From an uncultured Roseobacter sp. (GTDB lineage Bacteria > Pseudomonadota > Alphaproteobacteria > Rhodobacterales > Rhodobacteraceae), in assembly GCF_947491795.1 (NCBI RefSeq), contig NZ_CANLKW010000007.1:1915-65914 (forward strand): a stretch of DNA of 64,000 bases, written 5' to 3'. The notes beneath the pieces were generated by a model that had not been told where the DNA came from, did no database searches, and worked only from the letters and a program-made list of their open reading frames with translations. The stretch's first letter is position 1, and each line of letters starts with the position of its first letter. Shown in pieces: positions 1 through 64,000 of this stretch. The position numbers were made by a program, and so were the translations under genes.

Positions 1-1
1 T

Positions 2-1066
2 TACGTCTCGCTCCTGATGACCTCGGGGCTCGATCAATGGCAGAACCCGGCCATCGACGAGGCGACGGCGGTGTCGGACTTTGATTTCCGCACGATCCGG
101 AAAAAGCCTTTCTCTGTCTACCTGGTCGTCCAGCCTTTGATGGTGAAGTCGCTCGCGCCCCTCATCCGGCTCTTCTTCTCCGATCTCCTCTCGGCAATGC
201 AGGAAAGGGACCCCGGTCCTGATGAACCTTGGCCGGTGATGATCATGCTTGATGAGTTCAATCGCCTTGGCAAAATGCCGATCGTGGTCGAGAGTATTGA
301 GACTCTGCGAACCTATCGTGGCCACCTGGCCGTGGTGACCCAAACCATCCCCGCCCTCGATGAAATCTATGGCGAGAACACCCGCCGTGCCCTGCAAGGC
401 AATGCGGGCGTGAAGCTGTACCTGACGCCTTCGGATGAAAAGACCGTCGAGGAGCTGAGCAAGGCGGTCGGCAAAAGCACCAAGACTGTCGTTACGCGCT
501 CGCGGTCGATTGGTAAGAACCCCTTCGAAGGGCGTAACGAGTCCATCCGCACCGAAGAGACGTCCCTGCTGCCCGAAGACGAAGCGCGGCGCCTGCCGCT
601 CGATGAGATTGTCATGGTGATCGATGCCCAAATGCCGATCCGCGCGAAGCGGATTCAATACTTCAACGATCGATTCCTCAAGACAATTCATGATGAGCAG
701 ATAGGAGAACAGCCGCTCCCGCAGCCGGGGGGAATCGGATCCCAAGACAATCTGTCTGTAGGTGTTCAGGCGATACCCCTGTTCGAGCGATCGGATAGGG
801 GAACAGATCAAAAGCCGTACGTCGCGAGCGCGGGTCCAGCCCGGGGTGACACACGACTGAACCAGCCAAAATATGACGGTGCAACTACTAACAAGGCCGA
901 AGGAGTTGTACTGGCGGTTCCAGAAGAGGAACAGAGGCAGTTAGAGTTGGATTTTGAGGGACAGGAGTCGTCCGAAGATCTGGCGGTTGAGGTCGGCGAT
1001 AAGCGGGTAGGGATCGCAGTGAATGATCTCGGCGAGCTTGAGTCATTGATGAAACGGGGGCAATGA
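2..1066 (+). CDS. virD4: Type IV secretion coupling protein, VirD4/TraG family, C-terminal ~355 aa (5' end outside window)
   Basis: Frame is open from base 2. VMIMLDEFNRLGKMP is the Walker-B-like DEF box of TraG/VirD4. The block TYRGHLAVVTQTIPALDEIYGENTRRALQGNAGVKLYLTPSD follows, then an acidic low-complexity tail. Stop at 1064-1066. Confidence 0.85.
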   Translation, partial: YVSLLMTSGLDQWQNPAIDEATAVSDFDFRTIRKKPFSVYLVVQPLMVKSLAPLIRLFFSDLLSAMQERDPGPDEPWPVMIMLDEFNRLGKMPIVVESIETLRTYRGHLAVVTQTIPALDEIYGENTRRALQGNAGVKLYLTPSDEKTVEELSKAVGKSTKTVVTRSRSIGKNPFEGRNESIRTEETSLLPEDEARRLPLDEIVMVIDAQMPIRAKRIQYFNDRFLKTIHDEQIGEQPLPQPGGIGSQDNLSVGVQAIPLFERSDRGTDQKPYVASAGPARGDTRLNQPKYDGATTNKAEGVVLAVPEEEQRQLELDFEGQESSEDLAVEVGDKRVGIAVNDLGELESLMKRGQ

Positions 1067-1317
1067 GAAAATCTGCTGGTCTCAGCGCTAAAGTCTATTT
1101 TGGAAAACGCGTATAATGAGCCATACTCTCGACTGAATTAAGCCGTTATTGGTTCCAGAAAGCCTGACGATGAACACCCCGACAGGTGAAACTTCCGGGT
1201 ACATAATAGCAAATAGGGGAATCTTGATTGCATGGCTGAAAACTCATTTGCAAAATACAAATATTTTTTACTTTTTGTTAACCAAGCTGCACTATCCCGC
1301 TGACGAGGGGAAGAAGT

Positions 1318-1998
1318 ATGTCCGAGTCCAACTCAACAGTTTCAATACTGCTAAATGCGCAACCAGATGTTGACGGTTGTATCTCTTTTGAAGATGCGAG
1401 AGTAGTATCGCTGGAAATGCTCGGGGCGGATAGCAAAGTAAAATTTGGCTTCAGAACTCCCAAACTGATCACTGAACTTTTCCACGCCAATCTGAGCGAT
1501 GAACTATTGACTGTGCTGATAGAATTCGGCGGTTCTGGAACACTATTGTCCATACCTGACTACGTGTTTGTAATGGATGGCTTGCTGCTGGCAAAACTTC
1601 GCGTTTTTGGTTATGAGCAAGAAGATGGAACTGTGAATGTAACAATCCGATGGGCGTTTGCTGAAGGTAATATCCTTGCAGCTTTAAAGATAGATTCCAC
1701 CTATCTTTTGTCGCATGGATCGACGAATGCGCGGCTAGCGTTTGATGTGTTAGAATGCGTTTTGGAGCCAGTGTTCGATCTTACACGTTCCCAAGATACC
1801 AATGGTGTTTTTGCTTCCAAAATCGAAAACGTTGATGCCTTACTTCTCGATTTGCAATTGAAACGTGACGAGCTTGAGAAACACGCGGCTCTGCTTAAGA
1901 TTTATTTGCAACACCAATTGAGTGCGGAGAGAAACGCGAGAACTGGTGCAAACTTTCTACAAAAAAAGCTTGAGTCCTTCCCTAAGTACCTGTGCTAG
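1318..1998 (+). CDS. Hypothetical protein (226 aa), AT-rich, C-terminal coiled-coil-like segment
   Basis: Longest ORF in an AT-rich gap between virD4 and IS remnants. No recognisable motif. Overlapping smaller ORFs (1149-1373, 1278-1553) look spurious. Confidence 0.35.
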   Translation: MSESNSTVSILLNAQPDVDGCISFEDARVVSLEMLGADSKVKFGFRTPKLITELFHANLSDELLTVLIEFGGSGTLLSIPDYVFVMDGLLLAKLRVFGYEQEDGTVNVTIRWAFAEGNILAALKIDSTYLLSHGSTNARLAFDVLECVLEPVFDLTRSQDTNGVFASKIENVDALLLDLQLKRDELEKHAALLKIYLQHQLSAERNARTGANFLQKKLESFPKYLC

Positions 1999-2007
1999 CG
2001 TCTGGAC

Positions 2008-2133
2008 TCATAGCCAGTACATGACGAGCACTGCGAGAGCGACGGCGGACAGAAAGACCTTTAGACATCCGTCGTATCGCGTTGCCACACGCCGCCAATC
2101 CTTCAAACTGCCGAACATAATCTCGATCCGGTT
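2008..2133 (-). pseudogene. IS5-family transposase, C-terminal fragment only
   Basis: The minus-strand translation NRIEIMFGSLKDWRRVATRYDGCLKVFLSAVALAVLVMYWL* matches the conserved C-terminus of IS5-family (IS427-like) transposases (RNRIExMFGRLKDWRRxATRYDR). It abuts the end of the IS3-family element. Confidence 0.6.
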
Positions 2134-2159
2134 TGACGTTGCCCCCTGATCCGGGCCGT

Positions 2160-3085
2160 TCAGGTGTAGAATCCGTTCTTGTTTCTTTCTGCTTGTAGTG
2201 TTGCGGTCAAGAGCGGCTGAGCGGAGCCCTTGCGGAGCTCAAGCGAAGCCGGTCGGGTGGAACGTAGCCATTGGGCGAACTCGGTTGGTGTTTGTCCGTT
2301 CAGCGACGTGTGTGGTCTTTTGATGTTGTAATCGATCCTCCATGTTTCGATGATCCGGCGAGCCTCGGCGAGGTTGCCGAAGAGGTTTTCGTTTAGGCAC
2401 TCATCCCTAAGCCTGCCGTTGAAGCTCTCGACGAATGCGTTCTGCATGGGCTTTCCGGGTGCGATGTAATGCCAGCCGACGCCGGTGTCCTGGCACCATC
2501 GTAGGACGGCGTGAGATGTCATCTCGATGCCGTTATCGCTGACAATCGCGCCGGGTTTGCCCCGCCTCAGGATCAGTTCGCCTAGTTCACGGGTCATGCG
2601 CCGCCCAGACATGGAGCGGTCTACAACCGTGGCCAATGCTTCGCGAGTGCAGTCATCCACGATGCACAGAACCCGGAACCGCTGGCCGTCTGACAGGGCA
2701 TCAGAGACGAAGTCCAGTGACCAGCGCTGGTTCGCCCTGTCGGGCACCAAGATCGGCCTCCTCGTGCCCAGGGCGCGCTTGCGACCGCCCCGTTTACGGA
2801 CCATTGACCGTTCTTCTCTGTAGAGGCGGAACAGTTTCTTGTGGTTCACTTCGATACCTTCCCGCTGCAACAAGATGTGCAAACGACGGTAGCCGAACCG
2901 ACGCCGTTCGTTGGCCAGTTCGCGCAGCCGCTTGCGCAACGCTTCATCGCCGCCATGCTGCTTCTCATACTGAAAGACAGACCTGTGCAGGTCCGCCAGC
3001 TCACACGCCCGACGCTCACCAAGACCGTGCCGATCCATCACGTCTCGCACGGCCCGTCGCTTCACATCAGGCGTCAGTAGTTTTT
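2160..3085 (-). CDS. IS3-family transposase OrfB (DDE integrase core), expressed as OrfAB by -1 frameshift
   Basis: Sequence [13 protein letters not shown]...[15 protein letters not shown]...[11 protein letters not shown]...[11 protein letters not shown]...[23 protein letters not shown]...[11 protein letters not shown]. The DDE/rve motifs are in the -1 frame relative to orfA. Confidence 0.85.
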
Positions 3086-3370
3086 TGTTGCGAGGTCTTT
3101 CAGCGCGGCATTGTCGAGCATCGTATCCGCAAGCATGCGCTTCAGCCGGTTGTTCTCGTCCTCCAAGGCCCGAAGCTTTTTGGCATCCGACACGTTCATG
3201 CCGCCAAACTTGGCTTTGTATTTGTAGAACGCAGCATCGCTGATGCCGTACTTTCGACATAGCTCTTGGGCTTTCACGCCAGCCTCGTATTCCTTGATCA
3301 TCCCGATGATCTGTTCGTCTGAAAATCTGCGTCTCATAGTCCATCCTTTGTTTGGACGGATCACCAGCAC
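3074..3370 (-). CDS. IS3-family transposase OrfA (HTH)
   Basis: [79 protein letters not shown] is classic IS3 OrfA with a leucine zipper. It ends at the slippery run A6C (rc of 3079-3086). Confidence 0.88.
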
Positions 3371-3451
3371 CTCGATGGCCTGATTTCAGGGGGCAACGTC
3401 ATGATCGATGTCCCGGGGTCTTCCTGTCAGCAATCACTCTTACTGAAACCG

Positions 3452-4597
3452 TCAAACTTTGGTCTCAGGTCCTGACCGTGGATCTGGTCGGACCGGATCA
3501 ATGATTCTCGCAGTATTCGCCGAATAGAAAGCCGAAAGCTGTGAAAGTGCAATCCGCAGAACGATCTTTCCGGACCTTGCAGACCAATCGAATTCTCTTT
3601 CGATATCCTCCATGCCTTTGAAATGACAGCAACACTGTACCGCTACATCTGCAAGCACTGGACCCAAGTAGTTCAGAGCATTCTCCAATCTTTCGCCTGG
3701 GTTGTGGAAGACAAAATCTAGTTCAGCTGACTGAGGAAAACTCTTAAAGCGATCTGCACTGTGAAAGACATCGGCAGCGGAGATCGTCAGGCTGTTCATT
3801 TCGTAGTCTTCGCGAAGAATTCTCCCTGCTTCAATCTGTTCCATTGTAAGGAAGGGGTTGCCATATCTGTCTCGCCTTCTAGCCAGAGACTGTAACGGAG
3901 CCTCCTTCCCATATCCATCGCCAGTTATCAAAACCGAGTTCCCGTGCGATACGGGTCTTAAACTGGGAAATGGCTGTCTGATGTCTGAGAATGTGCTGCT
4001 TCGATAGTTACTTTTCATACTTAGATTTCTATTGCCAGAACGCAGGTTTCGTCGGCCATATGGTGAGATTGAATATGTAAGTATTTTCTGTGTTTTCTGG
4101 TGCGAGGGTATGACCAAGCCTGATACCGCAAGTTTCTCTGCCGTTTCTGTGTCCACGGAGCAAGAGTTATTTGTTTGCCCGCTATTACTTTTGTGAATAA
4201 TTGCGCAAGAAGAAAGATCCTCGGATGCAGCGAGTATCATACTCGGCTCGCTCAGTCTTTTCAGATGGTTACGTAAAGGAACACGATTTGTATGCGGTGT
4301 TTCCGAAAAACTGCCGCTGTTTCGAGAGAGGAGATCTTTTGGTCCTCTACGAGAATCACTATTGGACTGACTGACGGCACTTACAAGCCGATCAACACCG
4401 GAATAGAAAAGCGGATCAGCAAGATGGCCGGATACTTTCCGTACATTGCGCGAAACCGTTGACGGTTGTATCGACAACAGCTTTGCCGTTTCACGCATCG
4501 ATAAGTTAAGCGCCTTGTAAGTTACATAGATCAAGACATGACTTGGGACCCAATCAGGCAGCATTTTATCAGGTTCCAAGAGTGTTGCATGTTTCAT
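3452..4597 (-). CDS. Hypothetical protein with N-terminal helix-turn-helix, divergent from the AHL synthase gene
   Basis: 381-aa ORF. LSMRETAKLLSIQPSTVSRNVRKV looks like an HTH. The C-terminal ~130 aa (LTMEQIEAGRILREDYEMNSL...LDFVFHNPGERLENALNYLGPVLADVAVQCCCHFKGMEDIERE) resembles an alphaproteobacterial DUF (possibly DUF6456; from memory only). No LuxR autoinducer-binding motif is visible. Confidence 0.5.
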   Translation of the reverse strand: MKHATLLEPDKMLPDWVPSHVLIYVTYKALNLSMRETAKLLSIQPSTVSRNVRKVSGHLADPLFYSGVDRLVSAVSQSNSDSRRGPKDLLSRNSGSFSETPHTNRVPLRNHLKRLSEPSMILAASEDLSSCAIIHKSNSGQTNNSCSVDTETAEKLAVSGLVIPSHQKTQKILTYSISPYGRRNLRSGNRNLSMKSNYRSSTFSDIRQPFPSLRPVSHGNSVLITGDGYGKEAPLQSLARRRDRYGNPFLTMEQIEAGRILREDYEMNSLTISAADVFHSADRFKSFPQSAELDFVFHNPGERLENALNYLGPVLADVAVQCCCHFKGMEDIEREFDWSARSGKIVLRIALSQLSAFYSANTARIIDPVRPDPRSGPETKV

Positions 4598-4921
4598 TTG
4601 TGGTTCCTCCGCAACAGCTGTGTCGCCGAATTGTTAAAGCTTCGTTCATACAATCAGGAATCATGGTTACTAAACCATTAACGAAGATCATACTTAAAAT
4701 ATTAAGGAAGCCGTTACGGCTATTTCTTCAAAAGCTTTGACGCACCGCAGGTTTTATTGCGGAACGCCTGGTAGGTTCGTTAACACTGTCAATTAACAGA
4801 GACTTACGCTGCTGCTGAGCGTTAGGTCTTTGGTAACTGGCATTGAAAAGGTGTTAAACGCCAGTTCTTTCAAGCCACTGTTTAACAACGATTTCGTCCG
4901 ATTCTGTCACCACAACAAACA

Positions 4922-5614
4922 GTGGAGACAAAGATGTTGCATTTTTTGACTGGTGCGGAGTTGAGAAACGTTCCGGAGCTTAGGAAAAGTATGTTTAGAG
5001 ATCGAAAAATACAGTTTATTGACCGACTAGGGTGGGGCTTGAAGGTCACGCAAGAACAGCTCGAAATTGATGAGTATGATCGGGATGACGCATTTTATGT
5101 AATCAATTCCGATGGTAAAAACAGACATGTTGGATCAATGCGGTTGCTTCCAACAAGTCTTCCAAACATGATCCAGGAGCACTTTAATCATGTTATTCCC
5201 GGTATTTCTTTCGCTTCAGAGAAAGTCTGGGAATGCACGCGCTTGTGTTCTGCAAAAGGGGCCTCGCCAAAAGTTGCGATCTCAGTATTGGCCGGAGCGG
5301 CTAAATTCATGGGTCATTTTGAGATCAATGCTTTTCTTGGGCTTTTTGACAAAAGAATGCATCGTACTTACCGGCGCCTCGGCATCAGCCCGATGGTGAT
5401 AGGATCATCTGACTCAGTGGATGGATTAGTCAGTGTTGGCCTTTGGAGTTTTAATCACGCAACATATAAGAAGCTGGTGGAACATTCTGCTTACACAGGT
5501 GATGAAATTGAAGGGATGTTCGGAAACAACTCACTGTACAGACTAGGAGCAAAGCTTCCGATGAAAAAACAGGTTCGCACGCCGTCGTATCAAACTGAAG
5601 AACCGGTTGCGTGA
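4922..5614 (+). CDS. luxI: Acyl-homoserine-lactone synthase (LuxI family)
   Basis: LuxI signature residues are in order: FRDRKIQFIDRLGW, EIDEYD (E-x-D-x-x-D), GSMRLLPT, and WECTR (E-x-x-R). The start is GTG 4922 or ATG 4934. Confidence 0.85.
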   Translation: METKMLHFLTGAELRNVPELRKSMFRDRKIQFIDRLGWGLKVTQEQLEIDEYDRDDAFYVINSDGKNRHVGSMRLLPTSLPNMIQEHFNHVIPGISFASEKVWECTRLCSAKGASPKVAISVLAGAAKFMGHFEINAFLGLFDKRMHRTYRRLGISPMVIGSSDSVDGLVSVGLWSFNHATYKKLVEHSAYTGDEIEGMFGNNSLYRLGAKLPMKKQVRTPSYQTEEPVA

Positions 5615-5900
5615 CGGCTGCAACAGACACACGAGTGACGGCTCCAGCGGGCTGAGTGTCAAATCCCTAACATGGCGGGTGGCATGCTGGATGCGTCGTG
5701 TATTCGTAGCGTGCCAAGTGCTAGTTCATGTCGCTCTCCGTTCGAAGGTGACCGAACTTTTCCAGCTCAAAGCTGAGTGCTTTCGGCATGGATTGTAGAA
5801 GCCGTTGATACACTGGAAGATGACGGCTTCTGCCGCTCGGCGATTTCGCCATGACTTGGGCGGTAATCCCCCCATTTTCAGAGGGGCGCTTCGGTAGAAT

Positions 5901-6725
5901 CTAAGCTGCTTTCAATTTCTGTATCGGGGTCATCCCGCCGATCCCCATGTTTGGCCTTTCATTGTTGTATGTCCAGAGCCAGCGCTTGGCGTGCTCCTGC
6001 ACCTCCTCAATGCTGTTGAAGTGATATCGCCCTAGCCATTCTGTCCGGACGGTTCTGTTATATCGCTCGACATAGGCGTTCTGCTGCGGCTTGCCGGGCT
6101 GAATGTAGATCAAGCCGATCCCTGCTTTTTCAGCCCAGTTCTGAAGTTTGGCGCTGACGTATTCAGGGCCATTGTCCACACGAATGGCCAGGGGCTTTCC
6201 GCGCCACGCAATGATCTGGTTCAATGTCCGGACCACGCGTTCTGACGGCAGCGAGAAGTCCACCTCAATGGCCAAGTCTTCTCGATTGAAGTCATCCAGC
6301 ACGTTCAGTGTCCGGAAGGATCGCCCGTCTGCCAGTTGATCCGCCATGAAGTCCATCGACCAGACCTCGTTCGGCGCTTCAGGCACCGCCAGCGGCTCGG
6401 GCTTTTCGCGCTGCAGCCGCTTCCTGGGCTTGATCCGCATGTTCAGCTCCAACTCGCGATAGATGCGATAGACGCGCTTGTGGTTCCACTTGAGCCCTTT
6501 AACGTTGCGCAGATGCAGGAAGCAGAGGCCGAAGCCCCAGGTCTTCTTGGCATTCGTCAACGCAACCAGCCAATCGGCAATCAACTCGTTTTCATCGCTG
6601 AGCTTTGGTTGATACCGATAGCACGTTTCACTGATGCTAAACGCCCTGCAAGCCAAAGCGATGCTGGCGGATCGATAGCGCACCGCCCACTCGGCCATCT
6701 CACGCCTTTGAGACGGCCTCACCAC
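5901..6725 (-). CDS. IS3-family transposase OrfB (DDE)
   Basis: Sequence [29 protein letters not shown]...[10 protein letters not shown]...[21 protein letters not shown]...[14 protein letters not shown]. Confidence 0.8.
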
Positions 6726-6985
6726 TTTTTTCCAAGGGCTTCCTTCAGCAAATCGTTCTGCATGCTCTTCTCTGCATACATCTTCTTGAGCCGTTTGTTC
6801 TCTTCATCGAGTTCCTTCATCCGGGCCATCAAACTGGCATCCATGCCGCCATACTTGGATCGCCACTTGTAGAAGCTCGCACTGCTCATGCCGTGTTCCC
6901 GGCACAGGTCAGAAACAGGCACGCCGTTCTCCGCCTGCTTCAAGATCGCCATGATCTGTGCGTCGCTGTACTTCGATTTCTTCAT
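6719..6985 (-). CDS. IS3-family transposase OrfA
   Basis: [72 protein letters not shown]. It ends ..GKKW* on the slippery site. The track ORF extends to 7030, but ATG 6985 is the likely start. Confidence 0.8.
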
Positions 6986-7064
6986 CAGAATCTCCTCTTT
7001 CATCTTCGAGAAAATTCTACTTCCGCACACCCCTAATTTTCGGGGGATTACCGAGAGACTTCAC

Positions 7065-7484
7065 CTAAACTGGCGGGCTCATAGACGCACATGTCTCAGG
7101 TAATGGAAAGTTCGGACCCATAAGGTAACTTCCAATCTCAACTATTTCTTTGGGACTAATGGGCTTGCGCAGCAAGTAGTCGACGCTCATAGCTTCGTTG
7201 TGATCACCGTGCTCAAAGACCGTCGCTCCAGTGATGGATAAAATTGGAATATTTGGAGACCTTATCCGGAGAAAATTTGAGAGTGAAACAGTTGCGCCAT
7301 CGGTAACGAAAACGTCCAATATTGCTAGGCAATAGTTGACTCGAAGAATGCGACTCATACCGTCCGATACGGAGCGAACAGTATCTACCGAGTAGCCAAA
7401 ACTGCGGAATTCCTCTGCAACCGAATGTGCAAAAACCAAGTCGTCTTCAACAAGCAAAATCTTCATGGTCACCTTCTCGTTCAA
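7065..7484 (-). CDS. Single-domain response regulator (CheY-like receiver)
   Basis: MKILLVEDD, AILDVFVTDG (phospho-acceptor Asp), ILSITG and LLRKP (conserved Lys-Pro). The C-terminus lies 13 nt from the IS end at 7052 and may be altered. Confidence 0.75.
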   Translation of the reverse strand: MNEKVTMKILLVEDDLVFAHSVAEEFRSFGYSVDTVRSVSDGMSRILRVNYCLAILDVFVTDGATVSLSNFLRIRSPNIPILSITGATVFEHGDHNEAMSVDYLLRKPISPKEIVEIGSYLMGPNFPLPETCASMSPPV

Positions 7485-7813
7485 CTTTTAGGTGTTTTGA
7501 ACGAAAAAATTGAATAAACCGTAAATCAAAGGCGGGAACGATAAGTCAAAATGCTACAAATTCAAAAGGGGAAGTCAGACATAACAAGCGTTGACAAAAG
7601 CGCCTCAGTCGGACTGTGTCCGTAGAATATGCTTACTAGCCAAAGAGGCAGATCAGACCAAGTCGACACGACAACTGCTGGGCTTGGTGTGCTTCCAGCG
7701 CTCTGAAATCTTGACCTGCCCTCCGATGGTCCTTCATTTATAAGTTAGCTATGTTCAGGTATGATGTGCTACCCAACGCGCCCTCGGCCGTTATCAGAGT
7801 TTCCGCCCTTTGA

Positions 7814-8650
7814 TCAGCTGCACGGGTTGGTCTCGTGCGCTGATTTCATCAGTTCCGCCGGGACCTTGTGCCCGATGGCGCTGTGCGGTCGTTCTTCATT
7901 GTAGTCTCTACGCCAAGCCTCCAACTTTTCGGCGGCATCTTCAAGACTCATGAACCAGTGAGCATTCAGGCATCCCGCCCGGAACCGACCATTGAACGCC
8001 TCGATAAAGGCGTTGTCGGTCCGGTTTTCCCGGTCGTGAGAAGTCGAGCGTGACGCCGCGCTGATGGGCCCGGAGCTCCATATCACGCGAGACAAATTCG
8101 CTGCCCTGGTCGACCCGGATCGTGTCTGGATAGCCGATTCGCCAATAGACGCGATCAAGGGTCGCGACGACATCCTCACCTCGATAACTGAACCGCGCAT
8201 TGAGCACCGGCACGTATAGGGAGAAGGTGTCCACTACCGTGAGAACTCGGAACTTTCGGCCTGTGGCCAGTTGATCGTGCACTAAGTTCATGGCCCAGAC
8301 TTCGTTCGGCCTGACTGCTTCCACGCGATCCTCCCGAAGCTTCACCATGACCCGGCGCTTCGGCGTCTTGTTCCTGAGCTGCATGCCCAACTCCTTGTAA
8401 ATGCGATAAGTCTTCTGCGCATTGATCTCCCAACCCTCGTGCTTCAGCAGCACGTGCACACGCCGGTATCCGAACCGGATGCAGGTCAGGCATATCTCTC
8501 GGATGCGCTGTTCCGACGCGGCCTCGCCGGGCCGACGAGACTTGTAGCGACAGGTCCTAGGATCGAACCGGATCACCGCACAGGCCCGGCGGATCGACAC
8601 CCGCCAATCCGCCCGTATCTCGTAGACCAGCGTCCTCTTCCGGGCAGCCC
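7814..8650 (-). pseudogene. IS3-family transposase OrfB, frameshifted
   Basis: The N-terminal part (RFGYRRVHVLLKHEGW...VWAMNLVHDQLATGRKFRVLTVVD...RVDQGSEFVS...SRPGKP) is in one frame. The continuation TDNAFIEAFNGRFRAGCLNAHWF...RRDYNEERPHSAIG is in another, with the break near 8030. Confidence 0.7.
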
Positions 8651-8917
8651 TCAAAGCTTTCGTTTGATGATGTCCTGCAGCATCTCTTTGTCCAACGCCA
8701 GGTCCACGACGATCTTCTTCAGCTGCGCATTCTCCTGCTTGAACTCTCTCAGCCGATTCATCACCGACGGCATCAGACCCGCATACTTCTTCTTCCAACT
8801 GAAAAACGTCGCCAAACTGATCCCGGCCTTCCGACAGACTTCCGCGACGGGTGTCCCGTCCTCCGCCTGCTTGATGATGAACGCCTTCTGCGCGTCCGTG
8901 AACTTCGATGCTTTCAT
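8651..8917 (-). CDS. IS3-family transposase OrfA
   Basis: MKASKFTDAQKAFIIKQAEDGTPVAEVCRKAGISLATFFSWKKKYAGLMPSVMNRLREFKQENAQLKKIVVDLALDKEML. Confidence 0.75.
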   Translation of the reverse strand: MKASKFTDAQKAFIIKQAEDGTPVAEVCRKAGISLATFFSWKKKYAGLMPSVMNRLREFKQENAQLKKIVVDLALDKEMLQDIIKRKL

Positions 8918-9029
8918 GCGTTTCCACTCCTCTCCCAGTTAGGGAATCGATGCGGAAAACTCTAACCAAAATCGGGGGCGTTTACGGGCATCACATCAGG
9001 ATACGAAATTGCGTTCGCCCGACTTAGTG

Positions 9030-9479
9030 CTACTGTGCGGAAGAACTCACCGCATTATCATTTTTGTCATTCGCCATACAAAGCTCAAATAACCGGCTTT
9101 GAGCTGCAGTAAGTACTTCTGCTGTGAACCGGAAATCGATTGAACTCGAACATATTTTTTCGCAATCGAAAGCGTAGTCAGTAAGGCAGTCGATCTTTTG
9201 TTTTGCACTCCACTGATACCAGTCGCCCCAGTCACATGCACGGCAAAGTAACTCTGTCCAGGTTTCCGCATCTTGCTTACTCACCTTTACACCAAGCAGT
9301 CCTGAAGACAGCGCTAATTCCAACACGTCAAACATTGAACTCTGAGCGAGGGCAGTATTGGCTCTTAGGTCGTTTGAAAGTGATCGTCTTAACGATCCTG
9401 AAAGCCATAGTTTCTCGACTAAAGGCTCGTCGATTTTCAGAAAACTGGCAATTTCATTTCGTGACAAAGGAACGTGCAT
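9030..9479 (-). CDS. Hypothetical protein (149 aa), AT-rich
   Basis: ORF only, with no recognisable motif. It lies between IS remnants. Confidence 0.3.
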   Translation of the reverse strand: MHVPLSRNEIASFLKIDEPLVEKLWLSGSLRRSLSNDLRANTALAQSSMFDVLELALSSGLLGVKVSKQDAETWTELLCRACDWGDWYQWSAKQKIDCLTDYAFDCEKICSSSIDFRFTAEVLTAAQSRLFELCMANDKNDNAVSSSAQ

Positions 9480-9639
9480 TGGTACTGGAACCCATAACTT
9501 TCAATGATAAGCTAGCGGGTTTGCACTAAATTTGAGTAAATTTTCAGAATCGTATGTGTAACGTCAGCGCCCACCGGACAAATTTAGGTGTTTGAGCAAC
9601 GGAGGATTTCTGGTTCATCGAAGCCATTATGGAGCGAAG

Positions 9640-10384
9640 ATGAACAAGAAATCCGGAACATCGAAAGACGCCGCTGACAAGTTGGTCAGGGGCATCAAGC
9701 GCAAGACCCGCAAGCACTACTCGGCCGAGGAAAAGATCAGGATCGTCCTGGCGGGCCTGCGGGTCGAAGAGAGCATCGCTGCGCTGTGTCGCCGCGAGGG
9801 AATTGCGGAAAGCCTGTATTATTCCTGGTCAAAGGAATTCCTTGAAGCTGGGAAGAACTGGCTGGCGGGGGGACATGGCTCGTCAGGCGACATCCCCCGA
9901 AGTCAAGGAACTGCAATCGGAATCGGCTGCCCTGAAGGAAGTGGTTGCCGAGCTAACGCTTAAGAACCGCCTGCTCAAAAAAAGCATGATCGGGCCCTTT
10001 CGGCAGAATGCTCAGCATTCGCCTGTCAGGTAATAGATGGGGAGTTCGAAGCATGAGGTATCCCGCATCCGAGAAGCTTGAGATCATCCGTACGGTGGAA
10101 GCCTCGCACCTGCCGGTGAAGCAGACGCTGACGAAGATTGGCATCCCCAGTAGCACCTACTGCGATTGGTATGCGCGTAGGGTCGAGGGCGGGATCGATG
10201 CGCTTGCCGATCGTTCTCCATGGCCCGGATCCGTCTGGAACCGCATCCCTGATGATGTCCGTGAAGCCTTTGTCGAGTGCGCGCTGGACCACGAAGGTCT
10301 GACACCGTGCGAACTGGCGGTCAAATGTACCGACGAGAAGCGGTATTTTATCTCGGAATCTTCAGCGTATCGCCTTCTCAAGGC
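9640..10384 (+). pseudogene. IS3-family transposase remnants (frameshifted orfA plus truncated orfB N-terminus)
   Basis: KHYSAEEKIRIVLAGLRVEESIAALCRREGIAESLYYSWSKEFLEAG continues in another frame (SPEVKELQSESAALKEVVAELTLKNRLLKK). The orfB N-terminus follows (YPASEKLEIIRTVEASHLPVKQTLTKIGIPSSTYCDWY...) and is cut off near 10385. Confidence 0.65.
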
Positions 10385-10584
10385 CGAAGAGACTACAATG
10401 AAGAAAGACAGCACAGCGCAATTGGGAACAACGTCCCAGCAGCGCTGATGAAATTGCCAGGCGCATCCAGCCCGTCTGTGTGATCAAAGGGCGAAAATCT
10501 AGCCCCGAGCGGGGACACTTCCGGTAGCATGGCAAAAGGGCGGAAACTCTGATACCGGCCGAGGGCGCGTTGGGTAGCACATCA
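10385..10584 (+). pseudogene. Solo 3' end (orfB C-terminus plus terminal IR) of an element related to the 7762-8998 IS, in inverted orientation
   Basis: RRDYNEERQHSAIGNNVPAALMK matches RRDYNEERPHSAIGHKVPAELMK of the 7814 ORF. Positions 10533-10587 are the reverse complement of 7759-7811, with 1 mismatch and 1 indel. Confidence 0.65.
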
Positions 10585-10651
10585 TACCCAATAACTACAG
10601 AACTAGAATTGAGTGGAAATTTTGGAGAAATTGGTCTCTAAAACAGCGATA

Positions 10652-11956
10652 TCACTCGCTGCGAAGCGCTCGAGAAAAGTACATAGATAGCGGTTTCATG
10701 AGGTAGCTGATAGGTGACCGCTCATTTGTTTTGATGAAAGCTTCAACAGGCATTCCAGGTAAAAGTTCCTGGGCCCCTAGTTTGATCAGTTCCTTTTTGG
10801 GCAGTTCAACTTCGACTTGATAGTAAGAAGTTCCCGAAGTTTCGTCAGAGAAAACATCCGCTGATATTCTTGTGACTATTCCTTCAATTTCAGGAGATGT
10901 TTTGAGGTCCAGTGAAGGGAGCCTCACGGTTGCAGTTTGGCCCACGTAAACTTGATCGATGTGCAAGGGTTCAACCTTTGTTGAAGCAATCAGAGGTTGA
11001 TCTTGTGGGACTATATACAAAATAGGTTCTGCCGGTGAAACGACGGACTGCAGAGCGTGAATTTTCGATCCATAAATAATTCCACTTACGGGTGCTCTCA
11101 CCACCATATTGGACAGGGTAAAGGTGGAGTTGAGCAACCGTTGTTTGAGCTCTGCCTCATGAACCTGAAGGTCTCGTAAGGCAGAAATTGCTTCCTCCCT
11201 CATGCTACTGGACAGTGAGATTTTTTCAATTCTAAAATTGGCAATTTCGCCGTAGTATTGAGCGATAAGAGATGTCGTATTACCCAGTTCTCCGGTTAAT
11301 CGTGCAAGTTCTCGTTTTAATGATGACACCCGCGAAGCAGGGGAAAGACCCTTCTCGAAAAGAACCGTGGCATCTCGGAGTTCTTCTCTGATCAGTTCTT
11401 CTTGAGTTCTTAAGGATGCCAGTTGTGCCTTCGCACCGGATATCTGGTTGAGCGTCTGCGAGATCTTTTCATCAATTTGCTCGGAGCGTCTCTTCAGAGA
11501 AACTGCGCGGGCACTAAAAAGCCGTGCCTGTCCGTTTACGAGTAACTGTACGGTTGGCTCTTGGTGGATCAAAGCCTCCAACTCATCTGAGATAGAAAAC
11601 CGGGAACCGCCATCGCGCTCTGTCTCTAGTCTAACCTTCCGTGCCAGAATCTCATAGAGCTGGCTCTTAAAAATGGCAACTTCTGATCGCACTTGCGTGT
11701 CGTCAAACTCCAGTAAAGTATCTCCAGGGTTTACTGTGACTCCATCCTTTACATAAAGTTTTTTTACTACCCCACCCTGCGGATGTTGAATTACCTGTCG
11801 GTTGGATTCCACCTGAATTGTACCCCAAGCAATAACAGCGCCTGAAATATTGGAATGCATGCCCCATAACAGAGAGGCTGAAAGCAGTAGGAACGTGGTC
11901 GTAAATCCTATAACTAGGGGAATTCTTACAGACCAGTTTTGTTCTTTTTCCATCAT
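10652..11956 (-). CDS. Type I secretion periplasmic adaptor (HlyD family)
   Basis: N-terminal TM segment, long coiled-coil centre, beta-barrel C-terminus (GMPVEAFIKTNERSPISYLMKPL). A 1-nt overlap with the upstream ABC gene indicates coupling. Confidence 0.85.
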   Translation of the reverse strand: MMEKEQNWSVRIPLVIGFTTTFLLLSASLLWGMHSNISGAVIAWGTIQVESNRQVIQHPQGGVVKKLYVKDGVTVNPGDTLLEFDDTQVRSEVAIFKSQLYEILARKVRLETERDGGSRFSISDELEALIHQEPTVQLLVNGQARLFSARAVSLKRRSEQIDEKISQTLNQISGAKAQLASLRTQEELIREELRDATVLFEKGLSPASRVSSLKRELARLTGELGNTTSLIAQYYGEIANFRIEKISLSSSMREEAISALRDLQVHEAELKQRLLNSTFTLSNMVVRAPVSGIIYGSKIHALQSVVSPAEPILYIVPQDQPLIASTKVEPLHIDQVYVGQTATVRLPSLDLKTSPEIEGIVTRISADVFSDETSGTSYYQVEVELPKKELIKLGAQELLPGMPVEAFIKTNERSPISYLMKPLSMYFSRALRSE

Positions 11957-13692
11957 TATGCCTGAGCCTGTATGTTCTGAGGAGCTAAAGAGGTTTTGTC
12001 TTTCCTATTGCATGCAGTTTCCAGTATCTGAGCTTGTGGGCCGTTCGCGATGACTCGTCCTCCATCGATGACAAGCAATCGATCACATTCTGCAAGCGCG
12101 TTAGTTCTGTGTGTCATTAGAATCACCGACTGCTTTCTTTTCTTGGCCGTTCTGATTGCTTGTTTCAGTGCTTCCGACCCGTCGCTGTCTAGAGCGGAAT
12201 TCGGTTCGTCTAGAACCAGCAACACTGGATCTCCATATAGTGCGCGTGCTAAGGCGACGCGCTGTTTCTGGCCCCCGGACAAATATCCAGCGCTGCCGTT
12301 TACGACTGTGTCATACCCATCGGGTAGTGATAGAATCATATCGTGAGCATTCGCTTTTTTGGCTGCTTCAATGATTTCGGAGGATACAGAGTGCGGCAAG
12401 AAGCGAGATATATTCTCAGCAATTGAGCCGGAGTAGAGTTCAACATCTTGAGGTAGATAGCCAATGTATCTACCAACATCTTCCGAACCATACTGTGACA
12501 GCGTGGCGCCGCCCAGCCGTATTTCACCTAAAGTTATCGGAAGAGTTCCTAGCATCGCCTTTGCTAATGTACTCTTTCCTGAACCGCTCTTCCCAATGAC
12601 ACCCAGTACTTCACCTTCCTTCAATTCAAAGGAAATATTTGACAAAATTGGTTTTTGGGTTGTGGGAGCTCTGGCTGTAACACCGGTAACCTTCAAATTT
12701 GCGTTTGGACGGGGAAGCTTGACCGGCTCAACTATTTCCGGAAAGCTTGACAGAAGAGCTTTCAGTTCTTGCCAAGACTCTCGAGCCTGCTGGACTACGT
12801 TCCACTGGCTCAGCGTCTGCTGCATCGGAGCAAGTGCCCGTCCCACCAAAATAGAGCTTGCTATCATAGCACCGGCTGACAGTTCGTTGTGCAATGCCAA
12901 GTAGGCACCTGTTGCAAGCATTGCGGATTGAAAAAACAGTGTGAACGACTTGGTTGCTGAAGAGAAGAAGCCGCTCCAATCGCCGGATTGGACAGTCAAA
13001 CTTTCAGCTTTGTCCCTGGCCGAGAGCCATCTTCTTGCGATCGACTTGTTCATTCCCTGCGCAAGAATATAGTCGGCTGAATCACGCGCTTGGTCAGCGA
13101 AGCCTTGAGCAATCACCCCATGCTTTTGAGCTTCTATTCGCGTGCGCTGGGACAAACCATTATTGAGAATCGTTGCAAGCATCAAAGCAATGCACCCTGC
13201 AATTGCAAGCCAGCCCAATAGTGGATGAAAAACAAAAATAATCATCAGAAAGAGTGGCGTCCAAAGTACATCAAAAATCGAAATCACTACCTGTGAAGAG
13301 AACAATGCTCGAACGTTTTCAAGATCTTTAAGCGCGCGCGATGGACGGAGGTCCACCGGGAGCTTAGAGGCGCGGTCAACCATTGCCAAAAACACCCGCT
13401 CTTTGAACATTGAGAACAGACGGCAGCCAAACCGTGTTACTAAATGCGCCCTTACGCAGTTCAAAACTGCCATGCAGGCATAAAGAATGGTCACAAGCAG
13501 AAACAACGTGAGCAGGGTTTCTTGTGACCTAGATCCCAGTACACGGTCGTATACCTGGAGCATGAACAAAGGTCCGGTCAGCATCAGTAAGTTACTGAAC
13601 ACACTGAAAAAAAATGCAGCAGCAAGCAACCAAATGTTTGCTTCGAGCGCTGTACCAAGTTCTGATCTTGCACTGATTTTGGAAATTCTCAT
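11956..13692 (-). CDS. Type I secretion ABC transporter (permease-ATPase, PrtD/HasD-like, no C39 peptidase domain)
   Basis: Six-TM N-terminal half. Walker A GKSGSGKST, signature LSGGQKQRVALARAL, Walker B LLVLDEPNSALD. At 578 aa there is no room for an N-terminal peptidase domain. Confidence 0.9.
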   Translation of the reverse strand: MRISKISARSELGTALEANIWLLAAAFFFSVFSNLLMLTGPLFMLQVYDRVLGSRSQETLLTLFLLVTILYACMAVLNCVRAHLVTRFGCRLFSMFKERVFLAMVDRASKLPVDLRPSRALKDLENVRALFSSQVVISIFDVLWTPLFLMIIFVFHPLLGWLAIAGCIALMLATILNNGLSQRTRIEAQKHGVIAQGFADQARDSADYILAQGMNKSIARRWLSARDKAESLTVQSGDWSGFFSSATKSFTLFFQSAMLATGAYLALHNELSAGAMIASSILVGRALAPMQQTLSQWNVVQQARESWQELKALLSSFPEIVEPVKLPRPNANLKVTGVTARAPTTQKPILSNISFELKEGEVLGVIGKSGSGKSTLAKAMLGTLPITLGEIRLGGATLSQYGSEDVGRYIGYLPQDVELYSGSIAENISRFLPHSVSSEIIEAAKKANAHDMILSLPDGYDTVVNGSAGYLSGGQKQRVALARALYGDPVLLVLDEPNSALDSDGSEALKQAIRTAKKRKQSVILMTHRTNALAECDRLLVIDGGRVIANGPQAQILETACNRKDKTSLAPQNIQAQA

Positions 13693-13943
13693 GTCGGAGT
13701 TAGAACCCAGCCGGTTGCTTCGATCTTGCTGAAGTGTCTTTCACAAACTTAAATTCATAGTTAATTCTTCCGTCAATTTCTGTCTAAATTGGGCTTTCCT
13801 TCGATCGGTAGGGCGACAGTGTGACTGGAGGTCTCTAGACTCGTCTGTTCTGCACCAGGACCGCACTGACGGTTGTTCGAAATCGACACTGGTGCAAACA
13901 GGGAGATCGTCTGAGGGCAAAGAATAAGTTTGACTATAGGAAT

Positions 13944-14135
13944 TTGCTGCTGCCAATCTGGAAGCGCGTAAAACCAAGGCGCGCCGACTACAATCACAAC
14001 CGGCCTCACTCCAGCCTCGCTGGCATGACGCCATACGAATATGTTAACCGGTCAAATGGAGGCCAAAACCTGCACAGAGCTAACCTATGTACGCGGACTC
14101 CAAGGGGATCAGGTCACCCTGTGTCCAAAAATTGA
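13944..14135 (+). pseudogene. IS3-family OrfB C-terminal fragment
   Basis: ADYNHNRPHSSLAGMTPYEY is the conserved end of rve-type transposases. No upstream catalytic core is present. Confidence 0.5.
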
Positions 14136-14556
14136 CAGTTTCTTGTCCAATACTTTGGCTAAACCCGACGAAGGAAGTCGTGCGGCACAAACACAACTCT
14201 GTTCGCGCGAAAGCTAATATCTTTACAGTTTTTTAACCAATTCTCGTCCACGGTTTTTGGTAGACTATGAACGAGGAAGATGAATGCAAGAAGATAATTG
14301 GCTGCTCTCTGCCCTGTCCGACTTAAGAGCATATTCGGAAGATAGTAATTTACCAAATCTGGTTGTTGGATTACAGCACGTCATTGCAACCTATGCTGAA
14401 GAAGCATCGCTATCTTCTGATGAGGCGAAACAGCTATTGAAAACACTGAGTTCTTGAGAAACTACAGTGGTCAAGTTTCCTTAAGCTCAGGTCCCAAAAA
14501 TTGGTTTAATGTTGAACTACTGGCATGGTCCAGAGCTCTCAAAGTCTGGGGAGTTT

Positions 14557-14940
14557 ATGAGTAATCTTTATTGGCTGACAGAGGCGCAGACGATGCGTCT
14601 TCGGCCGTTTTCCAAGAGGCCTTAGGTGTACAAGAGTTGATGACCGGCGTGTTCTGATGGATAATTTCTTTTTTAATCACAATGGTTTACGTTCGCGATG
14701 CGCCTGCCGCCTATGGTTCGTCAAATACTTTGTATAGCCGTTGGAAGCGCTGGAGTAACTTAGGAGTATTTGCTGCGATCATGAAAAATCTGGCAGGGGA
14801 AACCCGACAATAATTCCATATCGATTGACGCGAACTACCTGAAAGTACATCGCAAGGCTTCAAGTCCGAGGGTGAAAAAGGGGGCGTGGACGCTTGATCG
14901 GACAAACGAAAGGGGCAGAATACCAAGTGACCCAGTCCCC
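14557..14940 (+). pseudogene. IS5-family (IS427-like) transposase, N-terminal half with stops and frameshifts
   Basis: MSNLYWLTEAQTMRLRPF..(stop)..; in other frames LYSRWKRWSNLGVFAAIMKNLAGE and IDANYLKVHRKASSPRVKKGAWTLDRTNERGRIPSDPVP, the latter aligning loosely to the IS5-family consensus IDATYLKAHRTASSLR.KKGGRGRLIGRTKGG. It is interrupted by IS3 copy 2. Confidence 0.7.
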
Positions 14941-16160
14941 TGAAATTAGGCCACTGAGGTGCTAGTAATCCGTCCAAGCAAAGGATGGACTACGAAACGC
15001 AGATTTAGCGACGAACAGATCATTGGGATGATCAAGGAGTACGAGGCTGGTGTTAAGGCGCAGGAGCTGTGTCGGAAGTACGGGATCAGCGACGCTACAT
15101 TCTACAAATACAAAGCCAAATTTGGCGGGATGAATGTATCTGATGCGAAGAAGCTGCGGGCGCTTGAAGACGAGAACAATCGACTGAAGCGCATGTTGGC
15201 AGACGCGATGTTGGACAACGCCGCGCTGAAGGACCTCGCGACAAAAAAACTACTGACGCCTGATGTGAAGCGCAGGGCTGTGTTGGACGTGATGGACCGG
15301 CACAGCCTGTCGGAACGTCGGGCGTGTGAGCTGGCTGATCTTCACCGATTAGTCATTCAATATACGAAGCAGGATCAGGGCGATGAAGACCTGCGCAAGC
15401 GGCTGCGCGAACTGGAGAATGAGCGTCGCCGGTTCGGCTATCGTCGTTTGGGCATTCTACTGGCTAGGGAAGGCTTTGAAGTGAACCATAAGAAGCTGTT
15501 TCGGCTGTACCGTGAAGAAGGGCTGGCGGTGCGCCGCAGACGGTCGCGCAGGCCTATTCTGGTGCCGGATCGCGCCAATCAGCGCTGGTCGCTGGACTTC
15601 GTGTCTGACGCTTTTGAGGATGGCCAGCGGTTCCGGGTGTTGTGCATCGTGGATGACTGCACGCGAGAAGCACTGGAGACGGTCGTGGATCGCTCATTGT
15701 CAGGCACAGGGATGACCCGCGAGCTGGATGATCTCATCCGACGACGTGGCCAGCCGGACATGATTGTCAGTGATAATGGGACGAAAATGACATCCCATGC
15801 GGTACTGCGATGGTGCTAGGATACCGGCGTTGGCTGGCATTACATCCTACCGGGAAAGCCGATGCAGAACGCGTTTGTGGTGTCGTTCAACGGTAGGCTC
15901 AGGGACGAATGCTTGAATGAACACGTCTTCGGCAATCTCACCGAAGCCCGGAAGGTCATCGAAAACTGGAGGATCGACTACAACACACAAAGACCACACA
16001 CACATCGCTTTGCGGGCTAGGATCAGCCGTTTATGCCAATCTCAACCTTGCCATCCGGCCTGCTTCGCCTGAGCTACGCGAAGGCTCCGCTCAGCAGGCC
16101 TTGACCGCGACCATATCAACAGGAAGAAACACGAACGGATTCTACACCTGAGCGGCACGA
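14933..16160 (+). mobile_element. IS3-family insertion sequence, copy 2 of the 2134-3400 element, inactivated
   Basis: Left end (gacccagtcccc)TGAAATTAGGCCACTGAGGTGCTAGTAATCCG and right end ..GGATTCTACACCTGAGCGGCAC align with the ends of copy 1. It is in the opposite orientation to copy 1. The right boundary is approximate. Confidence 0.8.
14959..16020 (+). pseudogene. IS3-family transposase, orfA-orfB fused in frame by an extra A (A7 versus A6) but killed by a nonsense codon and a 3' indel
   Basis: [15 protein letters not shown] reads through where copy 1 needs a -1 frameshift (run of 7 A at 15243-15249). TAG at 15817-15819 replaces the CAG of copy 1 ([11 protein letters not shown] versus [12 protein letters not shown]). 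The C-terminus diverges after RPHT. Confidence 0.8.
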
Positions 16161-16733
16161 AAACGCGACAGGTCCAGTTCCAACACATTTACTCTTCGAG
16201 ACATTCGAACTCTTGGTCTATCGAGTGCGGCTTGTCTTCAGTCTGGGAGCTACTCAAGACTCCTTGCATCTGCTCTATCACTTTTCTCATCGCTATAGCT
16301 GTATTGGCAAATCCTTGCAGTTGTGCTTCCTCCAACACGGAATAGGCATGCGATAACGCTTCTTGACTATTCATTTAGGAATACCTCCCCATAAGGTGGA
16401 TCTCAAAAGGTGGTTAACTGATAGGCAATGAATACTAATAAAACGTAAATCTACTGGTCAGTAGAACAAAAAACACTCTGGATGGGGTGTTCACACGAAT
16501 AAAACTAGCCGCTAGGTTTGTAGTGAGGATTATGTCGACACTTTGTATGAGCTCATTTCGAACGACCACGTGCACAGATATGTGCTGCTGCCGCCACAGT
16601 TTGCGTACTCCGAGCTGGTACGCACAATGAAAGTTGCTTCTCCGGCATTGTTCAAAGTGAATTCTGACAATTTCACAGCTTTTGTTGCAGGCAGTACGGA
16701 AGAGAAAAAAGTCGAAAAAACTTGTAAGGTCCT

Positions 16734-17810
16734 TCATCGCCGCCCCAACCTTCCAAGTCTTGCAAGTTGCGCCAGCATTTGAGACCCGGCCCCCGGTGAC
16801 CCAGTGCCGCTTGCCTGACCTGTCTGTCCCATGCCTTGCCGCACTGGCATCTGCTGCACACCAAAAAACTGCCGCGCCCTGAGGGCTGCGTATTCGGCGC
16901 CACTGGCACCGCCGATCAGATAGCGGTTGTAGGCCTGCTGGCTGCCCATGGCGGCACGGGCGAAGTTGTAACCACCACCTAGACCACCCGAGAGGGCGGG
17001 CATCATGATGTTGCCGGAGATCGCGCGGACGATGAATGGCGTTGCGATGATGAAGCCCTTGGCCATGAGCACCATCATGAAGAAGGGGATGAGCGCGCCA
17101 ATGTTGGAAGCGCCTTCCGGATCGCCCAGTTCGCCGATCAGGGCTGATGATACCCCGGTGATCGTGGCGAACACGCCGGCGACAACGATGGGGTAGAGCG
17201 CAAAGGAAACCAGTGCTGAAAGCCATCGCGCGAAGTAATCCTTGGTCACTTCGAAGAGGGTCAGGAAAATCATGACTGGAGCGATCCCGATCAGAAGTGC
17301 GATCATCAAACGCGAGGCCACGAGTATGAAGGCTGCGAGTCCGCCGAGAATCGAGAGCAAGAGGACCCCGACAATGTCGAGCATGGCGCCGGCCATCCAG
17401 TTCAACTCGGAACCAGCGGCGTTCAAATAGTCCCCCAACTCGGCGATCAACCGGTCGAATTCTTCCGCGAACGTGCCAGAGGGCCCCGGGGTACCGCCAC
17501 CGACCGAGGCGACAAGCGCACCCGCAATGCTGTCGATCCCGGCAAGGATAGCGGCGGAAAGCGCGTTGAACTGTACCCAGTTGGTAGAGAATATCCCGAT
17601 CAGTCCGATCTTGACCGCGAGCCAGAAGGCCGTGCGGCCATCCATCGCTTTGTACTGGTAGATCATGTTCAGGAAGACGAGGATCACCACGAGCGTCGTG
17701 CCCAAAACCAGAAGCGTGCCGACCGTTGCCGCGACCGATCCGAACTGGGTTTCTGCGGCGGTGTCGAGATAGCCCTGGGAGGTTTCAACGAAATAGGTGA
17801 CGACGCTCAT
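16734..17810 (-). CDS. virB6: T4SS inner-membrane protein VirB6/TrbL family
   Basis: Polytopic membrane protein (at least 6 hydrophobic segments) with a Gly/Ala/Gln-rich C-terminal tail. It is the last gene of the virB operon. Confidence 0.75.
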   Translation of the reverse strand: MSVVTYFVETSQGYLDTAAETQFGSVAATVGTLLVLGTTLVVILVFLNMIYQYKAMDGRTAFWLAVKIGLIGIFSTNWVQFNALSAAILAGIDSIAGALVASVGGGTPGPSGTFAEEFDRLIAELGDYLNAAGSELNWMAGAMLDIVGVLLLSILGGLAAFILVASRLMIALLIGIAPVMIFLTLFEVTKDYFARWLSALVSFALYPIVVAGVFATITGVSSALIGELGDPEGASNIGALIPFFMMVLMAKGFIIATPFIVRAISGNIMMPALSGGLGGGYNFARAAMGSQQAYNRYLIGGASGAEYAALRARQFFGVQQMPVRQGMGQTGQASGTGSPGAGSQMLAQLARLGRLGRR

Positions 17811-17822
17811 CGCAGGGCTGCC

Positions 17823-18233
17823 TCACCAATTGCCCGCGGCTTCGCAGATGGCTTTGGCCTCAAGGCGAACTTCGTTGGCGCGCCGATTGTAGGCGTCGGA
17901 TGCTTCCAGCATTTCCCATCGTTCGTCACTCGCGTGGACCTCGCGAAACACCGCCTCGGCTGCGTCCCAAGATGGGAAGCGGGTCTCGCAATCGCAGCTA
18001 CCGCTCTCGACGACGCGCTCGAGGTTTTGGGCGCGGTAGATATCCTGGACCAGCACGCGCTGATAGGCTTGGCGCAGGGGGATCTCCTGCATCCAGACGG
18101 GCTCGGCGGCCCGGTCCGGACAGACGTTGAAGCTGCGACCGAGGGTCGGCACCAGATTGCGCTCGGCGAAGGCGGGGATAGCCAGTAGGCTCAGGGCCAT
18201 CGCGGCCAAGGCGAGGTGCTGCGCCTGTCTCAT
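17823..18233 (-). CDS. Periplasmic hypothetical protein of the T4SS operon (signal peptide, 4 Cys)
   Basis: Signal-peptide-like LALAAMALSLLAIPAFA. The 4-nt overlap with the upstream ORF suggests translational coupling. Confidence 0.5.
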   Translation of the reverse strand: MRQAQHLALAAMALSLLAIPAFAERNLVPTLGRSFNVCPDRAAEPVWMQEIPLRQAYQRVLVQDIYRAQNLERVVESGSCDCETRFPSWDAAEAVFREVHASDERWEMLEASDAYNRRANEVRLEAKAICEAAGNW

Positions 18234-18424
18234 GCCGTGGCTCCAGCAGGTGTGGTTTCGCGCTTCAGGAAAACGGTGTGCCCGATATTGGCGAACTCCG
18301 AGGAGCTGATTGACACCACCTCCCAGCCTTCGGCCCCCTTCGCGTTCAGGCTGGCCTGCATGTCGGCAAGACTCGTCTTGCGGGTCATGGGGAAACTGAG
18401 GATGTCATATTCAAAGGTCTTCAT
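18230..18424 (-). CDS. Small DUF4177-like protein
   Basis: The pattern MKTFEYDIL...LNAKGAEGWEVVSI...VFLKR is typical of DUF4177. It overlaps both neighbours by 4 nt. Confidence 0.45.
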   Translation of the reverse strand: MKTFEYDILSFPMTRKTSLADMQASLNAKGAEGWEVVSISSSEFANIGHTVFLKRETTPAGATA

Positions 18425-19407
18425 TGGGAAGCTCCAGTCTCATTAGCGCCGGGGAGGTAGAATTCGGTGATGCCGCGCCTACCGTCGTGGCGACCGGCCT
18501 GGATGATTACATCGATGGAATTCTCGATGTACTGGATCACGTCGGTGTAGGTCATCGGGATCTCGGTCTTGAGCGCCGCGATGGCGAGCCTCTGCACGGC
18601 AAGTTGAGGGGTTTCGGCGTGCAGCGTGGTCATGGACCCGCCATGACCGGTGTTGATCGCCTCGAGGAAGGTCATGGCCTCCTTGCCGCGTACCTCGCCG
18701 AGGATGATCCGGTCGGGGCGCATGCGGAGGGTTGCGGTGAGCAGCACATCGGCCGTCTGGAACTCCGAATCCCGATTGGCGATGAGGGTCACTGTATTTG
18801 GCTGGGTCGGCAGAAGCTCGGCGGCTTCCTCGATAGTGACGATGCGTTCCTCTGATGGCACGTGAGACAGGATCTTGCGCGCGGCGACAGTCTTGCCGGT
18901 GGAGGTACCACCCGAAACGATCATGTTGAGCTTGTTCTCGACGCAGAAGGCAAGGGCATCATCGATCACGCCCGCCGCCACCACTTCGCGCAGTTCCCGG
19001 GTTTTCTCGAGGCGGAGTTCTTCAAGCTTGCGTTCCTTGCCATAAAGGAAATCAAGCGCGATCCCGTCGAGCGGCAGGCTCGAGAAGAACCGCAGGCTGA
19101 TCGACATCGCCGAGAGCACAGCAGGTGGCGTGATGACCTGTGCCCGGATCGGGCGGCCCTTGTAGGTGATCGAGACCGAGACGATGGGGCGGTCCTTGCT
19201 CATCGTTGTGTTGGCGGAGGAGGCGATCTGGTTGCCGAGGTCCTTCACTTCTGTTGCGGTCAGCTTTTGATCCAGCTTCCGCATGAAGTGATCGCCCTGG
19301 AATTCTCCCCAGCAGCTGCCGTCGGGGTTGATGCAGATCTCGATGACATCGTCGCGGGCGGCGGCGTCGATCCGATCAAGCGAGGTTTGGAGATAGCTCA
19401 GCGACAT
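18421..19407 (-). CDS. virB11: T4SS ATPase VirB11
   Basis: Walker A GGTSTGKT, RPDRIILGEVRG, TGHGGSMTTLHA (His box). Confidence 0.9.
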   Translation of the reverse strand: MSLSYLQTSLDRIDAAARDDVIEICINPDGSCWGEFQGDHFMRKLDQKLTATEVKDLGNQIASSANTTMSKDRPIVSVSITYKGRPIRAQVITPPAVLSAMSISLRFFSSLPLDGIALDFLYGKERKLEELRLEKTRELREVVAAGVIDDALAFCVENKLNMIVSGGTSTGKTVAARKILSHVPSEERIVTIEEAAELLPTQPNTVTLIANRDSEFQTADVLLTATLRMRPDRIILGEVRGKEAMTFLEAINTGHGGSMTTLHAETPQLAVQRLAIAALKTEIPMTYTDVIQYIENSIDVIIQAGRHDGRRGITEFYLPGANETGASQ

Positions 19408-19411
19408 GGGC

Positions 19412-20791
19412 TCAGAATATCTCCAGATCGCGGTCGACCATCACCGTGACGCGGGCCCCCTGGTCGACATAGATGACCGGACCGATGGAGAGGTAATCGC
19501 CAATGACGCTGTCCGTGGCATCGGCAAGATCATCGCCCACGTCTTCGAGCACGTCCGCGGTGGTCTCATCCTGCACGTTTGCTGCAGTGGCGCTTGGAGC
19601 AGCCGATATTAGAGAAATCAGCGCCGCTGAGCCAAAGCGCTCATCAAAGCGGGTATCGACAAAACCTGTGACGCCGGAGCGGCCAAGTTCATCGCCCCCA
19701 AAGGAACTGATCTGGATAGTTTGATTGTCGGGCAGGATGATCCGGTCCCAGGCGATCGTAACGCGGTGCTGAGCGATATCGACGCCAGAACGATAACGTC
19801 CGATCAGGCGGGAACCACGCGGGATCAGAAGGCGGGAGCCATCGAAACTGAACACGTCTTCGGAAACGACGGCCTTGGTCTGCCCGGGCAGGGAGCTGTC
19901 GAGGGCGGTTTCCATGACGGCCTGGATCATCGTGCCCTGGGTGATGGTGTTGGACGGGTTGGCAATGACTTCGGCCTGCGTCACCGACGTGGGCAGCGCG
20001 CCGTTCAGCACGAAATCCGTCACCTCCCCAAAAGTCCGTTCGGTCAGTGCCGTCTCATTTGCGCCGGAGGTGCTGCCAAACGCGATGGTTGGCGAGGTGA
20101 TACGACGCTCCTGAAACGCCCGTTCCTCGGCCGCGCGGCGTTCAAGTTCCGCGAGCTGTCTTGCTTCCTCCTCGCGGCGGATCCGTTCTTCTTCCCGCGC
20201 GCGCAGCTCGTCCTCGGTGGGCCCCAAGGGCGCGGGAACAGGGCGATTGGCCTCGAGCTGCGCAAGTTCAAGGTCCATGCGGAGTTGCTCCAGCTCGCGG
20301 TCGCGCACCGTGAGTTCATCGCGAAACTGCTGCTGTGCGGATTCTGACGCGGCTTGAAGGGCCGCGATCTGGGCCGTCAGCGCATCGATGGCTTCGGCGG
20401 CAGCCGTGTCTTCCGCGACGACCGGTTCGGGCGCGTTGCGCAATTCCTCGATCTGGGCCTGAAGGGCGGCGAGTTGCGCCAAAAGCTCGGCGTTCGGTTC
20501 CACCGGTTCCGGTGCGACCAGAACGACTTCGGGCTCCGGTGGGGGGAGGGATTCGATAGCGCCAAACCCGTCACCTTCGTTTTGGAACACGTCCGGCGTG
20601 GCTGTGGGCAAGGCTTCTTCTTCCTCGGATTGGGACATGAAATAGAGCAATGCACCGCCCGCCCCGATCACGAGGACAACGACCAAAGCGAGCAGCGGCG
20701 AGCGTCGCGGGGCAGGGGGCGAACCTGCGCCTTTGCCTTGCTCGAGGGCGGCGAGACGTTTCTCGAGGTCCGCGTTTCCAGTATCGCTCAT
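19412..20791 (-). CDS. virB10: T4SS protein VirB10/TrbI
   Basis: TM segment, Pro/Glu-rich coiled-coil linker, then the conserved C-terminal barrel (GTMIQAVMETALDSSLPG...LLIPRGSRLIGRY...RVTIAWDRIILPDN). The likely start ATG 20791 overlaps the virB9 stop (ATGA). Confidence 0.85.
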   Translation of the reverse strand: MSDTGNADLEKRLAALEQGKGAGSPPAPRRSPLLALVVVLVIGAGGALLYFMSQSEEEEALPTATPDVFQNEGDGFGAIESLPPPEPEVVLVAPEPVEPNAELLAQLAALQAQIEELRNAPEPVVAEDTAAAEAIDALTAQIAALQAASESAQQQFRDELTVRDRELEQLRMDLELAQLEANRPVPAPLGPTEDELRAREEERIRREEEARQLAELERRAAEERAFQERRITSPTIAFGSTSGANETALTERTFGEVTDFVLNGALPTSVTQAEVIANPSNTITQGTMIQAVMETALDSSLPGQTKAVVSEDVFSFDGSRLLIPRGSRLIGRYRSGVDIAQHRVTIAWDRIILPDNQTIQISSFGGDELGRSGVTGFVDTRFDERFGSAALISLISAAPSATAANVQDETTADVLEDVGDDLADATDSVIGDYLSIGPVIYVDQGARVTVMVDRDLEIF

Positions 20792-21483
20792 GAGCCCACC
20801 CCCGCAGGCGGTGTGGCCTCGATGCAGACCACCTCGTCCCCGATCCGCAGCACCCATTGCCGGTTCACCCCCGAGACCCGGATGACGCCATCCTCGGTGG
20901 CCTGCGTGTTGACCGTCCGCTCACGGCCATTGGCGTAACGGAAGATCGCGGGCACCGGCGCGTTCCGCGGGAATGCGAAATACGTGAAGGTCCCGTCATC
21001 CCAGACGCGGCTCGGGGTGAACTCGGAGCGCGCACTGGCACCGTAATTGTAGTTCGGGGCTTGGGCCGCGATGGCACGTGTGGGCCGTGCATTGTCTTCG
21101 GGGTAGCGGAACTGGACCACGTAAAAAGTCGGACTGCGGGTCTCCTGGACGTTGAAGTAGTAGCTGCGGCGGTTGGTATAGACAGTCACGTTGGTATGGA
21201 CGCCACGTGCGACGGGCTTGATCGCGAAGGCCTGTCCACCGGGCACGCCGTCGATCTCAAAACCCTCCGTGTCACCTGCGATGATTGAGCGGATGCTCTC
21301 GCCTTCCCCGAACTCGACCGTGGTCACATGGGTGAGCGAGACGTTGAGGCGATAGACTTGGCTCTCCTGGTAGGTGGCCAGGCGCACCCGGTTGTCATTG
21401 GGGCCGCCGCGCGGGATGGATTCGGCTAAGGCTAAGACTGGCAGTAGGGTAAATAGGCCCGCAACAAAGAGCTTACTGATCAA
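20788..21483 (-). CDS. virB9: T4SS protein VirB9/TrbG
   Basis: Signal peptide, then DNRVRLATYQESQVYRLNVSLTHVTTVEFGEGESI...YYFNV. The likely TTG start at 21483 lies 5 nt after GGAGAA and directly after the virB8 stop. The track ORF extends further upstream. Confidence 0.85.
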   Translation of the reverse strand: MISKLFVAGLFTLLPVLALAESIPRGGPNDNRVRLATYQESQVYRLNVSLTHVTTVEFGEGESIRSIIAGDTEGFEIDGVPGGQAFAIKPVARGVHTNVTVYTNRRSYYFNVQETRSPTFYVVQFRYPEDNARPTRAIAAQAPNYNYGASARSEFTPSRVWDDGTFTYFAFPRNAPVPAIFRYANGRERTVNTQATEDGVIRVSGVNRQWVLRIGDEVVCIEATPPAGVGS

Positions 21484-21484
21484 A

Positions 21485-22138
21485 CTAATTCTCCAATCTG
21501 TCGGAGCGGATGGAATATTCGAGGACTGTGAAGCCGAAGGGGTTGGTCCAGACTTCATCGATGGAGCGACGGGTCTCGGGGCGGAACTCAAAGAGAAGCG
21601 TGGCGGTGAAAAGCCCGGTCTGAACGCCATTGATGGAGGTCAGGCGCTTGCGCAGGCGCACGGTGGCGCGGTTGTTGCCGATGCGATTGATGCTGAGGAT
21701 TTCCACGTCGAGCCGGGCGTTCGGCCCGTAGACTGTCGGCGGGTAGTTCTCGTTGGCGCTGTTCCAGATCTGGCGCAATCCGCTCTCGGAGGCACCGTCC
21801 GAGCGACGCAGAACACTGCGGATGCGCAGATCATTGTCGAGCTGGTTGTAGACTTCGCGGTCGGTCACATAGCGGAAGACCTCCGCCTCAATAATAGCCA
21901 AGTTGGCTGTGACAGACGTCGCGCCCACCGAGGCCTCGGGGAGTGCGAAGCCTGTTTCGGGATCATAGGGCACGACTACAGGCGGCGGATCGACATCGAA
22001 GACTGCGACAGCCGCGGCGCTCAGGCATCCGAGGATGCCAAAGATCAGGCAGATGAGCCCAAGGCGTTGCCAGAGCCGCTCGCGGCGCAGCGCCCCATAG
22101 ACCAGCTCTTCTTCGATGATTTCCTGTTCACGCGGCAC
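21485..22138 (-). CDS. virB8: T4SS protein VirB8
   Basis: Bitopic protein with an N-terminal TM (LGLICLIFGILGCLSAAAVAV) and a periplasmic NTF2-like domain (YVTDREVYN...). Position is conserved before virB9. Confidence 0.8.
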   Translation of the reverse strand: MPREQEIIEEELVYGALRRERLWQRLGLICLIFGILGCLSAAAVAVFDVDPPPVVVPYDPETGFALPEASVGATSVTANLAIIEAEVFRYVTDREVYNQLDNDLRIRSVLRRSDGASESGLRQIWNSANENYPPTVYGPNARLDVEILSINRIGNNRATVRLRKRLTSINGVQTGLFTATLLFEFRPETRRSIDEVWTNPFGFTVLEYSIRSDRLEN

Positions 22139-22154
22139 GCGTCACACCCCTGAA

Positions 22155-22964
22155 TCAATCTGCGCGCAGGTCAGGCAGCGTAAAGTCCATGAAGCGCTGT
22201 TCCTCTGCGATGGTGGCTGCATCGATCACGCCGCCGGTGCCGTCGCCCACGGTTTGCACGGCTTCGAGCTGCCACATGGCCACGAGCGCAATGGCGAGTT
22301 CCGCCGTCACGCGAGTATTGAGGTCGATGCTTTCCTTGAGTTCGTCCATGTCATCGATCAGTCCGACGAGCCGGTCGACGCGTTCGAGCGACTGGCCGGC
22401 ATCCTCGTAGCTGTTTTGCGCTGCTGCTGAAACGAGGGCGCCAGTCGTGGCTTGCGTGGCCACGCGATTAGCCCCGGGATTGCCGCTGGTGGCCATTTCC
22501 GAAAGCGTGTCTTCGTCAAATCCGAGATCGGCCAGGACCCGGTCCATCTGGGTTTCGATCTCGCCCGCGCCGGAGCCAGAGAGGCTTGAAAAGTCTCCAG
22601 TCTTGATGGCTTCAATGGTGGCGAGGATGTCTCCGAACTCCTGATCGAGCAGGCCATTCAACTCGTCTTCCATCTCCGTGCGGATGATCTCAGGCAGTTC
22701 GGCCAGGCGTGTGAGGGCTTCGTAGGTCCGTTGCAGCTCCGCGAGTTGGTCCGTGAGTGTCGCAAGCTGTTCGCGGAGCTGCGTCAGCTGCTCGTTTTGG
22801 AGGATCTCGTCTTCGATCATCTGCCGGAGCTGCTGGATGTTTTGCGCGATGTTCTGGGTATCGACGACGGGCACGCCTTGCGCCAGGGCAGGGGCGAAGG
22901 TGCCAAGATGCAGGCCGATCCCAAGTGTCGTGGCCAAGGCCGTTCTCATGAGTAAATGTCCCAT
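22155..22964 (-). CDS. VirB5/TrbJ-like T4SS minor pilus protein
   Basis: Signal peptide, then VPVVDTQNIAQNIQQLRQMIEDEILQNEQLTQL, a TrbJ/VirB5-type helical N-terminus. Confidence 0.6.
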   Translation of the reverse strand: MGHLLMRTALATTLGIGLHLGTFAPALAQGVPVVDTQNIAQNIQQLRQMIEDEILQNEQLTQLREQLATLTDQLAELQRTYEALTRLAELPEIIRTEMEDELNGLLDQEFGDILATIEAIKTGDFSSLSGSGAGEIETQMDRVLADLGFDEDTLSEMATSGNPGANRVATQATTGALVSAAAQNSYEDAGQSLERVDRLVGLIDDMDELKESIDLNTRVTAELAIALVAMWQLEAVQTVGDGTGGVIDAATIAEEQRFMDFTLPDLRAD

Positions 22965-24139
22965 TAGTCTATCTCCCTGGTCGTGAATTCCATGAACGCG
23001 CTTTCGGCCATGCGGGCGCTGGCCTGGGCCAGCTCCTCGGCGTAGAGGACGCGGGTCCGCGCCGCTTGAAGTCGAATGCGGGCAGCGACCAAGCGGACCA
23101 ACTCGGCACGGGCATAGGTGTTGAGCGCGATGCTTTCCTGCACATCTTTGGTCGTGGAAATCCGTTCGACGATATCCGCAATACGCAAGGCGGCCTGTCG
23201 GATCGCGGCGGGTGAGCTGTTGCCATAGAATGCCGCGCCATGCCCGGTGATCGAAAGGTTGGCATTGGCCAGAAGCGCGGGGTCGATCGAGCCGAGCGCT
23301 TCGATCCCGCCGATGCGGCTCAGATAGAGGTTATAGCGTTCGGGGATGGCCTGGACGTAGTGCTGGGTTTCGGCGAAGGGTGGCACCCCACCATACTCAA
23401 ATACCCGGCCCGGCCCCGCGTTATAGGCGGCAAGCGCGTTGATGATATTGCCGTCGAAGGTGTTGAGCTGGGTGGCGAGATAACGCGCGCCGCCATGCAC
23501 CTGCAGGTAGGGGCTGTCATAGTGTTCCGGGTTGATGCCGAGATCGCTCGCGGTGCCAGGCATGATCTGGGTGAGGCCAAAGGCCCCGACCGGCGAGCGG
23601 GCGCCAATCGTGAAGCGGCTTTCCTGCCAGATGAGGGCCTGCAGCAGGGCCCGCCACTGAACCGGGGAGAGGCCCGCGCGGCCCACTCCGGCAAAGCCGC
23701 TGGTCTCCTGGGCCACGCGGATGATGAGCTGCTCGATGTTTTCCGCCGCATCCCCGAACATCTGTGCGCCGCCGGGGTTGGGATCGATTTCGGCATTGCC
23801 ATAGACGGCCTCGGCGGAACGGGCCGGATCCCCGCTGCCGCTTTCCAGCCCTGAGACCATAGCCGGCAAGCCCTGACCGCCGAAGCTGGTCTGGGCATCG
23901 AGGATGCGTTGCAGGGTCTCGAGTTGCTCGCGTTCGATCTCGGCGATGAGTTCGCGCACGGCAAGCTTGTCCGCCTGGACCGCGAGGTCTGCCTCACGAT
24001 CGCCGGTCTCGACGATATCGCGCACTGTCAGCCCGCTGTCATTGGTTGGAACGCCCTGGGACAGGGCGAGACCGGGCAGCAGGCAAAGCGCAAGGATATG
24101 GGGCAGGCTAGACTTCAATGTCGCGCTCCGGCGCGCCAA
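22964..24139 (-). CDS. Lytic transglycosylase (SLT domain) with N-terminal coiled-coil region; second SLT protein of the operon
   Basis: LIWQESRF (catalytic Glu), [25 protein letters not shown]. Confidence 0.8.
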   Translation of the reverse strand: MARRSATLKSSLPHILALCLLPGLALSQGVPTNDSGLTVRDIVETGDREADLAVQADKLAVRELIAEIEREQLETLQRILDAQTSFGGQGLPAMVSGLESGSGDPARSAEAVYGNAEIDPNPGGAQMFGDAAENIEQLIIRVAQETSGFAGVGRAGLSPVQWRALLQALIWQESRFTIGARSPVGAFGLTQIMPGTASDLGINPEHYDSPYLQVHGGARYLATQLNTFDGNIINALAAYNAGPGRVFEYGGVPPFAETQHYVQAIPERYNLYLSRIGGIEALGSIDPALLANANLSITGHGAAFYGNSSPAAIRQAALRIADIVERISTTKDVQESIALNTYARAELVRLVAARIRLQAARTRVLYAEELAQASARMAESAFMEFTTREID

Positions 24140-24275
24140 GGGGCGTGAAGCTGCAATCTGGAGCGACAGGGGCTGTCGAGGCGAGGAAGGTGAAGCAATT
24201 GACCTGCGGTTCCTGGTACTGTGCGCAGGAGGCCAGCGCGCCGAGCGCGGCGAGCAGCAACAAAATGTGTGTCAT
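24108..24275 (-). CDS. Small lipoprotein (55 aa), VirB7-like by position; below the ORF-track size cutoff
   Basis: Hand translation: MTHILLLLAALGALASCAQYQEPQVNCFTFLASTAPVAPDCSFTPLGAPERDIEV*. Lipobox LASC. The ATG overlaps the virB4 stop (ATGA at 24272-24275). Confidence 0.55.
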   Translation of the reverse strand: MTHILLLLAALGALASCAQYQEPQVNCFTFLASTAPVAPDCSFTPLGAPERDIEV

Positions 24276-26662
24276 GAAATCTTCCAGAAATCGGGGCGGT
24301 CACGGTAATCGGTGCCGACAAGCGCTTCGCCCTTTTCCATGCCGCCAAGGATCGTGAGATTGGGCCCAAGGGCGCTCAGATCGGCATCGAGGACGATTGA
24401 GCCTTGATCGTCGCGGATCAGCGCAAGGCGGCTGTTGCTGCCCGTGTTGAGAAGGACGTCGAGCTCCTTCTCCGTGAGGTTCAGCATGACGTAATCCGAG
24501 GCACTGGCGCGGATATTGGGGAGCAGGATCTGCGTCGGGACAGCCTCGACGATGGTCTTGCCCGTCCGTGTGCGCTCGAGCTGGCTGGCGTATTGCGTCA
24601 TCATCACCGCGACGGTGTTCTGCTTGCGTGCGGTCAACAGCCAGTTCGACAACCGCTCTGCGAAATAGGCATTGTCGAGCGCCTTCCAGGCCTCATCAAT
24701 GATGATGATCGTAGGGCGGCGGTCCTCGATCTCGCGTTCGACTCGGCGGACGAGATAGGAGAGGACGGCCATCCGTTCCTTCTCGGCCTCGCTGTCGAGA
24801 ATGGCGGTGAGATCGAAGCCCACCACATCGCCGTCTAGCGAGAAGGTGTCTTCCAGGGTCTGTCCAAAGATCCAGCCATATCGCCCGTCTTCGGTCCACT
24901 CAAACAGTCGCTGGTGCAGATCGCCGCCATCATCGGTCGACACAAAAAGCGATGCGAAATCCCGCCAGTTCCGCAAGGCCGGATTGGAGGCCTGCGCGTT
25001 CTGGCGGACGACTTCTTGGATGCGGCTAGTCTGTGCCGGCATGAGCGGCTTGTCAGCGCGATGAAGCAGAGTGGCGAGCCAGTCCGACAGCCATGCCGTG
25101 CCGCGACTATCGGTTTCCGTCCAGAGGGGATTGAGGCCTGTGGGTTGCCCCGCTTTTAGGGACGCATAGCGCCCGTCATTGGCGCGGACCGCCATCTCCA
25201 TACCAAGGCGGTAATCGAAGACGAAGATCCGCGCCCCTGCTCGTCGGGCTTGAGTCATGAGAAACGCTGACAGCACCGATTTGCCCGAGCCGGGTCGACC
25301 CATAATCAGGGTATGCCCGCTGGTCGGTTCTTTGTCGGGCGTACCTTGCTCATGATAGGAAAACCGGTAGGCACTCTGTTCGGGTGTGGGCAAATAGGTG
25401 ATGACCTTGCCCCAGGGTGTTTTCGCGGCAGGCTTCCCTAGCTGCGTCCGATGAAACGCCGCGAAATCCGCGAAGTTGCGATTGGTGATCGCACTGGCAC
25501 GGACGCGCTTGGGCTGGTTGCCGGGATGCTGGCTGAGGTAATGCGCCTTGGCCGCCACGCGCTCGCCGACCATTTTTACGCCTTCGGAGGCGGCGGCGTT
25601 GACGATCTCGGCGCTGAGGGTCTGCAATTCGTCCAGCGTGTCGCAAAAAATTGTCACGACCATATGGTGCTCTCCGAAGCTCTGGCGTTTGGCTTCGAGA
25701 TCATCGGCGGCGATGTCGAGGGCTTCCATGAGCGACAGCGCCGCATCCTGAGAAGCCTGCATCTGACGCTTTTGCCGCTTGATGCGGCCTGCCATGAGGT
25801 TCGAATTGATCGGCGTGAAGGAATGCGTGACGATCATGTCGACGGGCAGGTTCAGCATGTCGAACATGGTGCAGGAGGTGGCCTCGGAGTATTCCCCGAT
25901 GGTAAAGCTCTTGCCGTAGCGATGTCCCACGACACCTTCGGAGAGCTCGAAATGATCTCCGTGAAACGTCACGCGGGTATTGGCGACATTGAAGGACAGG
26001 AAGCCATAGGTGTTGGCCGGATAAAGCGGCAATTCCTGGCCGGTATTCAGCGCCCCTAGAAAGCCGATCAACTCGCCACTTTCGGCCGTAAGTACGCGCG
26101 GGTTCAACTCGCTCAAGCCCGACACGAATACACTTACGGCCTCGCCCAGACGACGCAGACGCCTCTCGGTTGCCTCTTTGAGGCGATCGGGGGCGCTGCG
26201 GTTCAGGAACGGCAGGACGCTTTTCGGGGGCGGGCGGTGAATGATTGTGAGGGTCAAGGTTTTGTCGCGCAACCCGCTGGTTTCGAGTTTCGCGCGCCAG
26301 AGCCGGTCGACTTCTCCGGCAAAACTGTTCTCACGCACAGGCTCGAGGTCTGGCGTGATCGCCTTGGAGACCTTGTGGACGTAGTAGCTGAACTCTGGTC
26401 CCAGTTGCGCGATGATGCGGGCAAAGAGCGCGGTTACCTTGTCGAGATAGGCATCATCCGTCGTGTAGCTGTTGACACCACCCAGCCGGATGCACTGGAA
26501 TAGCTCGTTCACCCGCGTCCGCACGGTGCGGTCATCGACTAAGCTGACGTAAGGCAGCATATGTGCAAGGCGGGTTTCGCGCGCATACCAGTTCGGCGTC
26601 ATGGTGCGGAGATCGAGCGTTTCGTCCAAGGCTGTATTAGGGCGCATAGCTGTCCCCGCCAT
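24272..26662 (-). CDS. virB4: T4SS ATPase VirB4
   Basis: 796 aa. Walker A GRPGSGKS, Walker B IIIIDEAW, CagE/TrbE/VirB4 architecture. Confidence 0.92.
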   Translation of the reverse strand: MAGTAMRPNTALDETLDLRTMTPNWYARETRLAHMLPYVSLVDDRTVRTRVNELFQCIRLGGVNSYTTDDAYLDKVTALFARIIAQLGPEFSYYVHKVSKAITPDLEPVRENSFAGEVDRLWRAKLETSGLRDKTLTLTIIHRPPPKSVLPFLNRSAPDRLKEATERRLRRLGEAVSVFVSGLSELNPRVLTAESGELIGFLGALNTGQELPLYPANTYGFLSFNVANTRVTFHGDHFELSEGVVGHRYGKSFTIGEYSEATSCTMFDMLNLPVDMIVTHSFTPINSNLMAGRIKRQKRQMQASQDAALSLMEALDIAADDLEAKRQSFGEHHMVVTIFCDTLDELQTLSAEIVNAAASEGVKMVGERVAAKAHYLSQHPGNQPKRVRASAITNRNFADFAAFHRTQLGKPAAKTPWGKVITYLPTPEQSAYRFSYHEQGTPDKEPTSGHTLIMGRPGSGKSVLSAFLMTQARRAGARIFVFDYRLGMEMAVRANDGRYASLKAGQPTGLNPLWTETDSRGTAWLSDWLATLLHRADKPLMPAQTSRIQEVVRQNAQASNPALRNWRDFASLFVSTDDGGDLHQRLFEWTEDGRYGWIFGQTLEDTFSLDGDVVGFDLTAILDSEAEKERMAVLSYLVRRVEREIEDRRPTIIIIDEAWKALDNAYFAERLSNWLLTARKQNTVAVMMTQYASQLERTRTGKTIVEAVPTQILLPNIRASASDYVMLNLTEKELDVLLNTGSNSRLALIRDDQGSIVLDADLSALGPNLTILGGMEKGEALVGTDYRDRPDFWKIS

Positions 26663-26915
26663 GGATGGAGCGGTTCCGCGTGGGCGGCGTTTCCTGCAGC
26701 GCCGTCATCATCACGTCGATGAAGCGCGGATCCCAGTCGGCAGCTTTCCAAAGCACCGGGTAGAGCAGGACGGCTAAGCCCAGCACGGCGATGTGCTGGA
26801 CCCAGACGAACAAGAGCACCGAGCAAAAGAGCCAGACCATCGCATACATGATGGGCAGGCCCAGAAGCTTCGGCGGCCGCACGAGGCCGAGAAAGAGGGG
26901 CGAGCGCTCAGCCAC
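26637..26915 (-). CDS. virB3: T4SS protein VirB3
   Basis: PLFLGLVRPPKLLGLP followed by a TM segment (MVWLFCSVLLFVWV). The probable GTG start at 26915 overlaps the virB2 stop. The track ORF starts at 26972. Confidence 0.7.
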   Translation of the reverse strand: MAERSPLFLGLVRPPKLLGLPIMYAMVWLFCSVLLFVWVQHIAVLGLAVLLYPVLWKAADWDPRFIDVMMTALQETPPTRNRSIHGGDSYAP

Positions 26916-27201
26916 CGGCAAAGACCGCGGCAACAATAGTGGGTGCGGCAGCAACACCGGCGATGCCGACAAGCACCCAGAGGGCCTGGCGCAGATCGAT
27001 GATGTTGAAGAACCAGCTCAAGAAAACACCGAGCACGGCGAGCGTGGCGATGACGACGCCAAGCGGGCCGGTCAGCGCATCGACGATACCCTGAAGCAGG
27101 CTCTGGATCGGGGAGAGATCAATGCTTTGTGCGAGGGCCGGCTCTGCGACGAGGAGGAAGAGCGCGAGCGAGGCGACGAAAAGGTGTGAAATCTGTCTCA
27201 T
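26908..27201 (-). CDS. virB2: T4SS pilin VirB2/TrbC
   Basis: 97 aa with a long signal peptide (..VAEPALAQ) and two hydrophobic helices, in the position before virB3. Confidence 0.8.
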
Positions 27202-27938
27202 GAATTTGATCCTTCCAATCGGGCCATGACGGCCATGACTCGGGCCACGTGGTTCTGGGTTTCTCGGTAGGGGGGAATGCCGCCGTATTGGCGGACTGCA
27301 TCGGGTCCGGCGTTGTAGGCTGCGAGGGCAAGACGCGGTTCGCCGAACGTCTCCAGCATTAACGCAAGGTAGCGGGCGGAGCCGTCGAGGTTCTGAAGTG
27401 GATCACGCGCGTCGACACCGAGATCGCGCACCGTCGCAGGCATCAATTGACCGAGGCCGATGGCGCCAGCGCTCGAGACCGCATCCTGACGGTAGCCGCT
27501 CTCGACTTCGATATTTGCGCGGTAGAGGCTCAGCCAGTCTCGGACAGAAAGATCTGCGCGGCGCAGTGCAGGATGACCGGCATAGCGCAGAGCCGTGGCC
27601 TCTATGGCCGCCAGAACATCGACGCGAGGGAGGGGTGCTGGACGGGCGAGTGCTGCAAAATGCAACGCGTCAGGTTCAATAGCTGGTTCAGCTTCACCGA
27701 GGATCGCCAATTCATCAGCAGCGGACCCCTGTCCGATACCGTCATTGTAGTTCCGGGCAAAGTTGTCCTGGGAGCGGGACGGGGTGAGAGAGCCATCGCT
27801 CTCCATGACCAACACCATTTGCGCAGCGGCGGGACCCGCCAGGAACCAGCAAAGGAGAAGGCTACTTGCTGCCGCCCTTGTCGGTTGCAGCCAGCTTGTG
27901 CGTTGTCCGCTGGCCCTCCTCGAGCGGGACATCGGCAT
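27198..27938 (-). CDS. virB1: Lytic transglycosylase VirB1
   Basis: Signal peptide [16 protein letters not shown], then [27 protein letters not shown] and [11 protein letters not shown]. The start is uncertain; the Arg/Ser-rich N-terminal extension of the track ORF (to 28190) is probably not translated. Confidence 0.8.
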
Positions 27939-28212
27939 GGGAGAAACCAATCCCGATGAGGAAGGAGACCACGCCCGTGATTGTCTTGAACTCGCGGATC
28001 TTGATGTCGTTATAGGTCGTGCGGGTGCGGGCTGTGACGAGGAGTTTTTCCACGCCGTCGTCCGAGACGACACGCATGATCCAGACCCCGTAGTAACTTG
28101 GGCCCTTCTTGTGTGCCGACGCCTGGCACAGGATTTCAGCGCTATAGCCACTTTCCACGAGTTCGCGGAAACGTGCTTCCGTAACCACATTAGGTGCTTC
28201 GATGTCCCAGTT
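27862..28212 (-). CDS. Hypothetical protein upstream of virB1
   Basis: ORF in frame from ATG 28212 ([24 protein letters not shown]...). No motif recognised, and the start is uncertain. Confidence 0.4.
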
Positions 28213-28347
28213 CATGGCCCGGCTCACGCTTTCTTCAAAGGCGCAACGCCCGGGCATTCCCACTTGAAGCCCAGAGTTACGAAAGTATACTTTCAACCGC
28301 AAGATATATTATTAGTTGACGCGGCGTTATGTCGTTGAACATCTGAA

Positions 28348-28680
28348 TTGGCACGCGTGATGGAAACGATCAAGAAAATATGGGATTTCTTCCATCTTGG
28401 ATTGAACCGGCGTGCCGGGCTGGCAGCAATAGTTGCAACTTTGGTGGTGATTGATCACGCCGATGCCGAGACGTGCATCGCGCCCCTGCCCCCGTTCATT
28501 CCGACCGATTCTGCGGCAGCTCAAGACTATGAAGACCTGACTCGGAGCGATTTCGATCTATACGTCAGGGATGTTCAAGCATATTTGCGCTGTCTTGATC
28601 GGGAGCGCACGCGCGCATTCCATGAAGCGCAGGCGGTCACCAACGCGTACAGGCCGTTTTTGCGTTTTGTGGAAAGATAG
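28348..28680 (+). CDS. Small secreted hypothetical protein
   Basis: Hydrophobic N-terminal segment (AGLAAIVATLVVIDHADA), then a Cys-containing mature part. Confidence 0.4.
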   Translation: MARVMETIKKIWDFFHLGLNRRAGLAAIVATLVVIDHADAETCIAPLPPFIPTDSAAAQDYEDLTRSDFDLYVRDVQAYLRCLDRERTRAFHEAQAVTNAYRPFLRFVER

Positions 28681-28710
28681 TAAAGTGCGCTTCTTGTTGG
28701 CAGTGTTTTG

Positions 28711-28920
28711 CTATCGCGGCTTGAGTAACGCAGATGGATCGACGTCCAAAGCCTCGGCGATCTTCTCCAGCATGTCGACGGATACGGCATACTTGGCATT
28801 TTCAAGCTTGCCGAAGTATCCGCGGTTGATCTCGGCCGCATGCGCAAGCGCTTCCTGGCTGAGACCGCGGTCCCGCCGTAATTCCTGGATATTCAACCCT
28901 ACTCTTACACGAAGCTTCAT
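28711..28920 (-). CDS. XRE-family HTH transcriptional regulator (69 aa)
   Basis: VGLNIQELRRDRGLSQEALAHAAEINRGYFGKLENAKYAVSVDMLEKIAEALDV is a canonical Cro/C1 HTH. Confidence 0.8.
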   Translation of the reverse strand: MKLRVRVGLNIQELRRDRGLSQEALAHAAEINRGYFGKLENAKYAVSVDMLEKIAEALDVDPSALLKPR

Positions 28921-28988
28921 GCCAAAGGCAGAGCCACGATGATGGGTATTTCACCACGCGATATACTATACTTTCGTCATCTAGGCTG

Positions 28989-37685: not shown

Positions 37686-37919
37686 CCTGGGGATGCCCCT
37701 GCATTCGGTGGGAGGGAAAACGAAGTGATCACTTCCCGCGAGGCTAGAGGTGACGCTGTGTCAGATCAAGGGCGGTGAAATCAGCCCCGCGCAAAAGTTC
37801 CCGTATGAATTGTTTTCTTGCATATGAGCGGAAACTTGCCTTAGGGTTGTGAGAGTTTCGGTGTTTCTATTTTAAATAGTTGAATCTAAACCATAATTCA
37901 TCGAAAAGAGCGAACACCA

Positions 37920-39212
37920 ATGATCCGCGCCCTGCTTTTGCTCTCTGTGCTTGTCAGCACAGTGACCGGATTTGCCCCTGCCGCACATGCCTGCCCCCAG
38001 TCGCGCCCAGATGGCGATATCGTCGTTGCCCTGCGCGACAATGCAGAGCCCTTTGCCTATTTCGATGCGGGCGGCGCACCGGCTGGGTTTGCCTATGATC
38101 TGTGGCGGCGGGTCGAGCGGTCGCTTTATGTGCTGGATGATGTGGGCCGGGCCGTCGCGCCCGAGGTGACCTTTGTCGCCTGTAATACCATTGACGGGCA
38201 GGAGATCGCGCTGGTGTCGGGGCGAATCGACGTGGTGATCGCCCCGCTGACGATCACTTCGCAGCGGATGGAATCCTATGATTTCTCGCAGCAGTATCTG
38301 TCGTCGGGCCTGGCGCTGGCGCTGCCGCCATCGAATGCCATCGACTTTTCCCAGGCCAAGGACATTGTGGCAGAGACCATTCTGCACCCCACGGTCGCCC
38401 AGGCGGTACTGCTGTTTCTGACGTTCAACCTGGTGATGGCCTTTCTGATCCGCTGGCTGCTTTTTGGCGGTGACAGCGCAACAGAGAGCCGGACCTCCAC
38501 TTGGCTGCGTTCGCTGCTGGAATCGATCATCCGCACCATCGGGCTGCGCGGGGTCGGGGACGGATATTCAACTGCTGTGGCCAAGGTGCTGGAAATCTTC
38601 CTGGCCGTGGTGGGCACGGCGCTGTCGGCGACGCTGCTGGGTGTTCTGACCTCGGCCTTTGTCGGGTCGGTCGGGGCAGAGCAGAAAGTGCCCGCCGCCG
38701 GTCTGACGCAGATGTCGATTGCCACGCTGGACTGTTCCACCGCCCAGGCGCTGCTGCTGACTGAATACGGCAAGCGCAAGGGGGATGTGGAGGCCGGAAC
38801 GGCCGAGGCCGCGGCGCTGGATCTGCGGGTCAGTCAGCTGGTCTGTAACCCCGAGGACCCCGAGCGCGAGGATATCACCGTCGATGACAGCCCGGACCTG
38901 GCGGGATCGGTGCGTCTGGTGAGCAGCTGGCGGCAGGCGGCCAATCTGCTGGTTGAAGGCAAGGTTGATGGTGTGCTGGGCGACTGGATCGCGCTGACCT
39001 ATCTGAGCCGTCAGGACACCTGGGCAGGTCAGATGGCCGTGCTGCCCACGGTGTACCGCAATGAGCCCTATGGCTGGGGTATTTCCAATACGTCTGTGTC
39101 CGAGGATCTGCGCCGCCAGATTGACCGGGCGCTGATCCGCCAGATGCGCAACCGGGACTGGCGCAAGCGGCTGGAGGACGTGCTGGGGACCGGCAGTGTC
39201 AGCCCGAATTGA
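37920..39212 (+). CDS. Family-3 solute-binding domain split by transmembrane helices (GluR0-like ligand-gated channel architecture)
   Basis: Signal peptide, then SBP lobe 1 (IVVALRDNAEPFAYFD..GFAYDLW..DVVIAPLTITSQRMESYDFSQQYL). Hydrophobic helices follow (AVLLFLTFNLVMAFLIRWLLF; VLEIFLAVVGTALSATLLGVLTSAFVG), separated by IIRTIGLRGVGDGYS. SBP lobe 2 is last (VDGVLGDWIALTYL..YGWGIS). Confidence 0.65.
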   Translation: MIRALLLLSVLVSTVTGFAPAAHACPQSRPDGDIVVALRDNAEPFAYFDAGGAPAGFAYDLWRRVERSLYVLDDVGRAVAPEVTFVACNTIDGQEIALVSGRIDVVIAPLTITSQRMESYDFSQQYLSSGLALALPPSNAIDFSQAKDIVAETILHPTVAQAVLLFLTFNLVMAFLIRWLLFGGDSATESRTSTWLRSLLESIIRTIGLRGVGDGYSTAVAKVLEIFLAVVGTALSATLLGVLTSAFVGSVGAEQKVPAAGLTQMSIATLDCSTAQALLLTEYGKRKGDVEAGTAEAAALDLRVSQLVCNPEDPEREDITVDDSPDLAGSVRLVSSWRQAANLLVEGKVDGVLGDWIALTYLSRQDTWAGQMAVLPTVYRNEPYGWGISNTSVSEDLRRQIDRALIRQMRNRDWRKRLEDVLGTGSVSPN

Positions 39213-40015
39213 CCGTCCAGGAAACAGAAAGGCCCCGGACGGATACACCGCCTGTGACGCCGGGCGATGCCACGACGCGGGCCTCTTATCAGCTGTATTT
39301 CACCTCTGGTTTTTATGACCGGCGCTATCCGGCGCCGAACCGGACGATGTGGGGCCGGATTGCCGGGTTCCTGGGGCCCGGGGCATCGGTGCTGGATTTC
39401 GGCTGTGGCAGCGGGCGCTATCTGCTGCGCCTGCAGGGCAGGGTGGGTCGTGCCGCCGGTTTCGACGTGAGCCCCGCCGCCCTGGAGACGGTCCGCGCGC
39501 GGGCGGCTGAGCTGGGCTGGGAGGATCTGGCGGTGCTGGGCCCCGAGGCGGCAGACCTGGACAGGTATATCCGGGAACAGGGGCCGGTTGATCTGGTGCT
39601 CTGTCTCTTTGGGGTGCTGGGCCATATCACCGACACCGACGCGCGGGCGGATGCGCTGGAGCGGATGCGCCGTGCGCTCAGGCCCGGATCGGGGCGGATG
39701 CTGATTTCGGTGCCGAACCGCGCGCGCCGGTTCCGCCGGGAGCAGGCCACCAGCGCCCGCGACGGTCTGGTGCGCTATAAACGCCGCACAGAGGACGGCC
39801 AGGAGGTGGTGCTGAACTATCAGTTGTTTGATCCGCTGATGCTGACGCGCGAGCTGGTCGCCGCCGGGTTCAGCCTGGAGAACATCTGCTGCGAGAGCGT
39901 GCTGCCGGAAAGCTGGCTGCTGCACCACGCGGCGGCGCGCTGGATCGACGGGCTGCTGACGCCGCTTTGTCCGGCGCGCTGGGGTTACGGCATCTGCGCG
40001 GAGGTCTCATGCTGA
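39209..40015 (+). CDS. Class I SAM-dependent methyltransferase
   Basis: Motif I VLDFGCGSGRYLL, post-I GFDVS, motif II-like DLVLCLFGVLGHI. The TTG start overlaps the upstream stop. Confidence 0.75.
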   Translation: MTVQETERPRTDTPPVTPGDATTRASYQLYFTSGFYDRRYPAPNRTMWGRIAGFLGPGASVLDFGCGSGRYLLRLQGRVGRAAGFDVSPAALETVRARAAELGWEDLAVLGPEAADLDRYIREQGPVDLVLCLFGVLGHITDTDARADALERMRRALRPGSGRMLISVPNRARRFRREQATSARDGLVRYKRRTEDGQEVVLNYQLFDPLMLTRELVAAGFSLENICCESVLPESWLLHHAAARWIDGLLTPLCPARWGYGICAEVSC

Positions 40016-41685
40016 GAGCGCTGGCGCTGATACTGGCCCTGACGGGTGCGCTGCTGCCGCAGGCGGGGCAGGCGCAGAATGTGCCGCCCGAACTGGTCGC
40101 GGAAATGCCACAGGAGGTGTCGAGCCGGCTGGCGCATATCCTGCAGCGCGGCACGCTGATTGTCGGGGTCAAGGATGACTATCCGCCCTGGGGCATGCGC
40201 AACGAGGCCGGCGCGCTGATCGGGCTGGAGCCGGATCTGGCGCGTGAACTGGCCGACCGGATGGGCGTGGAACTGGAGCTGCAGGCGGTGAATTCGGCCA
40301 ACCGGATGGCACGGGTCAATCAGGGGGTTGTCGATGTGGTGATTGCCACCACCGGCGACACCGCAGAGCGCCGCCGCCAGGTCGGCATGCTGCAGCCGAA
40401 TTACTATTCCAGCGGTGTCGTGGTGCTGACCCGCGAGGGCTATGATTTCAATTCCTGGGAAGAGCTGCGGGGCCGCAAGCTCTGTCTGAAGCGCGGGGCC
40501 TATTACAACCGCACGCTCGAGGAAGACTATGGGATCGACGGGGAGTATTTCAGCTCGAACCGGGATTCGCGGCTGGCGCTGCAACAGGGGCGCTGTGTCG
40601 GCTGGGCCTTTGATGACACGGCACTGGTGCAGCTGATCAACAGCCAGAACGATGCCGCGGCAGGCGCGGGGCAGGGCGCCAGCGGCACGTTCCGCATCAT
40701 GGACGAGACGATCCTGGTATCTCCCTGGGCCATTCTGGTCGCAAAGGGCGAGGAAGACGCGCCTCTGGGCCGGTTCGTGTCGGACATGATCGGCGAGTGG
40801 CACGCGGCGGGGCGCATTCTGGATCTGCAGGACAAATGGGGCATCCCGCGCAGTGACTTTGTCGTGGCCAAACACGCGTTGTGGCGCGCGGTTCAGTTTG
40901 GCCGGGCGGTCTGTGCCCGCGATCCGGAGACCGGGGATCATCTGTATAAATGTCTCAACGAGGCCCCGCTGCAGAGCGCGCCTGATCCTGATCCGCCTGG
41001 CTGGATTGTCACCCTGTACGAGGTGACGGGGATCGACCTGCGCGCCGCCGCCAGCCCCTATAACTTGGAGCGTCTGCAGCGCGGGCTGATGCTGACCCTG
41101 GCGCTGAGCCTGTTTGCCATTATCGGCGCGCTGCTGGTGGGGGTCACCCTGTCGATGATGCATATCGTGCTGGCGGGTTTCGGGCTGATCGGGCGCATAT
41201 TGCTGCTGCCCCAGAAACTGCTGGTCACGGTGGCGCGGATGACGCCGCCCATTCTGCAGCTTTATATCGTGTTCTTTGGCCTGGGCGGCATTCTGGGCAA
41301 TTCGGGCGGGTTTTTGCCCGGCTCTTTCGCCATCGCGGTGGTGATCCTGTCGCTTTATGCCGGGGCCACCAATTCGATCATCCTGAGCCATGCGCTGGAG
41401 GCCGAGCGCGCGATCCATCCGGACAAAAGCGCGCTGGCGCTACTGCCGGGGGCGGTGTCGCGGGGGTTTGACGGGCTTGTGGCGGCCTGTGTGAACATCG
41501 TCAAGGGGGCGGGCATGGCCAGCGCCATCGCGGTGGGCGAGCTTATCTCTACCATCAACCTGCTGGTGTCTGAGGGGGCGGATACGACCACGCTGATGAA
41601 CGGGCTGCTGCTGTTCTACTTTCTGTTCATTCTGGGCCTCGTCTGGCTGTTCAAAGCGCTGCGGCGCAGGATGGTGCGGTCATGA
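40009..41685 (+). CDS. Amino-acid ABC transporter, fused periplasmic binding domain plus permease
   Basis: Signal peptide MLRALALILALTGALLPQAGQA. Family-3 SBP (LIVGVKDDYPPWGMRN..GLEPDLARELA..VDVVIATTGDT). C-terminal polytopic permease (..LPGAVSRGFDGLVAACVNIVKGAGMASAIAVGEL). ATG 40009 overlaps the methyltransferase stop. Confidence 0.75.
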   Translation: MLRALALILALTGALLPQAGQAQNVPPELVAEMPQEVSSRLAHILQRGTLIVGVKDDYPPWGMRNEAGALIGLEPDLARELADRMGVELELQAVNSANRMARVNQGVVDVVIATTGDTAERRRQVGMLQPNYYSSGVVVLTREGYDFNSWEELRGRKLCLKRGAYYNRTLEEDYGIDGEYFSSNRDSRLALQQGRCVGWAFDDTALVQLINSQNDAAAGAGQGASGTFRIMDETILVSPWAILVAKGEEDAPLGRFVSDMIGEWHAAGRILDLQDKWGIPRSDFVVAKHALWRAVQFGRAVCARDPETGDHLYKCLNEAPLQSAPDPDPPGWIVTLYEVTGIDLRAAASPYNLERLQRGLMLTLALSLFAIIGALLVGVTLSMMHIVLAGFGLIGRILLLPQKLLVTVARMTPPILQLYIVFFGLGGILGNSGGFLPGSFAIAVVILSLYAGATNSIILSHALEAERAIHPDKSALALLPGAVSRGFDGLVAACVNIVKGAGMASAIAVGELISTINLLVSEGADTTTLMNGLLLFYFLFILGLVWLFKALRRRMVRS

Positions 41686-42362
41686 TCCAGGCGCTTGCTG
41701 AAAAGATCCCGCTGCTGGCGTATCTTTATGATCTGCTGATTGCGCCCTGGAGCCCGGCGCTGGCCTTTACCGGGCATCTGGCGGGCGGTTTCACGATCAA
41801 TCTGCTGATCTCGGTGGTGTCGATGACGCTGGGCACGGTGATCGGGGTGATCCTGGGGCGGATGCGGTTTGCGGGCGTCAGGGTGCTGGATGGCCCGTCC
41901 CGCCTGGCCACGAACATCTGCCGCAATGTGCCCAGCTTTGTGCTGCTGTTCTATATGGCATCGATGATCCCCAGCGAGGTGAATATCGCCGGTCAGATCA
42001 TGGCGGTGCCGCTGTGGATCAAGGCGGCGCTGGCGCTGCTCTTTCCGGTGATCGGCTTTTGTTCGGACCAGTCCTGTGGCTATTTCGAGCAGCGCAAAAC
42101 CGACCCTGCCGGCGCGCGCGAGACCTTTGTGATCGCCTGGACGCAGTATTTTCTGATCATCATCATGGCCTCTGCCACCGCCTCTGTCATCGGGGCGGAC
42201 GAGATCGTGGGCCGGGCCAATTCGATCATTTCGCAGACCAATGACGACCAGCTGATGCTGAGCATCTATTTTTATGTCTCGCTGTGGTTTCTGGCCAGCG
42301 GTCTGCTGGTCACGGGGCTGATTAAAACAATTCTGAAACTTGGCCCAAAGGTAGAAAATTAG
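41682..42362 (+). CDS. Amino-acid ABC transporter permease
   Basis: Polytopic with a His/Glu/Gln/Arg/opine-type pattern (NICRNVPSFVLLFYM..; IIIMASATASVIGADEIVG). 4-nt overlap with the upstream gene. Confidence 0.7.
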   Translation: MIQALAEKIPLLAYLYDLLIAPWSPALAFTGHLAGGFTINLLISVVSMTLGTVIGVILGRMRFAGVRVLDGPSRLATNICRNVPSFVLLFYMASMIPSEVNIAGQIMAVPLWIKAALALLFPVIGFCSDQSCGYFEQRKTDPAGARETFVIAWTQYFLIIIMASATASVIGADEIVGRANSIISQTNDDQLMLSIYFYVSLWFLASGLLVTGLIKTILKLGPKVEN

Positions 42363-42532
42363 TCAGATGTACCCGGAAAAATTGAAAAAATGGCGGGACT
42401 CATATTGCTTTTGATCAACTCCTGGTTACGCTGCGGCAAGTTGCCACCGAAAGTAAGAGGTGCTGCCTTGCTTCCAGTTCGCCAGTGTTCCAGCCCAGTC
42501 GACCTCTGTGAGCGCGGAGGACCGGTACCGCT

Positions 42533-43108
42533 GTGATTGATCAGGCCCTGACCCTCGTGAGTGACCGGCTGAACGCGCATCTTTCTGCGCTGTTCTCGGT
42601 CTCGGAGGATCTGGTGGCCGTGGGCCCGCTGTCTGACGCAGAGGGCAAACCCACAGCAGAGGCGCGCAACCGGCTGACGCTGTTTCTGACCAATATCGCG
42701 CAGGATTCTGTACCGCGCGGAGGGCGTCCGCGCGGATCGCTGCAGATAGGGCAGGCGCCGCCTGTGCATCTGGATGTCTATTTCATGCTGGCTTCGGGCC
42801 ACGACCCGGAGATCTATGGCGAGGGGCTCAAACTGATCTCGGCGGCGCTGATGTTTTTTCAGGCCAACCCGGTGATGACGCCGCAGCTGGTGCCGGAAAT
42901 GCCGGACGGGATTTCGCAGCTGACGGTGGAAATCTCGAACCTGAAGGTCGAGGAAGTGGGCCAGCTCTGGGGCAATCTGGGGGGGCGCTATGTGCCTTCG
43001 GTCATGTTCAAGATGCGCTCGGTCATGATTGATGCCGGTGCGATCCGCTCGATTGTGCCGCTCATCCGTGCGCCGGGTGGCGAAACCAGACCCCGGGAGA
43101 CAAGCTGA
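42533..43108 (+). CDS. eCIS DUF4255 protein (Afp16/Pvc16-like tail terminator/cap)
   Basis: 191 aa with a GTG start. The pattern LxxxLxxxL..V..G......LxLxLxxI.E, the ending ..LWG.LGG.Y.PSV.YKVR-like (QLWGNLGGRYVPSVMFKMRSV) and the size are typical of DUF4255. It is the first gene of the operon. Confidence 0.75.
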   Translation: MIDQALTLVSDRLNAHLSALFSVSEDLVAVGPLSDAEGKPTAEARNRLTLFLTNIAQDSVPRGGRPRGSLQIGQAPPVHLDVYFMLASGHDPEIYGEGLKLISAALMFFQANPVMTPQLVPEMPDGISQLTVEISNLKVEEVGQLWGNLGGRYVPSVMFKMRSVMIDAGAIRSIVPLIRAPGGETRPRETS

Positions 43109-43842
43109 TGACCTGGGCGGCAATTGCACAGCTGCGACTGGTGCACGACTATTATGCCCCGAACATGCCCCCGGTGACCGTGCGCCCGGCAGACCCGACC
43201 GCCTTTGACAAGGAGGGCCTGCTGCTGCGCCAGATGGGTCCGCGCGTTCTGGTGGTGGCCGAGGAGGACAATACCGAACTGCCCGAAAGCGTCACGCTGG
43301 ATCTGGATGTGCAGAACCCGGATGTGATCGCGCTGACCGAAGGGGCCAGCTGGACGCATGTGCCGCAGATCGGTCTGCCGCTGCATCTGGACAATGCGCA
43401 GCTGAGTGCTGCCGGACCCTCGGACGTGCCGCAGCCCCCGTCGAGCCGGAAACTGGCGCAGGTGAGCATCGGGCTGAGTGCGGGCAGTCTGCGGCGGATG
43501 ACCCTGCGCTGCGAGGCCGTCGCCTCGCACTGGGCCTATCATGTGACCGGCCCGGGCAGCGAAGAGGTGGTCATCGAGGATACCGAGGGCGCGGTGCTCT
43601 TTGATGCGCTGGGGGCCGTTGATCTGCCCGATGGCACGCCCGCCCATGTGATCCGCTCGCGCGATGCGCTGCCCGCCCGGGCGCGTCCGCTGCAGCGGTT
43701 CAGCCTGTCGCGTCCCGGCCCCTTTGGGCCGCGCACCCTTATTCCTGTGCTGCCCGCGCCGCAGCCGCTCTTTACCACGGTGCCCACCCCTGACGGGGCG
43801 GGGGCACTGATCCAATCCGACATTTACGTATCGATCTTTTAA
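43108..43842 (+). CDS. eCIS-operon hypothetical protein (244 aa)
   Basis: The start overlaps the upstream stop (TGATG). GC3-rich coding bias matches its neighbours. No motif recognised. Confidence 0.5.
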   Translation: MTWAAIAQLRLVHDYYAPNMPPVTVRPADPTAFDKEGLLLRQMGPRVLVVAEEDNTELPESVTLDLDVQNPDVIALTEGASWTHVPQIGLPLHLDNAQLSAAGPSDVPQPPSSRKLAQVSIGLSAGSLRRMTLRCEAVASHWAYHVTGPGSEEVVIEDTEGAVLFDALGAVDLPDGTPAHVIRSRDALPARARPLQRFSLSRPGPFGPRTLIPVLPAPQPLFTTVPTPDGAGALIQSDIYVSIF

Positions 43843-43857
43843 AGGAGGACCCGCAGC

Positions 43858-46200
43858 ATGGTCATGAAAACCCCCGGCGTCTACATTGTCGAGAAAAGCG
43901 CCTTTCCCAACTCTGTCGTGCAGGTAGCCACGGCAGTTCCGGCCTTTATCGGCTATACTGAAAAAGCAGTGAACGGGAATGTTTCCCTGCACGAGACCCC
44001 GATGAAAATCACATCGGTGTCCGAGTATCACGGCTATTTCGGGGGCGCGCCCGAGCCCTCGTTCAAGCTGCGCCCGTTCGAGGAGCGCACCGGCCAGCCT
44101 TATGGTGAGGATGCGGATATGGCCGCCGCCGCCGAACTGCCTCAGGCGGTGTTCACGGCCAATGGCCCTGCCGGGCCGGAAAAGTTCGAACTGGTTCAGA
44201 CCAACACGGCCTATACGCTGTATTCGGCGATGCGGGCGTTCTTCCTTAATGGTGGCGGCAACTGCTATGTGACCTCGATCGGGTCCTATGCCGATCCGAT
44301 TGATGCGGATGCGATGCTCAAGGCAATCAAGCGTCTGGAGAAAGAGCCCGAGCCCACGATGCTGGTGATCCCCGAGACCACCCGCCTGAACCGCCAGAAC
44401 GGTGCCAAGGTCCAGCAGCAGATGCTGGCGCACTGCGGCTACACCATGAAAAACCGCTTTGCCATTCTGGACGTGCATGGCGGCTATCTGGACGAACGCA
44501 GCCCACGTGGCGATCCGATTGCACGGTTCCGCATGGATGTCGGTGCCAACTATCTGGATTACGGCGCGGCCTATTATCCCTGGCTGGACAGCGCGGTGTA
44601 CCAGTCGCGTGACTTTACCTTCGAGAACATCGAGCTGGAAAGCCGCAACAAGTTCATCTCGCTGCTGAAACGCTCGGTGAATATGGACAAGGCGCTGGTG
44701 CCCGAGATCCTCAAGGTTGGCACAGCCGAGGTGACGGGTGACTTTACGATCTCTGTCACCAAAGGCGGGATTTCGGTGCTCAAGTCGACGGATATCCATG
44801 CCGCTGACGATCTGGCCGAGGCCGCAGAGCTTCAGTATATGATCGAGGGCGACGCCACGGCCCTGCAGGCCCAGATGAAGGGCAAGCTGGTCACCGGGGC
44901 CAAAAACGCAGGGGCCGAGGCGCTGGCCGCAGCCGATCCGGTCTTTTCCTTTACGCAAAAGGACATCGACGACGGCAAGATCCGCTTTGTGCACAACGGC
45001 AGCGAGGGATCGGGCGGATTCTTTGAACTGGTGATCACCGACAACGAGGGCGTGAAAACATCCGCGCGCAAGATTGTCGTGTCTGTCGGGTCGGACGTCA
45101 TTGCCCTGCCTGATGTGGTCAAGGAAAAGCCGGTCAAAATCTCTGTCGCCGAAGAGGGCGTTGAGATCGAGGACGTTGTCCTGCTGGGCGCGGATCCGGT
45201 CGACGAAGTTGCCGAGAAAAACGGCTCTGACGCTGTTAAGACGGCGCGCCAGGCCCTGGCAGATGCCGCCGATGGTACTGATCTGGCGCCGCTGCAACAG
45301 GCCGTGGCCGATGCAGAGGCCGCAGCGGTTGCCGCTGTGCTGGACAAAACGGTGACCCGCAAGGGCGTCGGCGTCTGGAAGGTAGAGGGCACGGATGTCA
45401 TCCTGGCCCCCAACAAGGAGTTCCGCGGCGCGGAAACCGCCGTGCGCTACAAGCTGGTTGTCGGTGGTGAGTTGTCTGAAGCCAAAGAGATCAAGGTCCT
45501 TGTGGACGGCATCACAGACGACAACCCGCCGCCTGATCCGATGACGGCGACAATCGACAAGACCATGCGGGCAACCGTGCCGCTCTATACGGATGTGATG
45601 AATGCCATCGCCGCCTATATGAACGTCATGCCCCCTGCCGCTGCCATGGCCGGTGTCTATACCGCGGTGGACAACACGCGCGGTGTCTGGAAAGCCCCCG
45701 CGAATGTCTCTGTGGCCGGTGTTACCGGACCGATGGTCAATATCGATCACGGCCAGCAGGAAAACCTCAACGTTTCCACAACGGGCAAATCGATCAACGC
45801 GATCCGGCCGTTTGTGGGCGAGGGGACCCTTGTCTGGGGCGCGCGTACACTCGACGGCAACAGCCTCGACTGGCGCTATATCAACGTGCGCCGCACGATG
45901 ATCATGATCGAGGAATCGATCCGGCTTGCCGCCAAAGCCTATGTGTTTGAGCCCAACACGGCACAGACCTGGGTGACCATCCGGTCGATGATCGAAAACT
46001 TCCTGACTTCGGTCTGGAAAGCGGGCGGTCTGGCCGGTGCGGTGCCTACGGATGCCTTCAGCGTCCATGTGGGTCTGGGCGAGACGATGACGCCGGTGGA
46101 TATCCTGGAAGGCAAACTGCTGATCACCGTTCTGGTGGCGGTCGTGCGTCCTGCGGAATTCATCGAGATCACGTTCCAGCAGCAAATGCAGAAATCATAA
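43858..46200 (+). CDS. Contractile sheath protein (Afp2-4/Pvc2-4-like), 780 aa, with large internal insertion
   Basis: KTPGVYIVEKSAFPNSVVQVATAVPAFIGYTEKA, FAILDV, AAYYPWL, PPAAAMAGVYTAVDNTRGVWKAPANVSV, INAIRPFVGEGTLVWGARTL. Strong SD AAGGAGG lies 7 nt upstream. Confidence 0.92.
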   Translation: MVMKTPGVYIVEKSAFPNSVVQVATAVPAFIGYTEKAVNGNVSLHETPMKITSVSEYHGYFGGAPEPSFKLRPFEERTGQPYGEDADMAAAAELPQAVFTANGPAGPEKFELVQTNTAYTLYSAMRAFFLNGGGNCYVTSIGSYADPIDADAMLKAIKRLEKEPEPTMLVIPETTRLNRQNGAKVQQQMLAHCGYTMKNRFAILDVHGGYLDERSPRGDPIARFRMDVGANYLDYGAAYYPWLDSAVYQSRDFTFENIELESRNKFISLLKRSVNMDKALVPEILKVGTAEVTGDFTISVTKGGISVLKSTDIHAADDLAEAAELQYMIEGDATALQAQMKGKLVTGAKNAGAEALAAADPVFSFTQKDIDDGKIRFVHNGSEGSGGFFELVITDNEGVKTSARKIVVSVGSDVIALPDVVKEKPVKISVAEEGVEIEDVVLLGADPVDEVAEKNGSDAVKTARQALADAADGTDLAPLQQAVADAEAAAVAAVLDKTVTRKGVGVWKVEGTDVILAPNKEFRGAETAVRYKLVVGGELSEAKEIKVLVDGITDDNPPPDPMTATIDKTMRATVPLYTDVMNAIAAYMNVMPPAAAMAGVYTAVDNTRGVWKAPANVSVAGVTGPMVNIDHGQQENLNVSTTGKSINAIRPFVGEGTLVWGARTLDGNSLDWRYINVRRTMIMIEESIRLAAKAYVFEPNTAQTWVTIRSMIENFLTSVWKAGGLAGAVPTDAFSVHVGLGETMTPVDILEGKLLITVLVAVVRPAEFIEITFQQQMQKS

Positions 46201-46225
46201 GTTTTGAACAGGAAGGAAATTTAAT

Positions 46226-46684
46226 ATGGCAGATGATGGTTCCGCCCAGACGAATGCGGTCTGGCCGCTTCCCAAGTTCCACTTTCAGGTAAAGTGGGAC
46301 GATACGGAGCTGGCCTTTCAGGAAGTCTCCGGGCTCGACATCGAAAGCGAGGTTCTGGAGTACCGCGCGGGCAACAACCCGGTGTTCTCCAAAATCAAGA
46401 TGCCGGGGATGATCAAATCCGGCAACATCACCATGAAGAAGGGCGTGTTCATTCAGGACAACGCCATCTGGGACTGGTTCGCTGAAATCCAGATGAACGT
46501 GATCAAACGCAAGGCGATCACGATCTCACTGCTGGATGAGACCCAGGCGCCCACGATGGTGTGGAAAGTGCAGAACGCGTTCCCGGTCAAGGTGACCAGC
46601 ACGGATCTCAAGGCCGAAGGCAATGAGGTCGCGGTGGAGAGCATCGAGATCGCACATGAAGGTTTCGTGATCGAGAACGCGTAA
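46226..46684 (+). CDS. Tail tube protein (T4 gp19-like; Afp1/Pvc1-like)
   Basis: WPLPKFHFQVKWDDTELAFQEVSGLDIESEVLEYRAGNNPVFSKIKMPGMIKSGNITMKKGV. Confidence 0.9.
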   Translation: MADDGSAQTNAVWPLPKFHFQVKWDDTELAFQEVSGLDIESEVLEYRAGNNPVFSKIKMPGMIKSGNITMKKGVFIQDNAIWDWFAEIQMNVIKRKAITISLLDETQAPTMVWKVQNAFPVKVTSTDLKAEGNEVAVESIEIAHEGFVIENA

Positions 46685-46688
46685 TCAC

Positions 46689-47144
46689 ATGGATCTGCTC
46701 AGCCCTCCTGTTGCGTTTCATTTTACGGTCATGTTCGTGGGAATGGTCCCGCCCGTGCCCGACATGGCGTTTCAGGAGGTTTCGGGCCTTGAAAGCGGTC
46801 TGGACACCGAGCCCGTGGTCGAGGGGGGAGAAAACCGTTTCGTGCATCAGCTGCCGAAGCCTGCCAAGCGCGGGAATCTGAAGCTGAAGCGCGGGATGTC
46901 CACCCAGGCCAGCGGTCTTGTGCAGTGGTGCAAATCGACCATCGAGGGCGATTTTGCCGAGGCCATCGTGCCCAAGGACATCACGGTGTCGTTGCTGAAT
47001 CAAATGCGTATTCCGGTGGCCGTCTGGACCGTCGGGAACGCCTATCCGGTCAAATGGACGGTGGGGGGATTTGACGCGATGAAAAACGAACTGGCGGTCG
47101 AGACGATCGAACTGGCCTATACCACGCTGGTCAGGTCGGTCTGA
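46689..47144 (+). CDS. Second tail tube protein (Afp5/Pvc5-like)
   Basis: PPVAFHFTVMF...AFQEVSGLESGLDTEPVVEGGENRFVHQLPKPAKRGNLKLKRGM. Confidence 0.85.
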   Translation: MDLLSPPVAFHFTVMFVGMVPPVPDMAFQEVSGLESGLDTEPVVEGGENRFVHQLPKPAKRGNLKLKRGMSTQASGLVQWCKSTIEGDFAEAIVPKDITVSLLNQMRIPVAVWTVGNAYPVKWTVGGFDAMKNELAVETIELAYTTLVRSV

Positions 47145-47317
47145 TGGCTGTGGAAATCGGAACGCTGGTGCTCAGGGGCCGGTTCGGGCCTGCGCGCGAG
47201 GATACGGGCGCACAGGTGCCCGATATGACGGAGGCTTTTGAAGAGCTGCGCCGCGATCTGCTGCGCGCGATGGACGAGCGCATGGACGAGGCCGCGCGCC
47301 GGAGCCGGGAGCGCTGA
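47144..47317 (+). CDS. Small eCIS protein (57 aa; Afp6/DUF5908-like), below the ORF-track cutoff
   Basis: Hand translation: MAVEIGTLVLRGRFGPAREDTGAQVPDMTEAFEELRRDLLRAMDERMDEAARRSRER*. The ATG overlaps the tube gene stop. The N-terminal M-x-(I/V)-E-I-x-x-L-x-(I/L)-R pattern recalls DUF5908 (from memory). Confidence 0.5.
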   Translation: MAVEIGTLVLRGRFGPAREDTGAQVPDMTEAFEELRRDLLRAMDERMDEAARRSRER

Positions 47318-47320
47318 TCC

Positions 47321-48007
47321 ATGGCCAAGCTCAAGATCATCCGGTGCTCGATTGAAGCGAGCAAGATCGAGCCCAAAAGCGGTGCGGCTAACACCTTTGA
47401 GGCGACGATCAATCCTGAAAGCTACAGCCATAACTTTTCGCTGAAATACACCGGTACAATGGGCAAGGGCGACGGGGCCGTGGGCAAATCGGGTGCCATC
47501 CCGAAATATTCCATGGCTGATCCCGAAAAGATGAGCTTTTCGCTGACCGTGGATGGCACAGGTGTGGTGCCGGATGCCGCCGATCTGACGGTGGCGGACC
47601 AGATCGATCAGCTGCGCACCGTTTGTTATGATTACGACGGCGACGAGCACGAGCCCACGGCGGTCAAGATCATCTGGGGCAACGGGCTCAAGGAGTTCTT
47701 TGGCCGGCTGACGGATATGTCGGTGGATTACACGCTTTTCAGCCCGGATGGCACGGCCCTGCGCGCCAAGATCAAGCTGAACTTTATCGAGGCCCGCACC
47801 GCCGCCCAGGAAGCACTGGAGGCCAAGCGGCGCTCGCCGGACCTGACGCATGTGATCCGGGTACAGAGCGGCGATACGCTGCCGCTGCTGTGCCACCGCA
47901 TCTACAAGGATGCGGGCAAGTACCTCGAAATCGCCGCCTTTAACGATCTCGACAATTTCCGGGACCTGGAGCCAAACACGCTCCTGCGGTTCCCGCCGAT
48001 GAGGTGA
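47321..48007 (+). CDS. Tube-initiator/baseplate hub protein with C-terminal LysM domain (Afp7/Pvc7-like)
   Basis: MAKLKIIRC...FEATINPESYSHNF is a tube-like N-terminus. The C-terminal part HVIRVQSGDTLPLLCHRIYKDAGKYLEIAAFNDLDNFRDLEPNTLLRFPP is a LysM domain. Confidence 0.8.
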   Translation: MAKLKIIRCSIEASKIEPKSGAANTFEATINPESYSHNFSLKYTGTMGKGDGAVGKSGAIPKYSMADPEKMSFSLTVDGTGVVPDAADLTVADQIDQLRTVCYDYDGDEHEPTAVKIIWGNGLKEFFGRLTDMSVDYTLFSPDGTALRAKIKLNFIEARTAAQEALEAKRRSPDLTHVIRVQSGDTLPLLCHRIYKDAGKYLEIAAFNDLDNFRDLEPNTLLRFPPMR

Positions 48008-48013
48008 GGGATC

Positions 48014-49780
48014 ATGGCTGACAGTCCGGAAACAGGTTCAACAGGCCCCGTCGGGATCACCCTCAAGATCGAAGGGGCTGCCGTCTCTGACGAAATCCTT
48101 ATAGCGTCGGCGCGGGTGCGCAGCGGTCTGAACCGCATCCCCGAGGCACAGGTCACCATTTTGTCCGGATCGTTGCAGACAGAGGATTTTTCCCAGCTCG
48201 ACGCCGCAGACTTTGTGGCGGGCAAGGAAATAGAGATTGCCGCCTTTTACGGCGAAGGGGCGGAACAGTCGCTGTTCAAGGGGCTGATTATTTCGAGCCG
48301 CGCCAGGATCGACAGCAATACAGGTCTGCGTCTTGAACTTTATTGCCGCGACAAGGCCATCGGCATGACCGAAATCCGCAAATCGGTGCGCTATGAGGCG
48401 CAAAAAGACAGTGACATCATGTCGGCCATCATCGGCGATTTCGCTCTGACGGCGGATGTGGAGGCCACGACGGATACCGCCGCAGATAAGCTGCGCGCAG
48501 GCACAACCGACTGGGACTATCTGCGCCTGCTTGCGGACCGCAACGGCCAGGTGATCAGTGTCAGTGCAGGTAAGGTTTCTGTCAAAGCGCCGGATACCTC
48601 GGCGGCGGCGGGCCTGGAGGTCACCGTGGGTGCCGATGTTCTGGAGCTCGACATCGAGATTGATTCCCAGCGCATGATCAAATCGGCCAGCGCGACATCC
48701 TGGGACGACATCACACAGGAAACCGTGTCGGGCACCTCGACGACCGTGACCGGGCTGACACCGGATAATGTCACTGCCGCAAATCTCGCCAAAGTTCTCA
48801 GCGACCGCGAACATACAGCCTTTACCGCCGCAACAATTGCATCTGCCGAGCTGACCACGCGGAGCAAGGCGCGGACCACGCGGGCAGGTCTGGGGGCAGT
48901 GTCGGGGTCGGTTACCTATCAGGGAAACAGCACGGTTGAGCCGGGCAAAACCCTGGACATCAAGGGTTTTGGTGAACGCTACAGCGGCACAGGATATGCC
49001 GTCTCTGTCGAGCACAGAATAGAGACAGGCACCTGGCTGACAGTGTGCCGGCTGGGCCTGCCGCCGGACTGGACGTCTGACAGCGCGGGTTTTGCCAGCC
49101 CCGCAGCAGAGGCCATGAATACGCCGGTACACGGGTTGCAGATCGGCAAGGTCCTCGCTGTGGCCGAAGACCCCGATTCCCGGCTGCGCATCCAGATCCG
49201 CCTGCCCGTGGTCGGGGACCCGGCCGCAGAAGTCTGGGCGCGCTATGCGCAGCCCTATGCCTCGTCGGGTGCAGGTATCCAGTTTCTGCCCGAAGTGGAC
49301 GACGAGGTGGTTGTGGCCTTTCTGAACGCTGATCCGGAAGCGCCGGTCATTGTCGGCTCGCTGCACAACGGAACCGCCGCGCGGCCGATCGAGGCCGAAG
49401 AGGACAATAACTTTAAAACGATCACCACCCGCTCGGAACTCAAGATGACCTTTGACGACGACAAAAAGATCATCACCGTCAGCACCCCGGGCGGGCATAT
49501 CCTGACGCTGGACGACGACGCCAGCACCTTTTCCATGGTGGATATGAACGGCAATTCCATCGTCATGGACGACAGCGGCATCGCCATCACATCTGACAAG
49601 GACATTACCATTACGGCCACGCAGAACATCACGGCAGAGGCCACGCAGGATGCAACCATCGAAGGCATGAACATCACCTGCACGGCACAGACCGAACTGA
49701 CGGTCGAGGGCAATGCAAGCGCCAAACTGTCGTCCGGGGGGCAGACCACGGTCGAGGGCTCGATCGTGATGATTAACTGA
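48014..49780 (+). CDS. VgrG-like spike (Afp8/Pvc8-like: gpD-like plus gp5 OB plus beta-helix)
   Basis: GLQIGKVLAVAEDPDSRLRIQIRLPV..EVWARYAQPYASSGAGIQFLPEVDDEVVVAFLNADPEAPVIVGSLHNG, then beta-helix repeats (ITVSTPGGHILTLDDDASTFSMVDMNGNSIVMDDSGIAITSDKDITITA). Confidence 0.9.
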   Translation: MADSPETGSTGPVGITLKIEGAAVSDEILIASARVRSGLNRIPEAQVTILSGSLQTEDFSQLDAADFVAGKEIEIAAFYGEGAEQSLFKGLIISSRARIDSNTGLRLELYCRDKAIGMTEIRKSVRYEAQKDSDIMSAIIGDFALTADVEATTDTAADKLRAGTTDWDYLRLLADRNGQVISVSAGKVSVKAPDTSAAAGLEVTVGADVLELDIEIDSQRMIKSASATSWDDITQETVSGTSTTVTGLTPDNVTAANLAKVLSDREHTAFTAATIASAELTTRSKARTTRAGLGAVSGSVTYQGNSTVEPGKTLDIKGFGERYSGTGYAVSVEHRIETGTWLTVCRLGLPPDWTSDSAGFASPAAEAMNTPVHGLQIGKVLAVAEDPDSRLRIQIRLPVVGDPAAEVWARYAQPYASSGAGIQFLPEVDDEVVVAFLNADPEAPVIVGSLHNGTAARPIEAEEDNNFKTITTRSELKMTFDDDKKIITVSTPGGHILTLDDDASTFSMVDMNGNSIVMDDSGIAITSDKDITITATQNITAEATQDATIEGMNITCTAQTELTVEGNASAKLSSGGQTTVEGSIVMIN

Positions 49781-49813
49781 AGCGACACGACAACAAGAGG
49801 GGGGTCCGGGGGG

Positions 49814-50104
49814 ATGCCACCAGCAGCAAGACTGACCGATATGCACACCTGTCCCGCAGTGAACGGGGTGGTGCCCCATGTGGGCGGCCCGATCGTCGGA
49901 CCGGGTGAGGCGACGGTACTGATTGTCGGCCTTCCGGCGGCGGTGCAGGGCGATAACTGTGTCTGCGTGGGGCCAACAGCCTCGATCACCAAAGGCTCGG
50001 CCACGGTGATGATCGGCGGCAGCCCTGCGGCCCGGATGGGGGACACAACCGCGCATGGCGGCGTCATTGTCGCGGGCGCGCCAACTGTGATCATCGGGGG
50101 CTGA
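49814..50104 (+). CDS. PAAR-domain spike tip protein (Afp10-like)
   Basis: AARLTDMHTCP...GPIVGPGEATVLIVGLPAAVQGD.CVC.......ITKGSATVMIGGSPAARMGDTTAHGG. Confidence 0.9.
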   Translation: MPPAARLTDMHTCPAVNGVVPHVGGPIVGPGEATVLIVGLPAAVQGDNCVCVGPTASITKGSATVMIGGSPAARMGDTTAHGGVIVAGAPTVIIGG

Positions 50105-50108
50105 GAAC

Positions 50109-50546
50109 ATGGAAGAAAACGATCCAGGGTTCCTTGGCCGCGGCTGGCATTTCCCGCCCGTGTTCGACCCCGCAACAGGAGAAGTTCAGATGGTCCAGTC
50201 CGAAGAGGACGTGGCCGAGAGCCTGCGCATTCTGATGAACACGCGGCCCGGCGAACGGATCATGCAGCCCGCCTATGGCTGCCGCATCCATGACTATGTG
50301 TTCGAGCCGAACGACGCCGAAACCCAGGCCGGGATCGAAACCGCGATCCGCCAGGCCATTTTGTTTTTTGAGCCGCGCGTCACTCTGCACCGGGTTGAAG
50401 TGATCATGACAGACTGGCTGGAAGGCCGGATCGGCGTGATGCTGGATTACACCGTGGACCAGTCAAACTCGCGCTCGAACATGGTCTACCCGTTCTACAT
50501 CCGCGAGGGCACGCTTGTGTCCGATACCCCGTTACCGGCGATCTGA
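50109..50546 (+). CDS. Baseplate wedge protein, GPW/gp25 family (Afp9-like)
   Basis: FLGRGWHFPPVFD...EEDVAESLRILMNTRPGERIMQPAYGCRIHDYVFEP. Confidence 0.9.
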   Translation: MEENDPGFLGRGWHFPPVFDPATGEVQMVQSEEDVAESLRILMNTRPGERIMQPAYGCRIHDYVFEPNDAETQAGIETAIRQAILFFEPRVTLHRVEVIMTDWLEGRIGVMLDYTVDQSNSRSNMVYPFYIREGTLVSDTPLPAI

Positions 50547-50552
50547 GGGCAC

Positions 50553-51527
50553 ATGGCAATAGTTACCATAACTACTGTTATCAAAAAGACCAGCGCGGGC
50601 GCTGCCGTGCTCGCCCTGGCGGGGTGCGGCGTGTTTCCCGAAGACTTTCCCGTCGTGCCCGATGTGCTCAAGGAACAGGACACCGGGCGGTTCACCGGGC
50701 TGCCCCCCGCCCAGTCCTGCGACCGCAACGAAGTTAAGGACAAGAACATGACCGGCGCGCTGCTGCGTCAGTCCGAAGCGGCGGGTTTCGCCTTTGATAT
50801 TGTCTATGTGACCGGGCGCAGCTCGCGGCTGGGGCTCGCGCCCGAGATTTCCTTTGCCGACCGGTCCGATGCGGACCTGCCCGAAGAGATCGAAGGCGCG
50901 GTGTTTCGCGGATCGCGCAAATCCACCGCCACGCAGCGCAGCGGTTTTGGCCCCGATGACACCCTGCCCAACGTCTATGACATCACCTATTCGGTCTGGG
51001 AAAAGAACTTTTCCGGGCCGGTCGTGCTGGGCCCTGGTGCTGTGGGCGCAGAGATCCCCACCACAGGCGCGTCCACATTCTCTGGCAGGATTGCGCTGCA
51101 GCTGATCACCGCAGACAAAGACGGCAACCCGGTGGAAACCAGCGCCACGGGCAGCTTCAGCCTGCGCGCGGGCTATGGATCGGGGCGGGCATCTTTTGCC
51201 GCCAGCGGCTTTGACGCCGATCTGCCCTTTGACAGTCTGACCTGGGAAAACCTCTTTCTGTGTGGCACGCGCTTTGTCAGCAGCGGCAAGGGCGTTGTTT
51301 CTGTGCGCACAGGCGACGGCCCCGCCCTGCCACCCTTTAAAACCGGGCGCGAACCTGTGCCCTTTACGGCTGTTTTCGAATCCTCGCAGTTTGCGCCCGA
51401 AGAGCGCCCCGGCCCGCCGGTTGCCGCCGGTGGTGTCTTTGCCATTGAAAGCGATGCGGGCACGCTGACGGCTGTGTTCCTCTCGGATCTGCCGCCCGCG
51501 GTCGAAGACGAAGAGGAGGCCGGATGA
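50553..51527 (+). CDS. Predicted lipoprotein with TbpB/fHbp-like beta-barrel pattern, embedded in the baseplate module
   Basis: MAIVTITTVIKKTSAGAAVLALAGCG has an n-region KK, a hydrophobic core and the lipobox LAGC. The C-terminal half (EIPTTGASTFSGRIAL...ATGSFSLRAGYGSGRASFAAS...LFLCGTRFVSSG...AAGGVFAIESDAGTLTAVF) follows the pattern of surface-lipoprotein barrels of the transferrin-binding-protein-like family. Gaps of 6 nt and 1 nt to its neighbours. Confidence 0.7.
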   Translation: MAIVTITTVIKKTSAGAAVLALAGCGVFPEDFPVVPDVLKEQDTGRFTGLPPAQSCDRNEVKDKNMTGALLRQSEAAGFAFDIVYVTGRSSRLGLAPEISFADRSDADLPEEIEGAVFRGSRKSTATQRSGFGPDDTLPNVYDITYSVWEKNFSGPVVLGPGAVGAEIPTTGASTFSGRIALQLITADKDGNPVETSATGSFSLRAGYGSGRASFAASGFDADLPFDSLTWENLFLCGTRFVSSGKGVVSVRTGDGPALPPFKTGREPVPFTAVFESSQFAPEERPGPPVAAGGVFAIESDAGTLTAVFLSDLPPAVEDEEEAG

Positions 51528-51528
51528 C

Positions 51529-54500
51529 ATGAGCCACCGCTGGCAGGACATCCGCGTGACCCCGGGATCGCTGGCCACCCAGCGGCTGCCGCGTGCCCTG
51601 TCGCCGCGCCGGTTCCGGATCAGGCACGACAGTCTGGCGGCGGCTTTTGCGGCTGCGGGCGCGCGTCTGGGGGCTGCGGATGTTGCTGTAGCGCGCACCG
51701 CCCGCCGGGCACCGCCCTGGGCGCGGCTTTTTCAGAATGAACCGGCCTATCTTTATGCCGAACTGCTGGCCTTCCGCGCAGATGATGCCGGTTTCGCCTT
51801 TGCCGAGGCGCTGGAGCAGGATCCGGGCCAGGCGCTGGTGCTGATCGGGCAACTGGCCACGCGGCTGGATGGCTGGCTGCAGCGGATCAGGATGGAACGC
51901 CCCGTCGTGTTCTCGCGCCAGCTCGAACAGCTCGACCGCGAGGCGGATCTGACAACTCTGGTACGGTCGCTGACCGGCGCGCAGCCCTCGGTGGTGCTGC
52001 GCCGTGCGGGCGAGCATCACACTGTGCGCGAGGCGGAACGCACCAAAGGCGCGCTCGTTGCCGCACGGGCCACCCGCGAACGTCTGCGCGCCATCCACAC
52101 GGTGCTGCGCAACACGGTAACCGCGCTGCAACCGGTGGCGCAAAAGGCCTTTGACGCCCGCATTCATTCGGGTCAGATGGACCCCGGGCTGGGTCTGCTG
52201 GTGGCGGAACTGCGCACAGCGGCCCATGTGGATGCGGCGATCAACGCGCTGCCGGAGCGCCATACAGAGCTCTACTACCGTGACATCATCGGCCAGACAC
52301 CCGCCGGGGCCAGCCCGGAGATGGTGCTGCTGGGTCTGGGTGCCGTGCCCAAACGCGGGCATCTGCCCCAGGGTGCCGGGCTGGAGGCGCTGTTGCCGGA
52401 CGGCACGGTACAGCATTTCACCACAGAGGCAGCCGTCCCCGTCAGCACCGCGCGGATCAGCGATATCCGCACGCTCAGCTACGAGACCAACCCCGACATC
52501 TCTTATAACCGCGCGCTTGGCGGCATCACCGGCCTGCGCGCCGCCCATATCGGGCCACAGCCCGCCGCCGGCGCTGCGACGCTCTTTGACAGCGGGGCGG
52601 AGGTGCCGCTGAACACCGGGCTCGATATCTGCTCTCCGATGCTGTCGCTGGCCGAAGGCACCCGCCGTATCGAGGTCACGCTGCACATGAACCGCAGCTC
52701 CAGCCTGCCCGCCGGGTCGGACTGCGTCGCCTGCGATGATTTCCGCGCCCGCAGTGCACAGCGCGCAGAGGGCACGGCGCGCGATGTGCCGGACCTGCGC
52801 CGCCCGCTCGGCGCGGACCCCGAAAAATATGCGCCGGATGTGCGGCTGGCCCTGGCCGCAGATGCGGATCTGGTGCGCCTTTTCGAGCCGGGCAAGATTG
52901 AAACGGGCATCGACACGCTGACCCGTGACGTCACGGATTACGCGAAAGCCCATGCGCAGACGCCTTCTGTCTCGCTCATCTACCGCGTACTGATGGGCCG
53001 GGTCGAGCGCCCCGACCAGCTGCGCCTGTTGCTGGGGCGGATCGTGAAACTGTCGCTGATCGAACAGCACCCTTTCCCGGCCAACGACTACTGGGACCAG
53101 ATCTATGCGCTGGTCGACCGCTTCCGCCCGGAGCTGACCGGTGCCCGCAAAGGGGCGGACCCGGATCACGGGCAAAGCTCGATGATCTTTTCGGCGTTTT
53201 CGCAAAAACCTGATGGCACCATCGATTATCCGCCCGAGGACGTGTTCCAGAGCCTGCTGGGCGATGCCTTTGACATCACGATCACGACCGATGACGGTCC
53301 GCGCCGCCCCGACATCATGCAGGTGCTGCCCATCCGCCGCAAACAAAGCGCGGGCGGACTGACCCTGAGCCTGCGGTTTGACGAGAGCGCCCCCGCCCTG
53401 ACCGGGCCGGACCATGCCCCGCGCCTGGCCCTGCGCTATGCCACAGATTCGCGGCTCTGCCCGATCTCCTTTTTCGAAGACTACGCGCTGGAAACCATCA
53501 CCATCCGCACCCAGGTCACCGGGCTGCGGCGGCTGGCGGCCTTTTCAGACGCGGGGCCGGTGGTGACAGACCAGACCTTTATGCCCTTTGGACCCCAGCC
53601 AACCGACGGGGCGACCTTTCAGGTCGGCTGCGCCGAGATGGCCCGCAAACCGGTCACAGAAATCGGGATCAGCCTGGGCTGGACCGGAATGCCCAACCCG
53701 GTGGGCGGCTTTGAAAGCCATTATGAGGCCTACGGCAAAGACGTCGATATTCCGGCGCCGGAGCTGACCGTGGAATACCTCAGCGGGGACGGCTGGAAAC
53801 CGGTCAGCAACGGGCCGGTGCCGCTCTTTCAGAACGAGGAGGTCACCGGCGCGCTGCTGCCGGACTGGCAGTTTACCGGCAGGGTCACGGGACACTCTAT
53901 CCCTGCAACCGGCGTTGTGACCGCCAGCGAATACCAGTCCCGCCAGACGATCCGCGCGGGCATGATCCGCATGCATCTTACCGGGACGGCTGGCGGCTTT
54001 CTGGCCAGCCAGTACCCGATGGCACTGGTCGATGCGATGCGACCCCGCCTTATTCCTCTGGGCGCGCGCAAGGTCCCGCCTGCGCCCTATGTTCCCAAAG
54101 TCAGCCGCTTTTCGCTGTCCTATACCGCCGAATCCACGATTGAGCTGAACGCGCCCGATGCTGCGCGCGCCGGCGAGACCGTGTATCAGGCCGGTCCGTT
54201 CGGGTCGGTCTGCGTCTTTCCCAAACGTATGCTGCGGCGCATCCGGCTGTTCCCCGAGCGTATGGGCTATGGCCATGTCGCTTTTCAGCTGACGGGCCGG
54301 GACGCCGCAGGCCCTGTGGCCGTTGCCTTTGACATGGCCCAGTCCGGGCACCTGCGCCTGGTGCCTGCGCCCAACCCACTGCGCTGGGTCTACCTGTCGG
54401 CCACAGGCTGGACCGATCTGCCGGAAACGGCGCTGTCCTCGGACACCACCGCCGGGCTGATGCGCTCTGGTCTCATTGTGATCGACCTGCCCGACGACGC

Positions 54501-55527
54501 GACAGATCATTCGCCGGAAATGCCCCCGGGCGGTGTCTGGATTGCCGCCGTGGCCACCCGGCCCCATCTGCAGATTTTCCCCGCGCTCAGCGCTGTTGCG
54601 GTCAACGGGGTCTGGGCGCGGCGGCAGGACGACACCTGGAAAGACTTTGGCACGCCGCGCACATGGTCCTTTGCCCCTGCCCGCCCCAGCCTGAATGCAC
54701 CGTCAGAAATTGCCACCCCGGCAGAAATACGCCCGCCCGAACCCCCGGGCGCCTTTATCGCGCGGGTGGGCGAACGGCTGCGCCACCGGCGCCGCGCAGT
54801 ACGGCCCTGGGACATGGAGCGCATGGTGCTCGAGGCCTTCCCCGAGGTCTGGATGGCCAAATGCCTGCCCCACCTCAGCCGCCACACGCCCGCACCGACG
54901 CCGGGCACGATCACCATGGTGGTCACGCGCAAACCGCCAACCGATGCAGCCCTGGACAACCCGGCACCAGCGCTCTTTGACGTGGCCACGCTGGAACGGA
55001 TCAGCGCCTGGCTGCGCGACTATGTCACCGAAGAGGCCGCCGTCGATGTGGTCAACCCGACCTTTGAACGCCTGCAGGTACGGGCCAAACTCTCTGTCAC
55101 GGCAGACCGCGAAAACGGTGCAATGGCCCAGATGCTGCGCCGGGATCTGGCGCGCTATCTGTCGGTCTGGACGGCAGACAGCTCGCTGGCGCGGTTTGGC
55201 TGGTCGCTGAATGTGCATATGCTGCGCGCCCATATCAACGGGCTGCCCTATGTCCGCGACATCACCGATTTCTCTGTGCTCCACCTCGCCGGAGACGACG
55301 GCCGCAGCTATCAACTGCTCGACACCGCACAGGCCGGGAACGACCCGCGCGGCGGTGGCTACGGGCCGGTTCTGACACCCCGGTTCCCCTGGAGCCTGCC
55401 GCTTTCAACACCCGATCACATACTCACAATCCTGCCAGAAATTCACGATGAAACGCCCGCGGCCGCCGGTATCGGCAGCCTGACCGTCGGCGACATGCTC
55501 ATCGTAGGCCAGAGGACAATCCCGTGA
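51529..55527 (+). CDS. Baseplate J/gp6-like protein (Afp11/Pvc11-like), 1332 aa
   Basis: The C-terminal block RRAVRPWDMERMVLEAFPEVWMAKCLPH...ITMVVTRK...VNPTFERLQVRAKL is typical of eCIS Afp11 homologues. Position follows gp25. Confidence 0.75.
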   Translation: MSHRWQDIRVTPGSLATQRLPRALSPRRFRIRHDSLAAAFAAAGARLGAADVAVARTARRAPPWARLFQNEPAYLYAELLAFRADDAGFAFAEALEQDPGQALVLIGQLATRLDGWLQRIRMERPVVFSRQLEQLDREADLTTLVRSLTGAQPSVVLRRAGEHHTVREAERTKGALVAARATRERLRAIHTVLRNTVTALQPVAQKAFDARIHSGQMDPGLGLLVAELRTAAHVDAAINALPERHTELYYRDIIGQTPAGASPEMVLLGLGAVPKRGHLPQGAGLEALLPDGTVQHFTTEAAVPVSTARISDIRTLSYETNPDISYNRALGGITGLRAAHIGPQPAAGAATLFDSGAEVPLNTGLDICSPMLSLAEGTRRIEVTLHMNRSSSLPAGSDCVACDDFRARSAQRAEGTARDVPDLRRPLGADPEKYAPDVRLALAADADLVRLFEPGKIETGIDTLTRDVTDYAKAHAQTPSVSLIYRVLMGRVERPDQLRLLLGRIVKLSLIEQHPFPANDYWDQIYALVDRFRPELTGARKGADPDHGQSSMIFSAFSQKPDGTIDYPPEDVFQSLLGDAFDITITTDDGPRRPDIMQVLPIRRKQSAGGLTLSLRFDESAPALTGPDHAPRLALRYATDSRLCPISFFEDYALETITIRTQVTGLRRLAAFSDAGPVVTDQTFMPFGPQPTDGATFQVGCAEMARKPVTEIGISLGWTGMPNPVGGFESHYEAYGKDVDIPAPELTVEYLSGDGWKPVSNGPVPLFQNEEVTGALLPDWQFTGRVTGHSIPATGVVTASEYQSRQTIRAGMIRMHLTGTAGGFLASQYPMALVDAMRPRLIPLGARKVPPAPYVPKVSRFSLSYTAESTIELNAPDAARAGETVYQAGPFGSVCVFPKRMLRRIRLFPERMGYGHVAFQLTGRDAAGPVAVAFDMAQSGHLRLVPAPNPLRWVYLSATGWTDLPETALSSDTTAGLMRSGLIVIDLPDDATDHSPEMPPGGVWIAAVATRPHLQIFPALSAVAVNGVWARRQDDTWKDFGTPRTWSFAPARPSLNAPSEIATPAEIRPPEPPGAFIARVGERLRHRRRAVRPWDMERMVLEAFPEVWMAKCLPHLSRHTPAPTPGTITMVVTRKPPTDAALDNPAPALFDVATLERISAWLRDYVTEEAAVDVVNPTFERLQVRAKLSVTADRENGAMAQMLRRDLARYLSVWTADSSLARFGWSLNVHMLRAHINGLPYVRDITDFSVLHLAGDDGRSYQLLDTAQAGNDPRGGGYGPVLTPRFPWSLPLSTPDHILTILPEIHDETPAAAGIGSLTVGDMLIVGQRTIP

Positions 55528-56387
55528 CCAAACAAGACCGCGCAACCCTCAAATCCTTCTTTCGCAGCGGGGCCCTGCCCACCGCCACGGAATACCGCGA
55601 TCTGATCGACAGTACCGTCAACCAGGTTGATGACGGCTTTGCCAAGACCGACGCAGACGGGCTGCGGCTCAATTCGGTCGGCTCGTCGCTGCGGGTGCTC
55701 AGCCTGTATCAGGGGCTGGGCACGCCGAAACCCTCCTGGGTGCTGGAACATGGCGATGCGCTTGGCGCGCTGCATTTCCGGCCCGATCTGGGCAAGTCCG
55801 CACTGGAGTTCGACGGCGGCGCGGCCCCGGGCACGGACACATCCGGCGATCCGGCCATCGCCGGGCTCTCGATCACCCGCGACGGACGCGTCGGTGTTGC
55901 GCGCGAGGCCCCGGACTGGCGTCTGGACGTGGCAGGTGTGGCCCGGATGCAGGGCCGCATCGGGGTCGCCAGCCATAAAATCCCCTATGTCAAAGCGGAC
56001 GGCAAATGGCACGACATCACCCAGGCAATGACCGGCTGTCAGTGTTTCGAGATCACCGCAGGCACCGGGGGCGACCCGCGCAAGGGGCGCTATTCGATGA
56101 TGCACGCCATTGCGATGAACGCCTTTCACCCGCGCAACCCAATTCTCAACTGGCTGTTCCGCCGGCGTTCGATCAAAACGCAGACGGCGATGTATGGCTC
56201 CTATGCCGACCGGCTGCGGCTGCGCTGGGTCGCGGATGAACAGCAACACCATTTCCGCCTGCAGCTGCGCACCAACGCCAATTTCGGCGAGGGCAAAGTC
56301 GTGCGCTATTATCTGACCCAGCTGTGGTTTGACAGCCTGATGACCGGCGCGCGCGAAGGTGCTGACCGCGATGCGGGGGCGCTGTGA
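55524..56387 (+). CDS. eCIS-operon protein with tail-fibre-like N-terminus (287 aa)
   Basis: TLKSFFRSGALPTATEYRDLIDS and GRVGVAREAPDWRLDVAGVARMQG resemble N-terminal motifs of short fibre/adhesin-like proteins found in CIS loci (from memory). 4-nt overlaps on both sides. Confidence 0.5.
   Translation: MTKQDRATLKSFFRSGALPTATEYRDLIDSTVNQVDDGFAKTDADGLRLNSVGSSLRVLSLYQGLGTPKPSWVLEHGDALGALHFRPDLGKSALEFDGGAAPGTDTSGDPAIAGLSITRDGRVGVAREAPDWRLDVAGVARMQGRIGVASHKIPYVKADGKWHDITQAMTGCQCFEITAGTGGDPRKGRYSMMHAIAMNAFHPRNPILNWLFRRRSIKTQTAMYGSYADRLRLRWVADEQQHHFRLQLRTNANFGEGKVVRYYLTQLWFDSLMTGAREGADRDAGAL

Positions 56388-64000: not shown

Follow-up and report, generated by a model that had tools for sequence, protein, structure and literature searches.

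The 64,000-nucleotide stretch of uncultured Roseobacter DNA analysed here (the window) carries a complete CIS cluster, comprising a Pvc16_N cap, a sheath, two gp19 tubes, CIS_tube, VgrG, PAAR, gp25, Cis11, Cis12, CIS_TMP and an AAA ATPase. Inside the baseplate module, the forward-strand ORF at 50553–51527 translates into a predicted lipoprotein of 324 aa. This gene, its parts and its neighbours are as follows.

50109–50546, + strand: gp25-like baseplate wedge gene (Cis9; PF04965, E 2.7e-26).
50553–51527, + strand: CIS-linked lipoprotein gene, a 324-aa ORF (AF2 model with pLDDT 82 and pTM 0.79).
50553–50627, + strand: predicted type II signal peptide, with K11 and K12 in the n-region, an h-region, and the lipobox L22-A23-G24-C25 (50616–50627).
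50628–51047, + strand: mature N-terminal 'handle/pedestal', residues 26–165, with the invariant Cys56 (50718–50720); beta strands in the model, aligning to the handle of a TbpB lobe.
51048–51488, + strand: C-terminal beta-barrel of the TbpB_B_D type, residues about 166–312, with the invariant Cys237 (51261–51263), assigned from Foldseek and hhalign.
51489–51527, + strand: acidic C-terminal tail and stop codon, read from the sequence; among the aligned homologues the tail varies.
51529–55527, + strand: cis11, encoding a gp6-like cage protein of 1332 aa, assigned from PDB sequence matches and synteny across 20 loci.
55524–56387, + strand: conserved 287-aa gene between cis11 and cis12.
56384–58522, + strand: cis12, encoding a gp6/7-like cage protein of 712 aa, assigned from PDB sequence matches.

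A 6-nt gap separates the end of gp25 (50546) from the lipoprotein gene, whose GAGGG ribosome-binding site is overlapped by the gp25 stop codon. At the other end, a single nucleotide lies between the lipoprotein gene and the cis11 start (51529), and the GAGGAGG Shine-Dalgarno sequence of cis11 (51513–51519) falls within the codons of the lipoprotein's C-terminal tail. Between the two genes, promoter and terminator signals did not exceed chance in the Roseobacter-type loci. Cis11 matched the PDB sequences of SalCis11 (9rce_A, E 2.3e-89), Algo11 (2.8e-45), All3317 of tCIS, Pvc11 and Afp11, and Cis12 matched SalCis12 (2e-31), Algo12, All3315, Afp12 and Pvc12. The coordinates and the Cis11 matches agree with the initial annotation, which had placed the ORF 6 nt past gp25 and 1 nt ahead of an Afp11-like gene. 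The 287-aa gene is kept in all loci and likewise lies 3' of cis11 in Aureibacter; its product gave no match in Pfam, PDB or PHROG, and its single-sequence structure model reached a pLDDT of only 32.

The N-terminus of the lipoprotein reads MAIVTITTVIKKTSAGAAVLALAG followed by CG. It fits a PROSITE-type lipobox pattern with Cys25 and Gly at +2, as well as the general form [LVI][ASTG][GA]C, with the Cys placed within about 15–35 residues of the start (here LAGC and Cys25). A lipobox-type motif ending in Cys was present in 20 of 20 locus copies, 18 of which matched the strict PROSITE-like pattern, and the remaining two read LGAC and LAAC. In an alignment of 22 homologues, 27 columns were invariant, among them that of the lipobox Cys. 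The initial annotation had described a textbook lipoprotein signal with an LAGC lipobox and Gly at +2; the pattern matched, the Cys was kept in all relatives, and the start codon is already the most upstream possible. The signal peptide is likewise kept in the relatives. The cysteine pair C56/C237 was likewise invariant among the 22 aligned sequences, and the two CIS-linked copies that diverge most carried two mature-region cysteines at matching positions, whereas the pair was missing from the non-CIS relatives. Judged from the sequences, such a pair fits a putative disulfide formed outside the cytoplasm, in an oxidising compartment.

The fold was assigned from the AlphaFold (AF2) model. In a Foldseek search against PDB, the top 30 matches (all E <= 0.001) comprised 27 TbpB chains, 1 NHBA chain and 2 LbpB chains; next came fHbp and the Slam-dependent PmSLP (E 0.002–0.006). 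The best scores were obtained for the TbpB C-lobe 5kkx_B (E 6e-6, TMt 0.57) and the NHBA barrel 6cuj_A (TMt 0.67); the TM-scores to the TbpB class are thus only moderate, but the model has the handle-barrel fold all the same. The motifs EIPTTGASTFSG, GSFSLRAGYGSGRASFAAS and GGVFAIESDAGTLTAVF, from whose spacing a TbpB-like barrel had initially been read, were all found in the translation, with the EIPTTGASTFSG strand opening the C-terminal barrel, and both the structure comparison, with TbpB as the top match within the TbpB/fHbp class, and hhalign upheld that reading.

At the sequence level, the homology was remote. The window protein had no Pfam match at E <= 1, PF01298 (TbpB_B_D) included, scans of the family against Pfam, NCBIfam and PHROGs were all negative, and a profile search of all PDB chains returned chance-level matches alone (E >= 0.22). 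The weakest profile matches of the family include the TbpB_B_D proteins P0086 (39.9 bits) and P0087 (43.8 bits); the Pfam TbpB_B_D cut-off (GA) is 26 bits. By hhalign, the CIS-linked family aligned over 277 columns (99.4%, E 2.9e-21) with six alphaproteobacterial lipoproteins that have TbpB_B_D matches. The link to PF01298 is indirect; three of the six partners pass the Pfam cut-off, two of these clearly. As in the TbpB/LbpB/fHbp/NHBA/haemophilin class, a type II signal peptide precedes a beta handle and then a barrel of eight strands, and the N-terminal part varies more. It differs from the class in being a single lobe of about 300 aa below Pfam detection, in lacking an adjacent Slam/DUF560 gene or a TonB-dependent receptor partner, and in being encoded within a CIS baseplate operon with a clade-specific cysteine pair. 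To our knowledge, all characterised proteins of this fold class bind external ligands at the cell surface, not machine parts.

Searching a set of 5.8 billion proteins yielded 27 homologues (E <= 2e-45), all from Rhodobacterales or metagenomes, and the family comprised 63 cluster representatives at 50% identity. Because of these 27 homologues, 63 representatives and 27 invariant columns, a chance ORF can be dismissed. Genomes were scanned for loci with an 11-sequence alignment of the lipoprotein. In 20 of 20 Rhodobacterales-type loci the gene lay 5' of cis11, and in 19 it did so immediately; in the exception (L004), a 179-aa ORF separates the two genes and the gp25 arm is located elsewhere. The linkage persisted in loci split into divergent operons (L002, L003 and L005) and for copies just 25–29% identical (L007 and L008), and the two genes overlap by 8 nt in L001 and 4 nt in L008. 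The metagenome scan yielded 3 loci only, the lipoprotein was not found in plasmid records, and a viral-contig scan with Cis11 returned nothing. The survey of co-occurrence proposed earlier was therefore run, and the homologues accompanied CIS baseplate genes in every locus examined; a recent unrelated insertion, which would have left related eCIS loci without the gene, was not seen.

Carriers of the cluster include Roseobacter denitrificans and R. litoralis. Outside this lineage, which includes Roseobacter, Litoreibacter, Octadecabacter, Rhodovulum and relatives, the arrangement differed. Canonical eCIS baseplates (Afp, PVC and AlgoCIS) and the sister clusters of Pararhizobium pPspA13b and Aureibacter pAT3 have the same core parts in much the same order around spike and wedge, but in them gp25 runs directly into cis11 with no lipoprotein gene, whereas here the gene of an exported protein sits between the two. 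The nearest non-CIS relatives were generic lipoproteins in unrelated contexts, for example one beside phosphoglucomutase (L009), and no orphan copy outside CIS clusters was seen among the homologues and loci examined. The gene is very probably a real one encoding a predicted Sec-exported handle and eight-stranded barrel lipidated at Cys25, descended from the TbpB_B_D family and recruited as a fixed accessory of one CIS lineage; it looks like a cellular lipoprotein in origin. A phage origin was also considered and rejected, the viral structure library (BFVD) giving nothing below E 0.08 and PHROG no match. No relevant literature was found on a lipoprotein in CIS baseplate operons or on Roseobacter CIS.

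Among the 9 cluster proteins compared, the lipoprotein had the highest mean pairwise divergence (0.525), and its handle region was the most variable (mean conservation 0.40 for residues 26–135 vs 0.64 for the barrel). Its divergence beyond the core correlated with that of cis12 (r 0.57, permutation p 2e-4) and cis11 (r 0.53, p 4e-4), but not with that of the sheath (−0.08) or the 287-aa protein (−0.13). A shared recombination history of the neighbouring genes could be partly behind this correlation.

The initial annotation had offered several candidate functions without choosing among them. The preferred reading, put forward tentatively, is that the lipoprotein may reside in the envelope as a docking partner of the Cis11/Cis12 cage; the export signal, fold, homology and linkage were shown above, and its localisation, its partner and the anchoring are what we infer. 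The protein would lie by default in the outer membrane, facing the periplasm, or facing the surface if a Slam/T11SS route were used. There it would bind the cage from the envelope side, the variable handle being the putative binding face and the barrel a scaffold or sorting domain, and would hold or receive the baseplate at the producer's envelope. The arrangement suggests that a CIS supposedly built in the cytoplasm has a dedicated envelope partner. The lipoprotein has no cytoplasmic part, and no hydrophobic segments were found in Cis11, the 287-aa protein or Cis12; therefore, contact with a cytoplasmic baseplate would require either an inner-membrane protein that bridges the two or a membrane that has already been penetrated. 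Beside or within these clusters, inner-membrane proteins carrying SBP domains in the periplasm are conserved. TssL/TssM-like proteins and a SalCis20-type peptidoglycan hydrolase were absent among the cluster genes scanned. The cluster also has eCIS hallmarks, namely the Pvc16 cap, the tape measure and an Afp15-like ATPase, and its sheath bears an Ig-like domain; these features are equally compatible with a released particle.

Two systems offer a comparison for such a docking role. TssJ, the outer-membrane lipoprotein of the T6SS, is alike in role only, as a lipoprotein of a contractile-machine cluster that could tie the machine to the envelope. Its fold is transthyretin-like and unrelated, and it had no sequence or structural match to the lipoprotein described here, whose structural matches were of the TbpB class; Pfam scans of the cluster showed no TssL/TssM-type domain. 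The closer comparison is SalCIS of Salmonella enterica subsp. salamae, the closest solved relative by Cis11 and Cis12, for which an association with the inner membrane is reported and whose operon too encodes a Sec-dependent envelope component, the exported SalCis20 (PMC13266070). This polytopic membrane protein carries a periplasmic domain resembling peptidoglycan hydrolases, as opposed to the lipoprotein barrel found here, and the main text of the SalCIS paper does not mention a lipoprotein (PMC13266070). The membrane-proximal localisation of SalCIS was likened to cryo-ET observations of the Amoebophilus T6SS-iv, and with SalCIS, the earlier statement that confined membrane anchoring of CIS to the thylakoid-anchored and Streptomyces systems no longer holds (PMC13266070). 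Docking by the lipoprotein would complement the membrane association proposed for SalCIS.

Regarding surface display, neither the window nor the CIS loci L001–L021 gave a match in a tblastn search with two Rhodobacterales T11SS proteins, and no Slam gene lay within 10 kb of any locus. A total of 207 DUF560 homologues were found in Roseobacteraceae and relatives; among the 120 of these matches that were listed, no named one came from a genome known here as CIS-bearing. Compared with the T11SS cargo predicted for Slam loci of Ruegeria and Rhodovulum, the lipoprotein had no real similarity either (hhalign 4%).

Another reading, which we regard as somewhat unlikely, is self-exclusion or kin protection, in which the protein, as a surface or outer-membrane lipoprotein, would stop sibling particles from firing productively into the producer by masking the dock site or acting as a decoy for the cage. 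The lipoprotein is the fastest-evolving protein of the cluster and its variable part is the exposed handle, and such evolution suits a function in specificity or exclusion no less than one in anchoring. Moreover, its excess divergence follows the cage proteins, the surface-contacting part if the particle has no long fibre, and no Afp13-type fibre gene was found in the canonical position between cis12 and the tape-measure gene. The fold class is also one of surface-exposed binding proteins (PMC12282271). Possible parallels in role are TraT of F-like plasmids and the phage proteins Llp of T5 and Cor, lipoproteins of transfer or injection elements that act on the producer surface. However, no sequence or fold similarity to these three was detected and there were no phage matches (PHROG or BFVD), the gene is linked to cis11 and not to the DUF4157 effector-like gene 16 kb away in the window, and an exclusion factor is at odds with the lack of orphan copies noted above.

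A stronger form of docking, in which the lipoprotein on the outer membrane is the cognate docking site of a fibre-less cage and co-evolves with it, is unlikely; such a site would serve either as a T6SS-like firing station or as a self-encoded receptor and identity tag. If the firing-station version were true, it would be a new envelope-spanning T6SS-like machine made from parts unrelated to TssJLM. If the identity-tag version were true, the CIS would carry its own kin-recognition determinant, deciding which neighbours a particle engages or spares.

The lack of an Afp13-like fibre gene, the ligand-binding fold with its variable handle, and the co-variation with the cage proteins also suit a targeting adaptor that, after export and release by lysis, would bind the cage and supply receptor binding in place of tail fibres. 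We find this distinctly doubtful, since a lipid-anchored protein would need to be extracted from the membrane to join the particle, a short fibre may already be present in the form of the conserved 287-aa protein encoded 3' of cis11, and the mode is without precedent.

It is improbable that the product is an ordinary TbpB-like lipoprotein for binding ligands or nutrients, possibly T11SS-dependent, whose gene came to lie between gp25 and cis11 and is merely co-transcribed there, without a CIS role. Such proteins are plausible in these bacteria, in that Slam/T11SS outer-membrane proteins are widespread in Roseobacteraceae with few cargoes known (PMC12282271), and the nearest non-CIS relatives are just such generic lipoproteins. 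Nevertheless, all 20 loci keep the position by cis11, even for copies with 25% identity and across three cluster architectures, the CIS-linked clade has its own invariant cysteine pair, the family was found outside CIS clusters solely at a remote, generic level, and the loci have no Slam gene nearby.

A release factor that helps to break the outer membrane for particle escape, like spanins or colicin lysis lipoproteins, is highly improbable: the release of eCIS particles depends on lysis, and the cluster genes scanned included no recognisable holin, endolysin or spanin, but known lysis lipoproteins are very small and of another fold, whereas this is a 300-aa globular binding-type protein, and its gene is tied to cis11 and not to a late lysis cassette. 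Finally, a non-exported baseplate subunit of the cytoplasm, whose N-terminus is not a signal, is scarcely credible in spite of the gene's place inside the baseplate block and its tight spacing to cis11, given that every homologue retains the lipobox Cys although the N-terminus is highly variable, that the fold and family belong to exported lipoproteins, and that solved CIS baseplates gave it no match among PDB chains, while the same chains were recovered with Cis11 and Cis12 and the neighbouring genes strongly matched SalCIS, AlgoCIS, tCIS, PVC and Afp.

CIS are commonly divided into particles that are released (eCIS) and machines anchored in the envelope (T6SS). In-between forms that meet membranes include T6SS-iv, SalCIS, and the thylakoid-anchored and Streptomyces CIS. 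The present loci add a CIS lineage of abundant marine bacteria in which a predicted exported, fast-evolving lipoprotein of TbpB fold is fixed beside the cage gene. This single gene may offer a handle on the envelope tethering of CIS, or on the discrimination of self and target. With the docking function inferred above, the TbpB/haemophilin/T11SS-cargo fold would have a role beyond nutrient capture and immune evasion, and if the lipoprotein sets docking or targeting specificity, it could help to re-target engineered CIS particles.

Immunity to the product of the DUF4157 effector-like gene was considered separately and set aside, the two genes being 16 kb apart here and cis11 being the sole constant neighbour of the lipoprotein gene. 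In the Rhodovulum-type loci, the lipoprotein gene and the DUF4157 effector-like gene are divergent neighbours.

A complete contractile injection system (CIS) cluster was found on the + strand of the window, with the genes arranged as follows:

42533–43108, +, Pvc16_N cap gene, first in the cluster order
between cap and sheath, +, gene for a 244-aa protein
43858–46200, +, sheath of 780 aa with a Cadherin_3 Ig-like insertion at residues 297–398
after the sheath, +, two gp19-type tube genes
47144–47320, +, 58-aa ORF between the second tube gene and CIS_tube
after the 58-aa ORF and before the lipoprotein ORF, +, CIS_tube, then VgrG, PAAR and gp25 genes
50553–51527, +, lipoprotein ORF, between gp25 and the 1332-aa gene
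3' of the lipoprotein ORF, in this order, +, genes for a 1332-aa protein, a 287-aa protein (55524–56387, conserved), a 712-aa protein, the CIS tape measure (58522–62412) and an AAA ATPase

The 1332-aa protein is a Cis11/Afp11 homologue, with PDB matches to SalCis11 (9rce_A, 2.3e-89), Algo11 (2.8e-45), the tCIS protein All3317, Pvc11 and Afp11, and the 712-aa protein is Cis12/Afp12 (SalCis12 match, 2e-31); Cis11 and Cis12 are referred to below as the cage. The lipoprotein ORF was located exactly as the initial annotation had described it, starting 6 nt past gp25 and ending 1 nt before cis11. Its product begins with MAIVTITTVIKKTSAGAAVLALAG followed by CG, its GAGGG ribosome-binding site overlaps the gp25 stop codon, and the GAGGAGG ribosome-binding site of cis11 lies inside its last codons. 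Promoter- and terminator-like matches at 42–59 kb showed no excess over shuffled sequence, which fits a single predicted transcript across this region. The Cadherin_3 insertion of the sheath was common to the relatives checked, and the 58-aa ORF, which may encode a Cis6-like plug, was kept in most loci. The tape-measure protein was only ~30% identical between the closest relatives, versus >90% for the sheath and tubes. No Afp13-type long tail-fibre gene was found between cis12 and the tape-measure gene (56384–62412, +); thus, the lineage appears to be fibre-less except for the 287-aa protein.

The region upstream of cis11 was available in 20 related loci from R. denitrificans, Rhodovulum, Octadecabacter, Roseobacter and Litoreibacter genomes and from metagenomes. 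The co-occurrence check proposed earlier gave a uniform result, as lipoprotein homologues stood beside CIS baseplate genes in all 20 loci, 5' of cis11 in every case and directly adjoining it in 19; in the remaining locus (L004), a 179-aa ORF lay between the two genes. This pairing was kept in three cluster architectures, namely a single operon as in the window, two divergent operons in which the lipoprotein gene leads the cis11 arm (L002, L003 and L005), and a cis11 arm with the gp25 arm elsewhere (L004). The junction varied from a 1-nt gap in the window to overlaps of 8 nt (L001) and 4 nt (L008). In the divergent, Rhodovulum-type loci, the first operon contained DUF4157, SBP, cap and sheath through gp25, and the second ran from the lipoprotein gene and cis11 through the tape measure, while the cis11 arm of L004 adjoined unrelated sugar-metabolism genes. 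Two sister CIS clusters retrieved with Cis11 as the query (Pararhizobium pPspA13b and Aureibacter pAT3) passed directly from gp25 to cis11 with no lipoprotein gene between them, and Aureibacter pAT3 retained a homologue of the 287-aa gene 3' of cis11; judged from these gene orders, the lipoprotein gene is a lineage-specific insertion and the 287-aa gene is older.

Searching 5.8 billion proteins brought up 27 homologues of the lipoprotein (E values of 2e-45 to 2e-106), all named ones belonging to Roseobacter, Litoreibacter or Rhodovulum and none of the 27 carrying a Pfam domain, and an exhaustive profile search yielded 63 cluster representatives (50% identity). Alignment of 22 sequences showed an invariant lipobox cysteine in an N-terminus that was otherwise the least conserved region, and C56 and C237 were likewise invariant. 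When the gene was re-derived in 20 loci, every copy had a lipobox-type motif ending in cysteine; two of these motifs read LGAC and LAAC, and the remaining 18 matched a strict PROSITE-like pattern. The protein is thus assigned to the lipoproteins by sequence criteria, and is a real, conserved protein predicted to be exported. The second cysteine pair was retained in the L007 and L008 copies, which are only 25–29% identical, and was missing from generic non-CIS relatives; its conservation suggests a disulfide between C56 and C237, and hence a non-cytoplasmic location. The +2 residue varied (G, S, L, A and E); aspartate was seen in a single aligned homologue out of 22 (P0021) and was absent from the 20 locus copies. 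By the sorting rules of E. coli this would indicate the outer membrane, though those rules are not known to be validated in Alphaproteobacteria.

The AlphaFold2 model built from the family alignment was confident (pLDDT 82, pTM 0.79) and all-beta past the signal helix. The top 30 PDB matches in Foldseek were all TbpB, NHBA and LbpB chains (E ≤ 0.001), the best being the TbpB C-lobe (5kkx_B, E = 6e-6, TMt 0.57), with a TMt of 0.67 for the NHBA C-barrel; fHbp and the Slam-dependent PmSLP ranked just under these (E = 0.002–0.006). The window lipoprotein itself had no Pfam match. The weakest matches of its family profile included lipoproteins matching TbpB_B_D (PF01298), two of which, P0086 and P0087, scored 39.9 and 43.8 bits, well over the cut-off of 26 bits; the gene for P0087, a generic relative, lies in an unrelated context. 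Profile–profile comparison joined the CIS-linked family to these lipoproteins with 99.4% probability (E = 2.9e-21, 277 columns). The TbpB-like barrel read from the sequence by the initial annotation was therefore right both as a fold and as remote homology, and the predicted protein is a member of the TbpB_B_D handle-barrel class, below the Pfam threshold. An inherited phage-tail part was ruled out as the origin, given that the structural search of viral proteins yielded no relative and PHROGs no match; together with the TbpB-class homology, this makes the gene look like a cellular lipoprotein recruited into the CIS cluster.

Between the window and its closest relative (L010), identity was 93% for the sheath, 96–97% for the tubes, 100% for PAAR, 90% for gp25 and 91% for VgrG, versus 79% for Cis11, 74% for Cis12 and only 58% for the lipoprotein. 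Among nine proteins compared across 13 complete loci, the lipoprotein had the highest mean pairwise distance (0.525), followed by Cis12 (0.513), VgrG (0.492), Cis11 (0.412), the sheath (0.283) and the tube (0.133). In a weak, correlative test, the lipoprotein divergence left after subtracting the core-protein trend correlated with Cis12 (r = 0.57, permutation p = 2e-4), Cis11 (r = 0.53, p = 4e-4) and gp25 (r = 0.45, p = 2e-4; gp25 is itself in the core predictor), and not with the sheath (r = −0.08, p = 0.70) or the 287-aa protein (r = −0.13, p = 0.80). Since the 287-aa gene is located between cis11 and cis12, the absence of a correlation for its product speaks against an effect of linkage alone. 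Most of the variation fell in the N-terminal handle (conservation of 0.40, versus 0.64 in the barrel).

The lipoprotein gene thus shares the gene block of the cage, closely spaced, has become fixed in one CIS lineage and evolves rapidly, and its predicted product is exported with a modelled handle-barrel fold of ligand-binding type. We infer that this product would bind the Cis11/Cis12 cage from within the envelope, and tentatively favour a role in docking or anchoring the machine at the envelope of the producer cell. Three observations lead to this preference. SalCIS, the closest solved baseplate, was reported at the inner membrane without detectable release, with a Sec-exported membrane protein among the products of its operon (PMC13266070). 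The clusters studied here also keep, at their edge or inside the cap/sheath operon, inner-membrane proteins whose SBP domains are periplasmic. Linkage of the lipoprotein is with the cage gene rather than with the effector-like DUF4157 gene, located 16 kb from it in the window. The main weakness is topology, as the lipoprotein would be out of reach of a cytoplasmic baseplate and the bridging protein is hypothetical. The strongest rival is self-exclusion, which we regard as unlikely, followed by an adaptor for targeting after release, which seems less likely still. A mere hitchhiker gene is improbable beside its constant pairing with cis11, and a release factor more so; failure of export is the least credible reading next to the invariant lipobox cysteine.

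PDB profile searches and Foldseek rejected both TssJ and known CIS structural components as identities. Nor should the protein be filed with Slam (T11SS)-dependent surface lipoproteins, as neither the window nor the CIS loci L001–L021 contained a DUF560 gene, and no likeness to the predicted cargo of Roseobacter-type Slam loci was detected; Slam homologues are common in Roseobacteraceae, and none of the matches listed was placed in a CIS-bearing genome. Full-text literature searches returned neither an account of a CIS baseplate operon containing a lipoprotein gene nor a study of CIS in the Roseobacter group. Lipoproteins and signal peptides go unmentioned in the main text of a large eCIS survey, as do lipoproteins in that of the SalCIS paper (PMC13266070). 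What is new is a CIS lineage with a dedicated, putatively exported lipoprotein, which is itself a divergent addition to an already known fold family. With its function inferred, it opens a direct experimental route to the question of how intermediate CIS forms contact the envelope.

The 287-aa protein had no Pfam, PDB or PHROG match and its single-sequence AlphaFold2 model was unusable (pLDDT 32); it is 58–89% identical across the lineage and 32% identical to the Aureibacter homologue, and could serve as a short fibre or an anchor. Upstream of the cap gene, a 430-aa protein (37920–39212, +) carries a signal peptide; two membrane segments (residues 149–167 and 217–235) interrupt its SBP_bac_3 domain, and it also matches Lig_chan-Glu_bd, a layout like that of GluR0-type ligand-gated channels. 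Its homologue adjoins the CIS in R. denitrificans and lies inside the cap/sheath operon of Rhodovulum-type loci. A SAM-dependent methyltransferase gene (39209–40015, +), which also adjoins the 430-aa SBP gene in R. denitrificans, separates it from a 572-aa fusion of SBP_bac_3 with six membrane segments and a 226-aa four-segment permease-like protein (39967–42362, +). The latter two genes directly precede the cap gene in 10 Roseobacter/Litoreibacter loci, and no counterpart of either was seen in R. denitrificans, L019 or L021. Three genes at 33885–37685 (−), for proteins of 835 and 177 aa and a 245-aa protein carrying the eCIS_core/DUF4157 domain, probably form an effector module; Rhodovulum-type loci place the DUF4157 gene next to the lipoprotein gene in divergent orientation. 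A possible light-dependent regulator is encoded immediately upstream of the CIS region (30997–33570, +), where a bacteriophytochrome is joined to an HWE histidine kinase and a receiver domain. Type IV secretion genes at 19412–28190 (−), comprising TrbI/VirB10-like, T4SS-family and VirB4/TrbE-like genes and two SLT transglycosylases, indicate that the window may be on or near a conjugative element.
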